In this document: piece after piece, positions 1-64,000 of the stretch | Layout of the letters: every line of letters starts with the position of its first letter | Position numbering within the stretch: position 1 is the first letter of the stretch | Source: an uncultured Pseudomonadales bacterium | Lineage (GTDB): Bacteria > Patescibacteriota > Microgenomatia > UBA1400 > PJMF01 | Length of the DNA: 64,000 nucleotides | Reading direction: 5' to 3' | Assembly: GCA_964406075.1 (NCBI GenBank) | Contig: CAYOQI010000004.1 | Location: 57,718 to 121,717, forward strand | Notes under the pieces: generated by a model | What the model was told of the DNA's origin: nothing | Databases searched by the model: none | The model's input: only the letters and a program-made list of their open reading frames with translations | Translations under genes and position numbers: made by a program

Positions 1-281
1 CAAAGGAATGAAAAGAAGCATACGACAGCAGAAACTACGGAATTCGATTATTAAAACGAAGAGATTTAACTCTCTGAAACTTTAATAAAAGAATGCTCGT
101 TAACAAGGTAGTTACAGAAAATTTTAGTCAAAGTTTTTGGCTAAGGATATTGTCATGTCAGCCAAAGAGGGTTCGTTCTCTAATCAACGTTCCTTCCTTG
201 GCTGGCATTACACCCGCGCAAGCGGTGCCTGGCCGAAAACCTAATCTAATCAATCGTTCACTTAAGGAGTTTGTAGAAACA

Positions 282-1352
282 ATGAAGCGTAATTTTGTCA
301 TTCTGTCTGTTATCGTCCTGGCCCTCGTGGCCAGCTTGTCGCCAGTTATGGCACAAGAAGCAACCGAGGAACCCGTTTTTACATGCATCATTTCGGTTAT
401 CGACAACGTTGTTACGCGTGGAGCATGTCCCGAAGCCGCTCTGGCCGCTACTGGTCAAGGTGGTGGATTGACACCTCTCGCAGTTCCGTTCGATTTCATG
501 TCGGAAGCCTACGCCGCCGAAGCATTTGATTTTGGTAACGGTTTCCATCGCGTGAACGCCGCCTTCAATGGCGAATACACCTCATGGTGGCATCAAGAAA
601 GCCTTACGACTAACCGAGCTGTGAAGCCCGGCGAAATCGTCGCAGAAGATGCATTACTTTGGGTGTTTGAACCTGACGACGACGATCTGACCGTTCAATT
701 TACCGTTCAACTGAGTGTCGAGGATATTTTGGATTGGCAGTCGAAAGACTTCCCCTTCCAGCCCTACGACGCGCAGCGTGGTATGTGGATTGATCGCCCG
801 GCTGATGGCGAAAATGTGGCGCTTTTCCTGCTCGGTGATGCCACTTCCTTGAGCATCAATGGATCAATTCCATTTGATGTCTCAATCGATGGTTGCACAG
901 ACTGCGACAAGCCAACATTTGTGGTTAATCCTAGCACGGTAAATATCCCGGCTGAGTGGTTCGCCACTGAAAGTACACGCAAGGTCGATCATGACGCTGC
1001 CATCACTATCCCGATGGTGAATAATGCTGCCGCAGTTCGCGCCGGTACAGAACAACTCGTTCCAGTGACGATCCAGTTTACTGTCTTGAAGGACACGCGC
1101 TTTACCGTACACGCTGGTGCATGGACAGAAGTCGAAAACGCCGAGGCACTGATCGTTGGTGACTGCACGCTGACAGCAGTACAAAACGTGAACGTGCGCA
1201 CCGAAGCGAATTTGACCGCTGCAATTGAAACCGTGCTGGTCGCCGGCGCGAGTTTGCCCGTTGAAAGCCAAGAGAACGACTTTTATGTTGTTCCCGGTGG
1301 CTACGTTTCGAAAAATGCCAACGTCACTCTCTCTGAGGGTTGCGCTGGCTGA
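282..1352 (+). CDS. secreted hypothetical protein; compositionally atypical (GC-rich) gene
   Basis: The track ORF is 93..1352. I prefer the ATG at 282, which is preceded by AAGGAG at 264-269. From that Met the protein starts MKRNFVILSVIVLALVASLSPVMAQE, a typical signal peptide. No family was recognised. Spot GC counts are 52-55% (lines 301 and 1021) versus 30-42% elsewhere. Confidence 0.6.
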   Translation: MKRNFVILSVIVLALVASLSPVMAQEATEEPVFTCIISVIDNVVTRGACPEAALAATGQGGGLTPLAVPFDFMSEAYAAEAFDFGNGFHRVNAAFNGEYTSWWHQESLTTNRAVKPGEIVAEDALLWVFEPDDDDLTVQFTVQLSVEDILDWQSKDFPFQPYDAQRGMWIDRPADGENVALFLLGDATSLSINGSIPFDVSIDGCTDCDKPTFVVNPSTVNIPAEWFATESTRKVDHDAAITIPMVNNAAAVRAGTEQLVPVTIQFTVLKDTRFTVHAGAWTEVENAEALIVGDCTLTAVQNVNVRTEANLTAAIETVLVAGASLPVESQENDFYVVPGGYVSKNANVTLSEGCAG

Positions 1353-1466
1353 ATCAATTTTCCTGTAACACCTTGGAATCCCCCGGTCACAAAACTGGGG
1401 GGCTTCACAAAGTTTATGACCTTGAGTCGTGAATTTTGAAAAGCTAAAAAATTATTAAGGAACTCT

Positions 1467-1697
1467 ATGCAAAACACATTGTCTGCTATTGCACAAATGC
1501 TTATCGCCCTGGCTATCATTGCCGTGGCTGTGGTCATGTATTTATACATGCCAAAAGTCTCACAATACCTCGAGCAGACTGCTCGACATGATTGTGCGCA
1601 AGACTACCGTCTTGCCTTCACTGACAACAACACCACAGTTTCTCGACCTGTCGATGAACTGTACGCCAAGTGTTTAAGTGAAAAAGGTATTAAATAA
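1467..1697 (+). CDS. small single-pass membrane protein (hypothetical)
   Basis: 76-aa ORF with one hydrophobic helix (IAQMLIALAIIAVAVVMYLY). A strong terminator follows it. Confidence 0.5.
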   Translation: MQNTLSAIAQMLIALAIIAVAVVMYLYMPKVSQYLEQTARHDCAQDYRLAFTDNNTTVSRPVDELYAKCLSEKGIK

Positions 1698-1722
1698 TCA
1701 ATACTCTTCAAAAATTATTAAA

Positions 1723-1753
1723 ACAGGTGAGCCACAAACTCACCTGTTTTTTT
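1723..1753 (+). terminator. rho-independent terminator
   Basis: A perfect 9-bp stem ACAGGTGAG / CTCACCTGT (1723-1731 / 1739-1747) with the 7-nt loop CCACAAA, followed by a T7 run (1747-1753). Confidence 0.75.
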
Positions 1754-1811
1754 ATGCTCCTGATGGATTTGTTCATACCACTCTTCCCTCAAGTTCGATA
1801 TAGTAGAAGTA

Positions 1812-2657
1812 ATGGGGAAAATTCTTCTCTTTGGAGCTAAAGATCTCATCATTTTGGCCGTCTTTTCAGTCGCCTGTCTTGCTGTATTTGCAGGGGTAGT
1901 TCTCCCTTTTCAGTTCCCTATTATTCCCTTCGGCCAGTATCAAGTCGGTATTTTCCCAATGGGGTTTGCTTTATACCAACACAATACCAATGGTCCGTAT
2001 TATGGCGTTTCTCCATTTAATGACTTTTATGTCACTTCTTCTGGTTTTCGAGCACCTTTACTCGAGTCGAAAGAATACCAAGACAATAGTTTTAAAACGA
2101 ATATAAATCAGCCTGCCTGGAGACAGATCGGGTTAGTCTGGTCCAATATCTTTCTGAACGCTCAACCGAGTTACATGATTGAAAATGCACGCCACAAGAC
2201 ACTCTATACTGCCAAAATCGCTGAAAATAACCTGCTCTTGCAGAGAAGTACCCAACTCAAAGATAATCAAGTTATTACAGCAGGCGGCATAACCCTTCAG
2301 TATTTTGAAAATGATCTGGTATTAGAACCTCAATCTCGTTATTACTACAATCAAATCTCACCAAAAGATCTTGAGGTGGTCGAAAAAGAAATGTATTTCA
2401 CTCCTCAATACAGAGAAATCCCTGAAGAACTTCCTGATCAGGATAACTTCTCGTGGATTGTGGAGTCGGGAAAGATCGTAGTCGTGAATCCTAATAAACC
2501 AGGAGGATTTATGATTGAAAGCCTTCCAGGTCAAAGTATCTTAGTGCATCCTGTGGCACGCCTTATTGAAGTCGTAGAACAGAACCCTGAGAAATCCTCA
2601 ACTCAGTCTATAGAAATCCGAGTAAAAAACTTTACTGATTTAGGAGATAGTATCTGA
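1812..2657 (+). CDS. N-terminally membrane-anchored hypothetical protein
   Basis: 281-aa ORF with an N-terminal hydrophobic segment (LIILAVFSVACLAVFAGVVL). Its stop overlaps the next start (TGATG at 2655-2659), which suggests translational coupling. Confidence 0.6.
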   Translation: MGKILLFGAKDLIILAVFSVACLAVFAGVVLPFQFPIIPFGQYQVGIFPMGFALYQHNTNGPYYGVSPFNDFYVTSSGFRAPLLESKEYQDNSFKTNINQPAWRQIGLVWSNIFLNAQPSYMIENARHKTLYTAKIAENNLLLQRSTQLKDNQVITAGGITLQYFENDLVLEPQSRYYYNQISPKDLEVVEKEMYFTPQYREIPEELPDQDNFSWIVESGKIVVVNPNKPGGFMIESLPGQSILVHPVARLIEVVEQNPEKSSTQSIEIRVKNFTDLGDSI

Positions 2658-4615
2658 TGATTCAAGCTTTATTTTCTAGCCTTTTTTTCTATCTCCTACC
2701 ACTAGGAACAGGGTTATTTTGTTTTTCGCTGGTTCAGCTCATTCGAGAAACTCGGAATAAAAACCAGCCACTGTATGCCAGATTTGAACATGTTGTGGAA
2801 GAGAAAATTGATCTAGTACTCCACCCACATACTTTTTCCCTAGCCTCACTGTTTTTTTACATAACTTCAGCCTTCACAACTGGAATTGTTGTACTATTTC
2901 TTCTTGCTGTCGGACTCCAATATGGAGTTGTTCAACTGTTGTCATTGCCAACATTTAGCTTTCCTCAACTCTTTTTCCCTCTAGTGTACCTATTAGCACT
3001 TAGTGGTGTTGTTCTTTCTCTGATTACTCAGAAACACTATTTTAAAAAGCTATCTAAAGCTCGATTAACGCAATTCTTACCTGTATTTCTCATCATTTTC
3101 TTGGCTATAGTCACATCTCTTCTCTGGAATTACCGCAGTCCATACTCTCTGAATTGGGATCTGTATCAACATCAATTGATGTCGAGAGTAATTATCGAGA
3201 AGCAATTTAGCCTGACTACCTCGAGCTTATCTGATACGTTTGGGTTTGATAGCTATCCTCCGACTTTCCATCTCCTGATGGCGAGTGCTCAGTGGCCTTT
3301 TGAACTGGCTCCTACTTTCATTACCAGTTTTTGGCAAATCACGGCCTTTTTTCATCTGGCATTAATAGGAATTGCATCGTATCTCCTTGCTCGATCCTTA
3401 TATCCCAATCGCTGGGTCGGGATACTTTCCATCCTGACCGGAATGTTGATATTCGATTCAGTCGTTTCTTTTACTAATATCTTTCTTCTTCCTCAAACCT
3501 TAGCTGCCTTAATTTTTACTCTAGCATTTGCCCACATCATTGCTTTTAAACCTCATTGGCTTCAGATTGCAATATATTTGGTAGCTATTTTCATGTTGCA
3601 CTATGTGGTGGGAACTCTGGCTGTCACCATCTTATTAGCCACTGCCGTAGCCTTTCGAGTAGATAGCTTTTGGTCACCGGTTACTTCTCACTTCCCTTTG
3701 CTTCCAGTTTTTTTCTTTCTTTGTCTGGTTGCCTTGATCGGAGCGCCACAATTGAATTTAAGCGGTCTTAATCAGGGTGAAGCGGCTTTATATACTTATT
3801 CCTTATCTCAAAAGTGGGAATTTGCTCTCAGAGTTTACGGCTGGTTACTGATCATTTTTCTGCCGTTATCAGCTGTCACTATCTATGAAGCCAAAAGCAA
3901 GAAATTAGCCTGGAGTTCACTTATTTTCCTCGGCTTATTAACGATAATCTCAACCCAACTTCCATACATGTTGAAGTTTTATGTTATTACCCGATTTTTC
4001 CTTCATTTCTTTTTAGCCTTGGGTATTTGGAGTATTGTGAAAACGCTTGATTTAAGAATTTCTAAAGCTATTGCCATTATTTTAGTGATTCTGACCTGTG
4101 TGGGATTGTTTGGATACAATATTTCCTTCTGGAAACATGGATTAAATTACCAGGATCAACTTACTCATCTGGATCAATCTGATCTGGATACCGCAGAATT
4201 TTTACAAAAAGTCTATGCTGATCAGGAAATACTTATGATTTCTGATCCGGCTACTCAATTTATTTTGGAAGGCTTTAGTGGGGTGAATTCGCCTGGAGGT
4301 TCATTTATGACTCCTGTAAATCGCAATCTGTTATTTCAAGCTTTATCTCAAGAAGACTCAACTCAAATAAAAAGTCGTCTCGACCAAATGACTGATAAAT
4401 TAAGTACTCAATATGACAAAAAACTCTTTGTGGTTAGCGGACGGACCTTCCTCTGGAAAACAAGTGACGAAAAGTTCAGAAACTCTTTTGATTACAACAT
4501 CTGGTCTCCTCGAGACTTATCATGGCGTGATAAAGAATTTATTGAAAAATTAGACCAGTCAGCTGACTTTTCCATTGTTTTCTCTTCTCCTGTTTATACA
4601 GTCCTAGAGTTTTAA
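2657..4615 (+). CDS. polytopic membrane protein, possibly a GT-C-type (ArnT/PMT-like) glycosyltransferase
   Basis: 652 aa. Roughly 12-14 hydrophobic helices occupy the first ~480 aa, followed by a ~170-aa soluble C-terminal domain. It sits directly upstream of GT2 and GT4 genes. The family assignment is inferred from architecture and context only. Confidence 0.5.
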   Translation: MIQALFSSLFFYLLPLGTGLFCFSLVQLIRETRNKNQPLYARFEHVVEEKIDLVLHPHTFSLASLFFYITSAFTTGIVVLFLLAVGLQYGVVQLLSLPTFSFPQLFFPLVYLLALSGVVLSLITQKHYFKKLSKARLTQFLPVFLIIFLAIVTSLLWNYRSPYSLNWDLYQHQLMSRVIIEKQFSLTTSSLSDTFGFDSYPPTFHLLMASAQWPFELAPTFITSFWQITAFFHLALIGIASYLLARSLYPNRWVGILSILTGMLIFDSVVSFTNIFLLPQTLAALIFTLAFAHIIAFKPHWLQIAIYLVAIFMLHYVVGTLAVTILLATAVAFRVDSFWSPVTSHFPLLPVFFFLCLVALIGAPQLNLSGLNQGEAALYTYSLSQKWEFALRVYGWLLIIFLPLSAVTIYEAKSKKLAWSSLIFLGLLTIISTQLPYMLKFYVITRFFLHFFLALGIWSIVKTLDLRISKAIAIILVILTCVGLFGYNISFWKHGLNYQDQLTHLDQSDLDTAEFLQKVYADQEILMISDPATQFILEGFSGVNSPGGSFMTPVNRNLLFQALSQEDSTQIKSRLDQMTDKLSTQYDKKLFVVSGRTFLWKTSDEKFRNSFDYNIWSPRDLSWRDKEFIEKLDQSADFSIVFSSPVYTVLEF

Positions 4616-4771
4616 GACTCATCCGTTTAATTATTTCCATTGAACTAGCCCAGTTAACTCATTGCCAAAATCAGTTTTATTGGTTATATTCTCACCCTTG
4701 TCCTTACAATCTTTCTCTGGATCTCTTGCACTATAATTGACATTTTCATTATTATAGGATATAATCTCCGC

Positions 4772-5560
4772 ATGATTTTAAACAAATCTATTACACTCAT
4801 CATTCCCTGTAAGAACGAGCAAGGCTCGATCCCTAAGCTTTTGCGACGTGTTCCTACATACGTTGACGAAGTGATCGTCGTCGATAACAACTCTTCAGAT
4901 AATACTTCTGAGGTTGCTCGAAAACTTGGTGCTATCGTCGTTTCTGAAAAAAGAAAAGATAAATTTGGCATTGGGTATGGATATGCTCACCAAAAAGGTA
5001 TGCGATTTGCTACCAGTGACTATATCGTTACGATGGATGGTGACCGCACTTACCCTCTCAATGAGATCAAGAACTTGGTGAAACACATGGAGAAAAACCA
5101 ACTCGACTTTGTGTCATGTACTCGATTTCCTTTAATGCGATCTCAAGCTATTACTAAAATGAGACAATTTGGTGTTTGGATTTTGAACACTGAAGTAAAA
5201 ATGTTGTATCAATATCCTATGCAAGACATATTGAGTGGTATGTGGGCTATGAATAGAAAAACCGCACGCAAACTCAAACTTATTGAAGGTGGATGGGACT
5301 TATCTCCAGAGATTAAGCTTGAAGCTTTACAAACGAAAGATTTGAAGTTTGCTGAGTATCATATTGACCATGCTCACCGAGATAATGGTGCCAGTAAGCA
5401 ACAACTCTGGACTACGGGTTTTAATCATTTAAAGTATATTGCTGTTCGTAGATTTACTCGAGATAATCCAGCTTTCCATTTTTATAAAAAGCAAGTCAAA
5501 AGCTTTCGAAAAGGCTGGGAAATGGTTCTCGAAACCTTTGCACCAAACTTAGCTGAGTAA
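4772..5560 (+). CDS. family 2 glycosyltransferase (polyprenyl-phosphate sugar synthase / Dpm1-like)
   Basis: The N-terminal GT-A signature is present: LIIPCKNEQGSI ... VIVVDNNSSDNTSEVA ... VTMDGD (DxD). The 262-aa size is typical of Dpm1/GtrB-like enzymes. Confidence 0.85.
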   Translation: MILNKSITLIIPCKNEQGSIPKLLRRVPTYVDEVIVVDNNSSDNTSEVARKLGAIVVSEKRKDKFGIGYGYAHQKGMRFATSDYIVTMDGDRTYPLNEIKNLVKHMEKNQLDFVSCTRFPLMRSQAITKMRQFGVWILNTEVKMLYQYPMQDILSGMWAMNRKTARKLKLIEGGWDLSPEIKLEALQTKDLKFAEYHIDHAHRDNGASKQQLWTTGFNHLKYIAVRRFTRDNPAFHFYKKQVKSFRKGWEMVLETFAPNLAE

Positions 5561-5587
5561 TTGAGATAAACACGCTAGAATAAACTC

Positions 5588-6715
5588 ATGCGTATTCTTG
5601 TCACAACTCCCTATTTTCACCCTCATCCTGGCGGAAGCCAACGATATATTGAGGAACTGTATCAGGAGTTGCTCAAAATTTCCCCTGAATCATCAGTCGA
5701 TGTGCTTACTTACAATACAGAACATGTCAAATTTCATGAAAGTTATCATGGAATTGATGTGTATCGTGTTCCCTGCTGGGAAGTTCTTCGAGGTCAATTT
5801 ACCATTCCTCATCCTCTCGCCTTGATTAAAACGCTTCGTTTCTTGAAAAAGAAACGTAATGGGTATGATGTTCTCAACGCCCATACTCGTTTTTTTGATA
5901 CGGCCTGGTGGGGTCCTTTAGCTTCTAAATATCTGAGTGCAAAATCAGTTTTAACTGATCATTGCGCTGCTCATCCAGTTCATCCTTCTTTTATCGTTTC
6001 TTCATTGACTGCTTTACTGGATAAAATTGTTATTCCAGTATTAACTCGAACCTTTGATGCCGTCACTGTCGTAAGTGATGCCACTGGAAAATTTCTCGAG
6101 TCTCAAGGTGGGAAATCGAATTACACGGTCATTTATGGTGGTATTTGGTTAAGAGATAAAAAGCTGACAAAAAAGACTAATAACCAGCTTGTGATTGGTT
6201 TTTTAGGTCGAATGATACCAAGCAAAGGCGCTCAAAGATTACTTACCCTTGCTCAAAAAATGAATACTCAGGAGAAAGATATAATTTTCAAATTTGCGGG
6301 TGATGGACCAATCTTGGAGGAATTAAAACACTCACAATCAAAGAATACACAATTTTTAGGTAAACTCAATCGGCCTCAAGTAAATGACTTTCTCGATCAA
6401 GTAGATATTCTTGTTCACCCATCCACTCATCATGAAGGTTTCCCAAGCGTCTTACTCGAAGCAGGAGCTCATGGTTGTGCTGTCGTAGCTACCCCACAAG
6501 GTGGTACGACTGAGTTGATTATCGATCACGAGACAGGGTTGATTTGTTCTGCAGACGAAAATGACATTCAATCTAAAGTCATTGAATTAATTGAGAACAA
6601 AGGATTAAGAGAAACACTCGGTAAAAAACTCCAACAAAAAGTAGATAAAGAATTTCAATGGCAGGATATTGCCAAAAAGTACAAAAACTTCCTTGAACTA
6701 GTCATTAATTCTTAA
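5588..6715 (+). CDS. GT-B fold glycosyltransferase (family 4 / Glycos_transf_1)
   Basis: 375 aa. The C-terminal motif HPSTHHEGFPSVLLEAGAHGCAVVATPQGGTTELI matches the EX7E-type GT4 signature. Confidence 0.85.
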   Translation: MRILVTTPYFHPHPGGSQRYIEELYQELLKISPESSVDVLTYNTEHVKFHESYHGIDVYRVPCWEVLRGQFTIPHPLALIKTLRFLKKKRNGYDVLNAHTRFFDTAWWGPLASKYLSAKSVLTDHCAAHPVHPSFIVSSLTALLDKIVIPVLTRTFDAVTVVSDATGKFLESQGGKSNYTVIYGGIWLRDKKLTKKTNNQLVIGFLGRMIPSKGAQRLLTLAQKMNTQEKDIIFKFAGDGPILEELKHSQSKNTQFLGKLNRPQVNDFLDQVDILVHPSTHHEGFPSVLLEAGAHGCAVVATPQGGTTELIIDHETGLICSADENDIQSKVIELIENKGLRETLGKKLQQKVDKEFQWQDIAKKYKNFLELVINS

Positions 6716-7961
6716 CTACCAACCTTTTCCACTCTTTCCAAGTCAAAATCATCACCACCACTCGACTGATAATTCGAGCTACAGCGGCTCCCATCAGGCC
6801 AAAAACGGGTATTAGAAGCAAATCAAATAAGATCAGCGTACCACTGAGCAACCACCCAACTCTTGAGAAATACTGCGGATACTCAATGCTGTAAAACAGT
6901 GACGAAAATGGAACAGTCATGAAGAGTAAAAATGAAGAGATGGTTAAAATACGAAACTCAGTCAATGCCATCAAATACTCTGATCCAATTGTGTATTGAA
7001 GCAACCAGGGTGCAGTGATAATGACCGCTAAACAACTTCCCACACTTAACGCTACAATTCCCCAGCTTTTCTTCATAAACGCTTGTCGGTCAGCTTTTAA
7101 TATATATCGACTAGCTCGAATATTGAGCACATTCCCCAAACTAATTGCCAGCACACTAAATAAAAATGCTACTCGAGAAATTCCACCATAAATACCCGTC
7201 AAGTACACACCGAGGAACAGCTGAACAATGAGGACGTCAAGATTATCTGCAATCGCAATCGCAATGACTTGGACGCTATTATGTCGAAGAAACTGAGTCA
7301 AACGACCAGTCAATTCTTTCTCAAAGGTAAAGGTTGGACGTAAATATTTTTTTAACAAAAATAAAAATGGAAGTAATACTAACAACGGTAAAAGGTAGTA
7401 AATGACCGTAATACTAACGGCTGATTTCACTCCGAGAAAGATCAATCCTCCGACGATAAGTAACTTCAAAGCAGATTGCGAAATAAACATCACCATGGCT
7501 GGAATAAACCGATGAAGTGATTGATACAGACTCATACAATGTTCAAACCAGATCCCAATCAAGGCAAAAATCAACGCCGCGGGATAAATCCACCAGGCCG
7601 GAAGTTGGAATGCCCAAGTCACCACCGGAGAAAGCAATAATGCTGGAATCCACAGTAAGAGTAATTTCCACCGAAGACCAGTGATATGTTGCAAAACTTG
7701 TTGCACTTCGTGCTCTGATTTTTCTCTGGCTGTCGGCACAAATTTCTGCATGGCATACAGAAAGCCAGCATCACCAAACTTGATAAATAGCGAAAAAATA
7801 GCAAACACCAGAGAAAAGATTCCGAACTCGACCGGACCTAACATTCGAGAAATCAGGATAATTGTTAAAGCAGAAATACCTGTAGCCACCAGCGTTCCAC
7901 CAAATGTGATTACGCTCTGCTGAAAACCTTGAGAAGAAATGATTTTTTTGAAATCAACCAT
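6705..7961 (-). CDS. polysaccharide/oligosaccharide flippase (MOP/Wzx-like)
   Basis: 418 aa, hydrophobic throughout with about 12 helices. It is convergent with the GT4 gene and overlaps it by 11 nt. Confidence 0.7.
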   Translation of the reverse strand: MVDFKKIISSQGFQQSVITFGGTLVATGISALTIILISRMLGPVEFGIFSLVFAIFSLFIKFGDAGFLYAMQKFVPTAREKSEHEVQQVLQHITGLRWKLLLLWIPALLLSPVVTWAFQLPAWWIYPAALIFALIGIWFEHCMSLYQSLHRFIPAMVMFISQSALKLLIVGGLIFLGVKSAVSITVIYYLLPLLVLLPFLFLLKKYLRPTFTFEKELTGRLTQFLRHNSVQVIAIAIADNLDVLIVQLFLGVYLTGIYGGISRVAFLFSVLAISLGNVLNIRASRYILKADRQAFMKKSWGIVALSVGSCLAVIITAPWLLQYTIGSEYLMALTEFRILTISSFLLFMTVPFSSLFYSIEYPQYFSRVGWLLSGTLILFDLLLIPVFGLMGAAVARIISRVVVMILTWKEWKRLVVKN

Positions 7962-8040
7962 GACTGGAAGTATAAGAGGTACAAGGCACCAGATTCAAGC
8001 AGTAAGGAAAATATGATCATCATCTGGACCTATCTGCACG

Positions 8041-8817
8041 TTAATACTCAACCCGTCGAGCATACCGGAAGTAACGAACCGGAGAGTTCAAGAATTTACA
8101 GGTGTACAAAATAATATCGGCATCATAATCAGTGATTTCTTCACCTTCTTCACCAGCATAAATCTCATACTCATATCGACGTTTATCCCAGATCACTTCA
8201 AACGTATCCCCAACTTCTAATTTATTGAGGTTAAAAAAGGAATTTTGTCGACGATAGGCGTCTGTCCACTTGAGATATCCAAAGCGGTGAGCCAATAAAA
8301 TCATCGGACCAAGACTCTCTGGAGTAGCAAACTCTGTTTCTCGCCATACACCATGGCGCAAAGAATCTTCTGGCTCCACCGATTCTCCAATTTCAGTACG
8401 AACTCCAATCTTAGGAATGACTAACCAATTTCCATCTGGCAAATTTTCATCTCGAGGAGGGAGAACGATTTCAGAGTACAAAGTTCCCTCAGAATACAGT
8501 CCTCCCAGAGGTGATTCAGGTGTCTTGGCTTCAATTTGGACTCGTTCAACGGGTACAAATTTATAAAATGTATCTGGAAATAAGAATGCTGAAGCTACAA
8601 CGATTGACCCAAACAGTCCAATGGAAGAAATCAAGGAAATCAGATGTTTCCCAATTTTTCTTGGCTGTTTCTTAGGAAGAATAGTAGTTTGCACAGCAGA
8701 CCACATGAGCCACTCTTGGACTCTCTGTTCGCGTTGTCTGGCAAAATTGATCGTTGTATATAGCATATTAACTTGATTATTATAGGATACTTTTCCCGTT
8801 TTGTCCAGATACAACAC
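8041..8817 (-). CDS. sortase-family transpeptidase (membrane anchored)
   Basis: An N-terminal TM segment (LISLISSIGLFGSIVVASAFLF) is followed by the catalytic triad context LLAHRFG (His), IILYTCKF (TLxTC-like Cys) and a downstream Arg (RYFRYARR). The exact start is uncertain because there are several in-frame Met codons. Confidence 0.7.
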   Translation of the reverse strand: MLYLDKTGKVSYNNQVNMLYTTINFARQREQRVQEWLMWSAVQTTILPKKQPRKIGKHLISLISSIGLFGSIVVASAFLFPDTFYKFVPVERVQIEAKTPESPLGGLYSEGTLYSEIVLPPRDENLPDGNWLVIPKIGVRTEIGESVEPEDSLRHGVWRETEFATPESLGPMILLAHRFGYLKWTDAYRRQNSFFNLNKLEVGDTFEVIWDKRRYEYEIYAGEEGEEITDYDADIILYTCKFLNSPVRYFRYARRVEY

Positions 8818-8867
8818 ATATAAATAGCCTTGACTTTTTTATAAAGAGCAATGAGAATGATGTCTAT

Positions 8868-9197
8868 ATGACGGAAAAACACCAGCGCTCTGCAGCAACT
8901 ATTGCAATTGAAATAGGTTCAGGCCATCCTGTAACAGAACAAGTAACAAATATTAAGGTTACTTCTGATGACATAACCAGACTTCTGTTGAGAACCTCAT
9001 CAGAAGCAGAACTGCCAAATTTTGACCTTGAAAAAACTGTAACTCAACTTACGGAACTTCAAACTGCACTTCAGCAAGAACAATTCCCAAATGGTCCAGG
9101 AGAAATTGACCCTGAACTCAATACAGCATTGCGTGAACTTTCTTCGTTTTTAAACGGCATCAAACTGATGCAAAAGTTAGCTTCTCGACCAGAATAA
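8868..9197 (+). CDS. hypothetical protein
   Basis: 109-aa ORF, acidic and helical-looking, divergent from the sortase gene and upstream of the ATPase gene. No motif was recognised. Confidence 0.4.
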   Translation: MTEKHQRSAATIAIEIGSGHPVTEQVTNIKVTSDDITRLLLRTSSEAELPNFDLEKTVTQLTELQTALQQEQFPNGPGEIDPELNTALRELSSFLNGIKLMQKLASRPE

Positions 9198-9303
9198 AAT
9201 TCTCTACTTCATTGATCATTTTTAAAAAAAACATAGATCTTTAGAATTTTTTTAGTTATTACCCACTAGTTTCGTACACGCTTTCCGCTGTTATACTACA
9301 AGT

Positions 9304-11454
9304 ATGCCCAATACCACTCTGGTCACTCTCGAGCTTCGAACAGCGCGCGATGCCACCCATACGCCAGAGGCTGCTGCGCAACTTTTTGCTTCACTTCCCA
9401 ATCCACCTCATGGTTTTTTCAATCAATTCAAATCAGCCCCCTTATGTACATTTGAAATTTTGAATCAAGGTCAGGTGACGTACTTTTTTCTAACAGTTCC
9501 CGAAGATCTGGTGACATACTTTAAAAGCCAGCTTACTTCTAATTACCCTGAAATTTTAATCAAAAACCTCGAGCATAACCCGTTTGAAGAATTATATTCA
9601 GAACTCCCCAAAGCTTTAGGTGAGCTTCGATTAAGTGCGACAAACTACTTCTCGTTAAAAACGTATCAAGAATTCAAAGATATTGATCCTTTGTCTTCGA
9701 TCCTTTCTACCTTAACCCGAGCCATGGAAGGTGATACAGCATTGATTCAATTTCAACTCCGCAAAGATCGAGAAAGATGGAAAAATCATCCTTGGTCGCT
9801 AGTGCACGATGGTATTAAAAAAGCTGATGGTACTTTCTCACCCCACCCCCAAAAATCAGAAATTGAGGCCAAGATTACTCAAACCACGCTACAAACTGGA
9901 ATTCGTATTTTGATTCAAAGTCAAAATCAAACTCAGGCTGATCAGCTCATGATGAGTCTCACTCAGTCATTCCAAAGTGTTGATTCCCAACACAATCGAC
10001 TAACATTGAAGAAACCCGCTTTTTTTAATCGAAAAAAGTTTATAAAACAAACATTAGAGAGAACTTGGGAGCCTCCCAAACAATTTTTATCGCTGTCTGA
10101 ACTGGCAACGCTATACCATCTCCCCAACGTTCAACTCTCAACTGTCAAAAATATTGCCTGGGGAAAAACATTACTCGGTGAACCGCCTGAAAATTTACCA
10201 TTTTTTGAAGTGATACCAGAAGAACAACGGACCGAAGTCAATCTTTTTGGAACTACAGAATTTAAAAATCAAAAACGTATCTTCGGTATTCGTGAACCTG
10301 ATCTACGTCGTCACATGTATGTGATTGGGAAAAGTGGAACTGGAAAATCAACGTTGCTTGCCAACATGATCATCAATGATTTAAAACATGATAAAGGTGT
10401 TGCAGTCGTCGACCCTCATGGAGATTTGATTGAGACCGTCTTGAATTACATCCCTAAGCGACGTATGAACGATGTCATCTTAATCGATCCCACTGACCCA
10501 CATGCCGTAGTGAAGTTAAATCTGTTTGAAGGTGGAACGATGATTCACCGAGAACTCATTGCTTCAGGTATCGTAGCTATTTTTCAAAAACTCTATGCAA
10601 ATTCTTGGGGACCGAGACTCGAGTATATTTTACGAAATACCCTTTTAACTCTGCTGTCTCAAAATGCCAAATTGGAAGACATCCTGAGGATGCTGACTGA
10701 CAAGCGGTATCGTCAAAGAGTGATTGAAAACATGGATGATATGGTTTTGAAAAATTTCTGGGTGGAAGAATTTGAAAAACTACAGGATAAACAACGCACC
10801 GAAGCCATCTCTCCTATTTTGAATAAAGTTGGCCAGTTTGTGACATCTCCTTTGATTCGAAATGTGGTCAATACTAATCAAAGTTCATTTAGTATCGAAG
10901 ATGCCATGAACAACGGTCAGATCATGTTGATCAACCTATCCCAAGGAAAGTTAGGTGAAGATAATACTGCCTTGCTTGGAGCGATGTTGATTACCAAAAT
11001 TCAATTGGCTGCCATGAATCGTGTCTATATTCCTGAAGAAGAGCGTCGAGATTTTCACCTCTATATCGATGAGTTCCAAAACTTTGCTACCTCTAGTTTT
11101 ATCAAAATTTTATCTGAAGCCCGCAAGTATCGATTGAGTTTAATTTTAGCCAACCAATACATCGATCAAATTCCGGATGAAATTAAGGCTGCTATTTTTG
11201 GAAACGTCGGAAGTATGGCCAGTTTCATTCTAGGAGCTCAAGATGCGGAGTGGATGATGAAAGAATTTGGGAATAAATACACCCAAGAAGATTTGGTTTC
11301 TCTTGGACGTTATCAGATCATCGTCAAGCTCATGATTGATAATCACATGAGCCACCCATTTCCAGCAGAAACACTCGGCCTGGCATCATCATTTAATCAG
11401 AACAAGGAAAAGGTTATTCGTGTATCACGAGAACGCTACGCAAGAAAACGGTAG
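9304..11454 (+). CDS. P-loop NTPase of the FtsK/HerA/TraD-VirD4 (type IV coupling protein-like) superfamily
   Basis: 716 aa with Walker A (IGKSGTGKST), VAVVDPHGDL, and a Walker B-like FHLYIDEFQNF followed by LILANQY. The N-terminal ~330 aa matched nothing I recognise. Confidence 0.8.
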   Translation: MPNTTLVTLELRTARDATHTPEAAAQLFASLPNPPHGFFNQFKSAPLCTFEILNQGQVTYFFLTVPEDLVTYFKSQLTSNYPEILIKNLEHNPFEELYSELPKALGELRLSATNYFSLKTYQEFKDIDPLSSILSTLTRAMEGDTALIQFQLRKDRERWKNHPWSLVHDGIKKADGTFSPHPQKSEIEAKITQTTLQTGIRILIQSQNQTQADQLMMSLTQSFQSVDSQHNRLTLKKPAFFNRKKFIKQTLERTWEPPKQFLSLSELATLYHLPNVQLSTVKNIAWGKTLLGEPPENLPFFEVIPEEQRTEVNLFGTTEFKNQKRIFGIREPDLRRHMYVIGKSGTGKSTLLANMIINDLKHDKGVAVVDPHGDLIETVLNYIPKRRMNDVILIDPTDPHAVVKLNLFEGGTMIHRELIASGIVAIFQKLYANSWGPRLEYILRNTLLTLLSQNAKLEDILRMLTDKRYRQRVIENMDDMVLKNFWVEEFEKLQDKQRTEAISPILNKVGQFVTSPLIRNVVNTNQSSFSIEDAMNNGQIMLINLSQGKLGEDNTALLGAMLITKIQLAAMNRVYIPEEERRDFHLYIDEFQNFATSSFIKILSEARKYRLSLILANQYIDQIPDEIKAAIFGNVGSMASFILGAQDAEWMMKEFGNKYTQEDLVSLGRYQIIVKLMIDNHMSHPFPAETLGLASSFNQNKEKVIRVSRERYARKR

Positions 11455-12564
11455 TTAATTCGGTAGGGGTTCAACTTCTTGGAAACGATATGATTCTCGC
11501 TTGAGTGTATTTACTTGCTGACCAATACCTTCAAAAATCTCCTGCAGATCATTGGCATTCGTGGTTTCATACACTTTTGCAGGATCCGCAATCATTTCTC
11601 CCAATATTTTACTTCCCAACTCAAGCTGGGCTGAATTTAAAAATGATGTATTTCTATAAAATACTCCGAATAATTCATATCCGGCTTCACGCTGGTTTGT
11701 AGCAATCGTAATCGCATTATCTGAACACTCAGTGCCTGCACCCTCAGGGGCATAATTATCTAGTGACGCATAATCAAGTACTTCTCTGCTACACCCAAAA
11801 ATTGTTCCATTCGAACGAACTCCTCGATTCGCGACACCATCTGTAAAAAAGACAATGATATTTTTACGTGGAATAGGTGGTGGATCAGCTTTATCTAATT
11901 CTTCTGATGCTGATAGCATCCCAGCTCCAATATTGGTCAACTGTGTACCTCGTAAAATCTCAACTTCACCCACCCTATTAATAATCGATATTTTATCTGT
12001 ACTTAATTCATGATCAATTCTACCCTCGTTGGCATAACTAATGATGCTGATTCGATCATCTGGACCAAGTTCAATCTCATTTACCATATTTTGAATTGCA
12101 GTTTTTAAGGTATCAATGGTTGAATGCATACTACCTGAACGGTCAATCACAATTGCAATATCTAAAGGTAAATCTGCTGTGGAAGTTTCTTCGGTCACTT
12201 GGTACTGAGCTGTAAAACGCCGCTTGGCATCCCGAAAATTTGATCCGATATCAATATCGTATGTTTCAGATCCAGCATCATAGGTTAAATTTCTGGTAAC
12301 TCTAGTGTCACCAATCATGATTTCATCGGAATATGGATTTTCAGCCGGCCAACCAGGATACGTTCGTAATATTTGAAATGTGTCATACAAACCACCCTCA
12401 ACAGCATAGTACGCTTTTCTGGAATACTGCCCACTCAACGATCGTTCCGATCCAACTCTTGCTAGAAGCAACATACTAAAAAAAGCCAGTTCTAATAACA
12501 ACGCAATCACTAAAACGAGTAGTAGTGTTGACAAGCCTGATTGGTGTGAGAGTTTTTTTTTCAT
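11455..12564 (-). CDS. von Willebrand factor A (vWA) domain protein with an N-terminal hydrophobic, pilin/TadG-like anchor
   Basis: The MIDAS motif DIAIVIDRSGSM (DxSxS) is present, with downstream T (GTQLTNIG) and D (FFTDGVAN). The N-terminus is QSGLSTLLLVLVIALLLELAFF. Its stop codon abuts the stop of the convergent ATPase gene (TAG 11452-11454 / TTA 11455-11457). Confidence 0.8.
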   Translation of the reverse strand: MKKKLSHQSGLSTLLLVLVIALLLELAFFSMLLLARVGSERSLSGQYSRKAYYAVEGGLYDTFQILRTYPGWPAENPYSDEIMIGDTRVTRNLTYDAGSETYDIDIGSNFRDAKRRFTAQYQVTEETSTADLPLDIAIVIDRSGSMHSTIDTLKTAIQNMVNEIELGPDDRISIISYANEGRIDHELSTDKISIINRVGEVEILRGTQLTNIGAGMLSASEELDKADPPPIPRKNIIVFFTDGVANRGVRSNGTIFGCSREVLDYASLDNYAPEGAGTECSDNAITIATNQREAGYELFGVFYRNTSFLNSAQLELGSKILGEMIADPAKVYETTNANDLQEIFEGIGQQVNTLKRESYRFQEVEPLPN

Positions 12565-12576
12565 TTGATTTTAAAT

Positions 12577-13104
12577 CTATAAAACGATCTGGTTCCTCAT
12601 CGAGACCACGATCACTTTTTCAATTCTTTCCGGATTTCCTATCGCCATTTCCAATCCAATCCGAATTCTTAAGAGCGACAAAGTTCCTTCATCTTGAAGA
12701 TTCTCAATATCAAAATCTGTCACTCGAATGTTCGATGACAGTAATGTCTTCTCATTTTTCAAAAGTACTCCGTCTTCTACTCTATAGATCGTCGTAATGA
12801 GGACACCTGGTGTCTCTTCTTTTACTACTTCTAAGCTGTCTTCAACTCCCATGTCTGTCACAATTGCCGACTCCCCCCATTGAATTTCTTGGGTTAAATC
12901 ATTGGCTAAAGAAATCATCGAGCTTTGAATAACTTCTTGCCGATCTCCGGTTCTCTGAGAACGAAAGATGTCTGTCACAATCGCTAAAATGGAAGTTATC
13001 AGCACCACAATAATTAGGAGGAAAATAATCAACTCAAACAAGGTAAACCCCGCCTCAAGATCATGGTTCTTTTTATTGTTAACTGTTAACTGGTCGACTG
13101 ACAT
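12577..13104 (-). CDS. prepilin-type N-terminal cleavage/methylation domain protein (minor pilin / pseudopilin)
   Basis: The class III signal EAG|FTLFELIIFLLIIVVL is present, with Glu at +5. Confidence 0.8.
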   Translation of the reverse strand: MSVDQLTVNNKKNHDLEAGFTLFELIIFLLIIVVLITSILAIVTDIFRSQRTGDRQEVIQSSMISLANDLTQEIQWGESAIVTDMGVEDSLEVVKEETPGVLITTIYRVEDGVLLKNEKTLLSSNIRVTDFDIENLQDEGTLSLLRIRIGLEMAIGNPERIEKVIVVSMRNQIVL

Positions 13105-13634
13105 TATTCTTCCCCTTTCTTAATCACATACATTTCATACTCAACCTCTTGGGGAATACCATTAATATTCCAGCTCACTCGTGTAATAAGTCTTAAAGTA
13201 TCGGGATCATCGATAGCATCACTGACACTTTCATCCACAACTTGAAACGTAACCGGATCTCGAACAATGTTTTGAACAAATATTTCGCGAGTGAATTTAT
13301 CTTCCAACACCTCTGTTCCATTCAGTAACTGTAAAAATGGTGAATACTCAGGGTGATATGGCTCATCAGCATCAAAACTGGTACTAAACAACTCCCAATC
13401 GGTGGTAGAACTTGCCAAGTTGTACGCAATTTCCATCCCCTCTTGAGCATGTAAACCTGCTTCTACTCTTTCCCAAGAAGTACGTTGGGAAGAAAATACA
13501 TGTTGAAAAGAGATTATGAAAAAAACAATTAAAGAGATAAAAATCCCCATAGAAATGACAGCTTCCAGCAAGAGATATCCTTGCTCAGAGTGACGCTTAG
13601 AGTGGTTGTGGTACGGTTGTGTCAAGAACGCCAT
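13104..13634 (-). CDS. prepilin-type pseudopilin
   Basis: The N-terminus SEQG|YLLLEAVISMGIFISLIVFFII has Gly followed by Glu at +5. It overlaps the neighbouring pilin genes at both ends. Confidence 0.7.
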   Translation of the reverse strand: MAFLTQPYHNHSKRHSEQGYLLLEAVISMGIFISLIVFFIISFQHVFSSQRTSWERVEAGLHAQEGMEIAYNLASSTTDWELFSTSFDADEPYHPEYSPFLQLLNGTEVLEDKFTREIFVQNIVRDPVTFQVVDESVSDAIDDPDTLRLITRVSWNINGIPQEVEYEMYVIKKGEE

Positions 13635-14076
13635 AAGAATTTATACGAATCTGAGTGGTAAAACGGTTTGATTGTAGTTCAAGAGTTAAATCACTTCCCG
13701 GTGGATTTGTTTCTTGCGGGGACAATTCTAGTTGCCCCGTCAATTTCCGAAAAAAAACAAGGTCTGCGGTTGAATTTAATTGAATACCATATTGATAAGA
13801 AATTTGTTTATTTTCAGGCAAAAGCAAGTAGAATCCTGGAGAAACGAATGAGATACCATAACTCTCCCCGTTTTGAGCCACACGTGATTTTTGTTGTGCT
13901 TGCTTGAGCTCAGCCACGATTTTGTCGCGTTCCTTGGTCAATCGTTGGCGCTCTAAAGTTCCAAGTAAATATGGGGTGCTCGCACCAACCACCAACGCAA
14001 TAATTGTCATCACCACAATCAACTCCACTAAAGTGAAACCAGATGAATTCTGATGTTGGGCAGAACGAAAAAACAT
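13597..14076 (-). CDS. prepilin-type pseudopilin
   Basis: The N-terminus is NSSG|FTLVELIVVMTIIALVV, a canonical prepilin cleavage and methylation motif. Confidence 0.8.
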   Translation of the reverse strand: MFFRSAQHQNSSGFTLVELIVVMTIIALVVGASTPYLLGTLERQRLTKERDKIVAELKQAQQKSRVAQNGESYGISFVSPGFYLLLPENKQISYQYGIQLNSTADLVFFRKLTGQLELSPQETNPPGSDLTLELQSNRFTTQIRINSYGVLDTTVPQPL

Positions 14077-14122
14077 GTACGTATTTAGTGTACATGAGGA
14101 CTGTGAGGAAGAAAAGAAAGTG

Positions 14123-14189
14123 TGCCCCCACCGGGAACCTGCCTGCCGGCAGGCAGGTCGAAATTTGGATTTAGGGTTTAGGAAATTAG
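14123..14189 (-). other. tRNA-Arg 3'-half-like segment interrupted by a 20-nt palindromic insert
   Basis: The minus strand reads CTAATTTCCTAAACCCTAAATCCAAATTTCGAC[CTGCCTGCCGGCAGGCAGGT]TCCCGGTGGGGGCA. Outside the bracket it aligns with the 3' 44 nt of the adjacent tRNA-Arg (TTTCCTAAACC, TAAATCCA, TTCGAC and TCCCGGT are all shared). Confidence 0.6.
14133..14162 (-). repeat. conserved 30-nt GC-rich palindromic element, copy 1
   Basis: The plus strand reads GGGAACCTGCCTGCCGGCAGGCAGGTCGAA, a 9-bp stem ACCTGCCTG / CAGGCAGGT with a 4-nt loop. It is 29/30 identical to 62367..62396. Confidence 0.85.
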
Positions 14190-14261
14190 TGCCGATACCG
14201 GGAGTCGAACCTGGATTTAAGGTTTAGGAAACCTCCGTTCTATCCATTGAACTATATCGGC
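14190..14261 (-). tRNA. tRNA-Arg (anticodon CCT)
   Basis: Hand-folded cloverleaf: GCCGATA TA GTTC-AATGGAT-A-GAAC G GAGGT TTCCTAA ACCTT ... TTCGACT ... TATCGGC A. The acceptor strands are complementary. There is one A-C mismatch in the T stem and no encoded CCA. Confidence 0.8.
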
Positions 14262-14343
14262 TATGAGTATAAAAAATTGTCATCCATAGGCTGCCTGCCC
14301 GCCTTTGGAGGGATCGCCTTTGGCGGAAACTATGGGAGCAGTG
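14262..14343 (-). other. GC-rich structured spacer between tRNA-Pro and tRNA-Arg that begins with a tRNA-5'-end-like GCTCCCATAG
   Basis: The minus strand reads CACT GCTCCCA TAG TTTCCGCCAAAGGCGATCCCTCCAAAGGCGGGCAGGCAGCCTATGG ATGACAATTTTTTATACTCATA. It contains an outer stem CCATAG/CTATGG, the direct repeat CC(G/T)CCAAAGGCG twice, and a GGCAGGCAG motif shared with the palindromic element. Confidence 0.4.
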
Positions 14344-14415
14344 TCGGGGTGGAGGGAATTGAACCCTCTGCCTCTCGGTCCCGAACCGAGCGCTCTACCG
14401 ATGAGCCACACCCCG
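14344..14415 (-). tRNA. tRNA-Pro (anticodon CGG)
   Basis: Hand-folded: CGGGGTG TG GCTC-ATCGGTA-GAGC G CTCGG TTCGGGA CCGAG AGGCA GAGGG TTCAATT CCCTC CACCCCG A. All stems are perfectly paired. Length is 72 nt with no encoded CCA. Confidence 0.9.
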
Positions 14416-14482
14416 TATAAAAACTCTTACCAATTTCTCCACACAGGTGAAGATAATCCTTAGAATTTTACCACCCTGATCC

Positions 14483-14519
14483 AAAAACGGACGGATGAGT
14501 TCCGCCCGTTTCTTTTTTA
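14483..14519 (-). terminator. rho-independent (bidirectional-looking) terminator downstream of ndk
   Basis: A 10-bp stem AAACGGACGG / CCGCCCGTTT (one mismatch) with loop ATGAGTT. It is flanked by an A5 run on the plus strand (T5 on the minus strand) and by TCTTTTTT on the other side. It lies 13 nt after the ndk stop. Confidence 0.65.
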
Positions 14520-14531
14520 TTTAAAAAAAAG

Positions 14532-14999
14532 TTACTTCTTCATTTCGTAATCAGCGTAAATAACGCACTCCATAGCAGATGAGTAATCAAATAATTCATC
14601 TTTTCCGAAAACGATTTTAATTTCTCGCTCTGCATCTTCAGCAATGGCTGAAGCATGAATAAGATTGAATTGTTGACTCATTCCAAAATCACCTCGAATA
14701 GAACCAGCCTCTGCTTCACGTCCTAACGTCGTTCCAACCAATTTGCGAACAACTGGAACCGCATCAATACCTTGCCATGCCATTGCGACAATTGGCATCT
14801 GCCCCATGAATGATTTTAAATCGCCAAAGAAACTCTTATCTTTGTGCTCGGCATACCAATCAGACAACATCTCATCAGTCATGAGCACCATCTTAATTCC
14901 GACTAACTTGAGGCCTTTTCGTTCAAATCGAGAAATGATCTCTCCGATCAAACCTCGTTGCAAACCATCTGGTTTGACTAATACTGCTGTGCGTTGCAT
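14532..14999 (-). CDS. ndk: nucleoside diphosphate kinase
   Basis: The protein begins MQRTAVLVKPDGLQRGLIGEIISRFERKGLKLVG and contains RGDFG and NLIHAS (active-site His context). The 155-aa length is typical. Confidence 0.9.
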   Translation of the reverse strand: MQRTAVLVKPDGLQRGLIGEIISRFERKGLKLVGIKMVLMTDEMLSDWYAEHKDKSFFGDLKSFMGQMPIVAMAWQGIDAVPVVRKLVGTTLGREAEAGSIRGDFGMSQQFNLIHASAIAEDAEREIKIVFGKDELFDYSSAMECVIYADYEMKK

Positions 15000-15197
15000 A
15001 AAATATCCCTTTCTTTAAAACTTTGTAGATCTGGAAGAATTGTATGATAAAAAGAAAAAAATGCTAGCTTAAAGTCGAATGCTCATTTTTGAGCTCTTAT
15101 AAAATCCTTACTATTAGTATAGTATCCAAAAAAAATCATCTGTACTCATTTGGCTATTACACTAAAACAAATCGTGTTCAACTTATCATAAATTAGT

Positions 15198-15824
15198 ATG
15201 CTGAAAAAAACTCAGATAATTAATCATTTTAAAACTTCTGATCCGATCATTTTCCAGTATTTGAGCACCTTTAATTTTGAAGAAAAAATAAATTCTAGAC
15301 CCGAAGAAACATACTACACTCATCTAGTGGAAAATATCATCGGCCAGCAACTTTCAACCAAAGTGGCTGATATCATCATTAAACGCTTTCAAAACTTGTT
15401 TGAACATGGATCTTTTACCCCACAACAAATAATTACCATAGAAACTGAGACTTTACGAGGCATTGGTATGTCCTACGCCAAGATAAAATATGTCAAAGAC
15501 TTATCCGAGCGTACCAAAGATAATTTGATTCAGTACTCAGATTTTAAAAATATGGTGGATGAAGACGTCATTCTTCAGCTTACCCAAGTCAAAGGAATCG
15601 GTCGGTGGACAGCAGAAATGTTTCTGATGTTTTCGTTGGGACGAGAAAATGTCTTTTCTTACGGCGATGGTGGACTTCGAAGAGCCATGACCAATTTGTA
15701 CGGTTTGGAAAAAAAAGCCGATTTTGAAGAAATTGGTGCTATCGTTGAAACTTGGAGCCCCTACAAAAGTTATGCGTCATTAGCGTTGTGGCATAGTTTA
15801 GATAATGTCTCACGACTAGATTAA
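15198..15824 (+). CDS. HhH-GPD superfamily DNA glycosylase (AlkA-like 3-methyladenine glycosylase II)
   Basis: It has the helix-hairpin-helix LTQVKGIGRWTAEMFLMFSLGRENVFSYGDGGLRRAM, including the catalytic Asp context. Confidence 0.8.
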   Translation: MLKKTQIINHFKTSDPIIFQYLSTFNFEEKINSRPEETYYTHLVENIIGQQLSTKVADIIIKRFQNLFEHGSFTPQQIITIETETLRGIGMSYAKIKYVKDLSERTKDNLIQYSDFKNMVDEDVILQLTQVKGIGRWTAEMFLMFSLGRENVFSYGDGGLRRAMTNLYGLEKKADFEEIGAIVETWSPYKSYASLALWHSLDNVSRLD

Positions 15825-15834
15825 AATCAACTCA

Positions 15835-17127
15835 TTACTTTAATAACTTTTTAAATCTCTCTTCATCTTCAAATGGGCCGATCATGGCAAACCGGACTTC
15901 TCCAGGCTGAACCAGACGTGAGACTATTCTCTCAATATCTTCTGCATTCACTGCTTGTATCTTTGCAATGATCTCATCAAGAGTTCGGATTTTCCCTTCA
16001 AGAAGTAATTTAATCCCGTACGATAAAGCCACATTTTGACTATCTTCCATTCCAAGGATTAAATTCCCCACTGTAAAGTCCTTAGCCCGCTGAATTTCAG
16101 CTTCTTTAATTCGATTTGAACTCTCTAGCAGTTGAGTAAATTGGGATAGTGTTACTTGCACAGCTTCATCTATTCGCTTGGGATCCACGCCTGCAGCAGC
16201 CCCAAAGAAACCTGCTTCAGCATATGAATCAGCTTCACTATGAACGTAGTAACACAGTCCTCGTTTTTCTCGAACTTCCGTAAAGAGACGAGAGCTCATG
16301 TTTCCGCCAAGTGCAGTACTCAAGACTGACAAAGCGTATCTGTCTGGATCCATACGTTTTATGCCTGGAAATCCAATCACAAAATGAGCTTGTTCCGTTT
16401 TCTTATACTCCACCTTTACTCGAGATTCTTGACCAATTGGATTCTTAGTCACATCGAGAGATGCCGGCTTACTTCTTTTCAGTACTTCACCTTTACTAAA
16501 CATCTGGCTCACTTGATCAAGTAAGTCTGCTTTTTCAACTACTTCAGCATCCCCTACCACCATGACTACGATATTGTGCAGACCGTACCATTTATGTAAG
16601 TGATCTTGGAAATTTTGAATGGTCATGGATTTAACAGTTTCTCGAGTTCCAATCACCTCTCTACCAAGTGGAGATCCCGCATAAAACATTTGCTCAAACA
16701 CATCCCCAATATGTCTCATCGGTGTGTCTTCATACATGCTGATTTCTTCCAGAATAACTCCCTTTTCTCTCTCAAGATCATCTACTCGAAGCTTTGGCGT
16801 CAGCAACATATCAGAAACCACATCGAGTGCGACTGAGATATCTTTGCTTGCGGATTTGACGTAGTAGCCGGTATATTCCTTACTGGTAAAAGCGTTGTAC
16901 TCAGCTCCAATCGCATCAACTGTCATCGAGACATCTTGAGCTGTTGGATACTTCTCTGTTCCTTTAAATACCATGTGCTCAAGAAAGTGCGAGATCCCAC
17001 CGAGTTCAGCAGATTCATATCGAGATCCAACTTTGACTAAAGCCAAGACTGTCACACTCTTCACACTCTGGATCGGCACTCGCACGACTTGTAAACCAGA
17101 ATCCAAAACTGTTTTGTTGTATTGCAT
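15835..17127 (-). CDS. M16 family (pitrilysin/insulinase-like) zinc peptidase
   Basis: The inverted zinc motif HFLEHMVFKGT (HxxEH) is present, and the 430-aa two-domain length fits the family. Confidence 0.85.
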   Translation of the reverse strand: MQYNKTVLDSGLQVVRVPIQSVKSVTVLALVKVGSRYESAELGGISHFLEHMVFKGTEKYPTAQDVSMTVDAIGAEYNAFTSKEYTGYYVKSASKDISVALDVVSDMLLTPKLRVDDLEREKGVILEEISMYEDTPMRHIGDVFEQMFYAGSPLGREVIGTRETVKSMTIQNFQDHLHKWYGLHNIVVMVVGDAEVVEKADLLDQVSQMFSKGEVLKRSKPASLDVTKNPIGQESRVKVEYKKTEQAHFVIGFPGIKRMDPDRYALSVLSTALGGNMSSRLFTEVREKRGLCYYVHSEADSYAEAGFFGAAAGVDPKRIDEAVQVTLSQFTQLLESSNRIKEAEIQRAKDFTVGNLILGMEDSQNVALSYGIKLLLEGKIRTLDEIIAKIQAVNAEDIERIVSRLVQPGEVRFAMIGPFEDEERFKKLLK

Positions 17128-17337
17128 ACTGTTCCTCTTTGTCTCACTCGAAGTGAGACAACCTAGTTAGGTAAAAACGGTTATTTATAACTTCACTCTC
17201 CACTTGTTCGCTGAGAAGCGTTTACATCCTAATTCGAATGCATCTCCTAAACAAGCTGGAAACCAATAACACCACCTACTAGCTGTATTAGTCTTATAAC
17301 TTAATTCGAAATACTATATCAAAACATATCATAATAC

Positions 17338-17364
17338 ATCTTAATATAAAGAATGTGATCAAAC
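17338..17364. repeat. 27-bp perfect direct repeat, copy 1
   Basis: ATCTTAATATAAAGAATGTGATCAAAC is identical to 17388..17414. The upstream context ATATCAAAA(C/G)ATATC is also duplicated. Confidence 0.85.
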
Positions 17365-17387
17365 TACCTGTTTATATATCAAAAGAT

Positions 17388-17414
17388 ATCTTAATATAAA
17401 GAATGTGATCAAAC
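17388..17414. repeat. 27-bp perfect direct repeat, copy 2
   Basis: Identical to 17338..17364. It ends 22 nt upstream of the GTG start at 17436. Confidence 0.85.
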
Positions 17415-17435
17415 CGCATCAGCTACAATAGCTGG

Positions 17436-18788
17436 GTGCTAAAGTACCAAAATCTTGCTTTTTTTTCTTACATTGGAAAATATTCTAAAAAATGGGACTA
17501 TGTCTCATTCATTCTGCTTGCAACTTGCCTGTTTCTAGCTCCTAGTAACCTTTTTCTCAAGTTGCTTCCAAACACCGGCTACGTAAACAATCTGCAAATC
17601 GATTATTTGATCCCAAAACTGCATCTCTCTTTCCTTTTCCTCTTACTTTTTGTAATCACAAGACTACCAGTTATACTATTTAAATTTAACAAATCTTCTC
17701 AAGTATTTAAAAAAAATAAGTATTGGCTATTAGGACTGACGACACTTTTCATTCACCAATGCTTTGCCGTCTTCCCTATGGTTGCATTGTGGACCTTTAT
17801 TAGCCTGGTCATTTTTCTGTTATTTTATCGAACTGCTACTCTTTTTTTGGATACACTTTCTGACGCAAAAAAACAGCTCTTTATCTGGGTGCTGTACATT
17901 ACTCTGTTCTTTCAAGCAGGACTCGGAACATTTCAGTTTGTAACCCAACGATCACTTGGAGGATTTTTATTCTTAGGAGAAACAACATTACGCAACCAAC
18001 CGTATTTAGCCCGAGGAGATTTTTACTTCATTGATTCAATTGTAGGAACTAGTTTTGGGCAACGAGTACTCCCTTACGGCACATTACCTCATCCCAATGT
18101 CTTGGCAGGATTTTTGGCTGTAGGAATGGTTGTGCTTTTTTATCGATTAACAATAAATAACTGGCTCAAAAGTTTGTTGATGCTCCCACTACTGGTGACG
18201 TTATTCTTAACACTCTCTATCTCAGCTTGGATGACACTCTTACTCGGTTTGCTATCTCTATATTTCAAAAAAACGGCTCTTTTTCAGAGCAAATCTATCT
18301 GGTTCGCTATTTTAGGAGTCTTTTTTCTGATTCCAGTACTTCTTGGAATTTCTCAGCCAAAGGCTGATCAGCCTTTGGCTGAGAATTTATTTCTGAGGTC
18401 TTGGTCATCTAATACTTCAATCACTCGTCGAGTTATTTTAAATGAAGTTGCTCTTAAAGAACTCGCTTTCCAACCAGTATTTGGAGTGGGATTTAATCAC
18501 TTCACAGTCTTTGTAGAAAGATTCCAACCATCTTCAGAAGTCGTCGCTTTTGTCCAACCAGCGCATCACGTGGGACTCTTGATGTTGGCAGAACTTGGAA
18601 TTCTTGGTACAGGATTAATCTTGAGGTTAATGAAAAAGATAATGAAGCTGGATCGCCAATCAGTCTTGTTTCTGGCTATTTTGTTCTTACCCATTGCTTC
18701 GCTTGATCACTATCTCTTCACCTTAATTCAAGGGTGGTGGCTGGTAGTAATTGCTTGTTTATTTCTCAGTTCTGAGAAGAAAACTTAA
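17436..18788 (+). CDS. O-antigen ligase/polymerase-like (Wzy_C family) polytopic membrane protein
   Basis: 450 aa with about 10-12 helices. The loop LPYGTLPHPNVLAGFLAVG and the FGVGFNHF motif are typical of WaaL/Wzy_C-type proteins. The start is GTG. Confidence 0.65.
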   Translation: MLKYQNLAFFSYIGKYSKKWDYVSFILLATCLFLAPSNLFLKLLPNTGYVNNLQIDYLIPKLHLSFLFLLLFVITRLPVILFKFNKSSQVFKKNKYWLLGLTTLFIHQCFAVFPMVALWTFISLVIFLLFYRTATLFLDTLSDAKKQLFIWVLYITLFFQAGLGTFQFVTQRSLGGFLFLGETTLRNQPYLARGDFYFIDSIVGTSFGQRVLPYGTLPHPNVLAGFLAVGMVVLFYRLTINNWLKSLLMLPLLVTLFLTLSISAWMTLLLGLLSLYFKKTALFQSKSIWFAILGVFFLIPVLLGISQPKADQPLAENLFLRSWSSNTSITRRVILNEVALKELAFQPVFGVGFNHFTVFVERFQPSSEVVAFVQPAHHVGLLMLAELGILGTGLILRLMKKIMKLDRQSVLFLAILFLPIASLDHYLFTLIQGWWLVVIACLFLSSEKKT

Positions 18789-18791
18789 ACT

Positions 18792-20627
18792 CTACATCTC
18801 CTCAACAGTTTGAATTCCGAGTAAGCGTAACCCTTCACCAATCACTTCTTTCGTGGCTCGAACGATATTTAGACGCAACCAGGTTTGAGGAGTGAGTTCT
18901 TTTTTATCTAACGCTTCTCCCAAAATCGTGTGCTTGTTGTAGAAGGTATTGAAAAGCTGAGCTGTTTGATAAAGATACGTGCAGAGATGATGTGGTTCGT
19001 ACAGATCAGCTGATTGTTCGACTACCTCTCCAAACTGACTTAGTTTTTGAAGTAACTCGATTTCTTCCGGTTGAAGTAACTTTGCTACTTCACGCTCACT
19101 AGAAAAATCATTCAAATCATCAAACCAAGCTTGATTAAGAGATTTTTCTAACTCGATGAATTTCTTGAGCACGCTAATCGTTCGGACATAGACATACTGC
19201 AGATATGGACCGGAGTTGCCTTCCATACTTAAGATTTCATCCCAATCAAATACCACATCGAGATGTGAAGCTCGCTTCAAGTCATTCCATTTTAATGCTC
19301 CAATTGCCACTGCCTGGACTGAGGCATGATTAACTTTTGAACTCTTCTCACTTGAACCTTGAACCTTAAACCTTTCCCCTGCCCTCTTCTTCGCTTCTTC
19401 AATCACATCATTTAGCCAAATTACATTGCCTTTTCGAGTCGACATCTTTACATCTTTAAAACGAAACATGCCATGTTTGACGTGCACTCTCTGCCCTGGC
19501 TTATACCAACCGAGCAACTCTTCAATTTTATACAGTTGTCGAAAATAAAACTCTTGCTCAGCTCCTACTTCATTGATGACCAATACATCCTCACCATACT
19601 GTTTCAATCGGAACTTATCAGTCGCCAAATCACGAGTGGCATAGAGGGTTGAGCCATCTTTTTTGAGAATCATGAGCGGAGCCAACTCTTCGTTAGGGAA
19701 AAAGAATAATTGAGCACCTTCTTTTCCATCCTTGAGGAATTTTGAAGATTTTAACTCAGATACTACCTCTGACATTTTGTCCTCAAAGTATGATTCACCG
19801 TACCCTTTTCCATTATTCTCGGTAAAATGTACATTCAATTGGGCATAGATCCGATCGAACTCTTTCCAAGACCAATCGATGCATTTTTGCCACAATTCTC
19901 GTGCTTCTATATCACCATCTTCCAGCTTTTTAAACCATGCTCGCCCTTCGTCTTCGAATTCAGGATTTTTTTCAGCTTCATCATGAAATTTGATATATAA
20001 ATCAACCAAGTCTTTGACCGGGTTTTCTGATTTTTCTATGGCCTCTAAGTCTCCCCATTTTTTGATTGCCACGATTAACTTCCCAAACTGTGTTCCCCAG
20101 TCACCCAGATGATTGTCTCGAAACACTTGATAACCTGTAGCATCTAATACATTTGCAACCGCATCACCGATGATAGTTGAACGTAGGTGACCAATAGTAA
20201 ATGGCTTAGCAATGTTGGGTGAGGAAAACTCTACGATGACTTTTTTGCCAGCATTTTTCTTTCTCGTCACCTTTCCTTCTTTTTGAATCAACTCGCCCAT
20301 TTCTGCCACATAAAAATCTTTAGACACAAAAAAATTAATGAACCCGGGTCCGGCTACTTGAATATCTGAGATTAGTGATTGGAGGTGGGAACTTTGAATC
20401 TCTTTTTTTAGTTCAACAACTAAAGCTTCAGCAAGTTGTCGTGGATTTTGAAACCTGTTCTCTGATCTCTGATCTTTGATTCCTTGTAGTGCTAAATTTG
20501 TGGTCCAATCTCCAAACCCACTTCGAGTAGGTCGATCAAGTTGAATTTCTAGTTTTTCTGAAAAGCCGAGCGCCGACAAACTGTTTTTAAGTGAGTGAAT
20601 GATGTGGTCTTGAGTTGCAGTAGACAT
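18792..20627 (-). CDS. argS: arginyl-tRNA synthetase
   Basis: It carries SSPNIAKPFTIGHLRSTIIGD (class I HIGH region of ArgRS), MSTRKG (a KMSKS variant) and a C-terminal anticodon-binding region ending in M. Length is 611 aa. Confidence 0.9.
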   Translation of the reverse strand: MSTATQDHIIHSLKNSLSALGFSEKLEIQLDRPTRSGFGDWTTNLALQGIKDQRSENRFQNPRQLAEALVVELKKEIQSSHLQSLISDIQVAGPGFINFFVSKDFYVAEMGELIQKEGKVTRKKNAGKKVIVEFSSPNIAKPFTIGHLRSTIIGDAVANVLDATGYQVFRDNHLGDWGTQFGKLIVAIKKWGDLEAIEKSENPVKDLVDLYIKFHDEAEKNPEFEDEGRAWFKKLEDGDIEARELWQKCIDWSWKEFDRIYAQLNVHFTENNGKGYGESYFEDKMSEVVSELKSSKFLKDGKEGAQLFFFPNEELAPLMILKKDGSTLYATRDLATDKFRLKQYGEDVLVINEVGAEQEFYFRQLYKIEELLGWYKPGQRVHVKHGMFRFKDVKMSTRKGNVIWLNDVIEEAKKRAGERFKVQGSSEKSSKVNHASVQAVAIGALKWNDLKRASHLDVVFDWDEILSMEGNSGPYLQYVYVRTISVLKKFIELEKSLNQAWFDDLNDFSSEREVAKLLQPEEIELLQKLSQFGEVVEQSADLYEPHHLCTYLYQTAQLFNTFYNKHTILGEALDKKELTPQTWLRLNIVRATKEVIGEGLRLLGIQTVEEM

Positions 20628-21834
20628 ATGCTTGAGTAAATTAAATTAGTTGTATTGTATACCACCATAGGTTTCTCTTCATCTCAGTAACTTTCTATAT
20701 AAAAACTTGGAAGTTATCACTACTGTAGTTTGTTAACAAATGAGATGAACAAACACTGTTCGCTTTTTATTCGTTCTTTTCACTTATTTACTCTACCCCT
20801 ACTTTTTACTTGAACAGAGCGATTTCTTTTTGTTTCCATTTGATTTTTAATTTCTTTTTAACTAATTATTATTTTAATTAAATAGTAATTTTAAATTGAT
20901 ATTTCCACTCTTTTTAATACAATAAAATGTATTCAATAATTTAAATTAGAAAATATATTCGTGTTTAGTTTGGAGAATGAAAAAAATGACAATTTTGGAG
21001 TTTTTTTTATTATTGAATCTTCACGAAAGTATTTCTCACCGAAAAAACTTCGATGTCCGATTATTTTCAACAAACACAACCAGTGTTTTCTTCACTCGCC
21101 AGGCAATTATCATTTCTCATTGAATATTCTCTCCAGGCGTAAAGTTCTCCACGAGCTACACGCTGAATTCGTTTTAGATTGATTGATCAATGCAATATTG
21201 TTTCTGTATTCTTCGGTTTATTTAACCATCAATTTACAGCAACTTGATCAAGAGAGGACTGATCCAGCAATCTTTTTTACCACACATTTAGTTAGCACTC
21301 GGTAAGAATACTGCTAGTTTTAGCCATTGTGATTTCTCCTCAAGAGGATTGATGTCTACACGTTTCAATATCTTTAAATATTTCAGTGTTTATCATCATA
21401 GAACTCGAGATAATTAGAACTCGAACGATATAACCTTCAAAAATATTCTGAATTAGATGTACATAGTGACATGATCTGTTTATTCAGAGACAAAATCAGG
21501 AAATTAATCTCACAATACTCTCCTGTTTACTCAAGTTCACCTATGTTTGATGTGATCTCTGTTTTCACTACAGATTTCTTAAGTTGTAACTACCATTGCA
21601 GTTGAGAATAAGCTTCATGTTTCCCTCAAGAAAAACCTCTAAGTTCCATTTCATATTACGTCTACTCGAGGGGAAATCTAAAATGAGGAGTGCTACATGT
21701 GCTGACCAACTCATAAAGATGCCGAAATTGGGCAAATGACAGGGTTGGTATCTCTGCACATTTCATAAAAAATTATTGAGGAAGAATGCATTCCAGTGAG
21801 GATTTAAAATCAGTGATGAATGATCTACTTTTTC

Positions 21835-22746
21835 TTACTTTTCTCGAGAAGGTTTGACTTCATACCCTCTTCCATCACTGATAATTTCAATGTGTCCATG
21901 TTGGCTTGTTGTGTATATTTTGATATTTCTATATCGAAGTATATCAATTACTCGAGTGTGAGGATGCCCAAAACTATTGTTTTTGCCCACTCCCATCAAT
22001 GCAGTTTCGGGTCTGGATGCCATGATGAATTCCTCATGTGTTGAGTTTTTAGAGCCGTGGTGGGATACTTTTATTACATCGATGTCCTTTATCACATGCT
22101 CTCTTGTTAGTGATAACTCAATCTCACTACTGATGTCACCAGCAGACAGCATCCTGAACTCCCCATATCCCACATAGCCAGATACAGAAAGGTCATTATC
22201 ATTTTTTTTACCTTTGTTTTTTACCATTCGATTTGGGTCTTGTTCTTGTTCGGTCTTTTTAAAAACAGAAATATCTTCTACCTCTGGCCAGATACTTAGA
22301 AAAGTCACGTCCGTTTCTCCATTTTCAATGGTTATTTTCTTTCCTTGAGTAAGTGTATGAGTCTCTATCTGGTATTTTTTTATTATTTCTTCAATTGCTT
22401 TACTGAGTTCTGTGGGCTCCCATGGTGGATTGCGAAAAATAACACCAACTTTATATGAAGTAACTATCGATTTAATCCCCGCAGCATGATCTGCATCATC
22501 ATGCGTTAATACTATTACTTCAATATTCCTGTCCCAAAATGGCATGAATTCCCCAAGACAGTCCAATACAGCGTCACTTGGTCCGGTATCAATCAATAGT
22601 TGATGAAAATGCAGATTGATAAGTATCGCATCTCCTTGGCCGACATCACACATGACCACATGAAGTTTATCATCAGGCCACTTCCACCAAATTAAAAAAA
22701 ACAGAAGTATTAATCCAATCAATAGTACATACAGAGCCTTTTTCAT
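21835..22746 (-). CDS. metallo-beta-lactamase fold protein corresponding to the ComEC C-terminal domain (split ComEC)
   Basis: An N-terminal TM segment is followed by VMCDVGQGDAILI, LTHDDADHAAG (HxHxDH-like) and VSHHGSKNS. Its start overlaps the stop of the comEC core gene by 4 nt. Confidence 0.8.
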   Translation of the reverse strand: MKKALYVLLIGLILLFFLIWWKWPDDKLHVVMCDVGQGDAILINLHFHQLLIDTGPSDAVLDCLGEFMPFWDRNIEVIVLTHDDADHAAGIKSIVTSYKVGVIFRNPPWEPTELSKAIEEIIKKYQIETHTLTQGKKITIENGETDVTFLSIWPEVEDISVFKKTEQEQDPNRMVKNKGKKNDNDLSVSGYVGYGEFRMLSAGDISSEIELSLTREHVIKDIDVIKVSHHGSKNSTHEEFIMASRPETALMGVGKNNSFGHPHTRVIDILRYRNIKIYTTSQHGHIEIISDGRGYEVKPSREK

Positions 22747-24254
22747 TTTGGTCTTTTATTAAATTGACGATGAAAGTAGAAAATTGAGAAAATTATTAAT
22801 CCATACACAATCACCATTTGCCTCCCAGTTACTGTAAACACCACACTTGCCCATTTTGGACTGCTAAAAATTTCCACCAACTCAAAAAATACAAATAATA
22901 TTGAATCACAGACCAAACCTAGTGCTTTAGCTAAAAAAGGATGGATAAGCCAAGATCCAACGATGATCACGCCAAAAGCCATCAAAATCGGTATAAATAG
23001 TAGTAAGACTGAGTTAGCTACAACTGAAATGAGGCTTAACCGCTCAAAGTGATACACAATTAAAGGAGTGGTGAGTAGTAATGCTGAAATGGTTGCAAAA
23101 AGATTTTCTTTGATGGAGTCAAAAAGGAACTTGCCATTCAATGACGTTGTTTTAAAGTTGAACTTCGCAAAAAATGTTTCAATGAGTGGTGAGATCCAAA
23201 TTAAACCGGCTGTTGCTAAAACTGAAAGTTGAAACGAGATTTCAAAAAGGAACCATGGATTCCATAATAAGAGTATCAAAATGGTTAACCAGAATGCCCA
23301 ACTCGTTTTTTGTTGACGTCCATATAGTTGTGATATGAGAACCACACTAATCATTAATGTCGCTCTGACAATCGGAGCTGTGAGTCCTCCAATAAATGCA
23401 TAGATCCAAATGAAAATGAGTGCAACAATTCTCCGCATTCTAAAACTGAGAAATAACTGAGTAAGCGAAAGAAGACTTGTGCTTACCACCATGACGTTGT
23501 ATCCTGATGCAACCAAAATATGAGTCATACCTACTATTTGGAATTGATCAGCACGATTTTGAGGCAAATTATCGTCGCCTCCAAAAACGACACCATAAAT
23601 AAAAGCTGCATGGGTCGGTAAAAGACTTTCGTTAAAAATTTTTCGTAACCACGTCTTGTTTTTCTCTCTCCAGGCTAAAAAGTGCCCTTCAACATATAAA
23701 CCCGAATCAGCGGAGTGATTTTTAACTTCAATTTCCTTTGAAATCAATCTAATTTGACACACAAATTTTTCTATCATTTGAGGACTATTACTGCCATCCT
23801 CCAACTCAGTATTTGTACTATTCTTACTACCCATTTTTAGCCTGGTACTATCACTACTGGTTGACGTTATTTCACTTGAGCTAATTGAGTGAAATACATT
23901 CTTTTTTTCTTCTACTTGAACTGTAATCAAGAGATCACTCAAAACTGTTGGATTTTCTAAGTCTTCAGAACTTTGTATCTGATACTGAGGAATTGTAAGG
24001 AACATCGCTCCTTTTCTTACGTAATACCCACCATGCTTACTCTGTTTTAGTTCCGAAGTATTTGCAGTAATCACAAAAGTGCTTCCGATTTCCTTTTCAC
24101 GACAGTATTCAGTTAACTGAATTAGGTGCAATAATATAAAAGATGTAATAAGCATCAATATGGATCTAAATGCATACTTTCGTAACGTGCTTCGTCGTCG
24201 TAATTCGTCCGTGAAATGAGTAACTTCTGGAGTTAATTGCCTTGAATGGCTCAT
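22743..24254 (-). CDS. comEC: ComEC/Rec2 DNA-uptake channel (N-terminal and Competence domains only)
   Basis: 503 aa. The polytopic C-terminal half carries GMTHILVASGYNVMVV, the competence-domain signature. It overlaps comEA by 4 nt. Confidence 0.8.
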   Translation of the reverse strand: MSHSRQLTPEVTHFTDELRRRSTLRKYAFRSILMLITSFILLHLIQLTEYCREKEIGSTFVITANTSELKQSKHGGYYVRKGAMFLTIPQYQIQSSEDLENPTVLSDLLITVQVEEKKNVFHSISSSEITSTSSDSTRLKMGSKNSTNTELEDGSNSPQMIEKFVCQIRLISKEIEVKNHSADSGLYVEGHFLAWREKNKTWLRKIFNESLLPTHAAFIYGVVFGGDDNLPQNRADQFQIVGMTHILVASGYNVMVVSTSLLSLTQLFLSFRMRRIVALIFIWIYAFIGGLTAPIVRATLMISVVLISQLYGRQQKTSWAFWLTILILLLWNPWFLFEISFQLSVLATAGLIWISPLIETFFAKFNFKTTSLNGKFLFDSIKENLFATISALLLTTPLIVYHFERLSLISVVANSVLLLFIPILMAFGVIIVGSWLIHPFLAKALGLVCDSILFVFFELVEIFSSPKWASVVFTVTGRQMVIVYGLIIFSIFYFHRQFNKRPK

Positions 24255-24865
24255 AAAGAAATCTGGTCTTTAATTTTTTGAAAAATACTTTCAGACAGAA
24301 CTTTCTTAGAAACTAACTCTTCAATCGAAGAATATGGGCGGTTTTCGATAATATTATTCGCTCTCGACTCACCAACACCTTCCAATGTATCAAGTTCCCC
24401 TAGTGTTGCAGAGTTAATACTAATTTTGGAAGAGTTTTTTTGAATAGAGCTCTGACGAGCTGACTCGGAGGAAGATGGAATATAAATTTTCTGTTGATCT
24501 TGAATGACTTCAGCCAAATTGATTTGCTGGGCAATATAAACAGCATCTGCATGAGAATTCCACCCACCAGCAAGTGCAATTGCATCTTTTACTCGACTAC
24601 CTTCAGACAAAGTATATACTCCTGGTTTTTGGACTGCGCCACTTATATCCACTGTTATTTTACTTGTGACTTGAGTGCTTATTTCCTCTTTCACATCTGT
24701 ATCAGTAACAGTAATACTGTCATTCGTTGATCCAACAGCCCTGAGTTGTACAAAACCGAATCCAAATCCGCCTAAGCCAAGCAGGATGAGCAAAAGAGAC
24801 CAGATCGGAGGGAGGGTTGAAAAGAATGAAGAGGACGGATGAACAGAATCACCAGAATCTTCCAT
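24251..24865 (-). CDS. comEA: ComEA DNA receptor (TM + SLBB + helix-hairpin-helix)
   Basis: A TM anchor is followed by VQKPGVYTLSEGSRVKDAIALAGG (SLBB-like) and a C-terminal INSATLGELDTLEGVGESRANNIIENRPYSSIEEL (HhH_3). Confidence 0.8.
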   Translation of the reverse strand: MEDSGDSVHPSSSFFSTLPPIWSLLLILLGLGGFGFGFVQLRAVGSTNDSITVTDTDVKEEISTQVTSKITVDISGAVQKPGVYTLSEGSRVKDAIALAGGWNSHADAVYIAQQINLAEVIQDQQKIYIPSSSESARQSSIQKNSSKISINSATLGELDTLEGVGESRANNIIENRPYSSIEELVSKKVLSESIFQKIKDQISL

Positions 24866-24903
24866 TCATTCATGAAACAGAATTTACTTACAAAAGTCAA
24901 ACA

Positions 24904-27366
24904 TTAATTCACAACAATGCTTAAGATCTTATTGGGAATATAGATAATTTTTTGAATATCACCTTCCAGCCACTTTACTAACTTGTCATCACCTTTTGCT
25001 TTCTCCAAGATCAATTCTTGAGTCAAAGACTCACTGGTATTGATCTCTAAAGCGCCACGAATTTTCCCGTTTATTTGAACTGCTACTCTAGCCGTATCTA
25101 ATGAAAGTAAACCCTGGTCAGCTTGTGGCCAAACACCTAAGTGAATTGAGCTCGATGCTGGATTGACAGTACGCCAAAGTTCTTCAGCCATAAATGGCGC
25201 GAAGGGTGCCAGCAGTTTTAAAAACATGTTTATCTCGTTTTTAGAGAGTGAGTTTGGGGCTTTTTCCCACTCATTGACGCACTCCATCATCATCGCAATT
25301 GCAGTATTAAATTTGAGCTCTGTAATGTCTTTGGAGACTTTTGCCACTGTTTGATGAAGCTTCCGTACAACCAATTTCTCAGAAGTTTTATCGCTATCTT
25401 CTTGAGAAAGTGTCCAATTTTTAACCAATGAATAGATACGATGGAGAAAACGATATATACCAACCACTGAGCTCGTACTCCATGGTTTATCGGCCTCGAT
25501 TGGCCCCATAAACATCTCATACACCCGTAAAGTATCTGCTCCATACTTCTCGATAATCTCGTCTGGATTGATAACATTTCCTTTACTCTTACTCATCTTC
25601 TTTCCATCTGGACCTAAGATCATTCCTTGATGTCGCATCTTCATAAATGGTTCATCAAACTCTAGGTATCCTTCATCTCTGAGGAACTTGGTAAAAAATC
25701 TCGAGTAGAGTAAGTGAAGCACGATATGCTCTGGGCCAATCATGTAGAGATCAACTGGCAACCACTTTTTAATTTGATCAGAAGAAGAAAATTCTTGAGT
25801 ATTTCGTGAATCGACATACCTCAAGAAGTACCAAGATGAATCCACAAAAGTGTCCATCGTGTCGTACTCTGGTCTCCACCCTTTTCCATAGAGTTTTTCA
25901 GTTCTTTCAATAAATTCCTTCGAGTACGTTAATGGCGACTCCCCGGTTGGTTTAAACTCAACATCTGTGGGTAATAACCACGGTAAATGTTCTTCTTTGA
26001 CTGGATGTGGATTCCCCTCAGGGTCATAAACGACTGGGATTGGAGCACCCCAGTATCGCTGTCGAGAGATCAGCCAATCACGAAGTTTGTAAGTTGTTTG
26101 CCAAGAAGCATAACCGCTTGAAATCATCCACTCGGCCATTTCCTGCTTCCCTTCTTTCCATGCACTCTTCCCATCAAATTGAGCTGAGTTGATTAGTGTT
26201 CCTTCTCCCTCTGCAGACTTCTCTCCACTCGAGATCGCCTGATTGAGTTCTTTATCGTCATATGCAACAACTTGGAGAATATCGAGTTCATATTTTTTTG
26301 CAAATTCAAAATCTCGGCCATCATGGGCAGGTACACCCATAACGATAGCTGTTCCAACTCCCATTAAGACATAATCCGCAATAAACAAAGGGACGACTTT
26401 CCCATTCACTGGATTCACGACAGTTAAGCCAGTATCTACTCCAGATTTATCTTTATTTATTTTTCGTTCTTCCTCAGTTTTTTTCTTACTTTGACTTAAA
26501 TACTTCAGCACTGATGCTTTCCGTTGAGGCTTAACTTGATCCAACAGGCTCATCTGCTCAAACTGCTCTGGAGCAATAACAAGAAAGGTCACACCAAATA
26601 TAGTTTCCCAAAATTTAGTCCAAACCGTTAACTTCTCTTTTTCAGGCGTGTTTAATTGAAAATCGATGGCTAACCCCTTTGATTTACCAATCCAATTTAA
26701 TTGTTGCATTTTTGTTGCATTCGGCCAATCTACTTGATCAAGTCCGGAAATCAATTCATCTTGATACTTAGTAATCTTAAAAAACCATTGCTTCATGTCC
26801 TTCTGAATCACTTGACTTCCACATCGCTCACAATTGCCATTGACTACCTGCTCATTAGCCAAGACGGTTTGGCAAGAGGGACACCAATTTACCATCCCAG
26901 TTCCTTGATAGGCTAAGTCTTTTTTATACATTTGTAAAAATAACCATTGAGTCCACTTATAATACTCGGGGTGATTCGTGGCGAGTTCATTCGCCCAGTC
27001 GTAAGAAATTCCAATTCTTTTAATCTGTCGACGAAAAGTATTTATCGCATCCTTTGTGGTTTTTACCGGAGGGATTCCAGTTTTTATCGCATAGTTTTCC
27101 GCTGGCAAACCAAAGGCATCCCAGCCCACAGGGAAAAATACATCCTTCCCATTCATCCGATAATACCTCGCAAGAATGTCTAAAGCTGTTTTTGACTCAA
27201 CGTGACCGACATGTAAACCGGCTCCTGATGGATACGCAAATGCAAAAAGCAAATAGATCTTGTCTTTTATGGATGGCTTGGCTGAGTCTTGAAAGAAACC
27301 TTCTTTTTCCCAAGATTTCTGCCATTTTTCTTCTATCCTGATGTGATCATACATTGGTCGTGTCAT
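24904..27366 (-). CDS. leuS: leucyl-tRNA synthetase
   Basis: It has YPSGAGLHVGHV (HIGH), a CP1 editing domain and KMSKSKGN. Length is 820 aa. Confidence 0.95.
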   Translation of the reverse strand: MTRPMYDHIRIEEKWQKSWEKEGFFQDSAKPSIKDKIYLLFAFAYPSGAGLHVGHVESKTALDILARYYRMNGKDVFFPVGWDAFGLPAENYAIKTGIPPVKTTKDAINTFRRQIKRIGISYDWANELATNHPEYYKWTQWLFLQMYKKDLAYQGTGMVNWCPSCQTVLANEQVVNGNCERCGSQVIQKDMKQWFFKITKYQDELISGLDQVDWPNATKMQQLNWIGKSKGLAIDFQLNTPEKEKLTVWTKFWETIFGVTFLVIAPEQFEQMSLLDQVKPQRKASVLKYLSQSKKKTEEERKINKDKSGVDTGLTVVNPVNGKVVPLFIADYVLMGVGTAIVMGVPAHDGRDFEFAKKYELDILQVVAYDDKELNQAISSGEKSAEGEGTLINSAQFDGKSAWKEGKQEMAEWMISSGYASWQTTYKLRDWLISRQRYWGAPIPVVYDPEGNPHPVKEEHLPWLLPTDVEFKPTGESPLTYSKEFIERTEKLYGKGWRPEYDTMDTFVDSSWYFLRYVDSRNTQEFSSSDQIKKWLPVDLYMIGPEHIVLHLLYSRFFTKFLRDEGYLEFDEPFMKMRHQGMILGPDGKKMSKSKGNVINPDEIIEKYGADTLRVYEMFMGPIEADKPWSTSSVVGIYRFLHRIYSLVKNWTLSQEDSDKTSEKLVVRKLHQTVAKVSKDITELKFNTAIAMMMECVNEWEKAPNSLSKNEINMFLKLLAPFAPFMAEELWRTVNPASSSIHLGVWPQADQGLLSLDTARVAVQINGKIRGALEINTSESLTQELILEKAKGDDKLVKWLEGDIQKIIYIPNKILSIVVN

Positions 27367-27382
27367 ATGTTGCCTTTATAAA

Positions 27383-27426
27383 CAAAAAATCCCTCTAAGG
27401 GGATCTTTAAACATCTACTTATCCCC
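27383..27426 (-). promoter_or_regulatory. possible terminator/antiterminator (attenuator-like) element in the leuS leader
   Basis: The minus strand reads GGGGAT-aagtagatgtttaaag-ATCCCC-ttaga-GGGAT-TTTTTT, then GTTTATAAAGGCAACAT-ATG. ATCCC/GGGAT forms a terminator-like hairpin followed by T6 just before the RBS. The upstream GGGGAT could pair alternatively with ATCCCC. The stems are short (5-6 bp). Confidence 0.3.
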
Positions 27427-27948
27427 TGTTCTTAATTGTTAGGAAGAAGAAGCTGTTGATAAGAATGAATCATATTCATAACTTTGAGAAGTATATCACA
27501 TGCACAATAGGACATAGTAACCTTAATCTGAGATAAAAACCTTTTCACCAGAGTATTTTCCGAACCATATATAAATTACAGAGATATTAACTCACATTCA
27601 CCGCATAATTACCTCATAGCCTGTATAACTATCAACGCAGTACTCTTATTTTTACTATAAAGATCTCTTAGTACTACTATATATAGCTATATGCTCGTGT
27701 TCACATACTTTCACCAAGTGCCTGAGAAGATTCTTGCTAATTTTTTCACGAATAGATCGCGTCAATCGAAAATGATGCTGTTTTATACATATTGATATAC
27801 TTAGATGCATTTAGTTTTGATACGAAAATGACGCGACATTATCGCTCTGCAGTCAAGTTACCAGACAAGAAATTGTTTTCACTTCGAGATCGAAGTCATT
27901 GAATACCGCAAAATACAAAAGAATGTTAGGCAATTGAGGAGGATTTGG

Positions 27949-27974
27949 AAAAAATAAAGGTTTTATAAAAACCC
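27949..27974 (-). terminator. weak candidate terminator of the atp operon
   Basis: The minus strand reads GGTTTT-tat-AAAACC followed by TTTATTTTTT, about 107 nt downstream of the atpC stop. The stem is AT-rich and only 6 bp. Confidence 0.3.
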
Positions 27975-28080
27975 GTAACTGTAGAAGCCTAAATAGTTAA
28001 AAAGGATTGATCAATAAATATAATTTTGATATGTAAAAAATATAGCAGAACGAGTAAAGTACCGATCGAACTTGAGGGAA

Positions 28081-29789
<1,709 letters not shown>

Positions 29790-30668
29790 TTATCCGACAT
29801 TCATTAAGATACCAGATAATGAGTCTAACTGTTTGCGGTCCGACTGACGATGAGATGCCGCATGACGAGCTAAAATATAGCCAGTCCGTTGGTCTTTGAT
29901 CCGATCCATGGCTTGATCCATTGCCAGGATACGCGAGGCAAATTTTGCCAACTGTGACTCACGAACACTTTGCTCAAAAAGAGACGCAAATATTTCTTTT
30001 TCAAAGAATTGTAAAATTTTCTCTAAATTCGGTTCAAACAGGTACTGTCGTTTTGATTTAATTTCTTGAGGTTTTGAAAAGTCTAACTCAGCAGCTAAGG
30101 TAAAGACCACCGGCTTTTGCACTAAGACATTTTCAAACTGGCCAAAGAAAAGTTGGATCTGACTATATTGGACGATATGTTGCATGATCTTGAGAATAGC
30201 GTCTTGATTCAAACCATAGTCCGGCAATTCAAAAAAAGTGTATGGCTGATCAGGAGCATAAAATTCAAATAAAGCGGTTCCCTGTCTGCCAATAATTGTA
30301 ATCTCACTGTTTTTCTTTTTTGCTTCTTCTAGAAATACACGGAAGGTACGATGTACAATATCTCCATACAATCCTGAATTCGATGACAGTAAAACTGCAA
30401 CTGACTTTCCATTATGTGAAAGCAAGGTCAGCCCTTTATTGGTTCGCCGAGAACTCTGTTTCAGCAACTTGGTTATTTCTTTGGCATAGTTGGCTCGGAC
30501 CTCTTCAAAAACGTCTTGAATTGCACTTAAAAATTCTCGAGCTGATAAGACTGACGTGCGAGTCGACTTCATTCGAATCGATGCAATTTCTCCATAGGTC
30601 TGAACAACGCTCTGAAGCACATCTAGCTCGGTTAAAATTCCAGTAATTTTTTTCTTGTCCATTATCAT
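29790..30668 (-). CDS. atpG: F1 ATPase gamma subunit
   Basis: 292 aa, positioned between the alpha and beta genes. It has the N- and C-terminal helices typical of gamma (IASIRMKS..., ...LAKFASRILAMDQAMDRI). Confidence 0.8.
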   Translation of the reverse strand: MIMDKKKITGILTELDVLQSVVQTYGEIASIRMKSTRTSVLSAREFLSAIQDVFEEVRANYAKEITKLLKQSSRRTNKGLTLLSHNGKSVAVLLSSNSGLYGDIVHRTFRVFLEEAKKKNSEITIIGRQGTALFEFYAPDQPYTFFELPDYGLNQDAILKIMQHIVQYSQIQLFFGQFENVLVQKPVVFTLAAELDFSKPQEIKSKRQYLFEPNLEKILQFFEKEIFASLFEQSVRESQLAKFASRILAMDQAMDRIKDQRTGYILARHAASHRQSDRKQLDSLSGILMNVG

Positions 30669-32113
30669 GCTTGTACGGAGCCTTTCATTTTTTCAACTAG
30701 CTCAGCAAAACTCTGAGCTGTACTCAAGAGTTGATCAACTTGGGATCGGAAATTGGCATCCTGATCATATTGTTTTCGATAGTTCATGATCTCACTCTTC
30801 ACAGTTTGTGGATCTTGATCTTTCCATTGCCCATTCCAGAGTAAGCCTAATACATACACACTAATCGAGACAGATACGATTTCGTCAGGGCTTTGATCGA
30901 GTAAAACAAAAATTCTTTCTCCTAGGTTCAATTGATCTCGAACACTTTGGCTGACTTCAGAACCAAAGTGACTGTACTGCTTAATTTTTTCATAATTCAC
31001 CAGATAACTCGTGAGTTGCCTGGAGACATCTTTAATCAAAGGAAGCTGCACTCCTCTTCCCACACGAGTAACTGATAAAAAGGGATTCACCGCAGGGCGT
31101 CGCCCTTGATCAAAAAGTTCTGTGTCAAAAAATATATGCCCGTCAGTCATCGACATGATATTGGTCGTAATATACGCCGAGAGGTCACCGAGGATGGACT
31201 GAACCACCGGAAAACAAGTGATCGGGACATTTCCTTTCTTTGTGACAAAATTACCGCCGCGTTCCATCAAGCGTGAATGCGTATAAAAAATATCACTTGG
31301 ATACGCGCTTCTTCCTGGGAAACGTCGAGCCAACAAAGTAATTTGTCGATAAAACTGCGCATGAGTTGTCAGATCATCAAAAACAACAATCGTTTCTTTT
31401 CCTTGATCTCGAAAGTACTCAGCAATGGTCATGGCAACATATGGATTGAGAAAGATAAGTCCAGCAGGATCTGATGCTCCAGTAGCGACAATCACCGTAT
31501 TCTGAGTCACACCTTGTTTCTCAAAAAATTCTTGAAGCTGCTGAATTTCTAACTGTTTCTTTCCGATCAGTGCGAAGATACAGATGACTCCTTGACGGGC
31601 TTGACGCAGTACAGTCTGGAGAAGAAAAAGGGTTTTCCCTGTTTTACGATCACCAATAATGAGCTGACGTTGGCCTTTTGCCAGAGGAACAATCAAGTCC
31701 ACTGAAGTCACACCACTCTCGAGTGGGTCTACTATGGGAGCTCGAGCAAAAATACCTGGAGGTTTCGTATCAATCTGTCTGTATTCAACCTCCCCTAAAA
31801 TGGGTTCTGACAATGGATGTCTTCCTAATGGATCGATTCTTTTTCCTAAGATCCCAGGTCCAACTCCAATCGTGAGTCGCTCTCCGGTTCGGGCTACTCG
31901 AGTACCAATTTCCAAAACGTTTCTATCAAACAGAAGAATTTCTACACCAGATTCAAGTAAACCGATGACTTGACCTTTTTCGCCAGATTCAAAAAATACT
32001 AATTCGAACAAACGTACACCTGGAAGTCCGTTCACAACAACGAGACTCTGTTTGAGCTCTTGAACAGTTCCGACTTCTTGAGTGGAGGTAAGGTATTCTT
32101 GAAAAGATTTCAT
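30665..32113 (-). CDS. atpA: F1 ATPase alpha subunit
   Basis: It has Walker A GDRKTGKT, plus VVFDDLTTHAQFYRQITLLARRFPGRSAYPSDIFYTHSRLMERG. Length is 482 aa. Confidence 0.95.
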   Translation of the reverse strand: MKSFQEYLTSTQEVGTVQELKQSLVVVNGLPGVRLFELVFFESGEKGQVIGLLESGVEILLFDRNVLEIGTRVARTGERLTIGVGPGILGKRIDPLGRHPLSEPILGEVEYRQIDTKPPGIFARAPIVDPLESGVTSVDLIVPLAKGQRQLIIGDRKTGKTLFLLQTVLRQARQGVICIFALIGKKQLEIQQLQEFFEKQGVTQNTVIVATGASDPAGLIFLNPYVAMTIAEYFRDQGKETIVVFDDLTTHAQFYRQITLLARRFPGRSAYPSDIFYTHSRLMERGGNFVTKKGNVPITCFPVVQSILGDLSAYITTNIMSMTDGHIFFDTELFDQGRRPAVNPFLSVTRVGRGVQLPLIKDVSRQLTSYLVNYEKIKQYSHFGSEVSQSVRDQLNLGERIFVLLDQSPDEIVSVSISVYVLGLLWNGQWKDQDPQTVKSEIMNYRKQYDQDANFRSQVDQLLSTAQSFAELVEKMKGSVQA

Positions 32114-32128
32114 GGGCAGTCTGTTTTC

Positions 32129-32605
32129 CTATGGTGCAAATAACACTTGACGAATTTTGTCTGAATTATGTAAAAAATACTCTTGGACTTTTCGATGTAA
32201 TGAGTAATCAAAAAACTTTCCGTTGAGAGTAAAGTGAACTCCTCCCATGAGCTGAGGCACCGATTTCAAACTCAGTATCGCATTACCGGACTCGGGGCTT
32301 TGTCTGATAAGCCGAATGATCTCCGCAATAAAATTCGGCTTTACTGGGAACGCCAGTGAGAGTTCTATGACTGGTAAGTTCTGAACTTCTTTTTTCCAGA
32401 CCTGCCAGTCCTGAGGTGTCAGAGTATTTTTTTCTAAAAATTCAGTCCAAATCTGTAGACTCTGTGGACGAACCGTATTATTCAAAGTTTCTTTTTTCTT
32501 GTCAGGATCAGTAAAAAAAGCAATCTGGGATAATAACGACATCTCTTCCAACAAAGCGTTTCTATCTTCAAGGGTGAGTAGTATTGGTTGAAACTCAGAG
32601 TACAT
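32129..32605 (-). CDS. atpH: F1 ATPase delta (OSCP) subunit, divergent
   Basis: 158 aa in the canonical position. The C-terminal segment PQLMGGVHFTLNGKFFDYSLHRKVQ resembles the delta consensus (IGG...G....D.S...). Confidence 0.6.
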   Translation of the reverse strand: MYSEFQPILLTLEDRNALLEEMSLLSQIAFFTDPDKKKETLNNTVRPQSLQIWTEFLEKNTLTPQDWQVWKKEVQNLPVIELSLAFPVKPNFIAEIIRLIRQSPESGNAILSLKSVPQLMGGVHFTLNGKFFDYSLHRKVQEYFLHNSDKIRQVLFAP

Positions 32606-33203
32606 GATCTTGTTTGGCTTTTTGTAATGCTTCTAAAATAAGTTGCTCGTGTTGTTCTTGACTAAGTAATTTTCCGGAAACGTCTTCAAGCACTGATTGG
32701 ACTATTTTGAAAATATGTTCTTCTAGTTTGGAATTTAACTCAGTTTTTCTCTCCTGAATATATTTTTCCAACTCGGCCTGCACTGATTCAGTTTTCTTCT
32801 CTAAAACTTGTTCATTCTTTTTTGTTTCTTCAAGCAGCTTCGTACTAAAACTATGTAATTGCTTGACGGATTCGGACGTAATCTTTTTTTGAATCTGATC
32901 CATGGTTTTTTGATACTCTTCAGCTTCTTTTTGTTCTGCTTCTACTAATGCTTCTCGAACATGTTGCTTCATATCAGAAGAAATGAATTCGGAATCTTCA
33001 ATGATCTTTAACGCATGACGATGCGCTTTCTTGATCATGGCTTCTGAATGAAGAAGCACTCTCTCCCACAGCTTGTCATACTCAGTTTCTAACTCAGTGA
33101 AAGATCGCCGTTGGCGAAGATACACCATGATCATTGCGACAGTGGTGACAATGCCAATGCTGGCACTTGAGGCTAGTAGGAAGAAAAGAAAAAAGTCATT
33201 CAT
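32595..33203 (-). CDS. atpF: Fo ATPase b subunit
   Basis: 202 aa. One N-terminal TM helix is followed by a long charged coiled-coil region. It is in the canonical position upstream of atpH and overlaps it by 11 nt. Confidence 0.6.
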   Translation of the reverse strand: MNDFFLFFLLASSASIGIVTTVAMIMVYLRQRRSFTELETEYDKLWERVLLHSEAMIKKAHRHALKIIEDSEFISSDMKQHVREALVEAEQKEAEEYQKTMDQIQKKITSESVKQLHSFSTKLLEETKKNEQVLEKKTESVQAELEKYIQERKTELNSKLEEHIFKIVQSVLEDVSGKLLSQEQHEQLILEALQKAKQDHVL

Positions 33204-33204
33204 A

Positions 33205-34890
33205 TTATTTTTGTTCCAATAAATTATTTCCGGTCATCTCTTTGGGTACAGGTAAATTCATCATGCCTAACATCGTTGGAGCGACATCACTTAATGCCCC
33301 TGGTCGTAGCTGAATTGCTGGATTATTTTTAAATGCTGGATTCATGATAACAAATGGAACGGGGTTATTTGAATGCTCTGTATTTACCGTCCCTGGACTA
33401 CTGGTAAAAAAGAAGCTCGATTGATCATAAGTCAGCAATTCTTCTACATTTCCATGATCTGCTGTGATACACAAAGTACCTTGTCTTTCGATTAATACAT
33501 CGACAATTTCTCCCACCGCTCGATCTACAATTTCACACGCTTTGATCGAGGCTGATAAATTTCCACTGTGCGCAACCATGTCCGGATTCGCAAAATTCAT
33601 GACGATAAAATGATACACATCTTTCTCTAAAGCCAGATGAAATTCTCGCATGATCTCAGACAGAGACATTTCAGGTTTACGATCATATGTCCCTACTTTG
33701 GAAGAAGGCACAATCATAATGTCTTCACCTGAAAATGGCTCAAGTCGCATGCCATCAAAATAATACGTCACCATTTTCTCCTTCTCACTTTCCGCTAGGT
33801 GAAATTGACGAAGGTTTTGTTGAGCCAATACCTCTGAAAGTGTATGCTCAACATCAATTTTGGGATATGCGACTGCGGACACAGGTAAATTATGCTGATA
33901 CTCAGTCATGGTCACAAAACATAAGTTTTTTAAAATAACTGGTCTCTCAAAGGTGCTCACTCTTTTTTGTTCTGTTGAATTCTTAGAGCTCTCGACCAAG
34001 ATTCCCTGTTCAAAATCTGGAAGCACAAATACTTGACTCAACTGCCTGGCACGATCTACACGAAAGTTAAAATAAATCATCGCATCGCCATCTTTGATAA
34101 AGACTGGAGGTTTTCCTGGTTGATTGATAAGAGTTGGGATGACAAATTCATCAGTTAAATTTTGCTCATATGAACTTTTTATAGCCTCAGAAGCACTCGT
34201 TGCCGTTGCTCCTTCTCCAAGCGTCATGACTCGATATACTTTTTCAGTCCTTTCCCATCTGGCATCTCTGTCCATAGCGTAGTAACGACCAGCTACTGAA
34301 ACAATTTGACCAAGTTGAAGCTCAACGAGTCGTTTCTCAATGGTTTCCATCACCCCTGCCCCATCCTGAGGAGGAGCATCTCTTCCATCGGTGAATAAGT
34401 GTAAATACACTCGAGTGAAGGATTGGCGTTTACACAATTCCAACAACGCAAATAAATGTTCGGTCGAAGAATGAACATTCCCTGAGCCAATTAATCCACA
34501 CACATGCAGATTGGTATTATTCTCTCTAGCATAACTAATTGCTTTGAGTAGTGCTCGGTTTGAATAAAAATCTCCAGTTTCAATTGCTTTATTTATTCGT
34601 GGCAAACTTTCCAACACAGTCCTTCCAACCCCCATCGTGAGGTGACCTACCTCAGAATTCCCTACTTCATTGGCTGGCAAACCGACAGATTCACCGGAAG
34701 CAATCAGCTTGGTATTTGGATACTCTGAAATGAGCTGATCCCATCTTGGTAACCGAGCCTGAGACATTGCATTTCCCGCTGAAGGCGGAGCGATTCCCCA
34801 CCCATCCAGCACCAATAAAACCATTGGCCGTATGTTGTACGTCTTGGGAGTAGAAGAAGCGTTGAATAAAGTATCAAGCCAGGAAGACAT
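33205..34890 (-). CDS. gpmI: 2,3-bisphosphoglycerate-independent phosphoglycerate mutase
   Basis: Motifs present are LLVLDGWGI, GNSEVGHLTMGVGR, YYAMDRDARWER and ITADHGN. Its stop lies 1 nt from the atpF start codon. Confidence 0.9.
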   Translation of the reverse strand: MSSWLDTLFNASSTPKTYNIRPMVLLVLDGWGIAPPSAGNAMSQARLPRWDQLISEYPNTKLIASGESVGLPANEVGNSEVGHLTMGVGRTVLESLPRINKAIETGDFYSNRALLKAISYARENNTNLHVCGLIGSGNVHSSTEHLFALLELCKRQSFTRVYLHLFTDGRDAPPQDGAGVMETIEKRLVELQLGQIVSVAGRYYAMDRDARWERTEKVYRVMTLGEGATATSASEAIKSSYEQNLTDEFVIPTLINQPGKPPVFIKDGDAMIYFNFRVDRARQLSQVFVLPDFEQGILVESSKNSTEQKRVSTFERPVILKNLCFVTMTEYQHNLPVSAVAYPKIDVEHTLSEVLAQQNLRQFHLAESEKEKMVTYYFDGMRLEPFSGEDIMIVPSSKVGTYDRKPEMSLSEIMREFHLALEKDVYHFIVMNFANPDMVAHSGNLSASIKACEIVDRAVGEIVDVLIERQGTLCITADHGNVEELLTYDQSSFFFTSSPGTVNTEHSNNPVPFVIMNPAFKNNPAIQLRPGALSDVAPTMLGMMNLPVPKEMTGNNLLEQK

Positions 34891-34902
34891 AGAAATAAAA
34901 AT

Positions 34903-35838
<936 letters not shown>

Positions 35839-36676
35839 TTATTAAGAATTTTCTCAATAAATGTCCAACCTTTGAACGATGTGTCTAAGTTTAAAATTTA
35901 AGAAATCATTAATTATTTCATTCACATTTTAAACTTTCTCAATGCAAATATTTTTAATATCACAAGGATTTTAAAATCAGCCTTTCTGTTATCATCCGTC
36001 ATTTTTTTGAATCACTTTTACGATGATCCTATATCATTCAGTGCTCAATGAGACGATAACAATTCTTATTGATTCCAATTTAGGCTTCAAATAACTACGA
36101 CTGAGTCCAACACTCTTCTTTTTTAATTTTCTCAAACAGAAAAGGAAATGAGTTTAAAATTACTTCATTTATATTTTTATATAAAAACAAAATTCTTTTT
36201 GAAAACAAGTTGATTGATTTTCATATATTCAAAAAATAATGATTGAGTTTGGTTTAGCAACTTCATCATTTGCTTCCACTCTTAGGTGATTTCTTTATCA
36301 CATAACACAAACGCATGCGTTAATAAACTATATTTGCATTGATAAATATTTTTTCTATCTTAGATTATATTTTTAACGATTACTGTTCTTGCGATATTAA
36401 TTGTTGCGTCTTCGGCTGAAATAATCTTGTGCTATTTTCAAAGAGTCTTCATTCCGCATTCATCACATAAACACCCACTGAAAGATTTTAACGATTTTAA
36501 AAAGACTTTGTATCAATTGATCAAGCAACTTGAGCGAAAATAATTTACAGAATCAAATGAGAGAAAATATTACCAGCAGGCTAAATATGTGAATAAAAAT
36601 GTGTTCGTTGTGAACTTTTATTTGTATTTTATTCGGTAATAATTAAACATGATTATTACGAAACACAGTACACCTC

Positions 36677-36706
36677 TTGACACCATCAGGTAAAAAATGC
36701 CTTAAT
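36677..36706 (+). promoter_or_regulatory. candidate sigma70-type promoter for the giant gene
   Basis: A consensus -35 TTGACA (36677-36682) is followed by an 18-nt spacer and CTTAAT (36701-36706), about 65 nt upstream of the ATG at 36772. The -10 match is only 4/6. Confidence 0.25.
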
Positions 36707-36771
36707 GAAGTTGGACAAAAAATGTGACAATTGCTCTTAAAATGTCCCACATTTCGTAAGAACGTAAAAAA

Positions 36772-39700
36772 ATGATTCCCAGTGATCTGCCCCCACTAGT
36801 CTCCATTCATGAAGCTGCAAAGTTTCTTAAAGTTTCGACAAAAACTTTACGTCGTTGGGAAGATCGACACATTTTGTTACCAGCTCGAACTTCTGGCGGA
36901 CACCGAAGATATGATCTCAACGAGATCAAGGCCTTCAAAAAACAAAAGTATTCCAGTGGCTCAGTCGTTCATCAAACAGTACTCCCACTTGCAACAGTTA
37001 AACCACTTGAATCAAAAGTGGTTGACCAAACAGATATTCTTCAAGTTTCCAAACCACTCATCATCAAACCCATTGATCATTTTCCGTTAAAAACACCGAA
37101 AGTAACTGCATACAAGCCATTCCCAGAGACAATTACGAAAGTAAAAAAAACATTTGAGTTTCCTTCATTCCAAGTTAGAAACAACATTCCTCCTCAGGTC
37201 GAAATTCCCACAGAGAAAATAACGGATTTCCCTATTCCAACCACTCCACCTTCTTGGGTGTCTGTCTCAATCGTGTTGGCTTTTTTCTTTATTTCAGCTG
37301 CAGCATTCAGTATTCAAGGTTTCTTCAAGCCTCTAGTTGCAAAACATCCAGTCCTAAGTGAAATTGCGTATTCCCTCGAAAAGAGATTGGCAATAAATGT
37401 TTTTCCTAAAAAAGAAGTGATGATTGTTCAGGCTAACGATAGCAAAGTCTTGGGAGAACACTCCAGCTTAGATTTTTTAAAATTTAATATTAATGTCGAG
37501 TCTTCTTTTCGCGAGTTTGCGAACTTCCTCTCAGATGTCAATGTCGAAGGAAATGCCACGGTCAGTGGAATTTTAAGTGTGAACTCCGGCTCACTTCAAA
37601 CAACTTCTGAAACAGCTCAAGTTTTTGAAAACGCTTCTACTCTCTCAATTGCTGCGAACACTGGCACCACAACAGTGAACAACTCACTAAACGTGGGTGG
37701 AAATTTAACAGTAATTGGTTTGATAAATGATATTGCCGGTACTCTCAATCTTTCCGGTAATACTTTGACTTCAACTGGTGATCTAGTTATTGATCCTGGC
37801 GGAGGTGGTGTTTCGATTGGAGATGCCACTCCAGGAATTATAGATATGACAGATGGAGATTTTTTTGTTTCAGGCGATGTAGAAATTGACGGCATTTTAT
37901 ACGCACCAACTGCAAATATATCAGGCACTGCGAGTATCGGCACTGTCTTGGTGAATTCCGACAGTATCAATGACTTTACTGGAACAGGCTTGACTGTCTC
38001 TGATGGAGCTCTTCAAACCACAATTGGCACATCGGTTTCTTCCTCTGAAATTGAGAATGACACAATTTTGGAAGAAGATCTTAAAGTCTCAAATGATGCG
38101 GTAAATGGTTATGCTCTTACCTATGATAATTCGACCGGCGGATTCACTTGGACAGATATTGCATCCAGTCAAGTTTGGATCGATGGTGGCTCAGTCTACT
38201 ATCAAGCCACGACCACCGATGATGTGGTGATTGGAGGTACTTCCAGCTTGGGTAAACTCTCGGTCGATGGGGATAGTGATGAAATCCAACTCGTAGTTCA
38301 AGGCAATGGGACGCAAACATCAAACATCTTCGTAGTTGAAGACTCCAGTGGGACAGATCTTTTTGTGGTGAACAATACTGGAAGCATCACCATTGCGTCT
38401 GGCCAAGATCTCACCATTGGGTCGATTGGATTGAATGATGTCGGAACAGATAATGTCACTTCTGGAGCATCACTTATCGGAGTGTTTGATGAATTCACTA
38501 ACTCCTCAGCTACGACACTACAAGATGTCCTCGATGATTTTGACGCTGCTATTGGTGGTGGAGCTTCAAAGTGGGCTCAAGATACTGGCTTTGTTTACCT
38601 AGCAAGTACGACTGACGACATCGTTGTCGGTGGTGACACAATAGCTAATGGTTCTTTGTATTTTGATGAATCTGCGGGAAGTCTGTATCTCGGAACTAAT
38701 GAGGCTTTGAACGGCTCACTTACTCTCTACTCTTCAGGAGCAGGGATAACTGACCCTACGATTACCGCAGATGCTACAGGAAATGCGAATATCACTACCT
38801 CTGCCACAGCCTTAGTAAATATATTAGCGGGTAATTTGAAAGTGGGTAATGGCGCGCCCACTCAGACCTTAAATGGTGAAGATGCCTATGTCGAAGGCAC
38901 GCTTGAAGTTGATGGGATACTCTACGCTGGTTCTGCCACTACAGCCTTAACCGTAGCAAGCGGACTGATCGATGCTGATGCAATTGCTTTAACTCCAACC
39001 ACTGAGGGATTAAGTGGTATCTCATCAGGCTCAGGTTTAGCGGTATACAGCGACACACTTTCTCTTCTCCAAGGTTGTGGTGATGGTCAAGTTTTGAAGT
39101 GGAACGAAACAAATGATTCATGGGAATGTGCAAATGATACCGGCGCTTCTTTTGCCGTGGTAAACATTGAGAACAATGATGTTGCAGTCGGGAGCAATGT
39201 CGATTCCATTGATTTCTCTACTGATTTCTTAGTCACTGCTTCCCCATCAAACGAAGCCAATGTTGCAATCGCCGATGACATTTTAAACTTCACAGAATTC
39301 TCTGATGCCCTTACCTTAGATGCCGCTACCACCATCACCAATTCTTTAGCCGGCAACTTGACAATCGACCTCACTTCAACCGGTGATTTCGTCATTGCAG
39401 ATGGTGGAGTTGCCTTCTTTACCTTTACTGATGGTGGTGCTTTAACTCAGGCTGGAAGCGGTCAAATAACCTTGACTGGAAACGTTGATGCTACAAATGG
39501 TCTTGATATAACAGGCGCTTCCCTAACGGTTGGTGGTGCAAATGCCACGATCACCACAGGTGGAGCGTTAACATTGGCATCAACAATTACAGCAGCGACC
39601 GACGAGACCATTAACGGCGTTGATATCAATGCCGGTACCGTTTCAGATGTTGTGAATTTAACTATTAATTCAGGTGGTGACTTAACCATTGGTTCAATCG

Positions 39701-42700
39701 GTTTGAATGATGTGGGTTCAGACAACATCACTTCCGGTGCTTCCTTAGTGGGAGTGTTTGATGAATTCACCAATTCAAGTGCAACAACTGTTCAAGACGT
39801 CTTAGATGATCTCGATGCAGCAATTGGTGCTGGTGCAAGTAAATGGACTGACTCTGGTACTGTTACCTACCTTACTGACACGACTGACAGTATTACGATT
39901 GGGAGTTCAACCGAACTTGGTAAACTTGCAGTCGATGGAGATGCTGATGAAGTTCAGTTATTAGTTCAAGGTAATGGAACCCAGACCAATGCCCTTGCAA
40001 TTTTTGAAGATTCAACAGGTGCTGACCAATTTAGCATTAGTAATACTGGAAACGTGACGTTAGCTGGAGATTTAACAATCAGTGGTGGAAATATTACCTC
40101 TGCAACTACCTTTGATTCCACCGCAACCGTAACAGGAACATTAACAGCAAATGGCACTTTAGATGCCAATGGGATCTTCACACTTGGTGACAATGGCGAA
40201 ACCGGTGCAATTGATACTTCTGATTGGGATATTTCTGCCACCGGTGTACTCACTGGAGTGAGTGGTATTACCACTGATGGTGGATACACTCAATCAGGCG
40301 CGACCGGAAATACATTTTCAGGCAATGTCGATGCAACTTCTGGCCTTGATGTCACAGGTGCTTCTCTGACTGTCGGTGGTGCAAATGCCACGATCACTAC
40401 AGGTGGAGCGTTAACTTTAGCCTCCACAATTACAGCCAACACAGATGAAACAGTGAACGGAGTTGATATTAATGCAGGGACTGTTTCTGATGTGGTGAAT
40501 TTAACAATCAATTCTGGTGGTGACTTAACTATCGGGTCAATCGGACTCAACGATATTGGTTCAGACAACATCACTTCCGGTGCTTCTTTAGTTGGAGTCT
40601 TCGATGAGTTTACTAATTCAGATGGTCTTAATGTACAAGATGTCCTTGATGACTTTGATGCTGCTATTGGTGCAGGTTCTAGTAAATGGACAGACTCTGG
40701 TACTGTTACCTACTTAACTTCTACTACTGATGACTTAGCCGTGGGAGGATCCACTGTCCTGGCTTCCATGTTTGGCATTGATGAATCGGCAGGAAATTTC
40801 TACTTTGGCTATGACAACTCAGTTTCCCCTACCTTCAACTTTGAAGCCTCTGATGGTGATGCTGGTGAATTTGGATTTAATACCAATGACACATTCTTCT
40901 TCTCCAATGCACGAGTGGGTGTCGGAACGACCAATCCTTCAAGGTTATTACATGTAAGTGATTCTTCAGGGTCGCCCGCCATTAGAGTTACTGGTTCAGC
41001 CAGTGGTTCACCGTTTATTGAGTTCGAACAGTCAGGAAATGTTAGAGGTGTTTTTGGTTATGATAATACAACTTCGACCTTGCAACTTGCATATGGAGCG
41101 AATTTTAGTACTACCTTCCTATCACTAAATAGTTCTGGTTCTATGGGTCTTGGAACCTCTGCACCTGACGCCGCATTAGAAATCAATCATGCTACGGGTG
41201 ATAGTTTACGACTTACATACAATGACTCAAATGGTTCCGCTACCAGCTACACAGACTTCTCTCTCGCCTCTGATGGAGATTTAACAATTGATAGTGCTGG
41301 TGGTGCCATAAACCTTGGTGCAAATGATGACCTCAATATCACTGCTTCTACTGACTTAATCTTTGGAGGATCAACCTCTCTTGGTGAATCTACAGGAGCG
41401 GCTGATTCAGGAGCTTTCTTAACTGGTATTTTTGATGAATTTGATAACTCTGCTTCCTCTACAGTACAAGATGTGATTGATGATATTGATGCAGCTATTG
41501 GAAATAGAACATACACTGCTGATAACTACGTGACTGATGGTCAAACTCTGACAGCTTCCATCAATGCCCTTGATATTGCACTTGCCTCTGTTTCAGGCGG
41601 TGCGTACACAGGATGGAGTATTGACGTGGATGATGACGGAGCTGATCCAATTGCAAGTGGAGCTACGCTGAATGTTGATGCTGGAAGTAATGTGTCATTG
41701 ACCTACACAGCTGGTACCAATACGCTTTTAATTGCTGCTACTGATACAAATACTACCTACACAGCTGGGAATGATCTTGATCTTACCGGAACGGTCTTCA
41801 GCCTAGAAACCACCCTCGATTTTGTCGACACAATTAATTTAGCTGGGACAGGAACTCTCAACGGTCTTGATGCCGTTGATGCTACTGGAGAAAATACTAT
41901 TGAGGCCCTGATCTTTGATACAGATGCTGAAAGTATTACCGGAGTCTGGACGGTAGCTGACTCGACCAACTTCAGAATTGGTACCGGTGGTGACTTAACC
42001 TTCGCTCATGATGGTTCAAACTCTACTATTACTAGTACGACGGGTGACTTACTTATCGACAATACAAATGCCACCGGTTCAACCATTTTTGACCTGGGCA
42101 CAGATACTTCAGCCACTGATTTCCTTATTAGGAATGATTCTGGCACTCAACTCTTAAGCTTGAACGGTGCCGGGGCACTTCAGCTTGGAAGCAATGGTCA
42201 AGATGGTCAGTTCATCCTCTACAACGAACTAGGTGTAACAGATTACACAAACACAATTAACCCAAGTGGTTCTCAGTCCCAAAACATCACCTATACCCTA
42301 CCTCCTGATGATGGTGGCGCTGATAATTACGTTCTCACCACGGATGGAAATGGCGTATTGCAATGGGAATCCGTCACTGGTGCCGGTGGAGGAAGTGGAG
42401 ATCTGACAGATATCATTGCTGGGAACTACATTGATGTTCAAAACGCTGGTGGTCCGAGTCCTACTGTAGACTTTGATCCAACCGAACTTGAAGGAGTGAC
42501 TTGGGGTGCCTCATCTGGCGCCAGTGAACCTTTTACCTGGACGTATGATGTGACGAACTCCGGAACTGATCCTTCCATCACTTTCGCGGACAATGCCATC
42601 ACTCTCACAGCAGCAACTCTTACAGCTAGTGGTGATTTAACAATTCAAGGTGGAGACGCAACGCTTGGAATGGCTGGAACCGATGGTTCGCTCACTTTTT

Positions 42701-45700
42701 ACAATGAACTCGGAGCCACAGATAGAAGTGTTATCTTTAACGTCTCGGGATCGCAGTCAGAAGATATTGTCTACACTCTTCCTCCTGATAATGGAGCTGC
42801 TGACAACTATGTTCTTACCACTGATGGGTCAGGTGTGTTGCAGTGGGAATCAGTTTCCGGAGCTGGTGGCGGAACAGGTGATGTTACCGATATCGTTGCT
42901 GGCAACTACATTGATGTTCAAAATGCTGGTGGCCCAAGCCCAACCGTGGACTTTGATCCAACTGAACTTGAAAGTGTGACCTGGGGAGCACAAACTGGTG
43001 CTTCATTTACCTGGACGTTTAATGCTTCATCTGGCACTGATACCAGTATCGCCTTTGCGGATGGCAGTATCTCCCCCACACTCGCTGCAACTGGACTATT
43101 CAATGTCTTAACTGGAAATTTGAAGGTCGGAAATGGAACACCTGGACTTTCGCTCGATGGTGAAGATGCATATATTGAAGGCACTTTTGAAGTGGACGGC
43201 GCATCTCAATTTGATGGTGCTTTGACAACTAATGGAACGTTAACCGCAAACGGCCAGTTCACACTCGGAGATAATGGTGATACTGGGGCTATTAATACCT
43301 CAGATTGGGATATTTCTACTACTGGTAGTCTCACAGGAATTTCTGGAATTGCGAATGACGGAAGCTATACCCAAACCGGATCAAGTGCAAATGCATTTAC
43401 AGGTGTAACAACATTTAACACTGATGTTGATTTCACCTTCGCTGATACTGAAAATATTGCCATTACTAATACCGTAACAGGCACAAACGGTCTCGATCTT
43501 ATTTCTGCTATTATCACAAATCAAACTTCCTCTGGAACTCAAAGAGGTATTGTTATTTCTAATGCGAACGATGCTGCCAACGCCTCAACTGAGTCATTAA
43601 TCTTCTTAGACAATGCCGAAACTACCGCTTCTACCCTTACAGACGCAATACTCATTACTTCATCTGGTGCTGATGGTGGCATTGTCGATGCCATTGATGT
43701 TTCAGCTGGCAACATCACCAATGCGCTCAATGTCGGTGGGAATAATATCATCGGAACAACAGCAGTCATAAACTTTGATAACTTTGACATTGATGGTTCA
43801 GGAAACCTCGTAACTGCTGGAACATTAACAGCTGCCACGAATGAAACAATTAATGGGGTTGATATCAATGCTGGAACTGTTTCAGATGTGGTGAATTTAA
43901 CAATCAATTCTGGTGGTGACTTAACTATTGGTTCAATCGGTCTCAATGATGTCGGATCAGACAACATCACCTCTGGGGCTTCCCTAGTTGGCATGTTTGA
44001 TGAGTTTGATAACTCTGCGTCCACCACAGTTCAAGATGTTATTGATGACATTGATGCAGCTATCGGGAATCGAACCTACACTGCTGATAACTATGTGACT
44101 GACGGTCAGAGTTTAACCGCTTCGATTGATGCCCTTGATGTTGCTCTTGCTGCTGTCTCCGGTGGTGCGTACACGGGCTGGGATTTAGATGGTGATTCCG
44201 GAACCGCCGAAACCATTGCTAATGGCAATACGGTCAATATCCTCGGTGGCACCAATGGAATTGATACCGTCGTAAGTGCGACTGATACTTTAACTATTAA
44301 TTTAGATACTACGGAAATTGGTACAAGCACTTTTGGATCTGGATCAGGTTTTACTTGGACTTTTGACGCCGGTGCTACTGATCCCACACTTGCCTTTGCA
44401 AGTAACGCCATTACTATCGGGGGTGCTGCTACACTCAACTTTGGCGGTACTCTTGACCTCGGAACAAACACTCTCAGTGATGGCAACTTTAATGGTAACT
44501 GGGCATTTAATAGTGGAAATCTCTCCGGGATTGGAACCATCGGTGCTTCTGGTGCGATTACTGCTGCAACCGATGAGACCATTAACGGCGTTGATATTAA
44601 TGCAGGGACTGTTTCTGATGTGGTGAATTTAACAATCAATTCTGGTGGTGACTTAACTATCGGGTCAATCGGACTCAACGATATTGGTTCAGACAACATC
44701 ACTTCCGGTGCTTCTTTAGTTGGAGTCTTCGATGAGTTTACTAATTCAGATGGTCTTAATGTACAAGATGTCCTTGATGACTTTGATGCTGCTATTGGTG
44801 CAGGTTCTAGTAAATGGACAGACTCTGGTACTGTTACCTACTTAACTTCTACTACTGATGACTTAGCCGTGGGAGGATCCACTGTCCTGGCTTCCATGTT
44901 TGGCATTGATGAATCGGCAGGAAATTTCTACTTTGGCTATGACAACTCAGTTTCCCCTACCTTCAACTTTGAAGCCTCTGATGGTGATGCCGGAGAGTTT
45001 GGTTTTAATACCAGTGATTCCTTCTTCTTTAGTAACGCCTTAGTTGGTATTGGAACTGCAAGTCCAAGCGAACAGCTAGAAGTTGGAGGAAATATCGAGC
45101 TAACTGCTGCAGTTCCTCGTCTTGCGTTTGACAATACGAACGGTGATAACGATTGGTATATACAAGCTTCAGCCACTGGCTTTCAGTTTAGAAACTCATC
45201 TGATAACGTCAACTACCTTTTGATCAATCAAACAGGTCTTGTAAGCATTGGTGGAGATGATTCCCCTGATTATCTGCTAGAACTTTATGATGCCACAGCC
45301 ACTCCTACATTTGCCTTATCTGATGATGATGTTACACACGGACTCACAACACTTGCTCAGACAGATGTGTTTTCTCATCTAACATCACTCTCAACCACAG
45401 CCGGAGGTGCAGAACTTACCACAATCAGTGACACAGATGCTCAAGCACTATCGATCCGAGGCGTGATTGGTTCTACTGACCCGACCGATACGACTCCAGC
45501 AGTTAAGCTTGTAGGTGCAAAGAGTAATGGAACAACCGGTATGGCAGATCTTGGTGCAGCAGAAACAGTATTCCAAGTTGCAAACAATGATGACGCTTCA
45601 GCATTAACAATACTTGGGAATGGAAATGTTGGGATCGGTGATACAACGCCAGCTGCACTTCTGACCGTTGGAACATCAGATGCATTACAAATTGATGCTT

Positions 45701-48700
45701 CTGGAAATGTTGTGACGACTGGAACAGTAACTGCAGCTACGAATGAAACAATTAATGGAGTTGATATTTCAGCAGGAACGGTTTCCGATGTGGTGAATTT
45801 AACAATTAACTCAGGTGGTGACTTAACTATTGGTTCAATTGGTTTGAATGATGTTGGAAGTGACAACATCACTTCTGGAGCATCGCTCGTTGGTGTGTTT
45901 GATGAGTTCACCAACTCAAGCGCAACAACAGTTCAAGATGTCTTAGATGATCTCGATGCAGCAATTGGTGCTGGGGCAAGTAAATGGACTGATGGTGGAG
46001 CTATTACCTACTTAACAGCAACAACAGATGACCTCGCTGTCGGTGCTTCCAACACTCTCACTGCTCCTTTCTCTGTCGATGTCTCTGCCAACTTAGTCAG
46101 AATCGGTACTGGTTCAACAGCCAATGCTCAACTTGACATGTATGCTTCAGATGGCGACACAGGAAGTCTTATTTACAATACTTCAGATCAATTTAACTTC
46201 ACCGGTGGTGATGTCTTGATTGGTCAGGCATTAACAGTAACTGGAACAACTACCGCCAATGGTGCCTTTGATGCCAATGGTCAGTTCGATCTTGGAGATG
46301 GTGGCGATGCTGGAACAATTTCTGCAACTACGCTAGACATTGATGCCACAGGTGCTCTTCAAATTAACTCCTCAGGTGGAGCTATTGGGATTGGTAATGA
46401 TGCTGTTGCTCAAGCAATTAACATTGGCACTGGTGCTGCAGCTCGAACCATCACTATGGGAAACAATACCGGTGCTTCAGCGCTCCAACTTACCTCAGGA
46501 ACTGGCGACATTACTTTGACATCAACTGACGATATCTTATTCACTCCTACTGACGATATGCTCGCAACCTTTGCCGCAGGCTCAGCATTTACTATAGATG
46601 CTGCAACCACTGATACGACAGTAACCGGCGGAGTTCTTGCCCTTGATGTCGATGCTGGAAATGCGGCTGTGATTGGAATTGATTTAGATTTTTCTCAATC
46701 AAGTGGAGCAACGACAGGGACAGATGCTATTGGTCAAAACATCGCTGTTTCAGCCAATGATGCAGATGGTGATGTATTTGGACTTTCAATCCGATCAAAT
46801 GCCACAGCCAATGCTGGAGTGGGTTCTTATGAGGCATTAATTCGACTAATTAATGCTGAAGATACCGCCTCGGCTGTAACAGACGCTATTTTAATTGACT
46901 CAACTTCAGGCGTAGACGGTGACATCATTGATGCGATCGATGTTTCTGATGCAAATATCACCAACGCTTTGAATGTTGGCGCCAACAATATTATTGGTAC
47001 TTCAGCTGTTATCAATTTCTCAAGCTTTGATGTAGATGCTTCAGGAAATACGATAATTGGTGGAACACTCGACGTCACTGGAATTTCAACTCTAGTTGGC
47101 AACTTGAACGCAAACGGTGGTCTTGATGTCGATAACGCATTCGTTGTAGCGGATGGTGGAGTGTTAACCACCTCTCAAACTGCTAACTTTGATGGCACAG
47201 CTGACTTTGATGGTGCTGCCGACTTCTCCGCTGGAGTTACAAACTCTGCAGGTGAATTCTTAGTTTCAGGTGGAAACCTCCAGCTCAATGACAATATTAA
47301 TTTGACGGTTGGAACTGGTGATGACTTAACTATCGTTCACAATGGAACCAACACACTTCTCACTTCCGTAACGGGTGACTTAATCTTTGATAATACTTTA
47401 GTAACTGGTTCTACTATCTTTGATCTTGGAACCGATACCTCTGCAACTGACTTCTTAATTCGAAACAATTCTGGAACTCAACTTCTCAGCATGAACGGTG
47501 CTGGTGCATTCCAACTTGGATCAAATGGTCAAGATGGCCAGTTCATTCTCTATAACGAACTGGGTGGAACTGACTACACAAATACAATTAACCCAAGTGG
47601 TTCTCAATCTCAAAATATTACCTATACCCTCCCTCCAGACGACGGCGGACTAAACTACGTTCTTACCTCAGATGGTAGTGGTGTACTCACCTGGCAGTCT
47701 GTCGGTGGAATCGGAGCTGGTGGAGATTTAACTGACATTGTTGCCGGAAACTACATTGATGTCCAAAATGCTACCGGGCCAAGTCCTACAATAGATTTCG
47801 ATCCAACCGAACTCGAAACCGTGACCTGGGGTGCCCAAGCTGGATCTTCCTTTGCTTGGACATTTAACGCGTCAAGTGGCACTGATCCTGTCATGACATT
47901 TGCCGATAATGCCATCACTCTTACAGCTGCTACCACTACTCTCTCTGGAGATCTTGCGATCAATGGTGGAAATGTCACAACCGCGACCACCTTTGACTCA
48001 ACACTGACAGCAACAGGGACACTTACAGCAAATGGAGCCCTTGATGCTAATGGTCAGTTCGATCTTGGAGATGGTGGCGATGCTGGAACAATTTCTGCAA
48101 CTACGCTAGACATTGATGCCACAGGTGCTCTTCAAATTAACTCCTCAGGTGGAGCTATTGGGATTGGTAATGATGCTGTTGCTCAAGCAATTAACATTGG
48201 CACTGGTGCTGCAGCCAGAACAATCACAGTGGGAAACAATACCGGTGCCTCCGCACTCCAACTCACCTCAGGAACCGGAGACATCAACTTGAATTCTGCC
48301 GATGATATTTTCCTGAGTCCAAGTGATGACCTTACGGCCTTCATCACCGCCGTTGGTCAATTTACTATTGATGCGGCAACAATTGATAGTCAGAATACCC
48401 TCGGCGCATTTAGACTTGATATTGATAGCTCTACATCAGGGACTATTGGATTCTTGACCAACTTTAGAGCTATTGATGATGACGCAGCCGACATTCTCTA
48501 CGCCAATCGTACTGATGTCACAATTCAAGATGATACCACTGCTTCTGACACCGTCTATGGAAATTATATTAGTCTCATTCAGAATGACACCACACCAGCA
48601 ACAACATATGGCTTAGCGGTAGTAGCAGAAGATGCTGGTACTTCCCCTGTCTCTACTGGAATCTTAATTGAAAACTTACAAGCAACTGATATTGATCTCA

Positions 48701-51700
48701 CCGATGGTCTGTTGATCAGAGCAACAACAGATGGTTCATTAGTAGATGCTATTGATGCGTCAGATGCAGAAATTACCAATGCCTTAAATATTGGGGCAAA
48801 CACAATCTTAGGAACAACTGGGGTTATCGATTTCACTAACTTTGATGTTGCAGCTACAGGTGCGCTCTCACTCTCTACCGCCGGAAATACCTCAGCCTCC
48901 TTCACCAGAACATCTGCTGGTCAATGGATGGCATTCAACGATGGCACCGATACTTGGGGTATTTACAACACCGCTGGTAGTCCTGAAGCATCGTTGACCG
49001 CAAATACTGGAGCCCTCGCAATGGATACAACCAATGGAACTCTCTATGTCAAAACTGATGATGGCGATAACACAGGGTGGGTAAACCTCGCTTCCGGTGC
49101 TTCTTCACCTTGGACTGATTCAGGGACGACTTCCTACTTAACCGATACTACAGATGAAGTAGTGATTGGTGGAGCTTCCCCACTTTCCAGTGCCAAATTT
49201 TCAATCGATGGAGATGCGGATCAAACTCAACTACTTGTCCAAGGCAATGCAACTCAAACCACAGACCTCGCAATCTTTGAGAACTCAGCGGGAGCAGATC
49301 AATTCAACTTCAGTAATACTGGAAACTTGATTGCAGCTGGAGACATTACTGCCACTGGTGGAACATTCAACGGTGCATCTGGAGAAAGTATTGACCTCGG
49401 AGTCGCAAGCTCAGATGTCCTCACCTTCACGACTGGAGCCTCAACTGAACTACTCCTTTCCACAACTAACTTAACAGCTGGAACAGCTGAAGGAAACTCA
49501 CTTGGATCTGCAACAGTAGAATGGGAACAACTCTTCCTTGGTGATAACAATGGAATTTCCTTTGGTCTCGATCAAGATTGGTCATTTGGTTATGATGAAG
49601 CTACAGATGATCGACTTGAATTAATCACAGCAGGAACGTCTGGAATGTTAATCCAATCCGCAACGGCTACTGGCAACGGATTAGCACTTACTTTTGATTC
49701 ACTCTCAACCGGTGAAGGACTCTACTTGTCTTCTACTTCAACAGCATTAACATCAGGTGGACATCTTGGTCTCTTCGAGTGGAATCCTGGAAGTGCCAGT
49801 TCGACCACCGCAGATCTGTTTAGTATCAATATTGGAAGTAACGCCACTGTGCTGGGAGATATCTTTAATGTTCAAGATAACGGCTCTGATCTTTTCTCCG
49901 TTGGAGAAGCTCAAATTACCTCTGCTCTTCCCCACTCATTTACCGCAGCCGGCGATGTATCAGTGGCCTACGATCTCCAATTTACCAATCAAACTGCTAG
50001 TTATTTGAAAACATACGGCCCACTTCAGATCGAAGCTGGTGAATCGTTTGAATCAAATAACTTAACGATAAAAACATATAACTCAGGTGACGTCGTCATT
50101 GATCTACCAGCCACCGGCCAAATGATCGTACAAGGTGCGTTCTCAATTGGAGATCAGCAAACACTTCCTGCCGGAACCACACCTTCCGTAGCCGGTGGTT
50201 CACACTACATTGGAAACGCGAATGGATTGATCACCAACTTCACCAGTGGAACTGCAGGTCAGATCCTAGTACTTGAGTTCGATGGAACTTCGACTGACCT
50301 CGACTGTAGCACTGCCGGACCGATTCGTTGTGGAAGTACAGATATCACTACCCAACAAGCAGCCGGTGACATCATTACCTTCATTTATGACGGAACAAAC
50401 TGGAACATGATCGAGTATGTAGCACTGGACGCAGACTCTACAGCTGGAGCTGACCTTGCCGAGTACTACCCCGCTTCTGAACACTTAGAGCCAGGTGACA
50501 TCGTCAGTATTGATTCAACTCAGCCAGTGATGGTGGAAAAATCTCACGAGTCTCATCGTCAACGAATAATGGGTATCGTATCAAGTGATCCAGGATTATT
50601 ACTTGGTGAAGAAGCGGATAATTCTTACCCCATCGCCTTGGCAGGGCGTGTGCATGTAAAAATGTCAGAATCATCTGAAGCTATTCAACCCGGCGACTTA
50701 GTTGGAGTTTCTCAGGAAACCGGAAAAGCCAAAAAAGTAAACTCTGGATATACAGTTGGCCGTGCTCTTGAATCATGGGATCCAAACTCTGGCGATCGAG
50801 ATGTGGTGGTATTTGTGAACTTATCATATATTCCCGTAGATTTAGCTTTAAATAATGATGGTCAAGTCAGCTCAAGCTACTCACTTATTACGACGGATTC
50901 TCTTGAGTACGCGATTCGCGATCTGAACAATGGACAGGATATTCAACAAACCTTAGTCTTGGCCGAATCATTGATTGGACGACTGGAAACCGGAAGTATA
51001 GTTACTCGAGAATTACAAGCTCAAAGTATCGAAACTGAAGACTTCCTCACGAATAACGCCACAGTATCTGGACAACTCAATGCCAACTCTGCAGAAATTA
51101 ACTCATTGAGATTTGAAACCGCCACAGTGGCGGGTCAACTTTTCTTATCAGATGGACGAAGTGTCGGCTCATTACTGGATGAAAATGATGCCTACTTAGC
51201 TTCCCTCTCAGCTCAGACCCAACAACTCGCACAATCATTTAGTGAGCAAACTGTCCCAGGCACATCCACAGCCTTTGATGAATTCCTCGCTCAACTGACA
51301 GGTACAGAAGACGCTTCTCTCTCAGCTGCCTTAGCAGCAATTCAGAATCAAGAAGATATTGAACTCGATGCAGAAAGCATGGTCCTGGCACCAGACGCAG
51401 TCTTTGTCAAAGAATACTTGAATGTCACCGGCTTCACTCAATTAACTACGGCCAGCATTTCTCAATCACTTACTGTGGGAGATGGTTTACTCTTAACTCA
51501 AGATACGATCGCCACAGCAGAGGAAACACTCTATATCCAACCAACTGCCGGATCACTGAACTTACTCGCCGGTTTGATGACACTCACTCCAGATGGAAAC
51601 GTCACGATTAACGGTGATCTGACTGTTACTGGAATCGCTTCCATTACTGATGGAGTGAAAACTAGTCAGCTCTCTCCAAATGACTTTACGCAAGATTTGA

Positions 51701-52173
51701 CAGTCAAACTTGCATCAGAATCAGCCTCAGTCTTGGGCACAACTGATAGCTCAGAGTTCCAGATTTTGAACGCCAGTAACTCAGCAGTGGCCAGTATCGA
51801 TGCATCTGGATCCGCCAAGTTCTCTAGCATTTCAACTGAAGGCTTAGTCTTGAAACAACCTCAGTCAGAGGCATCATCCTCTGCTCAACGACAAGCTGAA
51901 ATTGCTCGCAAACAAACAGCGGGACAATTAACTCTTGAGGCTGGTGAAGTCACAATGGAAATTGAGAATGATAATGTTGAAGACGACAGCTTGATTTATC
52001 TCACTGCAACTTCAGATACTCAAAACCAAGTCATGTATGTTGGAGAGAAAGAAACCTGTGCATTTGCTGGCCCAACCTGTCAAACCAGCTTCACCGTAAA
52101 AATTAATCAACCGATTGCTACAGACATTAAGTTCAACTTCTGGATTGTAAATGTCTCAAAACAACAGCCGTAA
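36772..52173 (+). CDS. giant (5133 aa) surface repeat protein: N-terminal MerR/excisionase-type HTH, single TM anchor, Thr/Gly/Asp/Asn-rich repetitive ectodomain
   Basis: An uninterrupted 15.4-kb ORF. Residues 10-57 (SIHEAAKFLKVSTKTLRRWEDRHILLPARTSGGHRRYDLNEIKAF) match the MerR/HTH_17 pattern. Residues ~161-185 (WVSVSIVLAFFFISAAAFSIQGFF) form the only TM segment. At least 7 copies of a TINSGGDLTIGSIGLNDVGSDNITSGASLVGVFDEFTNS..VQDVLDD.DAAIG module lie between ~38400 and 45980. Three copies of a GSTIFDLGTDTSATDFLIRN...ITYTLPPDDG..YVLT.DG.GVL.W module also occur. There is almost no Cys. Confidence 0.9.
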   Translation: MIPSDLPPLVSIHEAAKFLKVSTKTLRRWEDRHILLPARTSGGHRRYDLNEIKAFKKQKYSSGSVVHQTVLPLATVKPLESKVVDQTDILQVSKPLIIKPIDHFPLKTPKVTAYKPFPETITKVKKTFEFPSFQVRNNIPPQVEIPTEKITDFPIPTTPPSWVSVSIVLAFFFISAAAFSIQGFFKPLVAKHPVLSEIAYSLEKRLAINVFPKKEVMIVQANDSKVLGEHSSLDFLKFNINVESSFREFANFLSDVNVEGNATVSGILSVNSGSLQTTSETAQVFENASTLSIAANTGTTTVNNSLNVGGNLTVIGLINDIAGTLNLSGNTLTSTGDLVIDPGGGGVSIGDATPGIIDMTDGDFFVSGDVEIDGILYAPTANISGTASIGTVLVNSDSINDFTGTGLTVSDGALQTTIGTSVSSSEIENDTILEEDLKVSNDAVNGYALTYDNSTGGFTWTDIASSQVWIDGGSVYYQATTTDDVVIGGTSSLGKLSVDGDSDEIQLVVQGNGTQTSNIFVVEDSSGTDLFVVNNTGSITIASGQDLTIGSIGLNDVGTDNVTSGASLIGVFDEFTNSSATTLQDVLDDFDAAIGGGASKWAQDTGFVYLASTTDDIVVGGDTIANGSLYFDESAGSLYLGTNEALNGSLTLYSSGAGITDPTITADATGNANITTSATALVNILAGNLKVGNGAPTQTLNGEDAYVEGTLEVDGILYAGSATTALTVASGLIDADAIALTPTTEGLSGISSGSGLAVYSDTLSLLQGCGDGQVLKWNETNDSWECANDTGASFAVVNIENNDVAVGSNVDSIDFSTDFLVTASPSNEANVAIADDILNFTEFSDALTLDAATTITNSLAGNLTIDLTSTGDFVIADGGVAFFTFTDGGALTQAGSGQITLTGNVDATNGLDITGASLTVGGANATITTGGALTLASTITAATDETINGVDINAGTVSDVVNLTINSGGDLTIGSIGLNDVGSDNITSGASLVGVFDEFTNSSATTVQDVLDDLDAAIGAGASKWTDSGTVTYLTDTTDSITIGSSTELGKLAVDGDADEVQLLVQGNGTQTNALAIFEDSTGADQFSISNTGNVTLAGDLTISGGNITSATTFDSTATVTGTLTANGTLDANGIFTLGDNGETGAIDTSDWDISATGVLTGVSGITTDGGYTQSGATGNTFSGNVDATSGLDVTGASLTVGGANATITTGGALTLASTITANTDETVNGVDINAGTVSDVVNLTINSGGDLTIGSIGLNDIGSDNITSGASLVGVFDEFTNSDGLNVQDVLDDFDAAIGAGSSKWTDSGTVTYLTSTTDDLAVGGSTVLASMFGIDESAGNFYFGYDNSVSPTFNFEASDGDAGEFGFNTNDTFFFSNARVGVGTTNPSRLLHVSDSSGSPAIRVTGSASGSPFIEFEQSGNVRGVFGYDNTTSTLQLAYGANFSTTFLSLNSSGSMGLGTSAPDAALEINHATGDSLRLTYNDSNGSATSYTDFSLASDGDLTIDSAGGAINLGANDDLNITASTDLIFGGSTSLGESTGAADSGAFLTGIFDEFDNSASSTVQDVIDDIDAAIGNRTYTADNYVTDGQTLTASINALDIALASVSGGAYTGWSIDVDDDGADPIASGATLNVDAGSNVSLTYTAGTNTLLIAATDTNTTYTAGNDLDLTGTVFSLETTLDFVDTINLAGTGTLNGLDAVDATGENTIEALIFDTDAESITGVWTVADSTNFRIGTGGDLTFAHDGSNSTITSTTGDLLIDNTNATGSTIFDLGTDTSATDFLIRNDSGTQLLSLNGAGALQLGSNGQDGQFILYNELGVTDYTNTINPSGSQSQNITYTLPPDDGGADNYVLTTDGNGVLQWESVTGAGGGSGDLTDIIAGNYIDVQNAGGPSPTVDFDPTELEGVTWGASSGASEPFTWTYDVTNSGTDPSITFADNAITLTAATLTASGDLTIQGGDATLGMAGTDGSLTFYNELGATDRSVIFNVSGSQSEDIVYTLPPDNGAADNYVLTTDGSGVLQWESVSGAGGGTGDVTDIVAGNYIDVQNAGGPSPTVDFDPTELESVTWGAQTGASFTWTFNASSGTDTSIAFADGSISPTLAATGLFNVLTGNLKVGNGTPGLSLDGEDAYIEGTFEVDGASQFDGALTTNGTLTANGQFTLGDNGDTGAINTSDWDISTTGSLTGISGIANDGSYTQTGSSANAFTGVTTFNTDVDFTFADTENIAITNTVTGTNGLDLISAIITNQTSSGTQRGIVISNANDAANASTESLIFLDNAETTASTLTDAILITSSGADGGIVDAIDVSAGNITNALNVGGNNIIGTTAVINFDNFDIDGSGNLVTAGTLTAATNETINGVDINAGTVSDVVNLTINSGGDLTIGSIGLNDVGSDNITSGASLVGMFDEFDNSASTTVQDVIDDIDAAIGNRTYTADNYVTDGQSLTASIDALDVALAAVSGGAYTGWDLDGDSGTAETIANGNTVNILGGTNGIDTVVSATDTLTINLDTTEIGTSTFGSGSGFTWTFDAGATDPTLAFASNAITIGGAATLNFGGTLDLGTNTLSDGNFNGNWAFNSGNLSGIGTIGASGAITAATDETINGVDINAGTVSDVVNLTINSGGDLTIGSIGLNDIGSDNITSGASLVGVFDEFTNSDGLNVQDVLDDFDAAIGAGSSKWTDSGTVTYLTSTTDDLAVGGSTVLASMFGIDESAGNFYFGYDNSVSPTFNFEASDGDAGEFGFNTSDSFFFSNALVGIGTASPSEQLEVGGNIELTAAVPRLAFDNTNGDNDWYIQASATGFQFRNSSDNVNYLLINQTGLVSIGGDDSPDYLLELYDATATPTFALSDDDVTHGLTTLAQTDVFSHLTSLSTTAGGAELTTISDTDAQALSIRGVIGSTDPTDTTPAVKLVGAKSNGTTGMADLGAAETVFQVANNDDASALTILGNGNVGIGDTTPAALLTVGTSDALQIDASGNVVTTGTVTAATNETINGVDISAGTVSDVVNLTINSGGDLTIGSIGLNDVGSDNITSGASLVGVFDEFTNSSATTVQDVLDDLDAAIGAGASKWTDGGAITYLTATTDDLAVGASNTLTAPFSVDVSANLVRIGTGSTANAQLDMYASDGDTGSLIYNTSDQFNFTGGDVLIGQALTVTGTTTANGAFDANGQFDLGDGGDAGTISATTLDIDATGALQINSSGGAIGIGNDAVAQAINIGTGAAARTITMGNNTGASALQLTSGTGDITLTSTDDILFTPTDDMLATFAAGSAFTIDAATTDTTVTGGVLALDVDAGNAAVIGIDLDFSQSSGATTGTDAIGQNIAVSANDADGDVFGLSIRSNATANAGVGSYEALIRLINAEDTASAVTDAILIDSTSGVDGDIIDAIDVSDANITNALNVGANNIIGTSAVINFSSFDVDASGNTIIGGTLDVTGISTLVGNLNANGGLDVDNAFVVADGGVLTTSQTANFDGTADFDGAADFSAGVTNSAGEFLVSGGNLQLNDNINLTVGTGDDLTIVHNGTNTLLTSVTGDLIFDNTLVTGSTIFDLGTDTSATDFLIRNNSGTQLLSMNGAGAFQLGSNGQDGQFILYNELGGTDYTNTINPSGSQSQNITYTLPPDDGGLNYVLTSDGSGVLTWQSVGGIGAGGDLTDIVAGNYIDVQNATGPSPTIDFDPTELETVTWGAQAGSSFAWTFNASSGTDPVMTFADNAITLTAATTTLSGDLAINGGNVTTATTFDSTLTATGTLTANGALDANGQFDLGDGGDAGTISATTLDIDATGALQINSSGGAIGIGNDAVAQAINIGTGAAARTITVGNNTGASALQLTSGTGDINLNSADDIFLSPSDDLTAFITAVGQFTIDAATIDSQNTLGAFRLDIDSSTSGTIGFLTNFRAIDDDAADILYANRTDVTIQDDTTASDTVYGNYISLIQNDTTPATTYGLAVVAEDAGTSPVSTGILIENLQATDIDLTDGLLIRATTDGSLVDAIDASDAEITNALNIGANTILGTTGVIDFTNFDVAATGALSLSTAGNTSASFTRTSAGQWMAFNDGTDTWGIYNTAGSPEASLTANTGALAMDTTNGTLYVKTDDGDNTGWVNLASGASSPWTDSGTTSYLTDTTDEVVIGGASPLSSAKFSIDGDADQTQLLVQGNATQTTDLAIFENSAGADQFNFSNTGNLIAAGDITATGGTFNGASGESIDLGVASSDVLTFTTGASTELLLSTTNLTAGTAEGNSLGSATVEWEQLFLGDNNGISFGLDQDWSFGYDEATDDRLELITAGTSGMLIQSATATGNGLALTFDSLSTGEGLYLSSTSTALTSGGHLGLFEWNPGSASSTTADLFSINIGSNATVLGDIFNVQDNGSDLFSVGEAQITSALPHSFTAAGDVSVAYDLQFTNQTASYLKTYGPLQIEAGESFESNNLTIKTYNSGDVVIDLPATGQMIVQGAFSIGDQQTLPAGTTPSVAGGSHYIGNANGLITNFTSGTAGQILVLEFDGTSTDLDCSTAGPIRCGSTDITTQQAAGDIITFIYDGTNWNMIEYVALDADSTAGADLAEYYPASEHLEPGDIVSIDSTQPVMVEKSHESHRQRIMGIVSSDPGLLLGEEADNSYPIALAGRVHVKMSESSEAIQPGDLVGVSQETGKAKKVNSGYTVGRALESWDPNSGDRDVVVFVNLSYIPVDLALNNDGQVSSSYSLITTDSLEYAIRDLNNGQDIQQTLVLAESLIGRLETGSIVTRELQAQSIETEDFLTNNATVSGQLNANSAEINSLRFETATVAGQLFLSDGRSVGSLLDENDAYLASLSAQTQQLAQSFSEQTVPGTSTAFDEFLAQLTGTEDASLSAALAAIQNQEDIELDAESMVLAPDAVFVKEYLNVTGFTQLTTASISQSLTVGDGLLLTQDTIATAEETLYIQPTAGSLNLLAGLMTLTPDGNVTINGDLTVTGIASITDGVKTSQLSPNDFTQDLTVKLASESASVLGTTDSSEFQILNASNSAVASIDASGSAKFSSISTEGLVLKQPQSEASSSAQRQAEIARKQTAGQLTLEAGEVTMEIENDNVEDDSLIYLTATSDTQNQVMYVGEKETCAFAGPTCQTSFTVKINQPIATDIKFNFWIVNVSKQQP
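40462..40862 (+). repeat. 401-bp perfect intragenic repeat, copy A
   Basis: By eye it is identical base for base to 44590..44990 (offset 4128 bp). Identity stops abruptly at both ends. Confidence 0.85.
44590..44990 (+). repeat. 401-bp perfect intragenic repeat, copy B
   Basis: See copy A. The flanking sequence is only about 70-85% similar. Confidence 0.85.
46276..46442 (+). repeat. 167-bp perfect intragenic repeat, copy A
   Basis: Identical to 48049..48215 (offset 1773 bp). The following ~100 nt are about 85% similar. Confidence 0.85.
48049..48215 (+). repeat. 167-bp perfect intragenic repeat, copy B
   Basis: See copy A. Confidence 0.85.
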
Positions 52174-52424
52174 AACACTTGCCGAACTGAATTCATTTTT
52201 GCAATTTCTTCATGAATACTCTTACTTTTCAGATTGAATTGGTATTTTTTGAACTCTGAGATCGAATATGAATATTTTTTATACTCAAAAAAGGGTTGAT
52301 CAATAAACATTTACTACTTTTTAGAAAAATAAGAATACAAACTCTCTTCAGTTTTTTCTCCACAAATTTCTTAATTCTCCTCTGGTATTTCTCAATAATA
52401 AAAGCAGATTAAGTCGGAGATTTT

Positions 52425-52433
52425 TGGTATTAT
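52425..52433 (+). promoter_or_regulatory. candidate extended -10 promoter element for the LamG-array gene
   Basis: TGgTATTAT (TG at 52425-52426, TATTAT at 52428-52433) lies 15 nt upstream of the ATG at 52448, implying a very short leader. No good -35 is present. Confidence 0.25.
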
Positions 52434-52447
52434 GTAGATAGAAATTC

Positions 52448-55400
52448 ATGTTCTCATTTCGTCGTCGCCCACTATCTTCCGTATCTAGAAAACGCTCACC
52501 GAAGGTAGTTGTTCTCTTATTGTTGTTAACACTGCTTTTACTCCCAATCGTCTACAGCCTCATTACACGTCCCAATCAAGGAACAGCTGCACCACTCAAC
52601 GCGACTGAAGATTCTACTTCCATCACAATTACATCCCCAGGAAAATATCGAGCAGTGATCCAAAAAGGCGATACCACAGATTACATTCTTTTTTATGATC
52701 TAGCTGAAGATGCCGGTAACCCTGATCCGACACATGAGTTTAAGGGCCCGTGTGTTTTGGAAACAAACACGTATTGCCTGCGAGATGATAGTAACCGAAT
52801 GACAACACTGATTGAGGTGACAGACACCGTTGTGAAAGTTCGGGTCATGGGCAGATTCAATAACGAAGCCAGTACTGATTATCTTGATGATGATACGCCA
52901 CTCTATTTCCCTGAAGTGATCGAAAACTATGCGTTCACTCGTGATGGAGTAAGTGTCATGAACCGTACGGACTTCGCTACGGGAACTGGTGTCACTTTTG
53001 ATGCAGATTCTGGGCACAACGGATATGACTGGCTCGGTGTGTACTCAGATGTCACCGATGGTGCATACGATGACACCGCCAATAATAACTATGGTGATGG
53101 TGCGACTGAGGCTCAAATATCCGCCGATGGAGAGTTTTCTAATACCAATAGTTACTTTCACATGCCTGGAACTGGGAGCTCTACCTACCAAGACGCCTTT
53201 GTCGGTATACATCGAGATGGTTGGTATAGCGATTTAAACTCCAGTGGTGTCCATGAGTGGAATTGGGATGAGGCTGAATCAGGTACGCAGGATTTAATCA
53301 CAGCACAAGAGCAAAACTACAACTCCAGCAGACGTCATGAGGCCAAATGGTATTTCCTCCTGAAAAGTGAATCAGATCTTGATACTGAAGCCGAACGAGA
53401 AGCTTTGAACAATGAAATGATCAATGCCGATATACTCTCCTACACCGTAGGTGAAACGTCCTACGAGATGCCGGTGACTGCAACTGCAATCAATTTTGAT
53501 GCGGATACTGATTACGTCAACGTGCCTGACAACTCAGCCTATGATTTTGGTGATACAGCAGACTACTCTGTTGAAGCGTGGATGATGAGAAATGGAAACC
53601 CTATTTCAGGTGATAACCCCATTGTCTCAAAACGGCTCTGTTGTGGTGCTTCCGGCTGGGAATTCCAGATTCGACTTTCAAGCGCACGAATGCGTTTGCA
53701 AATGACTGATGGAACAGATACGTATGATCTTGAAGGCAGTACGGTTCTTAGTGACCAAACTTGGTACCACGTTGCAGCCGTGTTTGATCAAGACAACGCC
53801 AGCAATAGCATTATCTATATAAACGGTGTTGCAGAAACGATGACTCGGACAGGGACTATTGGAAATTTGGGCAGTATGGCAAGTACCGCTGGACTCGGTT
53901 TTGGTGTTGGTGAGCCTGGTATTGGGAACTATAACAGTTTTTCCGGCCGAATAGCTGAAGTACGAATCTGGGATGATGTGCGAACAGCAGCTGAAATTCG
54001 CGAAAACATGTTTCGACAAATTGACCCCGCATCAGCAAACCTAGTGGGATACTGGAAACTGGATGAAGGGACCGGAACTGCAGTACATGATTCCAGTGCA
54101 ACCGGTGCGAATGGAACAATTGTTGGAGGTGCCACTTGGGACTCAGTCAATGAACGTAAGGCCGATCACTTCAATGAATTTGAATTTGCCCACACACTTC
54201 AGTCAACAGCCCAAAATGCGCAGTACGATATTGATGCTGGAGCATCAAATGTCTCAACAACAGCCAATGGTGCTATTTCCGATAACGCGACCACAGTCAC
54301 AGTTACCTCCACGACAGGCTTTGCCTCTTCGGGAATTGCCTACATTGATGGAGATAAGTTTAGCTACACTGGAACCACTGCCACGACATTTACCGGTGTT
54401 CCCTCTTCTGGTGAACACAGCGTAATTGCTCATGTCACAGGAAGTGTGGTCGCTCAGTTCACGCGAAGTAACACCAACTTTAAGGTTGGTGGCTACCAAT
54501 CCACTGAGAAACCTGCGCAAATTACCAAAGAAGGTATCTCGCAAAAAGAAGGGGTCGATTTCTCAGCTTCTGTAAAGCCAGTAACGGATGGCTACTTTGC
54601 CCAAGACTTAAGTTTTTATGCAGACTTTGCAAGTACGACAGTTGACGTTGGTTCAAACTTGACCAATAGCGGATGTACCCTGACACAAGGTGGCAATGAC
54701 TACACTTTAGGATTTATCACCGTATGTGATGGTGGCTCCGATGACATGACATTTACCTCAACAGGCAATATCGACTATGCCAAAGGAGCCCTTGAGTTTT
54801 CGATCGCGGCATTCAGTACCAGTGCTGACAGTACCGAACGTACATACTTTCGCATAACCGATGGCACCGATGAGTTTCGATTTCGCAAAACATCAGGCAA
54901 TACTTTAGAGTTTTTAATTGATGAAGGCGCTTCCACCTATACAGAATCTATCTCAAGTGCAAACTACAGTTGGGGGTTTTTGGACACTGTTCACATTCGA
55001 CTGGAATGGGATGACAGTGCCTCTACCACAGAAGATGAAATGAAAATTTACATCAATGGAAGATTACCGACCTCCACAGATGCGAGTGGTTTTACCGGTG
55101 CAAATGTGTCTCCTGGTACCACCTTCCGTTTAGGAAATAGTGCAGACTCTGGAGGTACGCACTGTAACTGCTTGATCGATGAATTCAAAATCTATGACTT
55201 CAACGGCAGTGGTGATCAAGTTGGACTGGCCAAGGTTGGAGCCGGTGGTGGAGGTGGTGATTATTTCTATAACCCAAATAATAATCTGACGCTTTCTTTT
55301 GCTCCGGTGGACGCTGGTAATCGAGGTGAGTATCTCTACTTAGGCGCTGATGCCAAAGTCAATGGATATAACTTTGATCTTGCTACCAATGGTGTTGGAA

Positions 55401-58400
55401 GTTCCTTAAATCTTGATTGGGAATACTGGAATGGTGTCGCTTGGACAAGCTTAGAATCCATTGTTGGCTTTACAGATACGACAAGTAACTTAACCCAAAG
55501 TGGCACCGTGTATTGGACTGCTCCACCGACCAACTGGAGACCATATGCGATGAACAGCAAAAATGAGTTCTACTATATTCGAGCTTCCTTAAATGCAGCA
55601 TCTGGTACGTACACCACAAGTCCTGTCGAAAATAGAATCACCACAACAACTCTCTACATTCGAAGCGACACGACACTTAATCTTGAAGATCAAACGTTTG
55701 TCATTCCCACCCAATTCCAACCATCTGTTTTCTGGAAAATGGATGAAGGTCAAGGAACAGCAATCAATGATAGTACTGGGAATAAAAACGACGGAACACG
55801 CCTCAATGCGGTGTGGCAAACGGAAGATATGTGTGTTTCAGGAAAGTGTCTCTATTTTGATGGGAGTGGCAGTCCAAGAGACTATCTGTATAGATTAAAT
55901 GATGACAGTTTCAACTTTACAGCCAGCGAAAGTTTCTCAATAAGTATTTGGATAAAACGTGAACCAATATCTACAGACCCGAATGTGATTCTTGCAAAAC
56001 ATAACTCAAGCGGTGGTGGATATAAAATTCGAATGGAAAATGATGGTGATATCAGTTGTGGAATTGATGATGACAGTACGTACACCCCTGATGCTGAGGC
56101 AATTAGTACGCTCGCCACCTATGATGATAATCAATGGCACCACATCGAGTGTGTCAAAGATGGTACTTCAAGTTTGTCGCTCTATATCGATGGAATACTT
56201 ATTAATACCAACTCCTCTATCTCTGGAGTAGGAAGTCTTGTAAACACGCAACCGTTTTACCTTGGAAATGGCGGTGACGGTTTATCAGATGCATTTAAAG
56301 GCTTCATGGATGAATTCAAAATGTATCCCTATGCTCGAACTGCAGATGAAGTAAAAGCCGACGCTATTGCAGGCGCTGGAAATCGTGGCTCCTCCGCTGT
56401 ACTCGGAGCACAGGACACCGCATTTCTAAATGACGGCTTAGCCGGTTATTGGTCACTCGATGAAGGAACCGCTAACTCTTGTAGTGGAGGAACAAACGAT
56501 AGCTGTGATAAATCTGGCAACAATAATGATGGTGCTTGGCAGGATAATGCCACAAGTACGCGTGGTAAGTTTAGTCGTGGCACAATTTATGATGGAACCA
56601 ATGACAATGTCACCATAACTGATCCAACGTCTGGGACATTAGATTTTGGGACAGGTGATTTTACCGTGTCAACCTGGGTGAACTTCAGTGCTATCGCGAA
56701 TGGAAGTACCCTGCTTGGGAAAAACTTCACTGGTTCGGGAGCCGGGTATGGTATGCGTATACAAACCACTTCCCCGACGATATGGGTGGGAGATGGTGCT
56801 ACTACGGCTGAGCTTGCCCACACGGCAGTACTTTCAAACTCTGCCTGGTATCATGTTGTTGGTGTCAGGAAAAACGGCACATTATATATATACGTGAATG
56901 GTGTACAAGGCTCATCCACTGCATCTTTTACTGGGAATGTGAGTACCACAGGAAATCTGTATTTGGGGGCCAGAGGAACGGGAGCAACAGCAAATATGGC
57001 TGGAAGTTTAGATGAGGTGAGAATATATAATCGGGCCCTTGCTCCTGCAGAAATAACTACTTTATATAACTGGGCACCCGGACCGGTAGGATATTGGAAG
57101 CTGGATGAAAATACGGGTATCAGTGCATATGATTCATCAGGTAATGCTAGCACTGGCACTCTCACAAATAGTCCAACCTGGACACCAGGAAAATTTGGTT
57201 CTGGAGTCAATTTAGGAGGAAATAGTTCCAATCATTATGTGAGCATTGCCGATAATGATCTCTACTCTCCTTCACTCTTTGCAGGAGCTACTATCCAGGC
57301 CTGGTTCAATCAAGACACCGCAACTGCAGCCCGAGACTGGATTGTGGCGAAGGGAAACACAAGTAACTTCGAGTGGGGTCTCGCCGTAAGCAATGGTGTT
57401 CTCTATTGTGAGATCTGGGATTCATCTGGTAGTAGTCAAGCCCAAGTCGTTGCAGGCGTGGTATCCACTGGAGCATGGCACTTCGCCTCTTGCACCATGG
57501 ATAATACCAATGGTGTTTATCTCTATCTTGATGGAGTGTTGCAGGGATCTTCCCCAGGACTTACTGGTGGAATGAGTAATACTACCTCTGCTGTACAAAT
57601 TGGTAATCGTGCCGATGGTGGAGACAATAATTTTGACGGAACTATCGATGAAGTAAAAATCTACAACTATGTTCGTACTCCCGGCCAGATGCTTGAAGAC
57701 ATGAATGGTACTCACCCGGTTGGAGGCTCCCCGGTGGGTTCTCAAATACTTAATTGGAAATTTGATGAGGGCAATGGAACCACAGCAAATAACGAAATAA
57801 CTGGTGGAACAAACGGCACCCTTACCAGTATGGCCACTGCCCCATCGACTTCTTCTTCAGGGTGGACTGCCTCAGGAAAATTTAATAAAGCCTTAGTTTT
57901 TGATGGGACAGACGACAAAGTCGTCATTGACACTGCAAGCGACGCAAATGTGGACTTCAATGCAAGTGAACAGTTTTCTTTGTCGGCCTGGGTGTACTCC
58001 ACCACTGTTCCCACTACTGCAACCGACGAGGATTTAATTATAGGAAAATGGGACGAAACAAGTTCTCAACGTGCATACAGAGTGTTCCTCGAAAATGATG
58101 ATACTGATTCAACAGGTCACATCCGAGTTGAAGTCATGGATGAATCCACCGGAGGAAATGAAATTCTCTCAGCAGTTACGAGTAATGACACTATCTCACA
58201 AAACACTTGGTATCACGTCACCATGACATTTAATGGAACGATCACTGGAGCTGCAAATAGTCTGAAGGTATATCTAGATGGCAAGCAACTTGGTACCAAC
58301 GCAGCGAATGCAAGTTTCGTAGGTATTGATGACGTCACCTCTGATTTCACGGTAGGTGATTATGATGCCACAGACAGTGACGGAGATCTTGATGGCTTTA

Positions 58401-59968
58401 CTGGTCGAATAGATACTGTGCAAGTGTATGGTGCAGAGCTTACAGCAGATCAAGTAAAAATTGTCATGAATGCGAACTCCGGTGTCAACTTCTCTACGGG
58501 TAGAGTTGAAACTGATCAGTCTATTGATGGAACACCATCAAACATAGCTGGATATTGGAATCTGAACGAGAACACAGGGACAACAGTGAATGATACATCT
58601 GGTAATGCAAACGCATTAACGATGAGTGGTGTGTCTGCTAGCTCTTGGGTACCTGCCAAATACGGATCAGGCTTGTACTTCGATGGAGCTGATGATTATC
58701 TCTCTATTGCTGATGATGCTGATTTTGATTTTGCTGCAGTTGATAGTTTTACTATTTCTGCCTGGGCAAAAAACTCTGGCTCACTTGCTTCAAGTCAACA
58801 TATTTTCGTCAAAGGTGACACCACTGATGGGGGCTGGAAACTCTACTTAAATACTGCCGGAAATTACTGTGTCCATTTTGCAGACAACATTAATAATGCC
58901 CCGACTGACTCAGCGTGTTCTTCATCAGGAGGATATGACTACAATGACAATCAATGGCATCACATTACTGCAGTGAAAGTAGCTAACTCTGAACTGCATC
59001 TCTATATTGATGGTGTGCTGGTAGCCTCTGATACAGCATTTTCATACTCCGGAACACTTGCAAACACTGGATCCTTATTGGTGGGCATAGGACAAAGTAC
59101 TACTACAGAAGAATTCACAGGTATCTTGGATGAATTAAAAATTTCGAGAACACCACTTACTGCCTCCCAAGTAGCTTTTGAATACAATCGTGGCCGTTCA
59201 CTAGCCTGGTGGAAATTTGATGACTGTACTGGAACTACTGCATACAATGCTGCCCAAAACGGTAACGGCGATGCGATTGGAAGTAATGGCACCATTACCA
59301 TAGGTGCAACCGGTTCCAACACATCCGCAGGTTCTTGTAATGTCGTGAACACCGCCACAGCTTGGTACAACGGGTTGGTCGGTAAATTTAATAACTCCAT
59401 TGATTTCGATGGCACTGATGATTATGTTTCTGTCGCAGATACAGAGATACTTCGACCAGAGGCAGGTAGCTGGTCCGTATCCTTGTGGGCAAACCCTGCA
59501 AATATCAATCAAAATTCTCCACTTATTACCAAGCGCCTAAACAGTGGGAATTTTGAACAATGGTCACTCTATATCTGTGGAAACATTGGATGTAGTACCG
59601 ATGGACAGCAAGTGCGCTTTGCTTTTGTTGAGGCCGATGGAACTACTGATCGCAAAGCACTCAGCACTCTAGACGTTGTTGATGGCAACTGGCATCATTA
59701 CGTGGGCATAGCCAGTAAAGACGATGACTCCATTATTTTATACAGGGACACAATAGAGCTAACTTCAACTTCTACAACAAATGGTTCCTGGCCTACTGTC
59801 AATAATACTGATCCTGTCCGCATCGCAAACGACAATGGAAGTGTTTACTATAATGGTCAAATTGATGATGTGCAGGTTTTTAACTATACTTTGTCTCAGG
59901 AACAAGTTAAAAAATTGTATAATGAAGGCTCTAGTGCTCGGTTTGGACCAGAAAGTGGAACTCCTTAA
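52448..59968 (+). CDS. giant (2506 aa) membrane-anchored protein with about 9 tandem LamG/concanavalin-A-like lectin modules
   Basis: An N-terminal signal anchor (KVVVLLLLLTLLLLPIVYSLI) is followed by a repeated module signature: (G)YWKLDEGTGT..DSSGN.N.GT ... F(D/T)G.DDYV ... F(T/S)(I/V)SAW(V/I) ... W(Y/H)H(V/I) ... L.LY(I/V)DG ... G.(I/L)DE(V/F)(R/K)IY. Seven W-x-(L/F/M)-(D/N)-E-type module starts can be counted, plus two or more degenerate ones. Confidence 0.9.
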   Translation: MFSFRRRPLSSVSRKRSPKVVVLLLLLTLLLLPIVYSLITRPNQGTAAPLNATEDSTSITITSPGKYRAVIQKGDTTDYILFYDLAEDAGNPDPTHEFKGPCVLETNTYCLRDDSNRMTTLIEVTDTVVKVRVMGRFNNEASTDYLDDDTPLYFPEVIENYAFTRDGVSVMNRTDFATGTGVTFDADSGHNGYDWLGVYSDVTDGAYDDTANNNYGDGATEAQISADGEFSNTNSYFHMPGTGSSTYQDAFVGIHRDGWYSDLNSSGVHEWNWDEAESGTQDLITAQEQNYNSSRRHEAKWYFLLKSESDLDTEAEREALNNEMINADILSYTVGETSYEMPVTATAINFDADTDYVNVPDNSAYDFGDTADYSVEAWMMRNGNPISGDNPIVSKRLCCGASGWEFQIRLSSARMRLQMTDGTDTYDLEGSTVLSDQTWYHVAAVFDQDNASNSIIYINGVAETMTRTGTIGNLGSMASTAGLGFGVGEPGIGNYNSFSGRIAEVRIWDDVRTAAEIRENMFRQIDPASANLVGYWKLDEGTGTAVHDSSATGANGTIVGGATWDSVNERKADHFNEFEFAHTLQSTAQNAQYDIDAGASNVSTTANGAISDNATTVTVTSTTGFASSGIAYIDGDKFSYTGTTATTFTGVPSSGEHSVIAHVTGSVVAQFTRSNTNFKVGGYQSTEKPAQITKEGISQKEGVDFSASVKPVTDGYFAQDLSFYADFASTTVDVGSNLTNSGCTLTQGGNDYTLGFITVCDGGSDDMTFTSTGNIDYAKGALEFSIAAFSTSADSTERTYFRITDGTDEFRFRKTSGNTLEFLIDEGASTYTESISSANYSWGFLDTVHIRLEWDDSASTTEDEMKIYINGRLPTSTDASGFTGANVSPGTTFRLGNSADSGGTHCNCLIDEFKIYDFNGSGDQVGLAKVGAGGGGGDYFYNPNNNLTLSFAPVDAGNRGEYLYLGADAKVNGYNFDLATNGVGSSLNLDWEYWNGVAWTSLESIVGFTDTTSNLTQSGTVYWTAPPTNWRPYAMNSKNEFYYIRASLNAASGTYTTSPVENRITTTTLYIRSDTTLNLEDQTFVIPTQFQPSVFWKMDEGQGTAINDSTGNKNDGTRLNAVWQTEDMCVSGKCLYFDGSGSPRDYLYRLNDDSFNFTASESFSISIWIKREPISTDPNVILAKHNSSGGGYKIRMENDGDISCGIDDDSTYTPDAEAISTLATYDDNQWHHIECVKDGTSSLSLYIDGILINTNSSISGVGSLVNTQPFYLGNGGDGLSDAFKGFMDEFKMYPYARTADEVKADAIAGAGNRGSSAVLGAQDTAFLNDGLAGYWSLDEGTANSCSGGTNDSCDKSGNNNDGAWQDNATSTRGKFSRGTIYDGTNDNVTITDPTSGTLDFGTGDFTVSTWVNFSAIANGSTLLGKNFTGSGAGYGMRIQTTSPTIWVGDGATTAELAHTAVLSNSAWYHVVGVRKNGTLYIYVNGVQGSSTASFTGNVSTTGNLYLGARGTGATANMAGSLDEVRIYNRALAPAEITTLYNWAPGPVGYWKLDENTGISAYDSSGNASTGTLTNSPTWTPGKFGSGVNLGGNSSNHYVSIADNDLYSPSLFAGATIQAWFNQDTATAARDWIVAKGNTSNFEWGLAVSNGVLYCEIWDSSGSSQAQVVAGVVSTGAWHFASCTMDNTNGVYLYLDGVLQGSSPGLTGGMSNTTSAVQIGNRADGGDNNFDGTIDEVKIYNYVRTPGQMLEDMNGTHPVGGSPVGSQILNWKFDEGNGTTANNEITGGTNGTLTSMATAPSTSSSGWTASGKFNKALVFDGTDDKVVIDTASDANVDFNASEQFSLSAWVYSTTVPTTATDEDLIIGKWDETSSQRAYRVFLENDDTDSTGHIRVEVMDESTGGNEILSAVTSNDTISQNTWYHVTMTFNGTITGAANSLKVYLDGKQLGTNAANASFVGIDDVTSDFTVGDYDATDSDGDLDGFTGRIDTVQVYGAELTADQVKIVMNANSGVNFSTGRVETDQSIDGTPSNIAGYWNLNENTGTTVNDTSGNANALTMSGVSASSWVPAKYGSGLYFDGADDYLSIADDADFDFAAVDSFTISAWAKNSGSLASSQHIFVKGDTTDGGWKLYLNTAGNYCVHFADNINNAPTDSACSSSGGYDYNDNQWHHITAVKVANSELHLYIDGVLVASDTAFSYSGTLANTGSLLVGIGQSTTTEEFTGILDELKISRTPLTASQVAFEYNRGRSLAWWKFDDCTGTTAYNAAQNGNGDAIGSNGTITIGATGSNTSAGSCNVVNTATAWYNGLVGKFNNSIDFDGTDDYVSVADTEILRPEAGSWSVSLWANPANINQNSPLITKRLNSGNFEQWSLYICGNIGCSTDGQQVRFAFVEADGTTDRKALSTLDVVDGNWHHYVGIASKDDDSIILYRDTIELTSTSTTNGSWPTVNNTDPVRIANDNGSVYYNGQIDDVQVFNYTLSQEQVKKLYNEGSSARFGPESGTP

Positions 59969-60142
59969 GCTTCTCTTCTTACGATCATTCAAGAAAGAAA
60001 CTCATTCAGTAAAACTTCAGTTTCCCTCTTACATTTTTCTCTCTATAAACAAGCTTTTTTTTATGAATTTTCTACTTGTATCTCATTGCAAAATACCGGT
60101 ACAATGACTACTTAATATAGTGAAGGTAACTTAATACGCACC

Positions 60143-62296
60143 ATGGCACAACCGTCCACTCGCCCACAATCACTTGATCTCATCATTCCCAAGCTCGTTG
60201 AATATATGCTGTATGGAGCAGTGATTTTAACTCCATTATTCTTTTTACCGTTTCTGCAAAATATTTTTGATACATCAAAGTATGCCCTGCTCTTGATAGT
60301 CACATTGATTTCACTTGGACTTTGGACGGTAAATACGTTGAGACATAAAGTATTACGATTTACTTTTCATCCTTTTACCTTTCCATTAATTCTTTTATCG
60401 TTCAGTATTTTAGTTTCTTCAGTATTGTCACCGGTGTATTTTCTTGAAGATTTTGCGGGAATTTTTGGACTCATCTTTTTCTTAAACTTACTTATTCTGT
60501 TTGGTTCAAGTTTAGTAAAAGTCAAACAAAGTAAAACATTTATTGATATGGCAAGTATTGGGGCCATTTTATTGAGCATCGTTTCTCTTCTCCAGCTCGC
60601 TGGAGTTGGACCAACAGTTGCATTAAATTCTTTACTGACCTTACAGTTTCCAAATACTTTTGCATTCTCTCCCGCTGGATCTCCATTGATTGGTTTATCT
60701 GCATTAGTAACCATCTTGGTACCAATGGTTGTGATGTTGGTTACTAATAAAGCATGGAAAGAAAAAATTCCGACAATGGTAGCTACTGCTATCGTCGCGA
60801 TCGGAGTACTTCTTCATGTCGGAGTAATGGTTGCAAAGCCTGAATTTCGACCTAACCTGCTTCCTTTATCAGCAAACTGGTTAATCTCCGTAGAAATTTT
60901 GAAGAACCTCCCCAGAGCCCTTTTTGGAGTTGGTCCTCAAAATTTTATGGATGCGTATGCTCAATTTCGACCAGTGAGCTTAAACAGTAATGACACATGG
61001 CAACTACTCTATCAATCAGGATCAAACACTCCATTCTTTATTTGGGTCAGTGTCGGGACTGTGGGATTGATTGCTTGGATCTTACTTTTTATTCAAAGTT
61101 TACTATTGCTCAAATCATCTCCAATATCCGCTCGCCCAGTTGGAATCATGGTCGTCACTGCTTTTATTATCGAGTTATTTATTCCGTTTAATATTGTCCT
61201 TGTCGCTCTACAAGCACTGGGTATGTTGTTCTGGATCGCGACACTCAGAGCTGAGCATCATCCCAAAAGTTCAGATATTGTCGTTAGCTTAAATGCCTTA
61301 AAAGTTACTCGCCCTGAAGACTACCCAACAGAAAAGAGAATGGGATCTTTGACATACATCACCACATTTTTTGTTCTGGTTGTAATCGCAGTCAGTACGT
61401 ACGGTCTCTTTAGAGTTATGGCCGGAGAGTTTTTCTTCTTCCAATCACTCCAAGCTGCTCAAGCTAGCGATGTCAAAAAACTGTATGAGATTCAACAAAA
61501 AGCCATTCAATACAATCCATATCGAGATATTTATCGCAGAACCTATGCCCAAACCAACTTTGCAGTGGCATTAAATTTGGCTCAAAAAGAAGGTATTACC
61601 GAAGAAGAAAAAGCCACACTTTCTAAATTACTTCAGCAAGCAATTCGAGAGGCTCGTATTGCCGCAAGTTTGAACCCTGCTCGCTCAGTCAATTGGAGAG
61701 TTTTAGGTGATATTTATCGAGGATTAATTGGTTCAACCAAGAATGCCGAACAGTGGTCAGTCGCATCATATGTCCAAGCCGTTCAAACTCATCCCAATGA
61801 CCCAACGTTGCGTGTTGATCTAGGTGGAATTTTCTTGAGAACCAAAAACCCTGATCAAGCAGCTCAATTGTTCCAACAAGCAGCACAGCTCAAACCAGAT
61901 TACGCCAATGCCTACTACAACTGGGCCCAAGCATTAATTTTACTCAATCGACCAGATACAGCTGTCTTAGCGTATGAGAAAGTTCTCACCTTACTTAAAC
62001 CTGATTCAGCCGATTACGTCAAAACTCAAAAGGAGTTAGTGGATTTGAGAGAAAAAGCCAAGGCCGCTGCAGCTGCTCAACCAAAACCACCTGCTACTCA
62101 AACCGCAACTGGATCAGCTACGACACCCACACCTCAACCAACACCAAGTAATACTCAACCTGAGGAAGCTGCCTTACCTGAGTCAGTCAAGCCATCACCA
62201 GGTTTGTTAGATCAAGAACCTGAAAATGTCCAGCTCGATCCTAATCAAGCCAGTCAATCAGCCACTCCCCAACCCAATCCAACTGCTGCTCCGTAA
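60143..62296 (+). CDS. Wzy_C (O-antigen ligase-like) polytopic membrane protein fused to C-terminal TPR repeats and a Pro/Thr/Gln-rich tail
   Basis: 717 aa. About 12 helices occupy the first ~440 aa, including FGVGPQNFMDAY (compare FGVGFNHF in the 17436 paralogue). TPR-like repeats follow (YRRTYAQTNFAVAL, WRVLGDIYRG, AQLFQQAAQLKPDYANAYYNWAQALI). The tail is AAQPKPPATQTATGSATTPTPQPTPSNTQPEE. Confidence 0.7.
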   Translation: MAQPSTRPQSLDLIIPKLVEYMLYGAVILTPLFFLPFLQNIFDTSKYALLLIVTLISLGLWTVNTLRHKVLRFTFHPFTFPLILLSFSILVSSVLSPVYFLEDFAGIFGLIFFLNLLILFGSSLVKVKQSKTFIDMASIGAILLSIVSLLQLAGVGPTVALNSLLTLQFPNTFAFSPAGSPLIGLSALVTILVPMVVMLVTNKAWKEKIPTMVATAIVAIGVLLHVGVMVAKPEFRPNLLPLSANWLISVEILKNLPRALFGVGPQNFMDAYAQFRPVSLNSNDTWQLLYQSGSNTPFFIWVSVGTVGLIAWILLFIQSLLLLKSSPISARPVGIMVVTAFIIELFIPFNIVLVALQALGMLFWIATLRAEHHPKSSDIVVSLNALKVTRPEDYPTEKRMGSLTYITTFFVLVVIAVSTYGLFRVMAGEFFFFQSLQAAQASDVKKLYEIQQKAIQYNPYRDIYRRTYAQTNFAVALNLAQKEGITEEEKATLSKLLQQAIREARIAASLNPARSVNWRVLGDIYRGLIGSTKNAEQWSVASYVQAVQTHPNDPTLRVDLGGIFLRTKNPDQAAQLFQQAAQLKPDYANAYYNWAQALILLNRPDTAVLAYEKVLTLLKPDSADYVKTQKELVDLREKAKAAAAAQPKPPATQTATGSATTPTPQPTPSNTQPEEAALPESVKPSPGLLDQEPENVQLDPNQASQSATPQPNPTAAP

Positions 62297-62322
62297 AGAA
62301 AGAATAAATTAAAAATTGAAAC

Positions 62323-62352
62323 AAAAAAGCTGACTAAAAGTCAGCTTTTTTT
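62323..62352. terminator. bidirectional rho-independent terminator
   Basis: The stem AGCTGAC (62328-62334) / GTCAGCT (62340-62346) has loop TAAAA and is flanked by A6 upstream and T7 downstream. It can therefore terminate both the plus-strand Wzy_C-TPR gene and the minus-strand tRNA transcription unit. Confidence 0.8.
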
Positions 62353-62353
62353 A

Positions 62354-62405
62354 TGGTGGACCGTGGGGGAACCTGCCTGCCGTCAGGCAGGTCGAACTCT
62401 CACTG
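62354..62405 (-). other. tRNA 3'-half-like segment (T-arm region with palindromic insert + acceptor strand + encoded CCA)
   Basis: The minus strand reads CAGTGAGAG TTCGAC[CTGCCTGACGGCAGGCAGGT]TCCCCC ACGGTCC A CCA. It lies directly 3' of tRNA-Ala(CGC) and directly 5' of the terminator. Confidence 0.55.
62367..62396 (-). repeat. conserved 30-nt GC-rich palindromic element, copy 2
   Basis: The plus strand reads GGGAACCTGCCTGCCGTCAGGCAGGTCGAA, which is 29/30 identical to 14133..14162. The single difference is in the loop. Confidence 0.85.
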
Positions 62406-62476
62406 TGGACTCACGGGGAATTGAACCCCGAACTATGCAATGCGAATGCATCGGTATACCGTTTACCTATGAGCCC
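62406..62476 (-). tRNA. tRNA-Ala (anticodon CGC)
   Basis: Hand-folded: GGGCTCA TA GGTA-AACGGTA-TACC G ATGCA TTCGCAT TGCAT AGTT CGGGG TTCAATT CCCCG TGAGTCC A. The G3:U70 identity pair is present. Length is 71 nt with no encoded CCA. Confidence 0.85.
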
Positions 62477-62509
62477 GAATGCTATGTACTACCACTATAC
62501 GAACGGCCC
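62477..62509 (-). other. tRNA 5'-half-like segment (acceptor strand + D-arm + 5' anticodon stem)
   Basis: The minus strand reads GGGCCGT TC GTAT-AGTGGTA-GTAC A TAGCA TTC and abuts the 5' end of tRNA-Ala(CGC). GGGCCGT is complementary to ACGGTCC in 62354..62405, with a G3:U70 pair. Confidence 0.5.
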
Positions 62510-62518
62510 TCATTTCAA

Positions 62519-62755
62519 TTAAATCAGTCGCTTATTTCTAAAAGCAAATCCTGCTCCCGTTTTTAAATACTTTTCAAATTCTATTGCGAGTTTTTCTGAA
62601 GCAAAAGCGGAGTAGAAAATTAGTTTACATGGGAGAAAGTTTTTTGTTGCCTTAACTCTTCCCGAGCTATGCTCTTTCAAACGAGTTTTCAAATCAGAAG
62701 AATAACCAGTATATATTGTGTTATTTATTAGCTGAAGAAGATATGTGTAATACAC
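62519..62755 (-). CDS. stand-alone GIY-YIG (URI domain, UPF0213/YhbQ-like) nuclease family protein
   Basis: 78 aa. YYTYLLQLINNTIYTGYSSDLKTRLKEHSSG matches the GIY-(10-11)-YIG pattern with the downstream R..H and E residues. Confidence 0.75.
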   Translation of the reverse strand: MYYTYLLQLINNTIYTGYSSDLKTRLKEHSSGRVKATKNFLPCKLIFYSAFASEKLAIEFEKYLKTGAGFAFRNKRLI

Positions 62756-62878
62756 TTGAACCTTAAAGTCCTACTTCGCTAAAGCTACGCGGGACACACT
62801 TCGCATGACTTAAAATATCTCTTACTATAAAAAGTGGCCTGCCACACGAAGCTCTGAGTGATAACGAAGAGCGAAGTG

Positions 62879-62949
62879 TGGACCCGAGGGGAATCGAACC
62901 CCTTTCTATTCCATGCCATGGAAGTATACTACCGGTGTACTACGGGCCC
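62879..62949 (-). tRNA. tRNA-Ala (anticodon GGC)
   Basis: Hand-folded: GGGCCCG TA GTAC-ACCGGTA-GTAT A CTTCC ATGGCAT GGAAT AGAA AGGGG TTCGATT CCCCT CGGGTCC A. G3:U70 is present. There is one C-U mismatch at the top of the anticodon stem and no encoded CCA. Confidence 0.75.
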
Positions 62950-63070
62950 CTAAAATAACTTTTCAACTTCTCCTCCCTGATGTATCGGGGAGAAAGCTGA
63001 GTTCTGTCATAACAGAACCAGCAGGTGGGGGTTTCAATTAAATCAATCTCAGAATTTTAACATACGCTTC

Positions 63071-64000
63071 TCAAGTTGAAAGGATTTGTTCCAAGCCTTG
63101 TTTGACTTGTTCAATTCCCTGTTGAGTGGCACCACTCCAAAATACAAGATTTTTCTTTTCTTTTTTAAATTTTGCCTCGACTTTTTTCTGAAGATCAGGT
63201 GAGTACAAATCAATTTTATTGATACTGATCAAAGACGGTAGGTTAACTAGATCTGGATTGTAATTCTTCAGTTCATCGAGCAACTTGTGATAATCATCAA
63301 AAATCTGTTGAGCCTGATCAGCTACTGATGCATCGAGATCTTGAACGAACAGGACATATAACAACACTCTACAACGCTCAACGTGACGAAGGAATTGAAT
63401 TCCTAATCCCTTGCCTTCACTTGCTCCTTCAATCAAGCCTGGAATATCTGCGATCACTACTTCTTTCCCATATAAAGAAAGCACACCTAAATTAGGAGAT
63501 AGGGTTGTAAAAGGATAATTCGCTATTTTTGGATTAGCTCGAGTGACAAGAGAAAGAAAAGTTGATTTCCCGGCATTGGGAAATCCAACTAAACCAACAT
63601 CAGCTAGAAGTTTTAACTCGAAATATACTTCGAGACTTTTACCTGGAGTACCTTTTTGAGCATACATTGGTGTAGTGTTGGTAGAGCTTTTGAAACGATC
63701 ATTCCCTTTTCCGCCATGCCCACCTTTAGCAACTAACTCTTCTTGACCATCAGCTAAAATTTCGACCACTTTTGTCTTTTGAATATCTTTGAGTCGAATA
63801 TCTTTCAGTTCTTTCTGGCGGGAAATAAACACTTCTTCAATATCATCCACTTCATCCTGCTTTAAATTTGCTTGAACTTTCTTTTTTGAATCCGAAACTT
63901 CGGATTGCATCTCCCAGACTACAGTACCAATTGGTACATCAATATACAGATCTTCACCTTTTTTTCCAAAGCTTTTATCTTTCCCACCCACTTGGCCATT
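63071..64000 (-). CDS. obg: Obg/CgtA GTPase (5' end runs off the window)
   Basis: Motifs present are AKGGHGGKGNDRF (Obg-fold Gly-rich repeats) and LKLLADVGLVGFPNAGKSTFLS (G1), plus DIPGLIEGA (G3) and NKID (G4). The reading frame stays open to position 64000, and the track start at 63991 is an internal GTG. Confidence 0.9.
   Translation of the reverse strand, partial: NGQVGGKDKSFGKKGEDLYIDVPIGTVVWEMQSEVSDSKKKVQANLKQDEVDDIEEVFISRQKELKDIRLKDIQKTKVVEILADGQEELVAKGGHGGKGNDRFKSSTNTTPMYAQKGTPGKSLEVYFELKLLADVGLVGFPNAGKSTFLSLVTRANPKIANYPFTTLSPNLGVLSLYGKEVVIADIPGLIEGASEGKGLGIQFLRHVERCRVLLYVLFVQDLDASVADQAQQIFDDYHKLLDELKNYNPDLVNLPSLISINKIDLYSPDLQKKVEAKFKKEKKNLVFWSGATQQGIEQVKQGLEQILST

Follow-up and report, generated by a model that had tools for sequence, protein, structure and literature searches.

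The window analysed here is a 64-kb stretch of DNA, and the genes of interest occupy positions 8041-14076. Four of them lie on the minus strand as a compact cassette. Pilin A (13597-14076, 159 aa) is the first gene; it is GspH/FimU-like and carries a class III signal in which G13 precedes FTLVE. It is followed by two further minor pilins, pilin B (13104-13634, 176 aa; G19 before YLLLE) and pilin C (12577-13104, 175 aa; G19 before FTLFE). The fourth and last gene (11455-12564) encodes a 369-aa vWA protein with a non-canonical signal, G10 before LSTLL. The overlap between genes A and B amounts to 38 nt; at the B-C junction, the start codon of C sits on the stop codon of B in a TAATG, and a gap of only 12 nt separates pilin C from the vWA gene. 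The cassette genes overlap or abut and look translationally coupled. The plus-strand ATPase gene (9304-11454, 716 aa) converges on the cassette so closely that its stop codon abuts that of the vWA gene. Divergent from the ATPase lies a gene for a membrane-anchored sortase (8041-8817, minus strand). Between the two sits a plus-strand ORF of 109 aa (8868-9197), which has no Pfam or NCBIfam match and no homologue in any fetched locus. An unrelated 320-aa gene takes its position in the related locus L005. The ORF is not conserved and may not be a gene. A promoter and terminator scan of positions 7900-14600 gave counts at or below shuffled expectation.

An earlier note on this DNA had described three overlapping genes with canonical prepilin signals, and a motif scan of all six-frame ORFs confirms them: nowhere in the window apart from pilins A, B and C does it detect a prepilin-type N-terminus. 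As the sole prepilin motifs in 64 kb, they are therefore not a chance occurrence. The same note had placed a co-directional MIDAS-containing vWA protein beside them and a sortase just beyond the ATPase; both proteins score above their Pfam cut-offs. It was likewise correct that the pilus machinery is missing from the window. Among the ORFs examined in the 64-kb window we found no PilB-, PilT-, PilC-, PilM- or PilD-like protein, hence no prepilin peptidase, and neither a major pilin nor any further pilin.

All three pilins have a glutamate at mature position +5 (FTLVE, YLLLE and FTLFE in A, B and C), and their hydrophobic segments span residues 10-41, 18-50 and 14-50, respectively. Pilin A matches the Pfam N_methyl model with 33.9 bits (cut-off 21.2) and the NCBIfam gspH model TIGR01708 with E=1.7e-11 and 44.4 bits, the latter below the cut-off of 80. 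A profile built from four pilin A orthologues aligns with solved pilins over their alpha1N segment (E=7e-7). In a PDB profile search, pilins B and C each match solved pilins weakly and in the alpha1N segment alone, so that an assignment to GspI or GspJ is impossible; their heads show no sequence match to GspI/J or PilV/W. Pilin C also has weak NCBIfam matches to HpsC and ComGF/GE. Positional orthologues of pilin A occur in loci L005, L089 and L092. Those of pilin B are found in the same three loci (2.6e-57, 6.6e-37 and 1.5e-6, respectively), as are those of pilin C, for which L090 contributes a fragment.

The vWA protein resembles a pilin in its own right. Its vWA domain is recognized by the Pfam models VWA (55.1 bits, cut-off 23.8) and VWA_2 (50.3 bits, cut-off 27). 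Residues G10, E56, D141, S143, S145 and D242 are invariant in 28 relatives, four of them (D141, S143, S145 and D242) belonging to a complete MIDAS whose T210 is nearly invariant as well. G10 lies within a hydrophobic segment (residues 5-39), and the mature N-terminus, LSTLL, has no glutamate at position 5. Absence of Glu5 is expected of a GspK/PilX-type cap subunit, as is known for GspK. Full-length relatives are 360-440 aa long, and 7 of 28 match PilX_N (PF14341), the best with E=7.9e-8; the family member in L093 is annotated as PilX_N. A direct Pfam scan at E<=10 finds no PilX_N match in residues 1-126 of the window protein, nor in its closest orthologue, and we assign the window protein provisionally to the PilX_N type because homologous members of its family match that model. 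Roughly 40 representatives of the family (50% identity level) appear among the best 150 matches. Proteins of about 460 aa retrieved by a word-indexed homologue search were rejected as relatives because they have nothing but the vWA domain in common with the window protein and lie in different gene contexts; that search yielded one true orthologue.

The fold supports the same view. An AlphaFold2 model, which was built from a two-sequence alignment and is of moderate confidence (pLDDT 69), places two helices (residues 9-43 and 49-68) and four strands ahead of a vWA fold. The top Foldseek matches of this model are the pilus-tip vWA adhesins SpaC, PitA and Mfa5, together with Streptococcus sanguinis PilB (7b7p; E=2.5e-9 over about 350 columns). 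A PDB profile search with the vWA family also finds PilB (E=4e-13). From sequence and model, the vWA protein is predicted to be itself a fourth pilin, of PilX_N type, and a tip adhesin. With a pilin-like vWA protein, the unit would comprise four minor-pilin genes, one of them supplying the tip adhesin.

Three characterized systems parallel this arrangement. S. sanguinis PilB is a bimodular minor pilin for which a tip location and an adhesin role have been proposed (PMC8179133). Like the window protein, it comes from a monoderm-type envelope and joins an N-terminal pilin module to a vWA domain whose MIDAS is complete. The two are only about 14% identical in sequence, and they differ at the N-terminus, which is a canonical class III signal in PilB but of predicted PilX_N type, without Glu5, in the window protein. 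Unlike PilB, the latter comes last among the four genes of a minor-pilin operon. That layout recalls FimU-PilV-PilW-PilX with PilY1 in Pseudomonas and Myxococcus (PMC7541494, PMC5979040), and GspH-I-J-K of type II secretion: in each case four small pilin genes stand in a row, headed by a GspH/FimU-like member and ending in a PilX/GspK-like one that has no Glu5. The association with a vWA-bearing adhesin is also common to the window cassette and the FimU-PilVWX/PilY1 systems, since PilY1 of P. aeruginosa and Legionella bears a vWA domain (PMC7541494, PMC8179133), and PilY1 together with the minor pilins primes the pilus (PMC7541494). In the window, however, the PilX-like pilin itself carries the vWA domain as a fused module, whereas the FimU-PilVWX systems have a separate beta-propeller PilY1. 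The cassette differs further from FimU-PilVWX and GspHIJK in that no machinery genes adjoin it and that the heads of pilins B and C are unmatched to PilV/W and GspI/J. The third parallel, likened here by description, is with another member of the Patescibacteria. In the saccharibacterium Nanosynbacter lyticus TM7x, as in the window, the largest minor pilin of the locus bears a C-terminal accessory domain; PilX2 of this organism has a non-canonical signal peptide and is a proposed tip adhesin (PMC11623550). The accessory modules of PilX1 and PilX2 are a beta-jelly-roll and a beta-propeller, in contrast to the vWA module of the window pilin.

Signal motifs, operon structure, gene order, family and domain content and fold resemblance, all of them observed, point to one explanation that we consider very probable: positions 11455-14076 of the minus strand form a self-contained operon whose four genes supply the core minor pilins for a type IV pilus of an ultrasmall bacterium, a Microgenomates-type member of the Patescibacteria. 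This bears out the pilus-tip reading first suggested for these genes, given a four-gene cassette that recurs in six loci, a vWA protein of probable PilX_N type and a model that resembles tip vWA adhesins. Pilins A, B and C, with their canonical class III signals and Glu5, would be joined by the vWA protein, which retains the cleavage glycine, lacks Glu5, is PilX_N-like and would therefore act as the GspK/PilX-type subunit that caps the complex. Its vWA/MIDAS module would replace a separate PilY1-type adhesin. For processing, tip location, priming role and ligand, we infer the remaining steps by analogy, our reading covering the 64-kb window and assuming a working pilus in the source genome. 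On the model of GspH-I-J-K and FimU-PilVWX/PilY1, all four proteins would be processed by a prepilin peptidase whose gene lies elsewhere. Within the membrane, the four pilins would next form a complex to prime the polymerization of a major pilin, also encoded elsewhere. Carried to the filament tip, this complex may present its metal-dependent vWA adhesin to a host cell or another surface ligand.

Could the cassette instead supply the minor pilins of a ComG-like competence pseudopilus, serving DNA uptake rather than adhesion? Patescibacteria depend on the uptake of DNA and nucleotides, which counts for this alternative. All three pilins have weak NCBIfam matches among ComGD, ComGE and ComGF, and genes for ComEC and ComEA lie about 8-10 kb from the cassette in the window, as ComEC/ComEA likewise do in L001. 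Every one of the ComG matches, however, falls far below its cut-off, and ComEC/ComEA are close by as members of an extended housekeeping backbone, which L001 and L006 keep although they lack the cassette. The vWA/MIDAS modules known from pili (PilB, PMC8179133; SpaC, PitA and Mfa5) are protein or surface adhesins, not DNA receptors, and T4P-2 pilin mutants of TM7x do not lose competence (PMC11623550). We therefore regard a competence pseudopilus as unlikely. Adhesion and competence roles are not mutually exclusive.

The neighbourhood of the minor-pilin operon had suggested a more unusual possibility, namely that pilins, vWA protein, ATPase and sortase form one new machine in which the ATPase powers assembly or secretion and the sortase provides anchoring. 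The genes do physically adjoin, with abutting stop codons of the ATPase and vWA genes, and two close relatives of the window, L005 and L089, keep its arrangement, as probably do two others (P0004/P0152 and P0010/P0154). A comparison of loci tells against the proposal. The cassette recurs in the same order, A-B-C-vWA, in six loci: the window and its close relatives L005 and L089, and the distant loci L092, L093 and L094. Order and one-to-one orthology hold together in the window, L005, L089 and L092; L093 has the same gene layout, and in L094 two called genes precede the vWA gene. Only in the window's own clade (window, L005 and L089) does the cassette adjoin the ATPase. It stands without a nearby ATPase or sortase in L092, L093 and L094, and conversely L006/L007 and L001 retain the backbone but not the cassette, with ATPases that are 78% and 71% identical, respectively, to that of the window.

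Checking for co-occurrence in related genomes, as the earlier note had proposed, thus gives a divided answer: the A-B-C-vWA block recurs, and so does the sortase-ATPase pair, but in none of 80 species-representative loci does a prepilin gene lie within 3 kb of the ATPase, or a vWA gene within 10 kb of it. The proposed combination of all four components fails at this point, because synteny between ATPase and pilins, whose absence the note had itself named as refuting, is not conserved beyond the window's clade. Three further features disagree with a single machine. The ATPase is convergent with the cassette and therefore not co-transcribed with it; its family is homologous to conjugative coupling ATPases and not to the PilB/GspE assembly ATPases; and neither the vWA protein nor the pilins carry an LPXTG-type sorting signal. 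By synteny, the one-machine proposal is largely refuted, and we give it almost no weight. The same comparisons indicate that the cassette is independent of the ATPase and the sortase, both of which appear to be inherited with the local backbone and not as parts of the pilin module. Where the flanking ATPases share 86% identity, the vWA proteins share 48%: the cassette diverges fast, as expected of surface proteins.

What, then, is the ATPase? Its description as a 716-aa P-loop protein with a TraD-type domain holds: the VirD4/TrwB-type nucleotide-binding domain, with an all-alpha insert, matches Pfam TrwB_AAD_bind with 48.1 bits (cut-off 20.5) and DUF87 with 31.9 bits. The N-terminal region, by contrast, had been thought impossible to place, and a profile check of this part identifies it (about residues 1-330) as Pfam DUF8128 (PF26449), for which a literature search returned no papers. 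The predicted fold of these 330 residues is a soluble alpha/beta domain (pLDDT about 90), which may be EccE-like. No transmembrane anchor is apparent: across all 716 aa, no 19-residue segment reaches a Kyte-Doolittle value of 1.6. The protein aligns end to end, N-domain included, with a DUF87 protein from a plasmid conjugation operon of Bacillus subtilis, which is encoded beside a relaxase gene, in the position of a coupling protein. Coupling proteins (VirD4/TrwB/TraD) share the NTPase domain with the window ATPase, which differs from them in lacking both an anchor and a conjugation-gene context. Unlike the Bacillus homologue, encoded with conjugation genes, it lies among housekeeping genes in the window, as it does in the 13 loci whose genes we inspected one by one, and no relaxase or other T4SS gene was found nearby in any of these. 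We considered whether it belongs to a mobile element and rejected this, because the genes on either side are conserved housekeeping genes and neither an integrase nor a relaxase is encoded in the window. A 717-aa ORF at 60143-62296 was also discarded as a candidate paralogue: it encodes a TPR membrane protein. The window ATPase belongs to the orphan VirD4-like homologues reported from Patescibacteria, which number 5,713 in 2,918 genomes, with only 148 near virB4 (PMC12102498). Judged by its domains and neighbours, the ATPase is an orphan soluble relative of monoderm conjugative coupling proteins, core to Patescibacteria.

The sortase matches the Pfam Sortase model with 35.6 bits (cut-off 26.6), and all sortase class models, D and E included, score far below their cut-offs. 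The protein has one transmembrane segment (residues 57-84) and a single cysteine, Cys240, in a TLxTC-like ILYTC motif; translation probably begins at an internal ATG, for a product of about 241 aa. A functional pairing of this sortase with the DUF8128 ATPase, for example as a relic or exapted piece of monoderm conjugation or secretion that handles sortase-anchored proteins, has some appeal. L005, L006, L001 and L089 each have a sortase orthologue upstream of the ATPase, the divergent pair thus recurring beyond the window, and 19 of the 68 GTDB loci with enough upstream sequence show the adjacency. The pair is also found on two different backbones, one running from polysaccharide genes to sortase-ATPase-NDK and the other reading Obg-Rho-M23-sortase-ATPase-RadA. 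Yet most loci have no such adjacency, including the intermediate relatives L002, L004, L010, L013 and L054 and all Parcubacteria/Saccharibacteria-type loci, and long-range housekeeping synteny could account for the persistence of the pair. A search of all window ORFs for LPXTG-like C-terminal sorting signals yielded no credible sortase substrate; the signal is absent from the giant proteins of the window as well as from the vWA protein and the pilins. On balance, there is a small chance that the two proteins work as a pair. Broader still is the idea that the ATPase is a motor exapted from monoderm conjugation to serve surface structures, either in DNA import or export via a pilus or ComEC, or in the export of sortase-anchored proteins. 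It draws on the recurrent divergent sortase, on the pilus-tip operon that lies tail to tail with the ATPase in this clade and on ComEC/ComEA about 10 kb away, and we think it improbable. If true, it would give a role to an ATPase family with thousands of homologues in Patescibacteria.

For Patescibacteria, which live attached to other cells, no attachment device is better supported than type IV pili. We conclude that the cassette is most probably an ordinary four-gene pilus-tip operon, paralleled by S. sanguinis PilB, FimU-PilVWX/PilY1 and PilX1/2 of Saccharibacteria. A false lead is thereby removed, the neighbouring ATPase not being a pilus motor, and the remaining puzzle narrows to an orphan coupling-protein homologue and its recurrent sortase neighbour. 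The cassette establishes a family of PilX-type pilins that carry a vWA/MIDAS adhesin of their own; searches for canonical prepilin motifs would miss them because Glu5 is absent. The rapid divergence of the family, and its presence or absence among close relatives, fit a determinant of host range or ligand specificity.

The region comprises seven ORFs. Three small genes on the minus strand encode proteins with the N-termini G|FTLVE (pilin A, 13597-14076(-)), G|YLLLE (pilin B, 13104-13634(-)) and G|FTLFE (pilin C, 12577-13104(-)), with a hydrophobic helix after each. When all ORFs of the window were scanned for prepilin motifs, only these three proteins matched, which confirms the three overlapping genes with prepilin signals described in an earlier note. 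Genes A and B overlap by 38 nt, B and C meet at TAATG, and 12 nt separate C from the gene of the 369-aa vWA protein (11455-12564(-)). Because the small genes overlap or abut, we assign them to one operon that includes the vWA gene. Pilin A is GspH-like (E=1.7e-11, under the curated cut-off), and sequence searches gave no family assignment for the heads of pilins B and C. A 716-aa ATPase (9304-11454(+)), a 109-aa ORF (8868-9197(+)) and a sortase (8041-8817(-)) complete the region.

Upstream of the pilin A gene lie tRNA-Arg and tRNA-Pro, followed by housekeeping genes: NDK, HhH-GPD glycosylase, M16 peptidase, a Wzy_C protein, ArgRS, a split ComEC, ComEA, LeuRS and ATP synthase. The stretch between tRNA-Arg and the pilin A gene contains a perfect, GC-rich palindrome, CCTGCCTGCCGGCAGGCAGG (14100-14150(-)), a possible terminator for the tRNA transcript. 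ComEC, with ComEA directly upstream, is seemingly divided into two ORFs (21835-24865(-)), a Competence-domain part (503 aa) and a metallo-beta-lactamase part (303 aa); a similar separate metallo-beta-lactamase ORF occurs in two comparison loci (L006/L007). The window also holds two giant ORFs, one of 5133 aa with a MerR-type HTH at its start (36772-52173(+)) and one of 2506 aa with eight Laminin_G_3/ConA-like lectin repeats and clostridial-toxin receptor-binding-like domains (52448-59968(+)). GC content across them is ~0.45, versus ~0.39 elsewhere.

Sequence and predicted fold identify the vWA protein as the fourth pilin of the cassette. It begins MKKKLSHQSG|LSTLLLVLVIALLLE..., and residues 5-39 are hydrophobic. 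A two-sequence profile, used in an exhaustive HMMER search, returned many relatives (360-440 aa) whose alignment runs from about residue 5 through to the C-terminus. An alignment of 28 of these relatives shows no variation at Gly10, Glu56 and the MIDAS residues D141/S143/S145/D242, nor in a C-terminal E..P motif. Pfam PilX_N is matched by 7 of the 28 members (best E=7.9e-8) and not by the window protein itself, whose PilX_N assignment is therefore by homology. The AlphaFold model (pLDDT 69) features a long alpha1 helix, a second helix and a four-stranded sheet, then the vWA fold. Its best Foldseek matches are SpaC and PitA, vWA tip adhesins of sortase pili; Mfa5, the vWA tip adhesin of type V pili; and the type IV minor pilin PilB of S. 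sanguinis, which the vWA sequence profile also matched. The window protein has the invariant glycine and lacks Glu5, as does the capping subunit GspK. The signal peptide of Saccharibacteria PilX2 is likewise non-canonical (PMC11623550).

Three small pilin genes leading into a vWA pilin gene recur at five further loci (L005, L089, L092, L093 and L094), two of them with ATPases 86% (L005) and 76% (L089) identical to that of the window, and three of them distant (L092, L093, L094); in L094, just two genes are called upstream of the vWA gene. All-against-all phmmer comparison revealed strict positional orthology (A-A, B-B, C-C) across the window, L005, L089 and L092. The conserved unit is the four genes, which supports and sharpens the earlier reading of a pilus-tip module. 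The cassette diverges much more rapidly than what surrounds it: in the same comparison, identity is 48% for the vWA protein and 86% for the ATPase. In L005, the closest relative, a 127-aa 23S_rRNA_IVP/bAvd-type gene (10172-10555(-)) is inserted between the ATPase and vWA genes, unlike in the window, where their stop codons abut at 11454/11455. The cassette adjoins a serine recombinase in L093, and CysRS and a PAS histidine kinase with its response regulator in L092 and L094. The latter pair precedes the cassette divergently (L092, 4317-6560 and 3944-4312; L094, 1009-3420 and 564-932), a layout recalling that of P. aeruginosa, where fimS-algR lies beside fimU-pilVWXY1E.

The ATPase and the sortase are not part of this cassette. 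L006/L007 (ATPase 78% identical) and L001 (71%) keep an intact sortase-ATPase-NDK-M16-Wzy backbone and lack the cassette; in L002 and L004, the ATPase sits among unrelated housekeeping genes. Across 80 species-representative ATPase loci spanning many Patescibacteria classes, none had a prepilin ORF within 3 kb of the ATPase, and none had a vWA gene within 10 kb of it. Conversely, L092, L093 and L094 carry the cassette without ATPase or sortase. Since cassette and ATPase are found apart in both directions, ATPase-pilin synteny is not conserved, the outcome that the earlier note said would refute the link, and the proposed combination of pilins and vWA protein with ATPase and sortase is not supported.

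Names on the ATPase homologues are Patescibacterial (for example, Woesebacteria, Pacebacteria and Cerribacteria). The N-terminal 330 residues, which had seemed unplaceable, can be placed: precomputed annotation of an identical protein and of homologues gives Pfam DUF8128 (PF26449), which our own Pfam scan did not report. In the C-terminal half, the Pfam matches are TrwB_AAD_bind and DUF87. No transmembrane segment was found in the protein, and its model (pLDDT 82; N-domain ~90) combines an alpha/beta N-domain with an NTPase bearing an all-helical insert. A tblastn search of plasmids recovered full-length relatives at ~25% identity. One, on a B. subtilis plasmid, aligns to residues 10-686 (E=3e-43), and directly downstream of its gene come a replication-relaxation (relaxase) gene, conjugal-transfer genes and a VirB4-sized ATPase; from this alignment and context, the two-domain architecture is therefore assigned to the monoderm conjugative coupling ATPases. 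A 2025 survey counted 5,713 VirD4-type homologues in 2,918 Patescibacteria genomes, just 148 of them near virB4, found the ML1 homologue dispensable for epibiotic growth and suggested exaptation (PMC12102498). The window gene belongs among these orphans.

The neighbouring gene encodes a genuine sortase-domain protein that has one membrane anchor and whose only Cys belongs to a TLxTC-like motif; none of the curated sortase classes fits it. As listed from GTG 8817, the ORF is probably too long at its 5' end (8766-8817(-)), with an internal ATG giving ~241 aa; orthologues have 236-242 aa, and a promoter-like match (11/12) lies inside the listed ORF at 8807-8779. That sortase and ATPase form a functional pair is improbable: in the window clade and at 19 of the 68 GTDB loci whose upstream sequence is long enough, the ATPase has a divergent sortase orthologue upstream, on two different backbones, but this adjacency is missing from intermediate and distant relatives and is accompanied by long-range housekeeping synteny. 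A search of the window for a sortase substrate found none. Pacebacteria-type genomes (L016-L026, L035, L042, L052) have the backbone pilins ... TPR membrane protein-Obg-Rho-M23-(sortase)-ATPase-RadA, in which clusters of two or three GspG-like pilin genes (~190 aa) take a fixed place ~6-10 kb upstream of the ATPase; these clusters may be major-pilin candidates there.

The sequence motifs, operon structure, conserved order, domain content and fold similarity of the cassette are directly seen; analogy with GspHIJK, FimU-PilVWX/PilY1 (PMC7541494) and PilB (PMC8179133) suggests its processing, priming, tip location and ligand binding. A prepilin peptidase would cleave the four products, which would nucleate filament assembly and stay at the tip; there, the vWA pilin, lacking Glu5, would cap the fibre and bind a ligand through its MIDAS site. 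Instead of or alongside adhesion, the cassette may, less probably, have a role in DNA uptake. The orphan coupling-protein homologue is the more unusual object, already on record in the literature. Minor pilins with a vWA adhesin are a known kind, to which this putative core minor-pilin operon adds a modular member, in a lineage for whose episymbiotic lifestyle such pili matter.

What the first reader, a model, noticed from the sequence alone, without database searches (positions are those of the whole stretch)
14121..14343. tRNA-Arg nested inside a split tRNA-like shell (Arg locus)
Reading the minus strand, the order is:
- tRNA-Pro.
- CACT.
- GCTCCCA-TAG..., an 82-nt GC-rich structured spacer that starts like a tRNA 5' end.
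- The complete tRNA-Arg(CCT).
- CT.
- A copy of the tRNA-Arg 3' 44 nt, running from the anticodon loop TTTCCTAAA to the acceptor.

That copy is interrupted after TTCGAC of the T-loop by a 20-nt palindrome. The outer 5' heptamer GCTCCCA pairs with the outer 3' heptamer TGGGGGC (six Watson-Crick pairs plus one U-G). The flanks could therefore close an acceptor-like helix around the intact tRNA. This is not the usual island-integration signature, because no cargo lies between the full tRNA and its partial copy.
Basis: seen in the sequence. Interest (0 to 1): 0.65.

Follow-up and report, generated by a model that had tools for sequence, protein, structure and literature searches.

The report
Resident tRNA gene split by replacement
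The "shell" is the two leftover pieces of the bacterium's own tRNA-Arg gene, broken when a complete replacement tRNA-Arg gene landed inside it. The leftovers carry a 20-base palindrome that appears in the same kind of tRNA wreckage in many bacterial phyla, often beside a small GIY-YIG nuclease gene.

Summary
Reading the minus strand, a complete tRNA-Arg(CCT) (14261-14190) sits between a 5' piece (GCTCCCATAGTT, 14339-14328) and a 3' piece (14185-14123). Their heptamers pair.

The closest relative found with this locus (L122) has one intact tRNA-Arg(CCT) at the same position, with exactly this acceptor stem and the same downstream bases. The shell is therefore the resident gene, split. It is not a functional RNA cage:
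- Positions 27-31 are missing and the T-stem is mutated.
- A 39-nt cluster of GC-rich mini-palindromes sits in the D-loop.
- A 20-nt palindrome (PAL, CCTGCCTGCCGGCAGGCAGG) sits between A58 and U59.

The same architecture recurs at tRNA-Ala(CGC) in this window, in a related CPR contig (L199), and in unrelated bacteria (L043, L109).

PAL is identical in more than 120 genomes from several phyla and in uncultured viral contigs. It recurs in loops of displaced tRNA fragments beside an intact copy, often with a small UPF0213/Slx1-like GIY-YIG gene between them.

Best reading: a scar of a recurrent recombination process that targets tRNA genes and supplies a replacement tRNA. The mechanism is inferred. 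No description was found in the searchable literature.

The parts
14344..14415 (-). tRNA-Pro(CGG), intact, 4 nt upstream of the shell
   Evidence: ARAGORN; Rfam tRNA, 67.3 bits
14328..14339 (-). 5' piece of the resident tRNA-Arg(CCT): positions 1-12, GCTCCCATAGTT
   Evidence: Identical to the first 12 nt of the intact tRNA-Arg(CCT) of relative L122. Pairs with 14130-14124.
14289..14327 (-). 39-nt cluster of GC-rich mini-palindromes inserted in the D-loop of the 5' piece: TCCGCCAAAGGCGA, TCCCTCCAAAGGCGGG and a half-PAL GGCAGGCAGCC
   Evidence: Absent from the intact gene in L122. The same modules occur in a Planctomycetales MAG (L008, twice) and next to a PAL in a Liptonbacteria MAG (L041).
14278..14288 (-). 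Probable remnant of the resident D-arm: TATGGATGACA, compared with native AATGGATAGAACA
   Evidence: Reading of the sequence against L122. Inference.
14262..14277 (-). AT-rich 16-nt leader directly upstream of the inner tRNA (ATTTTTTATACTCATA); left end of the inserted segment
   Evidence: Not present in L122. No consensus promoter was called.
14190..14261 (-). Inner, complete tRNA-Arg(CCT). Its acceptor stem is GCCGATA/TATCGGC. Its core is almost identical to the resident type.
   Evidence: ARAGORN; Rfam, 66 bits; alignment to the L122 tRNA
14186..14189 (-). CTAA junction between the inner tRNA and the 3' piece
   Evidence: Sequence
14158..14185 (-). 3' piece, first part: anticodon loop to A58 (TTTCCTAAACCCTAAATCCAAATTTCGA). 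Decayed, with GG to AA in the T-stem and one extra T.
   Evidence: the repeat finder D1, 95%; comparison with L122
14138..14157 (.). PAL, the 20-nt palindrome CCTGCCTGCCGGCAGGCAGG, inserted between A58 and U59 of the T-loop with no target duplication
   Evidence: Perfect inverted repeat. The empty site TTCGA|TTCC is seen in L122. The same sequence is in more than 120 genomes and 39 viral-contig stretches.
14123..14137 (-). 3' piece, second part: U59 to discriminator (TTCCCGGTGGGGGCA), followed by CACTTT as in the relative
   Evidence: Identical to the L122 tRNA-Arg 3' end plus flank. Logan contig L208, an independent assembly, starts exactly here.
62879..62949 (-). tRNA-Ala(GGC), behind which the GIY-YIG cassette sits
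62756..62878 (-). Conserved structured leader between the tRNA 3' end and the GIY-YIG ORF
   Evidence: Alignment with four CPR loci: 28 predicted pairs, 12 with compensatory changes. No Rfam family.
62519..62755 (-). 78-aa GIY-YIG nuclease ORF of the UPF0213/Slx1-like clade
   Evidence: Pfam PF01541, E = 2.5e-14. PDB profile hits to 1zg2, 1ywl and SLX1.
62477..62509 (-). Second shell: 5' half of a resident-type tRNA-Ala(CGN), GGGCCGTTCGTATAGTGGTAGTACATAGCATTC, broken in the anticodon
   Evidence: Sequence. Pairs with 62363-62357, including G3:U70.
62406..62476 (-). Inner complete tRNA-Ala(CGC) with a different acceptor stem (GGGCTCA/TGAGTCC)
62354..62404 (-). Second shell, 3' piece: AGTGAGAGTTCGA, then PAL (62391-62372, CCTGCCTGACGGCAGGCAGG), then TTCCCCCACGGTCCACCA
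   Evidence: PAL is at the same T-loop position as in the Arg locus.

Best explanation
The outer 'shell' is the resident tRNA-Arg(CCT) gene of this CPR/Patescibacteria lineage, now a pseudogene in two pieces. A roughly 92-nt segment was inserted into it near the anticodon stem. That segment is a 16-nt AT-rich leader, a complete allelic tRNA-Arg(CCT) with a different but self-complementary acceptor stem, and CTAA. Resident positions 27-31 were lost. The inner gene now supplies the tRNA.

The displaced pieces carry small GC-rich palindromes in their D and T loops. One of these is PAL, a 20-nt element found unchanged across bacterial phyla.

The acceptor-like pairing of the flanks is inherited from the resident gene and has no present function.

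Inferred mechanism: a recurrent recombination process targets tRNA genes and keeps one working tRNA copy while displacing part or all of the old one. It would be either integration of incoming DNA carrying a tRNA or tRNA segment, or homing-like repair. In many genomes this process is linked to a small Slx1/UPF0213-like GIY-YIG nuclease gene. PAL-type palindromes mark the loops and helix junctions of the displaced copy.

Shown: the identity of the shell, the recurrence of the arrangement, and the associations with PAL and GIY-YIG. Inferred: the order of events, the enzyme responsible and the role of PAL.
For: 1. Relative L122 (Ndk 95% identical) has, between the same neighbours, one intact tRNA-Arg(CCT): GCTCCCATAGTT...TTCGATTCCCGGTGGGGGCA followed by CACTTT. 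This equals the outer 5' piece, the outer 3' end and its flank. It also shows the empty PAL site TTCGA|TTCC.

2. The inner tRNA differs from the resident type mainly in five compensated acceptor pairs.

3. The same nesting occurs elsewhere:
- At tRNA-Ala(CGC) in this window, with PAL at the same T-loop position and G3:U70 between the outer halves.
- In related contig L199, with a different breakpoint, different junctions, opposite orientation and no PAL.
- In a gammaproteobacterial MAG (L043) and in L109.

4. PAL is widespread and tied to tRNA fragments:
- About 17 of 178 PAL sites have tRNA-like flanks, nearly always a partial copy beside an intact cognate tRNA.
- In the window, every PAL-type element lies in about 150 nt of displaced tRNA out of 64 kb.

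5. The metagenome scan for T-loop PAL gave 22 loci. Twelve have a GIY-YIG ORF ending less than 200 nt upstream of the PAL piece. The recurrent order is intact tRNA, terminator, ORF, then a 3' piece carrying PAL. Some occur as tandem units.

6. Sets chosen without reference to PAL agree:
- 5 of 7 viral GIY-YIG loci lie next to tRNAs or tRNA fragments, and 3 of them have PAL variants in the displaced piece.
- All four independent CPR homologue loci examined sit behind a tRNA or tmRNA 3' end.

7. In L176 and L186 the displaced 3' strand differs from the one in the working gene. In L176 the displaced strand is the better partner of the 5' strand, so the displaced copy is the older one.
Against: - The Arg locus holds no nuclease, integrase or transposase gene, so the link to GIY-YIG there is by analogy.
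- No donor of the inner tRNA was found.
- The junctions show no recognisable recombination site.
- Most PAL copies (about 90%) are not in tRNA contexts, and only 6 of about 121 PAL-selected sources have a GIY-YIG ORF nearby. PAL may therefore be an independent element.
- The PAL-based samples are biased by how they were collected.
- The outer halves in L199 are undecayed. That would also fit selection on them if L199 and the window share one old splitting event.
- I could not obtain the orthologous Ala locus.
Confidence: 0.7

Rival explanations
1. Functional nested or split tRNA. The transcript folds so that the outer halves close an acceptor-like helix around the inner tRNA. This would act as a processing platform, or RNase P/Z release of the inner tRNA would leave two halves that act together.
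For: - The outer helix forms in the minimum-free-energy fold.
- The outer halves of L199 are complete and undecayed, and differ from the window by a compensated pair.
- The arrangement recurs.
Against: - The window's outer tRNA lacks positions 27-31, has a broken T-stem and has palindromes in two loops.
- Relative L122 has the gene intact and un-nested.
- Breakpoints differ between loci (26/31, inside the anticodon, D-loop), so no common RNA architecture exists.
- No Rfam family matches.
Confidence: 0.05
2. An ordinary integrase-mediated island or prophage integration into tRNA-Arg, followed by deletion of the cargo. This would leave attL and attR side by side.
For: [quoted passage not shown]
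- The 3' partial copy starts in the anticodon loop, a known crossover sublocation (own knowledge of Williams 2002).
- GIY-YIG loci in IMG/VR lie near contig ends next to tRNA pieces.
Against: - There is no integrase or cargo remnant.
- A 5' piece is also present upstream.
- Both acceptor strands of the working gene are foreign, whereas an att identity block should run unchanged to the 3' end.
- The same palindrome sits in the displaced piece at two different tRNAs.
Confidence: 0.12
3. Purely local events: tandem duplications of the resident tRNA gene, followed by decay of the outer copies. PAL and the other palindromes would be unrelated selfish hairpins surviving wherever insertion is harmless.
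For: - In L043, and in the Bacteroidota tRNA-Leu loci, displaced and intact copies have identical acceptor strands.
- The inner core is nearly identical to the resident core.
- Most PAL copies are outside tRNA contexts.
Against: - Five compensated acceptor-pair differences between the inner and outer tRNA-Arg cannot arise quickly by point mutation. The same holds for Ala, L109, L176 and L186.
- All PAL-type elements of the window lie in 0.2% of its sequence. That is far too concentrated for neutral landing.
Confidence: 0.1
4. Assembly artefact: a metagenome assembler concatenated two strain alleles of tRNA-Arg, with palindromes as chimera joints.
For: - The window comes from a MAG contig.
- An independent Logan assembly breaks exactly at PAL.
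Against: - The outer pieces are decayed and incomplete rather than a second allele.
- The same logic is seen in contigs from other assemblers and technologies, including isolate and long-read genomes.
Confidence: 0.02

Closest known systems
Partial tRNA-gene duplications (attL/attR) made by integrative elements, prophages and ICEs
   Same: A tRNA gene is the target. One working copy is preserved while a partial copy is displaced. Repeated events give tandem fragments (PMC9897764; Williams 2002 and Reiter 1989 as cited there).
   Different: - No integrase and no cargo.
- Both a 5' and a 3' piece flank a wholly replaced gene.
- The acceptor strands of the full and partial copies differ.
- The displaced pieces carry a conserved palindrome.
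- Where a gene is present, it is a roughly 80-95-aa GIY-YIG nuclease only.
Free-standing GIY-YIG homing endonuclease genes (for example phage T4 Seg proteins; SegB in the tRNA cluster)
   Same: A small GIY-YIG ORF sits next to conserved (tRNA) genes and shows presence/absence variation. SegB has been linked to segmental amplification at a tRNA locus (PMC2988022; PMC13096335, abstract).
   Different: - The proteins here fall in the UPF0213/Slx1-like clade and lack a DNA-binding domain.
- They are chromosomal, in CPR, Bacteroidota and other phyla.
- They are associated with partial tRNA duplications and PAL.
- No cleavage activity is known.
Small palindromic repeats: REP/BIME, Rickettsia palindromic elements, MITEs, yeast mitochondrial GC clusters
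   Same: A short GC-rich hairpin-forming unit in many copies, found at positions in RNA genes that tolerate an extra hairpin, in an AT-richer genome (own knowledge).
   Different: - PAL is only 20 nt and is identical across phyla, whereas REPs are lineage-specific.
- It makes no target duplication at tRNA sites.
- It is concentrated in loops of displaced tRNA fragments.
- No RAYT or TnpA partner has been identified.
Archaeal split, permuted and multi-intron tRNA genes
   Same: tRNA sequence is interrupted at D-loop, anticodon-loop or T-loop positions (own knowledge).
   Different: - The organism is bacterial.
- The pieces do not add up to a full tRNA.
- The interrupting sequence is itself a complete cognate tRNA.
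- A relative has the uninterrupted gene.
'Fractured genes' (a gene split by a free-standing homing endonuclease gene; PMC2677866)
   Same: A host gene is broken in two by selfish DNA that encodes a nuclease.
   Different: In fractured genes, function is restored by split inteins. Here a separate complete tRNA copy replaces the broken one.

Membership tests
Integrase-type island/prophage att scar at a tRNA gene | Identity block shared by the full and partial copy, running from the crossover to the 3' end of the tRNA | tested here: not met
   The repeat covers only positions 32-58 (95%). The acceptor 3' strands differ: TATCGGC against TGGGGGC.
Integrase-type island/prophage att scar at a tRNA gene | Recombinase gene and cargo between the full and partial copy | tested here: not met
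   Only 4 nt separate them. There is no ORF between ndk and the pilin-like gene other than the tRNAs.
Integrase-type island/prophage att scar at a tRNA gene | A partial copy on one side only | tested here: not met
   A 5' piece (14339-14328) and a 3' piece (14185-14123) flank the gene.
Split / intron-containing tRNA (functional) | The pieces together contain every tRNA position and intact stems | tested here: not met
   Positions 27-31 are absent and the T-stem 5' strand is mutated.
Split / intron-containing tRNA (functional) | The interrupted state is conserved in relatives | tested here: not met
   L122 has the intact gene. L199 is nested, but at another breakpoint and in the other orientation.
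Split / intron-containing tRNA (functional) | A splicing motif (bulge-helix-bulge) and a splicing endonuclease | not tested
   The genome beyond the window is not available. The lineage is bacterial.
Group I intron in a bacterial tRNA | Group I ribozyme core in the anticodon loop | tested here: not met
   Permissive Rfam scan of 13600-14900 finds only the two tRNAs.
Free-standing GIY-YIG homing-endonuclease cassette | An ORF with the GIY-YIG catalytic domain inside the rearranged locus | tested here: not met
   None at the Arg locus. Present at the Ala locus, 62755-62519.
Free-standing GIY-YIG homing-endonuclease cassette | Consistent placement next to a conserved target gene in many genomes | tested here: met
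   Placed behind tRNA/tmRNA 3' ends or between an intact and a displaced tRNA copy.
Free-standing GIY-YIG homing-endonuclease cassette | Site-specific cleavage of the allele that lacks the cassette | not testable with these tools
   Needs biochemistry.
REP / RPE / MITE-like palindromic repeats (for PAL) | A short palindromic unit present in many copies | tested here: met
REP / RPE / MITE-like palindromic repeats (for PAL) | A sequence specific to a species or genus, with a cognate transposase (RAYT or IS200/IS605 TnpA) | tested here: not met
   An identical 20-22-mer occurs in Bacteroidota, Patescibacteria, Planctomycetota, Gammaproteobacteria and other groups. No transposase was looked for beyond the loci.
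REP / RPE / MITE-like palindromic repeats (for PAL) | Target-site duplication | tested here: inconclusive
   None at tRNA sites. Direct repeats of at least 6 nt flank 17 of 128 other sites against 0.8 expected, mostly inside 7-8-nt tandem repeats.

The most novel reading that the evidence does not exclude
PAL-type mini-palindromes and the small Slx1/UPF0213-like GIY-YIG genes form a previously undescribed, cross-phylum class of selfish element that targets tRNA and tmRNA genes. It would break or displace the resident gene at loops and helix junctions, install a working copy (sometimes a foreign allele) so that the host survives, and leave PAL as the cis-acting site or footprint of a structure-specific nuclease. 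The nested tRNA-in-tRNA loci of this window would be its ORF-less scars.
Probability: 0.35. Interest if true: 0.8.

Novelty: new variant of a known kind. Interest (0 to 1): 0.62.

Why it matters
- **Annotation.** These loci produce pseudo-tRNA calls, odd long tRNAs (ARAGORN calls a 92-nt tRNA-Met that contains PAL) and assembly breaks.
- **tRNA evolution.** Essential single-copy tRNA genes in reduced CPR genomes can be replaced in place by foreign alleles, with whole acceptor stems swapped. This is a route for horizontal tRNA replacement.
- **Mobile DNA.** A 20-nt palindrome kept identical across phyla and concentrated in displaced tRNA fragments, together with a minimal nuclease gene docked behind tRNA/tmRNA genes, points to a simple, widespread and apparently undescribed system. 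It could be tested in culturable Flavobacteriia.

Tried and rejected
- **Rfam.** Scans of both loci matched no family other than the tRNAs, so a group I intron, tmRNA or known sRNA is rejected.
- **Literature.** Exact-sequence searches for PAL gave no papers. Keyword searches linking GIY-YIG, tRNA and palindromes returned only mitochondrial, phage or Tn7 work.
- **Donor of the inner tRNA-Arg.** No exact match in viral contigs or in 187 fetched loci.
- **Cultured phages and plasmids.** No PAL match in the T-loop context. BLAST's low-complexity filter may contribute to this negative result.
- **An obligatory A|T insertion rule for PAL.** Suggested by the first scan, whose pattern forced those flanks. 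Rejected with the unbiased 20-mer scan, where only 7 of 48 sites were A|T.
- **Deleting PAL in silico to regenerate tRNAs.** Only L011 gave a tRNA call, because the PAL-bearing copies are truncated.
- **Missing genes.** The three genes lying between tRNA-Pro and tRNA-Arg in L122 are not elsewhere in the window.
- **Assembly chimera.** Considered and rejected (see rival explanations).
Full report
**1. What is in the sequence**

Reading the minus strand, the order is:
- tRNA-Pro(CGG), 14415-14344.
- CACT.
- GCTCCCATAGTT, 14339-14328.
- A GC-rich stretch, then an AT-rich stretch.
- A complete tRNA-Arg(CCT), 14261-14190 (Rfam 66 bits).
- CTAA.
- TTTCCTAAACCCTAAATCCAAATTTCGA, 14185-14158.
- The perfect palindrome CCTGCCTGCCGGCAGGCAGG, 14157-14138. 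I call it PAL.
- TTCCCGGTGGGGGCA, 14137-14123.

The repeat finder confirms the 20-nt repeat at 95% identity and the 11+11 palindrome. GCTCCCA pairs with TGGGGGC, and the predicted fold closes that helix (z = -2.4).

**2. A second copy of the same design in the window**

The motif CTGCCTGCC occurs four times in the window against 0.21 expected. All four are at two places. The second place is tRNA-Ala(CGC), 62476-62406.
- Upstream lies GGGCCGTTCGTATAGTGGTAGTACATAGCATTC, a clean tRNA-Ala 5' half broken in the anticodon.
- Downstream lies AGTGAGAGTTCGA, then PAL, then TTCCCCCACGGTCCACCA.
- The outer heptamers GGGCCGT and ACGGTCC pair and include the G3:U70 alanine identity pair.
- PAL sits at exactly the same T-loop position as in the Arg locus.
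- A 78-aa GIY-YIG ORF lies directly upstream (62755-62519; Pfam E = 2.5e-14).

A scan for GC-rich perfect palindromes finds no other PAL-type element in the 64 kb, which is 41% GC.

**3. What the shell is**

The Ndk protein next to the locus places the organism in Patescibacteria/CPR. The closest relative with this locus is L121/L122 (Ndk 95% identical). At the corresponding position, upstream of the pilin-like genes, it has a single intact tRNA-Arg(CCT): GCTCCCATAGTTCAATGGATAGAACAGAGGTTTCCTAAACCTTTAATCCAGGTTCGATTCCCGGTGGGGGCA, followed by CACTTT.

That sequence equals the window's outer 5' piece, its outer 3' end and the downstream flank. The shell is therefore the resident gene, and its pairing is an ordinary acceptor stem. 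Compared with the intact gene, the window shows these changes:
- (a) 39 nt of GC-rich hairpins after ATAGTT in the D-loop.
- (b) A probable D-arm remnant, TATGGATGACA.
- (c) A roughly 92-nt insertion: leader, inner tRNA and CTAA.
- (d) Loss of positions 27-31.
- (e) Point decay in the T-stem.
- (f) PAL inserted between A58 and U59 with no target duplication.

The inner tRNA has nearly the same core as the resident type. Its acceptor stem differs at five compensated positions, GCCGATA/TATCGGC. It is another allele, not a fresh duplicate.

An independent Logan assembly carrying the identical pilin protein starts exactly after PAL. That fits a repeat or palindrome breaking the assembly graph.

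**4. The arrangement recurs**

- **L199.** This ENA contig has a pilin protein 61% identical to the window's. After tRNA-Pro, on the opposite strand, it carries the 5' half GCTCCTATAGTTCAATTGGATAGAACAGAGGTTT, then 21 nt, then a complete tRNA-Arg(CCT) with acceptor GCTGACA/TGTCGGC, then 18 nt, then the 3' half CTAAACCTCTAATCCAGGTTCGATTCCTGGTAGGGGCA. The break is inside the anticodon, the halves are undecayed, and there is no PAL.
- **L043** (gammaproteobacterial MAG). An intact tRNA-Leu(CAA) lies between a 5' half with PAL in the D-loop and a 3' piece with PAL in the T-loop.
- **L109.** A complete tRNA-Arg(TCG) with a different acceptor stem, bounded by 14-nt inverted repeats, lies inside a resident tRNA-Arg whose 5' piece carries PAL.

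Breakpoints, junctions and orientation differ between the window and L199, and L122 is un-nested. I therefore read these as separate events at a hot spot. One old event cannot be excluded.

**5. PAL is a cross-phylum element tied to displaced tRNA pieces**

The hits are in Bacteroidota, many CPR groups, Planctomycetota, Gammaproteobacteria, Bdellovibrionales, Ignavibacteria and Dehalococcoidia, and they include isolates.
- The 20-mer occurs in 39 stretches of uncultured viral contigs. It was not found in cultured phages or plasmids.
- Flanks are unrelated between sites.
- About 17 of 178 sites have tRNA-like flanks. Almost all of these are partial copies beside an intact cognate tRNA.
- Within tRNA sequence, PAL sits in loops or at helix junctions: 7/8, 9/10, the D-loop, 38/39, the variable loop, 58/59, 65/66 and 72/73. 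L011, inside the D-stem, is the one exception. No PAL was seen in a working tRNA adjacent to a displaced copy.
- Elsewhere, PAL is flanked by direct repeats of at least 6 nt at 17 of 128 sites (0.8 expected), mostly inside 7-8-nt tandem repeats. It extends an existing hairpin by at least 5 bp at 6 of 128 sites (0.4 expected).
- Variants exist, such as CCTGTCTGCTGACAGGGAGG and CCTGCCTACCGGTAGGCAGG.
- The 39-nt GC cluster in the Arg 5' piece is built from other mini-palindromes. These also occur in a Planctomycetales MAG and next to a PAL in a Liptonbacteria MAG.

**6. Link to a small GIY-YIG nuclease gene**

- Among PAL-selected genome loci, 6 sources have a GIY-YIG ORF within 250 nt of PAL.
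- A metagenome scan for PAL in the T-loop context gave 22 distinct loci. Twelve have such an ORF ending less than 200 nt upstream of the PAL piece. The usual order is intact tRNA (mostly Leu-CAA), terminator, ORF, a 3' tRNA piece of variable length ending in TTCGA, PAL, TTCC through the acceptor strand, and a copy of the terminator. Units can be tandem, and one locus has five ORF-less 108-nt units.
- The mirror form is a 5' piece with PAL in the D-loop, then the ORF, then the intact tRNA. It occurs in L040, L119, L159 and L193.
- ORF-less short forms like the window's exist at tRNA-Arg(CCT) in L174 and L176. In L176 and L186 the displaced 3' strand differs from the one in the working gene. In L176 the displaced strand is the better partner of the 5' strand.
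- Samples chosen by protein similarity alone agree. Of 7 viral-contig loci, 5 are next to tRNAs or tRNA pieces. All four independent CPR homologue loci sit 120-270 nt behind a tRNA-Val, a tRNA-Ala or a tmRNA gene.
- The protein family's nearest solved relatives are UPF0213 proteins (1zg2, 1ywl) and the structure-specific endonuclease SLX1.

**7. How it most likely works**

Shown:
- The resident tRNA-Arg gene was split.
- A complete allelic tRNA now does its job.
- The remnants carry PAL-type palindromes.
- The same outcome arises repeatedly in distant bacteria, often with a GIY-YIG gene in the rearranged unit.

Inferred:
- Incoming DNA carrying a tRNA, or a terminal tRNA segment, recombines with the resident gene through the short conserved tRNA sequence. 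This would be Campbell-type or homing-like repair, possibly stimulated by nuclease cleavage.
- One functional copy results, together with displaced 5' and/or 3' pieces.
- Repeated rounds give tandem or nested remnants, and deletion removes ORFs.

PAL could be any of three things:
- The cis site or footprint of a structure-specific nuclease.
- A homology breaker that confines crossovers to the tRNA termini.
- An independent hairpin parasite that prefers loop-like DNA.

The data do not decide between these. L199 shows that nesting can exist without PAL, so PAL is not required for the split.

**8. Rivals**

- **Functional split tRNA.** The missing and mutated positions, and the un-nested relative, argue against it.
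- **Classical integrase scar.** There is no cargo or recombinase, both sides carry fragments, and the acceptor strands do not match.
- **Purely local duplication with neutral hairpin landing.** This fails on the foreign acceptor stems, and on the concentration of every PAL-type element of the window in 0.2% of its length.
- **Assembly artefact.** This is unlikely given the decay pattern, and given recurrence across assemblers and isolate genomes.

**9. Comparison with known systems, and novelty**

The nearest known things are:
- tRNA att duplications by integrative elements (PMC9897764).
- Free-standing GIY-YIG homing endonucleases near tRNA genes in T4-like phages (PMC2988022, PMC13096335).
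- Palindromic repeats such as REP, RPE and mitochondrial GC clusters (own knowledge).

None of these combines a nested replacement tRNA, a palindrome identical across phyla in tRNA loops, and a minimal Slx1-like nuclease gene. Full-text searches found no description. The library is incomplete, so prior description cannot be excluded.

I rate the locus itself as a pseudogene scar of moderate interest. The process behind it I rate as a new variant of known tRNA-targeting mobile DNA that deserves follow-up.

Noticed in passing
window 62354-62509 (minus strand): A second nested locus. A resident-type tRNA-Ala(CGN) is split in the anticodon around a complete tRNA-Ala(CGC). PAL (centre base A) is at the same T-loop position, and the outer 3' piece encodes CCA and is followed by a strong terminator (62351-62323).
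   Followed up: partly
window 62756-62878 (minus strand); L200, L205, L206, L207: A conserved structured leader starts right after the discriminator of a tRNA or tmRNA and runs to the GIY-YIG start codon: CACTTCGCTC, a hairpin, GAGCTnCGCGTGGCAAGCCAC ... GAAGTGTGTGGC ... GCGAAGTGCCAC. RNAalifold on 5 sequences gives 28 pairs, 12 with compensatory changes. No Rfam family matches. It could be a new RNA motif, a ribozyme or an attenuator.
   Followed up: partly
window 62513-62541 and 63032-63060: A 29-nt direct repeat (79% identity, 519 nt apart) brackets the unit of about 80 nt plus tRNA-Ala(GGC), leader and GIY-YIG ORF. These are possibly the ends of an inserted or duplicated cassette.
   Followed up: no
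L001-L120, L126-L164: PAL is often embedded in short 7-8-nt tandem repeats, such as (TCAACAAA)n, (TCAGCAAA)n and (GGATTGC)n, or flanked by 7-14-nt direct repeats. Some contigs hold 3-6 copies. The 22-mer ACCTGC...GCAGGT contains two inverted BspMI-type sites and a central GCCGGC (own knowledge of restriction sites).
   Followed up: partly
L152 2239-2330; L127 ~8580-8660 (viral contigs): An initiator-like tRNA-Met(CAT) carries PAL in the variable loop. ARAGORN calls it a 92-nt tRNA. In the related contig L127 the same gene has lost part of the T-arm. It is unclear whether the PAL-bearing tRNA is functional.
   Followed up: no
L194 (=L159) ~770-1100: After the GIY-YIG ORF, the second copy of the tRNA is interrupted at the anticodon loop. 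An ORF with an HNH-like motif (CERCGYNRC...FHH) follows. This is possibly a group I intron in the working tRNA copy.
   Followed up: no
L195 41-78 versus L199 ~440: A 38-nt GC-rich hairpin (CTGCCCGCAATGCTTCCAGCATAGCTGATGCAGGCGGG) is present in L195 and absent in L199 upstream of the pilin-like gene. Such mini-palindromes therefore move within this CPR lineage.
   Followed up: no
L121/L122 versus window 14340-14343: In the relative, three genes (a hydrolase, an inositol-phosphatase-like gene and a 286-aa ORF) lie between tRNA-Pro and tRNA-Arg. In the window the two tRNAs are 4 nt apart and the genes are absent from the 64 kb. The deletion or insertion endpoint lies exactly at the tRNA-Arg 5' end.
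   Followed up: partly
L169/L187; L116; L192: Displaced tRNA-Leu copies carry two or three PALs or PAL variants at once (D-loop, anticodon-loop edge, T-loop, acceptor end). Several GIY-YIG reading frames run on into the PAL-bearing tRNA piece (...FDLPAGRQVPS).
   Followed up: partly
L124 4470-4900: The region downstream of ndk in another relative is filled with GC-rich hairpin repeats of the 'GTCATCC...' type and CCCGCCC/GGGCGGG hairpins. These are a further family of small palindromic repeats in these genomes.
   Followed up: no

Follow-up and report, generated by a model that had tools for sequence, protein, structure and literature searches.

A 20-nt palindrome in displaced tRNA remnants as a candidate ultra-short mobile element of bacteria

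Single-domain GIY-YIG nucleases of the Ssn type bind hairpin repeats on single-stranded DNA (ssDNA) and are flanked by such repeats, which correspond to the NTS/dRS3 of Neisseria and have been called 'Ssn-related motifs' (SRM) (Chenal et al., 2025, PMC11893778). Ssn proteins are defined by the CDD family cd10448 and by cutting only hairpin-bearing ssDNA, and the published SRM pattern, HGTCWYN(0-2)YYVSBRHN(0-5)WNVSBRGN(0-2)RNCYNB, possesses an oriented head (PMC11893778). Another group, the REPs, consists of short GC-rich palindromes inserted without duplication, often intergenic and sometimes located in open reading frames (PMC3733652). Palindrome-associated elements of the IS200/IS605 type recognize a conserved 4–5-nt target 5' of the insertion, and MITEs carry terminal inverted repeats around an internal region (70–300 bp), together with a target-site duplication of fixed length. 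Rickettsia palindromic elements, together with the GC clusters and 'byp' elements of yeast mitochondria, are GC-rich palindromic inserts of AT-rich genomes that are tolerated in genes; they measure ~30–150 nt, each is restricted to one lineage, and byp elements are bypassed by the ribosome. Finally, tRNA-integration scars (att remnants of integrative elements, or the work of free-standing GIY-YIG homing endonucleases of tRNA clusters such as T4 SegB) leave an intact tRNA beside a displaced partial copy.

The 20-nt palindrome analyzed here (hp) occurs twice in a stretch of 64,000 nt, the window, and is nearest to the REP/RAYT and Ssn/NTS hairpin repeats, yet it fails both definitions. As in the Ssn/NTS system, short hairpin-forming repeats are scattered through genomes, adjoin or bracket the gene for a single-domain GIY-YIG protein of ~80–95 aa and are tied to recombination boundaries; the Ssn precedent is that of a protein that binds a specific hairpin on ssDNA and cuts beside it. 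Unlike SRMs, hp is a perfect palindrome without the oriented HGTCWY head, and the SRM pattern overlaps none of 305 hp copies among the matches listed and has no match in the window. Additionally, one hp sequence is found across phyla whereas Ssn repeats form co-evolving local dialects, and one third of hp copies among the matches listed lie in open reading frames compared to 2% for NTS. The hp-adjacent proteins are assigned by the Pfam GIY-YIG domain and a UPF0213 structure hit. In turn, hp resembles REPs in size (20–40 nt), GC richness and palindromic form, in lying mainly between genes and now and then in frame within them, and in a presumed movement as ssDNA hairpins that leaves the target unduplicated. 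On the other hand, hp lacks the GTAG or CGTC tag, no RAYT gene was found nearby (≤3.5 kb), and it is perfect and not lineage-specific, whereas REPs are imperfect palindromes. It also lacks the conserved flank bases of IS200/IS605-associated elements. The MITE reading of the earlier note is not supported in the usual sense of the term, since the whole unit is 20 bp without a regular target-site duplication and is therefore not a terminal-repeat element. Like the Rickettsia and yeast mitochondrial elements, hp is a GC-rich palindromic insert in AT-rich surroundings that protein genes can tolerate; it is shorter and spread over many phyla, and it is apparently translated rather than bypassed. Integration scars resemble the window in that the boundary of the partial copy falls in the anticodon loop or T-loop and a GIY-YIG gene resides in the tRNA cluster; they appear to differ in that no integrase or integrated element was seen between the tRNA copies of the window (no integrase ORF in the adjacent ORF lists), and hp in the displaced copy has no counterpart there.

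Two displaced tRNA remnants in the window

The two 30-mers at 14133-14162 and 62367-62396 are indeed 29/30 identical and differ only by a G or a T at one of the four central positions. The repeat noted earlier is thus real, but the unit is not the 30-mer: it is the 20-nt perfect palindrome CCTGCCTGCCGGCAGGCAGG (14138-14157, 0 mismatches; 62372-62391, 1 mismatch), and the five further bases on each side belong to the conserved T-loop and T-stem of an ordinary T-arm. The GC content, previously given as about 67%, amounts to 70% in the 30-mer and 80% in the 20-nt core. None of 100 shuffles gave a match to the core at ≤3 mismatches. The unit folds as a very stable 10-bp hairpin without a T run of its own and, as a perfect palindrome, reads identically on both strands. 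On the minus strand both copies appear as TTCGA[core]TTCCC, that is, the T-loop TTCGATT split after A58. Two related genomes with an intact tRNA-Arg(CCT) (L129) and an intact tRNA-Ala(CGC) (L285) at the same places were used as references. The features of the Arg locus are the following:

14123..14185, minus strand: resident tRNA-Arg(CCT) remnant, anticodon loop to discriminator base, with hp copy 1 between A58 and U59 and a broken T stem
14138..14157, unstranded: hp copy 1, consensus form (sequence match, 10-bp hairpin fold), missing from the orthologous tRNA-Arg of L129
14189..14261, minus strand: complete replacement tRNA-Arg(CCT) (ARAGORN and Rfam, 66 bits)
14291..14299, unstranded: apparent half copy of hp (CTGCCTGCC; 9-mer GGCAGGCAG) within the GC-rich Pro-Arg spacer
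14343..14415, minus strand: tRNA-Pro(CGG), upstream neighbour of tRNA-Arg in the same orientation (tRNA calls)

The Arg remnant reads TTTCCTAAACCCTAAATCCAAATTTCGA[hp]TTCCCGGTGGGGGCA on the minus strand, and in L129 the very same TTCCCGGTGGGGGCACACTTT forms the 3' end of the intact gene together with its flank. In the alignment, the replacement tRNA-Arg has the acceptor stem GCCGATA/TATCGGC compared to GCTCCCA/TGGGGGC in both the relative and the remnant. In L129 there are three genes between tRNA-Pro and tRNA-Arg, which indicates that the Pro-Arg interval of the window was restructured. Regarding the related motif reported in this spacer, the 9-mer is real and, with one arm only, may be a decayed copy of hp; its supposed counterpart near 62837-62846 shares only ~6–7 bases and is absent from the window matches at up to 1 mismatch. 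The Ala locus comprises:

62324..62352, unstranded: intrinsic-terminator-like hairpin with T runs on both sides (predicted fold), between a TPR gene and the tRNA remnant
62354..62397, minus strand: resident tRNA-Ala(CGC) remnant, T-loop to encoded CCA, with hp copy 2 between A58 and U59
62372..62391, unstranded: hp copy 2 (1-mismatch match) with loop variant CCGT (ACGG on the other strand), missing from L285
62405..62476, minus strand: complete replacement tRNA-Ala(CGC) with G3:U70 (tRNA calls), unlike the relative's gene in sequence
62519..62755, minus strand: ORF of a 78-aa single-domain GIY-YIG nuclease between two tRNA-Ala genes (Pfam PF01541, E = 2.5e-14)
62878..62949, minus strand: tRNA-Ala(GGC), with the same sequence as the relative's gene; bounds the replaced segment on the left

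The Ala remnant is TGGTGGACCGTGGGGGAA[hp]TCGAAC, where L285 has TGGTGGACTGTGGGGGAATCGAACCCCCG, the 3' end of an intact tRNA-Ala(CGC). The CCGT/ACGG loop variant was also found in other genomes. The 78-aa protein, whose best solved relative is UPF0213 BH0048 and which has homologues at loci L206, L040 and L227, is encoded 128 nt from hp copy 2, and L285 has only a 108-nt spacer at its position; judged from this comparison, the replacement tRNA-Ala appears to have arrived with the GIY-YIG gene. L285 also has a terminator at the place of 62324..62352, with a different stem.

The proposal that the segments bearing hp are 3' pieces of Arg and Ala tRNAs was confirmed by these matches to intact genes. 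Both remnants adjoin a complete replacement tRNA immediately upstream, the partial tRNAs of the window being separated from an intact tRNA by 3–45 nt or by a single GIY-YIG ORF. With respect to L129 and L285, each window copy is a clean +20-nt insertion at A58|U59 without target duplication, which supports the suggestion of the earlier note that a small palindromic unit acts as mobile DNA here. It is very probable that a mobile mini-palindrome was inserted in the displaced tRNA remnants.

Spread, junctions and coding copies

A genome scan with a free 4-nt loop returned at least 120 rows matching hp, where chance would yield ~10 by our rough estimate, and a scan of public metagenomes returned at least 120 rows as well. 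Additionally, 35 IMG/VR loci are viral contigs carrying hp, whereas cultured phage genomes and PLSDB plasmids gave no exact copy and only chance partial matches. Hosts by record title, among the matches listed, include ~60 Bacteroidota, 26 Patescibacteria and 11 Planctomycetota among others, and the cultured carriers (complete genomes) include Maribacter (sp. R86514 and M. halichondriae Hal144), Winogradskyella echinorum KCTC 22026 and Terrimonas pollutisoli H1YJ31. Many of the hits came from the Hainich groundwater series. The loop is CCGG in 110 of 126 copies among the matches listed. Diagnostic variants such as C[A/T]TGCCTACCGGCAGGCAGG recur in different genomes, and such recurrence may be taken as a sign of a replicating hp lineage with subfamilies. 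Decayed copies are common and without compensatory changes; the idea that palindromy is kept by compensatory change was rejected, as 0 of 27 two-mismatch copies among the matches listed were mirrored. Rfam, at gathering and permissive thresholds, recovered only the four tRNAs of the window and no hp family, and neither the hp sequence, its peptide translations nor keywords led to a description in the searchable literature. Taken as a whole, hp is probably an ultra-short, non-autonomous palindromic insertion element present across many bacterial phyla and in some phage contigs.

Filled and empty sites can be compared elsewhere. Two fragments in locus L076 each differ from an intact tRNA-Leu by exactly +20 nt without duplication, the same was found for tRNA fragments in L183, L278, L177 and L227, and two paralogous regions of one MAG (L042 and L081) differ by one 20-nt variant copy. 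In all such comparisons of tRNA fragments or paralogues (at least 8 sites), the insert was a clean +20 nt without duplication. Among the matches listed, no flanking repeat was observed at 205 of 283 sites, 5–8-nt direct repeats at 9 of 283 and extension of the palindrome into the flanks at 9 of 283, with no consistent target-site duplication at 4–7 nt or 2 nt. Such mixed junctions, to which the AroC insertion described below also belongs, count against the insertion-element reading. Conserved bases on either side were absent from 123 unbiased metagenome copies and 33 viral copies among the matches listed, and pre-existing hairpin loops were not preferred (20% of healed sites versus 21% of controls). 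There is no longer element around hp, since all-against-all comparison of 150-nt flanks matched only orthologous pairs. Tandem hp-hp pairs 8–13 nt apart were also seen.

Inside protein genes, 34% of the copies among the matches listed reside in ORFs of at least 150 codons, including those of PolI, AroC, GatB, RmlD and Mpl. In-frame read-through is enriched (50 copies, against 28 for each of the remaining frame shifts, among the matches listed) and the coding copies are apparently translated as 7–8 residues. Excision of 20 nt from coding copies by splicing found no support, as the required frame shift showed no excess. Three independent data sets carry hp in frame at one shared AroC site, between flanks that have diverged; the insertion is net +12 nt with an apparent 8-nt target loss. 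All 24 nt of its eight codons are identical in two lineages in which fourfold sites are saturated at 36% identity, and both hp lineages are nested among hp-less relatives. This identity and nesting point to either sequence-level selection or repeated identical insertion, neither of which would be expected of a purely selfish, neutral insert.

Among the alternatives, it is conceivable, albeit doubtful, that hp is a passive filler, a 20-bp blunt self-annealed duplex or hairpin oligonucleotide ligated into chromosomal double-strand breaks; frequent cutting would then explain its entry into tRNA fragments close to homing-type nucleases. The clean, blunt insertions without duplication, the variable junctions (including the target loss in AroC), the flanking repeats and P-nucleotide-like extensions at ~3% of sites each among the matches listed, the tandem pairs and the proximity to nuclease genes and junctions of replaced segments are all consistent with such a filler, which however leaves the AroC conservation unexplained. 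To our knowledge there is no source of free 20-mers, and we know of no end-joining repair in many of the hosts (Patescibacteria).

Movement of a REP-like element by an IS200/IS605-type HUH (RAYT) transposase acting on single-stranded hairpins is unlikely. Such a transposase would fit a short GC-rich palindrome with subfamilies, inserted without duplication in intergenic regions and ORFs as in REPs (PMC3733652), but hp has neither the GTAG/CGTC head nor a conserved 5' target tetranucleotide, and the same sequence is identical across phyla whereas REP families are lineage-specific. Additionally, the DNA up to 3.5 kb from hp in ~270 loci among the matches listed revealed no recurrent transposase family, although a single RAYT per genome could lie anywhere.

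Relation to tRNA genes

The window alone invites the view, taken in the earlier note, that the insertion machinery recognizes T-loops or other loops of tRNA genes. Three independent insertions at A58|U59 speak for it, two in the window and one in L044, which shows the exact architecture of the window in another lineage; further copies in tRNA-like sequence lie mostly in the D-arm and otherwise in the T-loop or variable loop. Among the matches listed, the healed flanks of ~22 of 296 copies (~7%) match tRNA compared to 3.3% of control sites (Fisher p = 0.004), usually the adjacent tRNA at 100% identity, and this share exceeds the tRNA content of typical genomes, estimated at ~0.1–0.5%. On the other hand, more than 90% of the copies among the matches listed are found in unrelated intergenic or coding DNA, and only 7 of 126 have a tRNA within 300 nt when positions are tabulated as the earlier note had proposed. 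Only 2 of 305 sites among the matches listed heal into a full-length tRNA, so that the hits are almost always fragments and not genes; together with the unconserved flank bases and the lack of hairpin-loop enrichment at healed sites, this argues against specificity for the T-loop and makes specificity for tRNA loops in general quite improbable.

It is still less likely that hp is a functional cis element of tRNA operons, be it a hairpin for 3' processing, stabilization or termination or the binding site of a conserved protein. Both window copies do closely follow real tRNAs on the transcribed (minus) strand and form a very stable hairpin, and the exact conservation in AroC hints at sequence-level constraint. 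However, close relatives have the same tRNAs without hp, which is therefore not needed for their expression; the window copies sit in dead remnants with broken T stems rather than within or right behind the functional genes themselves, hp has neither a T run nor an Rfam family, one third of the copies among the matches listed are in ORFs and decayed copies are common.

An insert acting in RNA, as a mini-intron or extra arm removed from or tolerated in tRNA, is highly improbable. In its favor, position 58/59 is a known non-canonical intron site in archaeal tRNAs, and one phage tRNA-Met, in which hp forms a long variable arm, still receives a tRNA call. The hosts are bacteria, though, the window remnants lack their 5' halves and have unpaired T stems, which does not agree with a bulge-helix-bulge intron of an otherwise complete tRNA gene with exons that fold into a cloverleaf, and the coding copies stay in frame when read through, with no frame excess for removal of 20 nt. 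A sequencing or assembly artefact (adapter or chimera) can practically be dismissed, since hp is present at the same AroC site in three independent data sets, in complete genomes of cultured strains and as identical hp-bearing sequences in independent samples, even though an exact 21-nt tandem array at the end of locus L280 resembles a de Bruijn-graph artefact and was set aside as a probable one.

Small GIY-YIG nucleases and a possible mechanism

The GIY-YIG family is the top ORF family co-occurring with hp and its only recurrent neighbour. HMM searches found it in 15 of 275 hp loci among the matches listed, and in 9 of these 15, loci chosen for containing hp, the two are ≤250 nt apart. Likewise, hp is found ≤100 nt from 41% of the GIY-YIG domain hits versus 8.6% expected (p = 3e-4, in loci chosen for hp), so that the nuclease gene named in the earlier note is a meaningful neighbour; the co-occurrence check suggested there thus returned the nuclease and no transposase family within 3.5 kb. 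A GIY-YIG gene adjoins only ~3% of the copies among the matches listed, and single-protein GIY-YIG scans of viral contigs recovered the query itself only. The recurrent cassette consists of a 5' tRNA fragment with hp, the GIY-YIG gene and an intact tRNA, and the distance from hp to the junction between the old tRNA fragment and the incoming tRNA or GIY-YIG cassette is 0–27 nt.

For the mobile palindrome favored here, a mechanism linked to GIY-YIG proteins or to breaks is a tentative proposal. The palindrome would extrude as a hairpin on single-stranded DNA and be recognized by a trans-acting, hairpin-directed nuclease, for which the hp-neighbouring single-domain GIY-YIG (Ssn-like) proteins are the best candidates. 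New copies might then be seeded by cuts beside the hairpin or when breaks capture the 20-bp unit, and hp-bearing sites would become break and recombination points, as a result of which hp would lie next to the junctions of incoming cassettes. A more specific and speculative version would make hp the cognate ssDNA hairpin of an Ssn-like GIY-YIG clade. As a minimal selfish pair, the two would cleave resident tRNA genes in the D- or T-loop and insert the nuclease gene with a replacement tRNA, leaving hp as a seal on the disabled copy; hp could also spread alone, in intergenic regions and in frame in essential proteins, across phyla.

If confirmed, hp would be among the smallest DNA units behaving as a mobile element, and an unusual one, with the same sequence in Bacteroidota, Patescibacteria, Planctomycetota and phage contigs. 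The Ssn proteins are a recently described family of site-specific ssDNA nucleases of interest to biotechnology, to which hp and its GIY-YIG neighbours may contribute a further hairpin-nuclease pair. Conserved enzymes gain 7–8 residues from hp. In metagenome-assembled genomes, its presence explains a class of spurious peptide motifs (PACRQAG, LPAGRQV, TCLPAGRS) as well as fragments of tRNA pseudogenes. For the organisms that carry it, hp provides a searchable marker of tRNA-locus rewriting, in which resident tRNAs are replaced, often with a tiny GIY-YIG nuclease gene.

Two copies in displaced tRNA genes

The two 30-mers pointed out in the earlier note (14133-14162 and 62367-62396) are present and differ by a single base. 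The palindromic core that they share, CCTGCCTGCCGGCAGGCAGG, occurs in the window only at 14138-14157 and 62372-62391 in a search allowing up to three mismatches, and the same search gave zero matches in any shuffle of the sequence; the observation is real and highly non-random. ARAGORN and Rfam recognize four tRNAs in the window, all of them on the minus strand, and Pfam a GIY-YIG ORF:

14189-14261, minus strand: tRNA-Arg-CCT (ARAGORN and Rfam)
14343-14415, minus strand: tRNA-Pro-CGG (ARAGORN and Rfam)
62405-62476, minus strand: tRNA-Ala-CGC (ARAGORN and Rfam)
62519-62755, minus strand: single-domain GIY-YIG ORF of 78 aa, between the two tRNA-Ala genes (Pfam)
62878-62949, minus strand: tRNA-Ala-GGC (ARAGORN and Rfam)

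The core is a perfect palindrome that forms a 10-bp hairpin when folded. Read on the minus strand, each copy lies within a tRNA-like 3' piece, with a complete tRNA a few dozen bases upstream, in the context TTCGA[core]TTCCC, that is, a T-loop TTCGATT split after A58. Plain T-arm sequence therefore makes up the outer ten bases of the 30-mer, and the repeated unit is the 20-mer, not the 30-mer. Compared with relatives (L129 for the Arg site, L285 for the Ala site; L-numbers denote loci from other genomes), the insert at both sites is exactly 20 nt, placed at A58|U59 with no duplication. The palindrome was found in none of eight loci from related genomes, even at four mismatches.

At the Arg site, L129 (whose NDK is 95% identical to that of the window) carries an intact tRNA-Arg(CCT), and its 3' end and flank, TTCGATTCCCGGTGGGGGCACACTTT, equal the tRNA-like piece of the window exactly, bar the 20 inserted bases. 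The functional tRNA-Arg of the window has the internally compensated acceptor stem GCCGATA/TATCGGC compared to GCTCCCA/TGGGGGC in L129. The differing stem together with the flank identity thus identifies the piece as what survives of the resident gene, the part from the anticodon loop on, and a complete, different tRNA-Arg gene now lies 3 nt upstream of this remnant. The interval from tRNA-Pro to tRNA-Arg holds three genes in L129 versus 81 nt in the window. This spacer (14262-14342) is GC-rich junk with a half palindrome, CTGCCTGCC, at 14291-14299, and it also contains GCCCGCCTTTGGAGGG, a motif that has a near-identical counterpart adjoining the palindrome in a Liptonbacteria contig (L041). 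Directly downstream of the tRNA-Arg remnant begins a series of ORFs with type IV pilin-like N-termini such as GFTLVELIVV (11455-14076, minus strand). By its pilin-type ORFs and the names that its closest NDK homologues bear at source, the genome belongs to a Patescibacteria (Microgenomates-like) bacterium.

At the Ala site, the TPR protein beside the tRNA-Ala locus of L285 is 66% identical to that of the window, and both share the gene order TPR gene, terminator, tRNA-Ala(CGC), tRNA-Ala(GGC) and Obg. The plus-strand end of tRNA-Ala(CGC) in L285 reads TGGTGGACTGTGGGGGAATCGAACCCCCG, and the window has TGGTGGACCGTGGGGGAA[core]TCGAAC at this place and diverges beyond; the two genomes have an identical tRNA-Ala(GGC) upstream. 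Between tRNA-Ala(GGC) and the remnant lie, in the window, the GIY-YIG ORF and a tRNA-Ala(CGC) unlike that of L285. The resident tRNA-Ala(CGC) was thus replaced as well, and what is left is the insert and the final 24 nt of the gene, of which six lie 5' of the insert. The GIY-YIG ORF and the tRNA-Ala(CGC) next to it have the look of a cassette acquired recently, since L285 has only a 108-nt spacer between its tRNA-Ala genes. Near this locus L285 also has a small four-helix-bundle gene of the '23S rRNA intervening sequence protein' type (6803-7165), and genes of this type lie 0.8-1.2 kb from a palindrome in four loci (L273 and three others, by ORF clustering). Elsewhere in the window, GC rises stepwise from about 0.35-0.41 to 0.43-0.46 (38000-60000), a stretch that includes a 2506-aa ORF (52448-59968).

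Spread and insertion sites of the palindrome

When one genome per prokaryotic species was scanned with ACCTGCCTG-NNNN-CAGGCAGGT, which leaves the 4-nt loop free, at least 120 matches came up, against an estimated ten or so by chance. Among the matches listed, 110 of 126 copies had the loop CCGG, and the hosts by record title were about 60 Bacteroidota, 26 Patescibacteria, 11 Planctomycetota and 7 'uncultured Gammaproteobacteria', with Ignavibacteria, Nitrospirota, Chloroflexota and others besides; the cultured Bacteroidota carriers included Maribacter, Winogradskyella, Flagellimonas, Aquiflexum, Aestuariivivens and Terrimonas. Metagenome contigs scanned with the core only gave at least 120 matches and IMG/VR 35 loci; collections of cultured phages and plasmids contained no copies. 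Bases flanking the core showed no conservation in unbiased sets and all-against-all comparison of 150-nt flanks linked orthologous pairs alone, so that the repeat is the 20-mer alone.

Many copies have decayed, without compensatory changes. Certain variants, for example C[A/T]TGCCTACCGGCAGGCAGG and the ACGG/CCGT loop (as at the second site of the window), were found repeatedly in different genomes, and within a single Chitinophagaceae MAG a variant copy of this sort is the clean 20-nt indel that separates two paralogous regions. Copies that descend from templates, and so mobile DNA, behave in this way. The idea of a small mobile palindromic unit was right in kind. In L280 (3911-4142) a variant forms an exact 21-nt tandem array up to the contig end; the palindrome probably gave rise to this array as an artefact of the de Bruijn graph.

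ORFs of at least 150 codons contain 34% of copies versus 82% of random positions; about a third of copies nevertheless lie within genes, where in-frame copies are tolerated and read through as (D/N/Y/H)LPAGRQV, KPACRQAG or TCLPAGRS. Recognizable host proteins are PolI, chorismate synthase, GatB, RmlD and Mpl, and the inserts fall in surface loops that are shorter in solved homologues. In-frame continuity is over-represented (50 sites versus 28 and 28 for the other two frame relations); splicing-out of 20 nt has no support, the frame that it would require not being in excess. A Collierbacteria membrane protein (L035, 3369-6761, minus strand) has three in-frame palindrome-derived inserts, TCLPAGRS, TCLSAGRR and RPACRQAG, two of them decayed. 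The chorismate synthase insert (AroC; genes of L049, L283, L282 and L284) occurs in two separate lineages, each nested among nearest relatives that are insert-free, at the same codon position and with identical junctions. It is identical at 24/24 nt between the lineages, versus only 36% identity at fourfold-degenerate sites (saturated), and the net change is +12 nt (DENGK to DLPAGRQVK). This pattern calls for constraint on the sequence itself, for identical insertion on repeated occasions or for transfer of a very short tract.

Insertions are clean 20-bp events with no regular duplication. Short tandem repeats occur at 13% of sites versus 2.4% of controls, direct repeats of 5-8 nt flank the copy at 9/283 sites, and at 9/283 the palindrome extends 5-8 nt into its flanks; pre-existing hairpin loops were not enriched at insertion sites.

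tRNA fragments and small GIY-YIG genes

The T-loop target specificity proposed in the earlier note did not hold: among the matches listed, only 7/126 copies have a predicted tRNA within 300 nt, and within tRNA sequence the insertion points include the D-arm (about 8-24) and the variable region as well as the T-loop (53-60). A tRNA processing signal is also disfavoured, as orthologous functional tRNAs of relatives are without the palindrome. Copies accumulate in tRNA fragments that have been displaced, and next to genes for small GIY-YIG proteins. With the core removed in silico, about 22/296 sites match a tRNA across the junction (controls 3.3%; p = 0.004), usually the adjacent tRNA at 100% identity. 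Only 2/305 heal into a full-length tRNA, and the matches are therefore partial copies next to an intact one. In all tRNA cases the palindrome lies 0-27 nt from the end of tRNA homology, on the side toward the intact copy or the nuclease gene. An uncultured gammaproteobacterium (L044) repeats the window layout exactly: intact tRNA-Leu, 45 nt, GGGTTCGA[core]TTCCCTCTTTCGGCACCA. In a viral-contig tRNA-Met (L272, 2239-2330), the palindrome forms a long extra arm in the variable region and ARAGORN still calls a 92-nt tRNA.

The suggestion of co-occurring nuclease genes was borne out, small single-domain GIY-YIG proteins being the top family among clustered ORFs within 3.5 kb of copies. The GIY-YIG profile is present in 15/275 loci, and 41% of the domain hits have a palindrome within 100 nt versus 8.6% expected from random positions in the same loci (p = 3e-4). 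Among solved structures, UPF0213 BH0048 is their best relative. One architecture recurs at six loci, in which the 5' part of a tRNA up to the anticodon loop, broken in the D-arm by one or two palindromes, is followed by a GIY-YIG ORF and the intact tRNA of the same kind:

L040: Leu-TAG
L177: Asn
L227: Arg-TCG
L183: Ser-GGA
L206 and L278: same architecture

L278 also has a second, uninterrupted tRNA copy (820-1150), with structured-looking sequence past the anticodon-stem region and an HNH-like ORF, which may be an intron-containing phage tRNA.

Known hairpin repeats and a possible break-repair route

The palindrome fails the MITE definition, the IS200/IS605 target rules (adjoining bases are unconserved) and the tRNA-intron definition (the rarity of full-length healing). 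One of the two close kinds is the REP/RAYT system (PMC3733652); the palindrome shows no GTAG or CGTC tag and lacks lineage specificity, and no transposase association was seen among ORFs within 3.5 kb of copies. The closest functional analogue is Ssn (CDD cd10448), described in a 2025 paper: single-domain GIY-YIG proteins of about 94 aa that are site-specific ssDNA nucleases. They bind a hairpin repeat, which is NTS in the case of Neisseria and goes by 'Ssn-related motifs' elsewhere, and cleave next to it (PMC11893778). Ssn genes are typically flanked by their own repeats, and the Neisseria pair limits recombination of incoming DNA (PMC11893778). Unlike Ssn-related motifs, the palindrome has no oriented HGTCWY head, and the published search pattern matches 0/305 copies and nothing in the window, which excludes it as such a motif. 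In a relative (L132, 4469-4900, downstream of NDK), hairpins of the form CGTCATCC...GGGATC, which are of the Ssn-related type already published, are densely packed, and one elsewhere in the locus fits the Ssn-related motif pattern; a second hairpin family thus coexists in this lineage. The known kinds closest to this widespread 20-bp palindrome are REP and Ssn/NTS hairpin repeats, both of whose definitions it fails, and no description of it was found in Rfam or the literature searched.

Junctions range from 0-nt duplication through 5-8-nt repeats and palindrome extension to the +12 nt of AroC. A classical transposase makes a fixed stagger, and a break-repair route is the better fit to such variability. 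On single-stranded DNA the palindrome would form a hairpin for a trans-acting nuclease, for which Ssn-like GIY-YIG proteins are the best candidates. Nicks beside the hairpin, or capture of the unit at breaks, could give rise to new copies, and sites bearing the palindrome would become preferred points of breakage and recombination, which would be why it is found at the edge of replaced tRNA genes.
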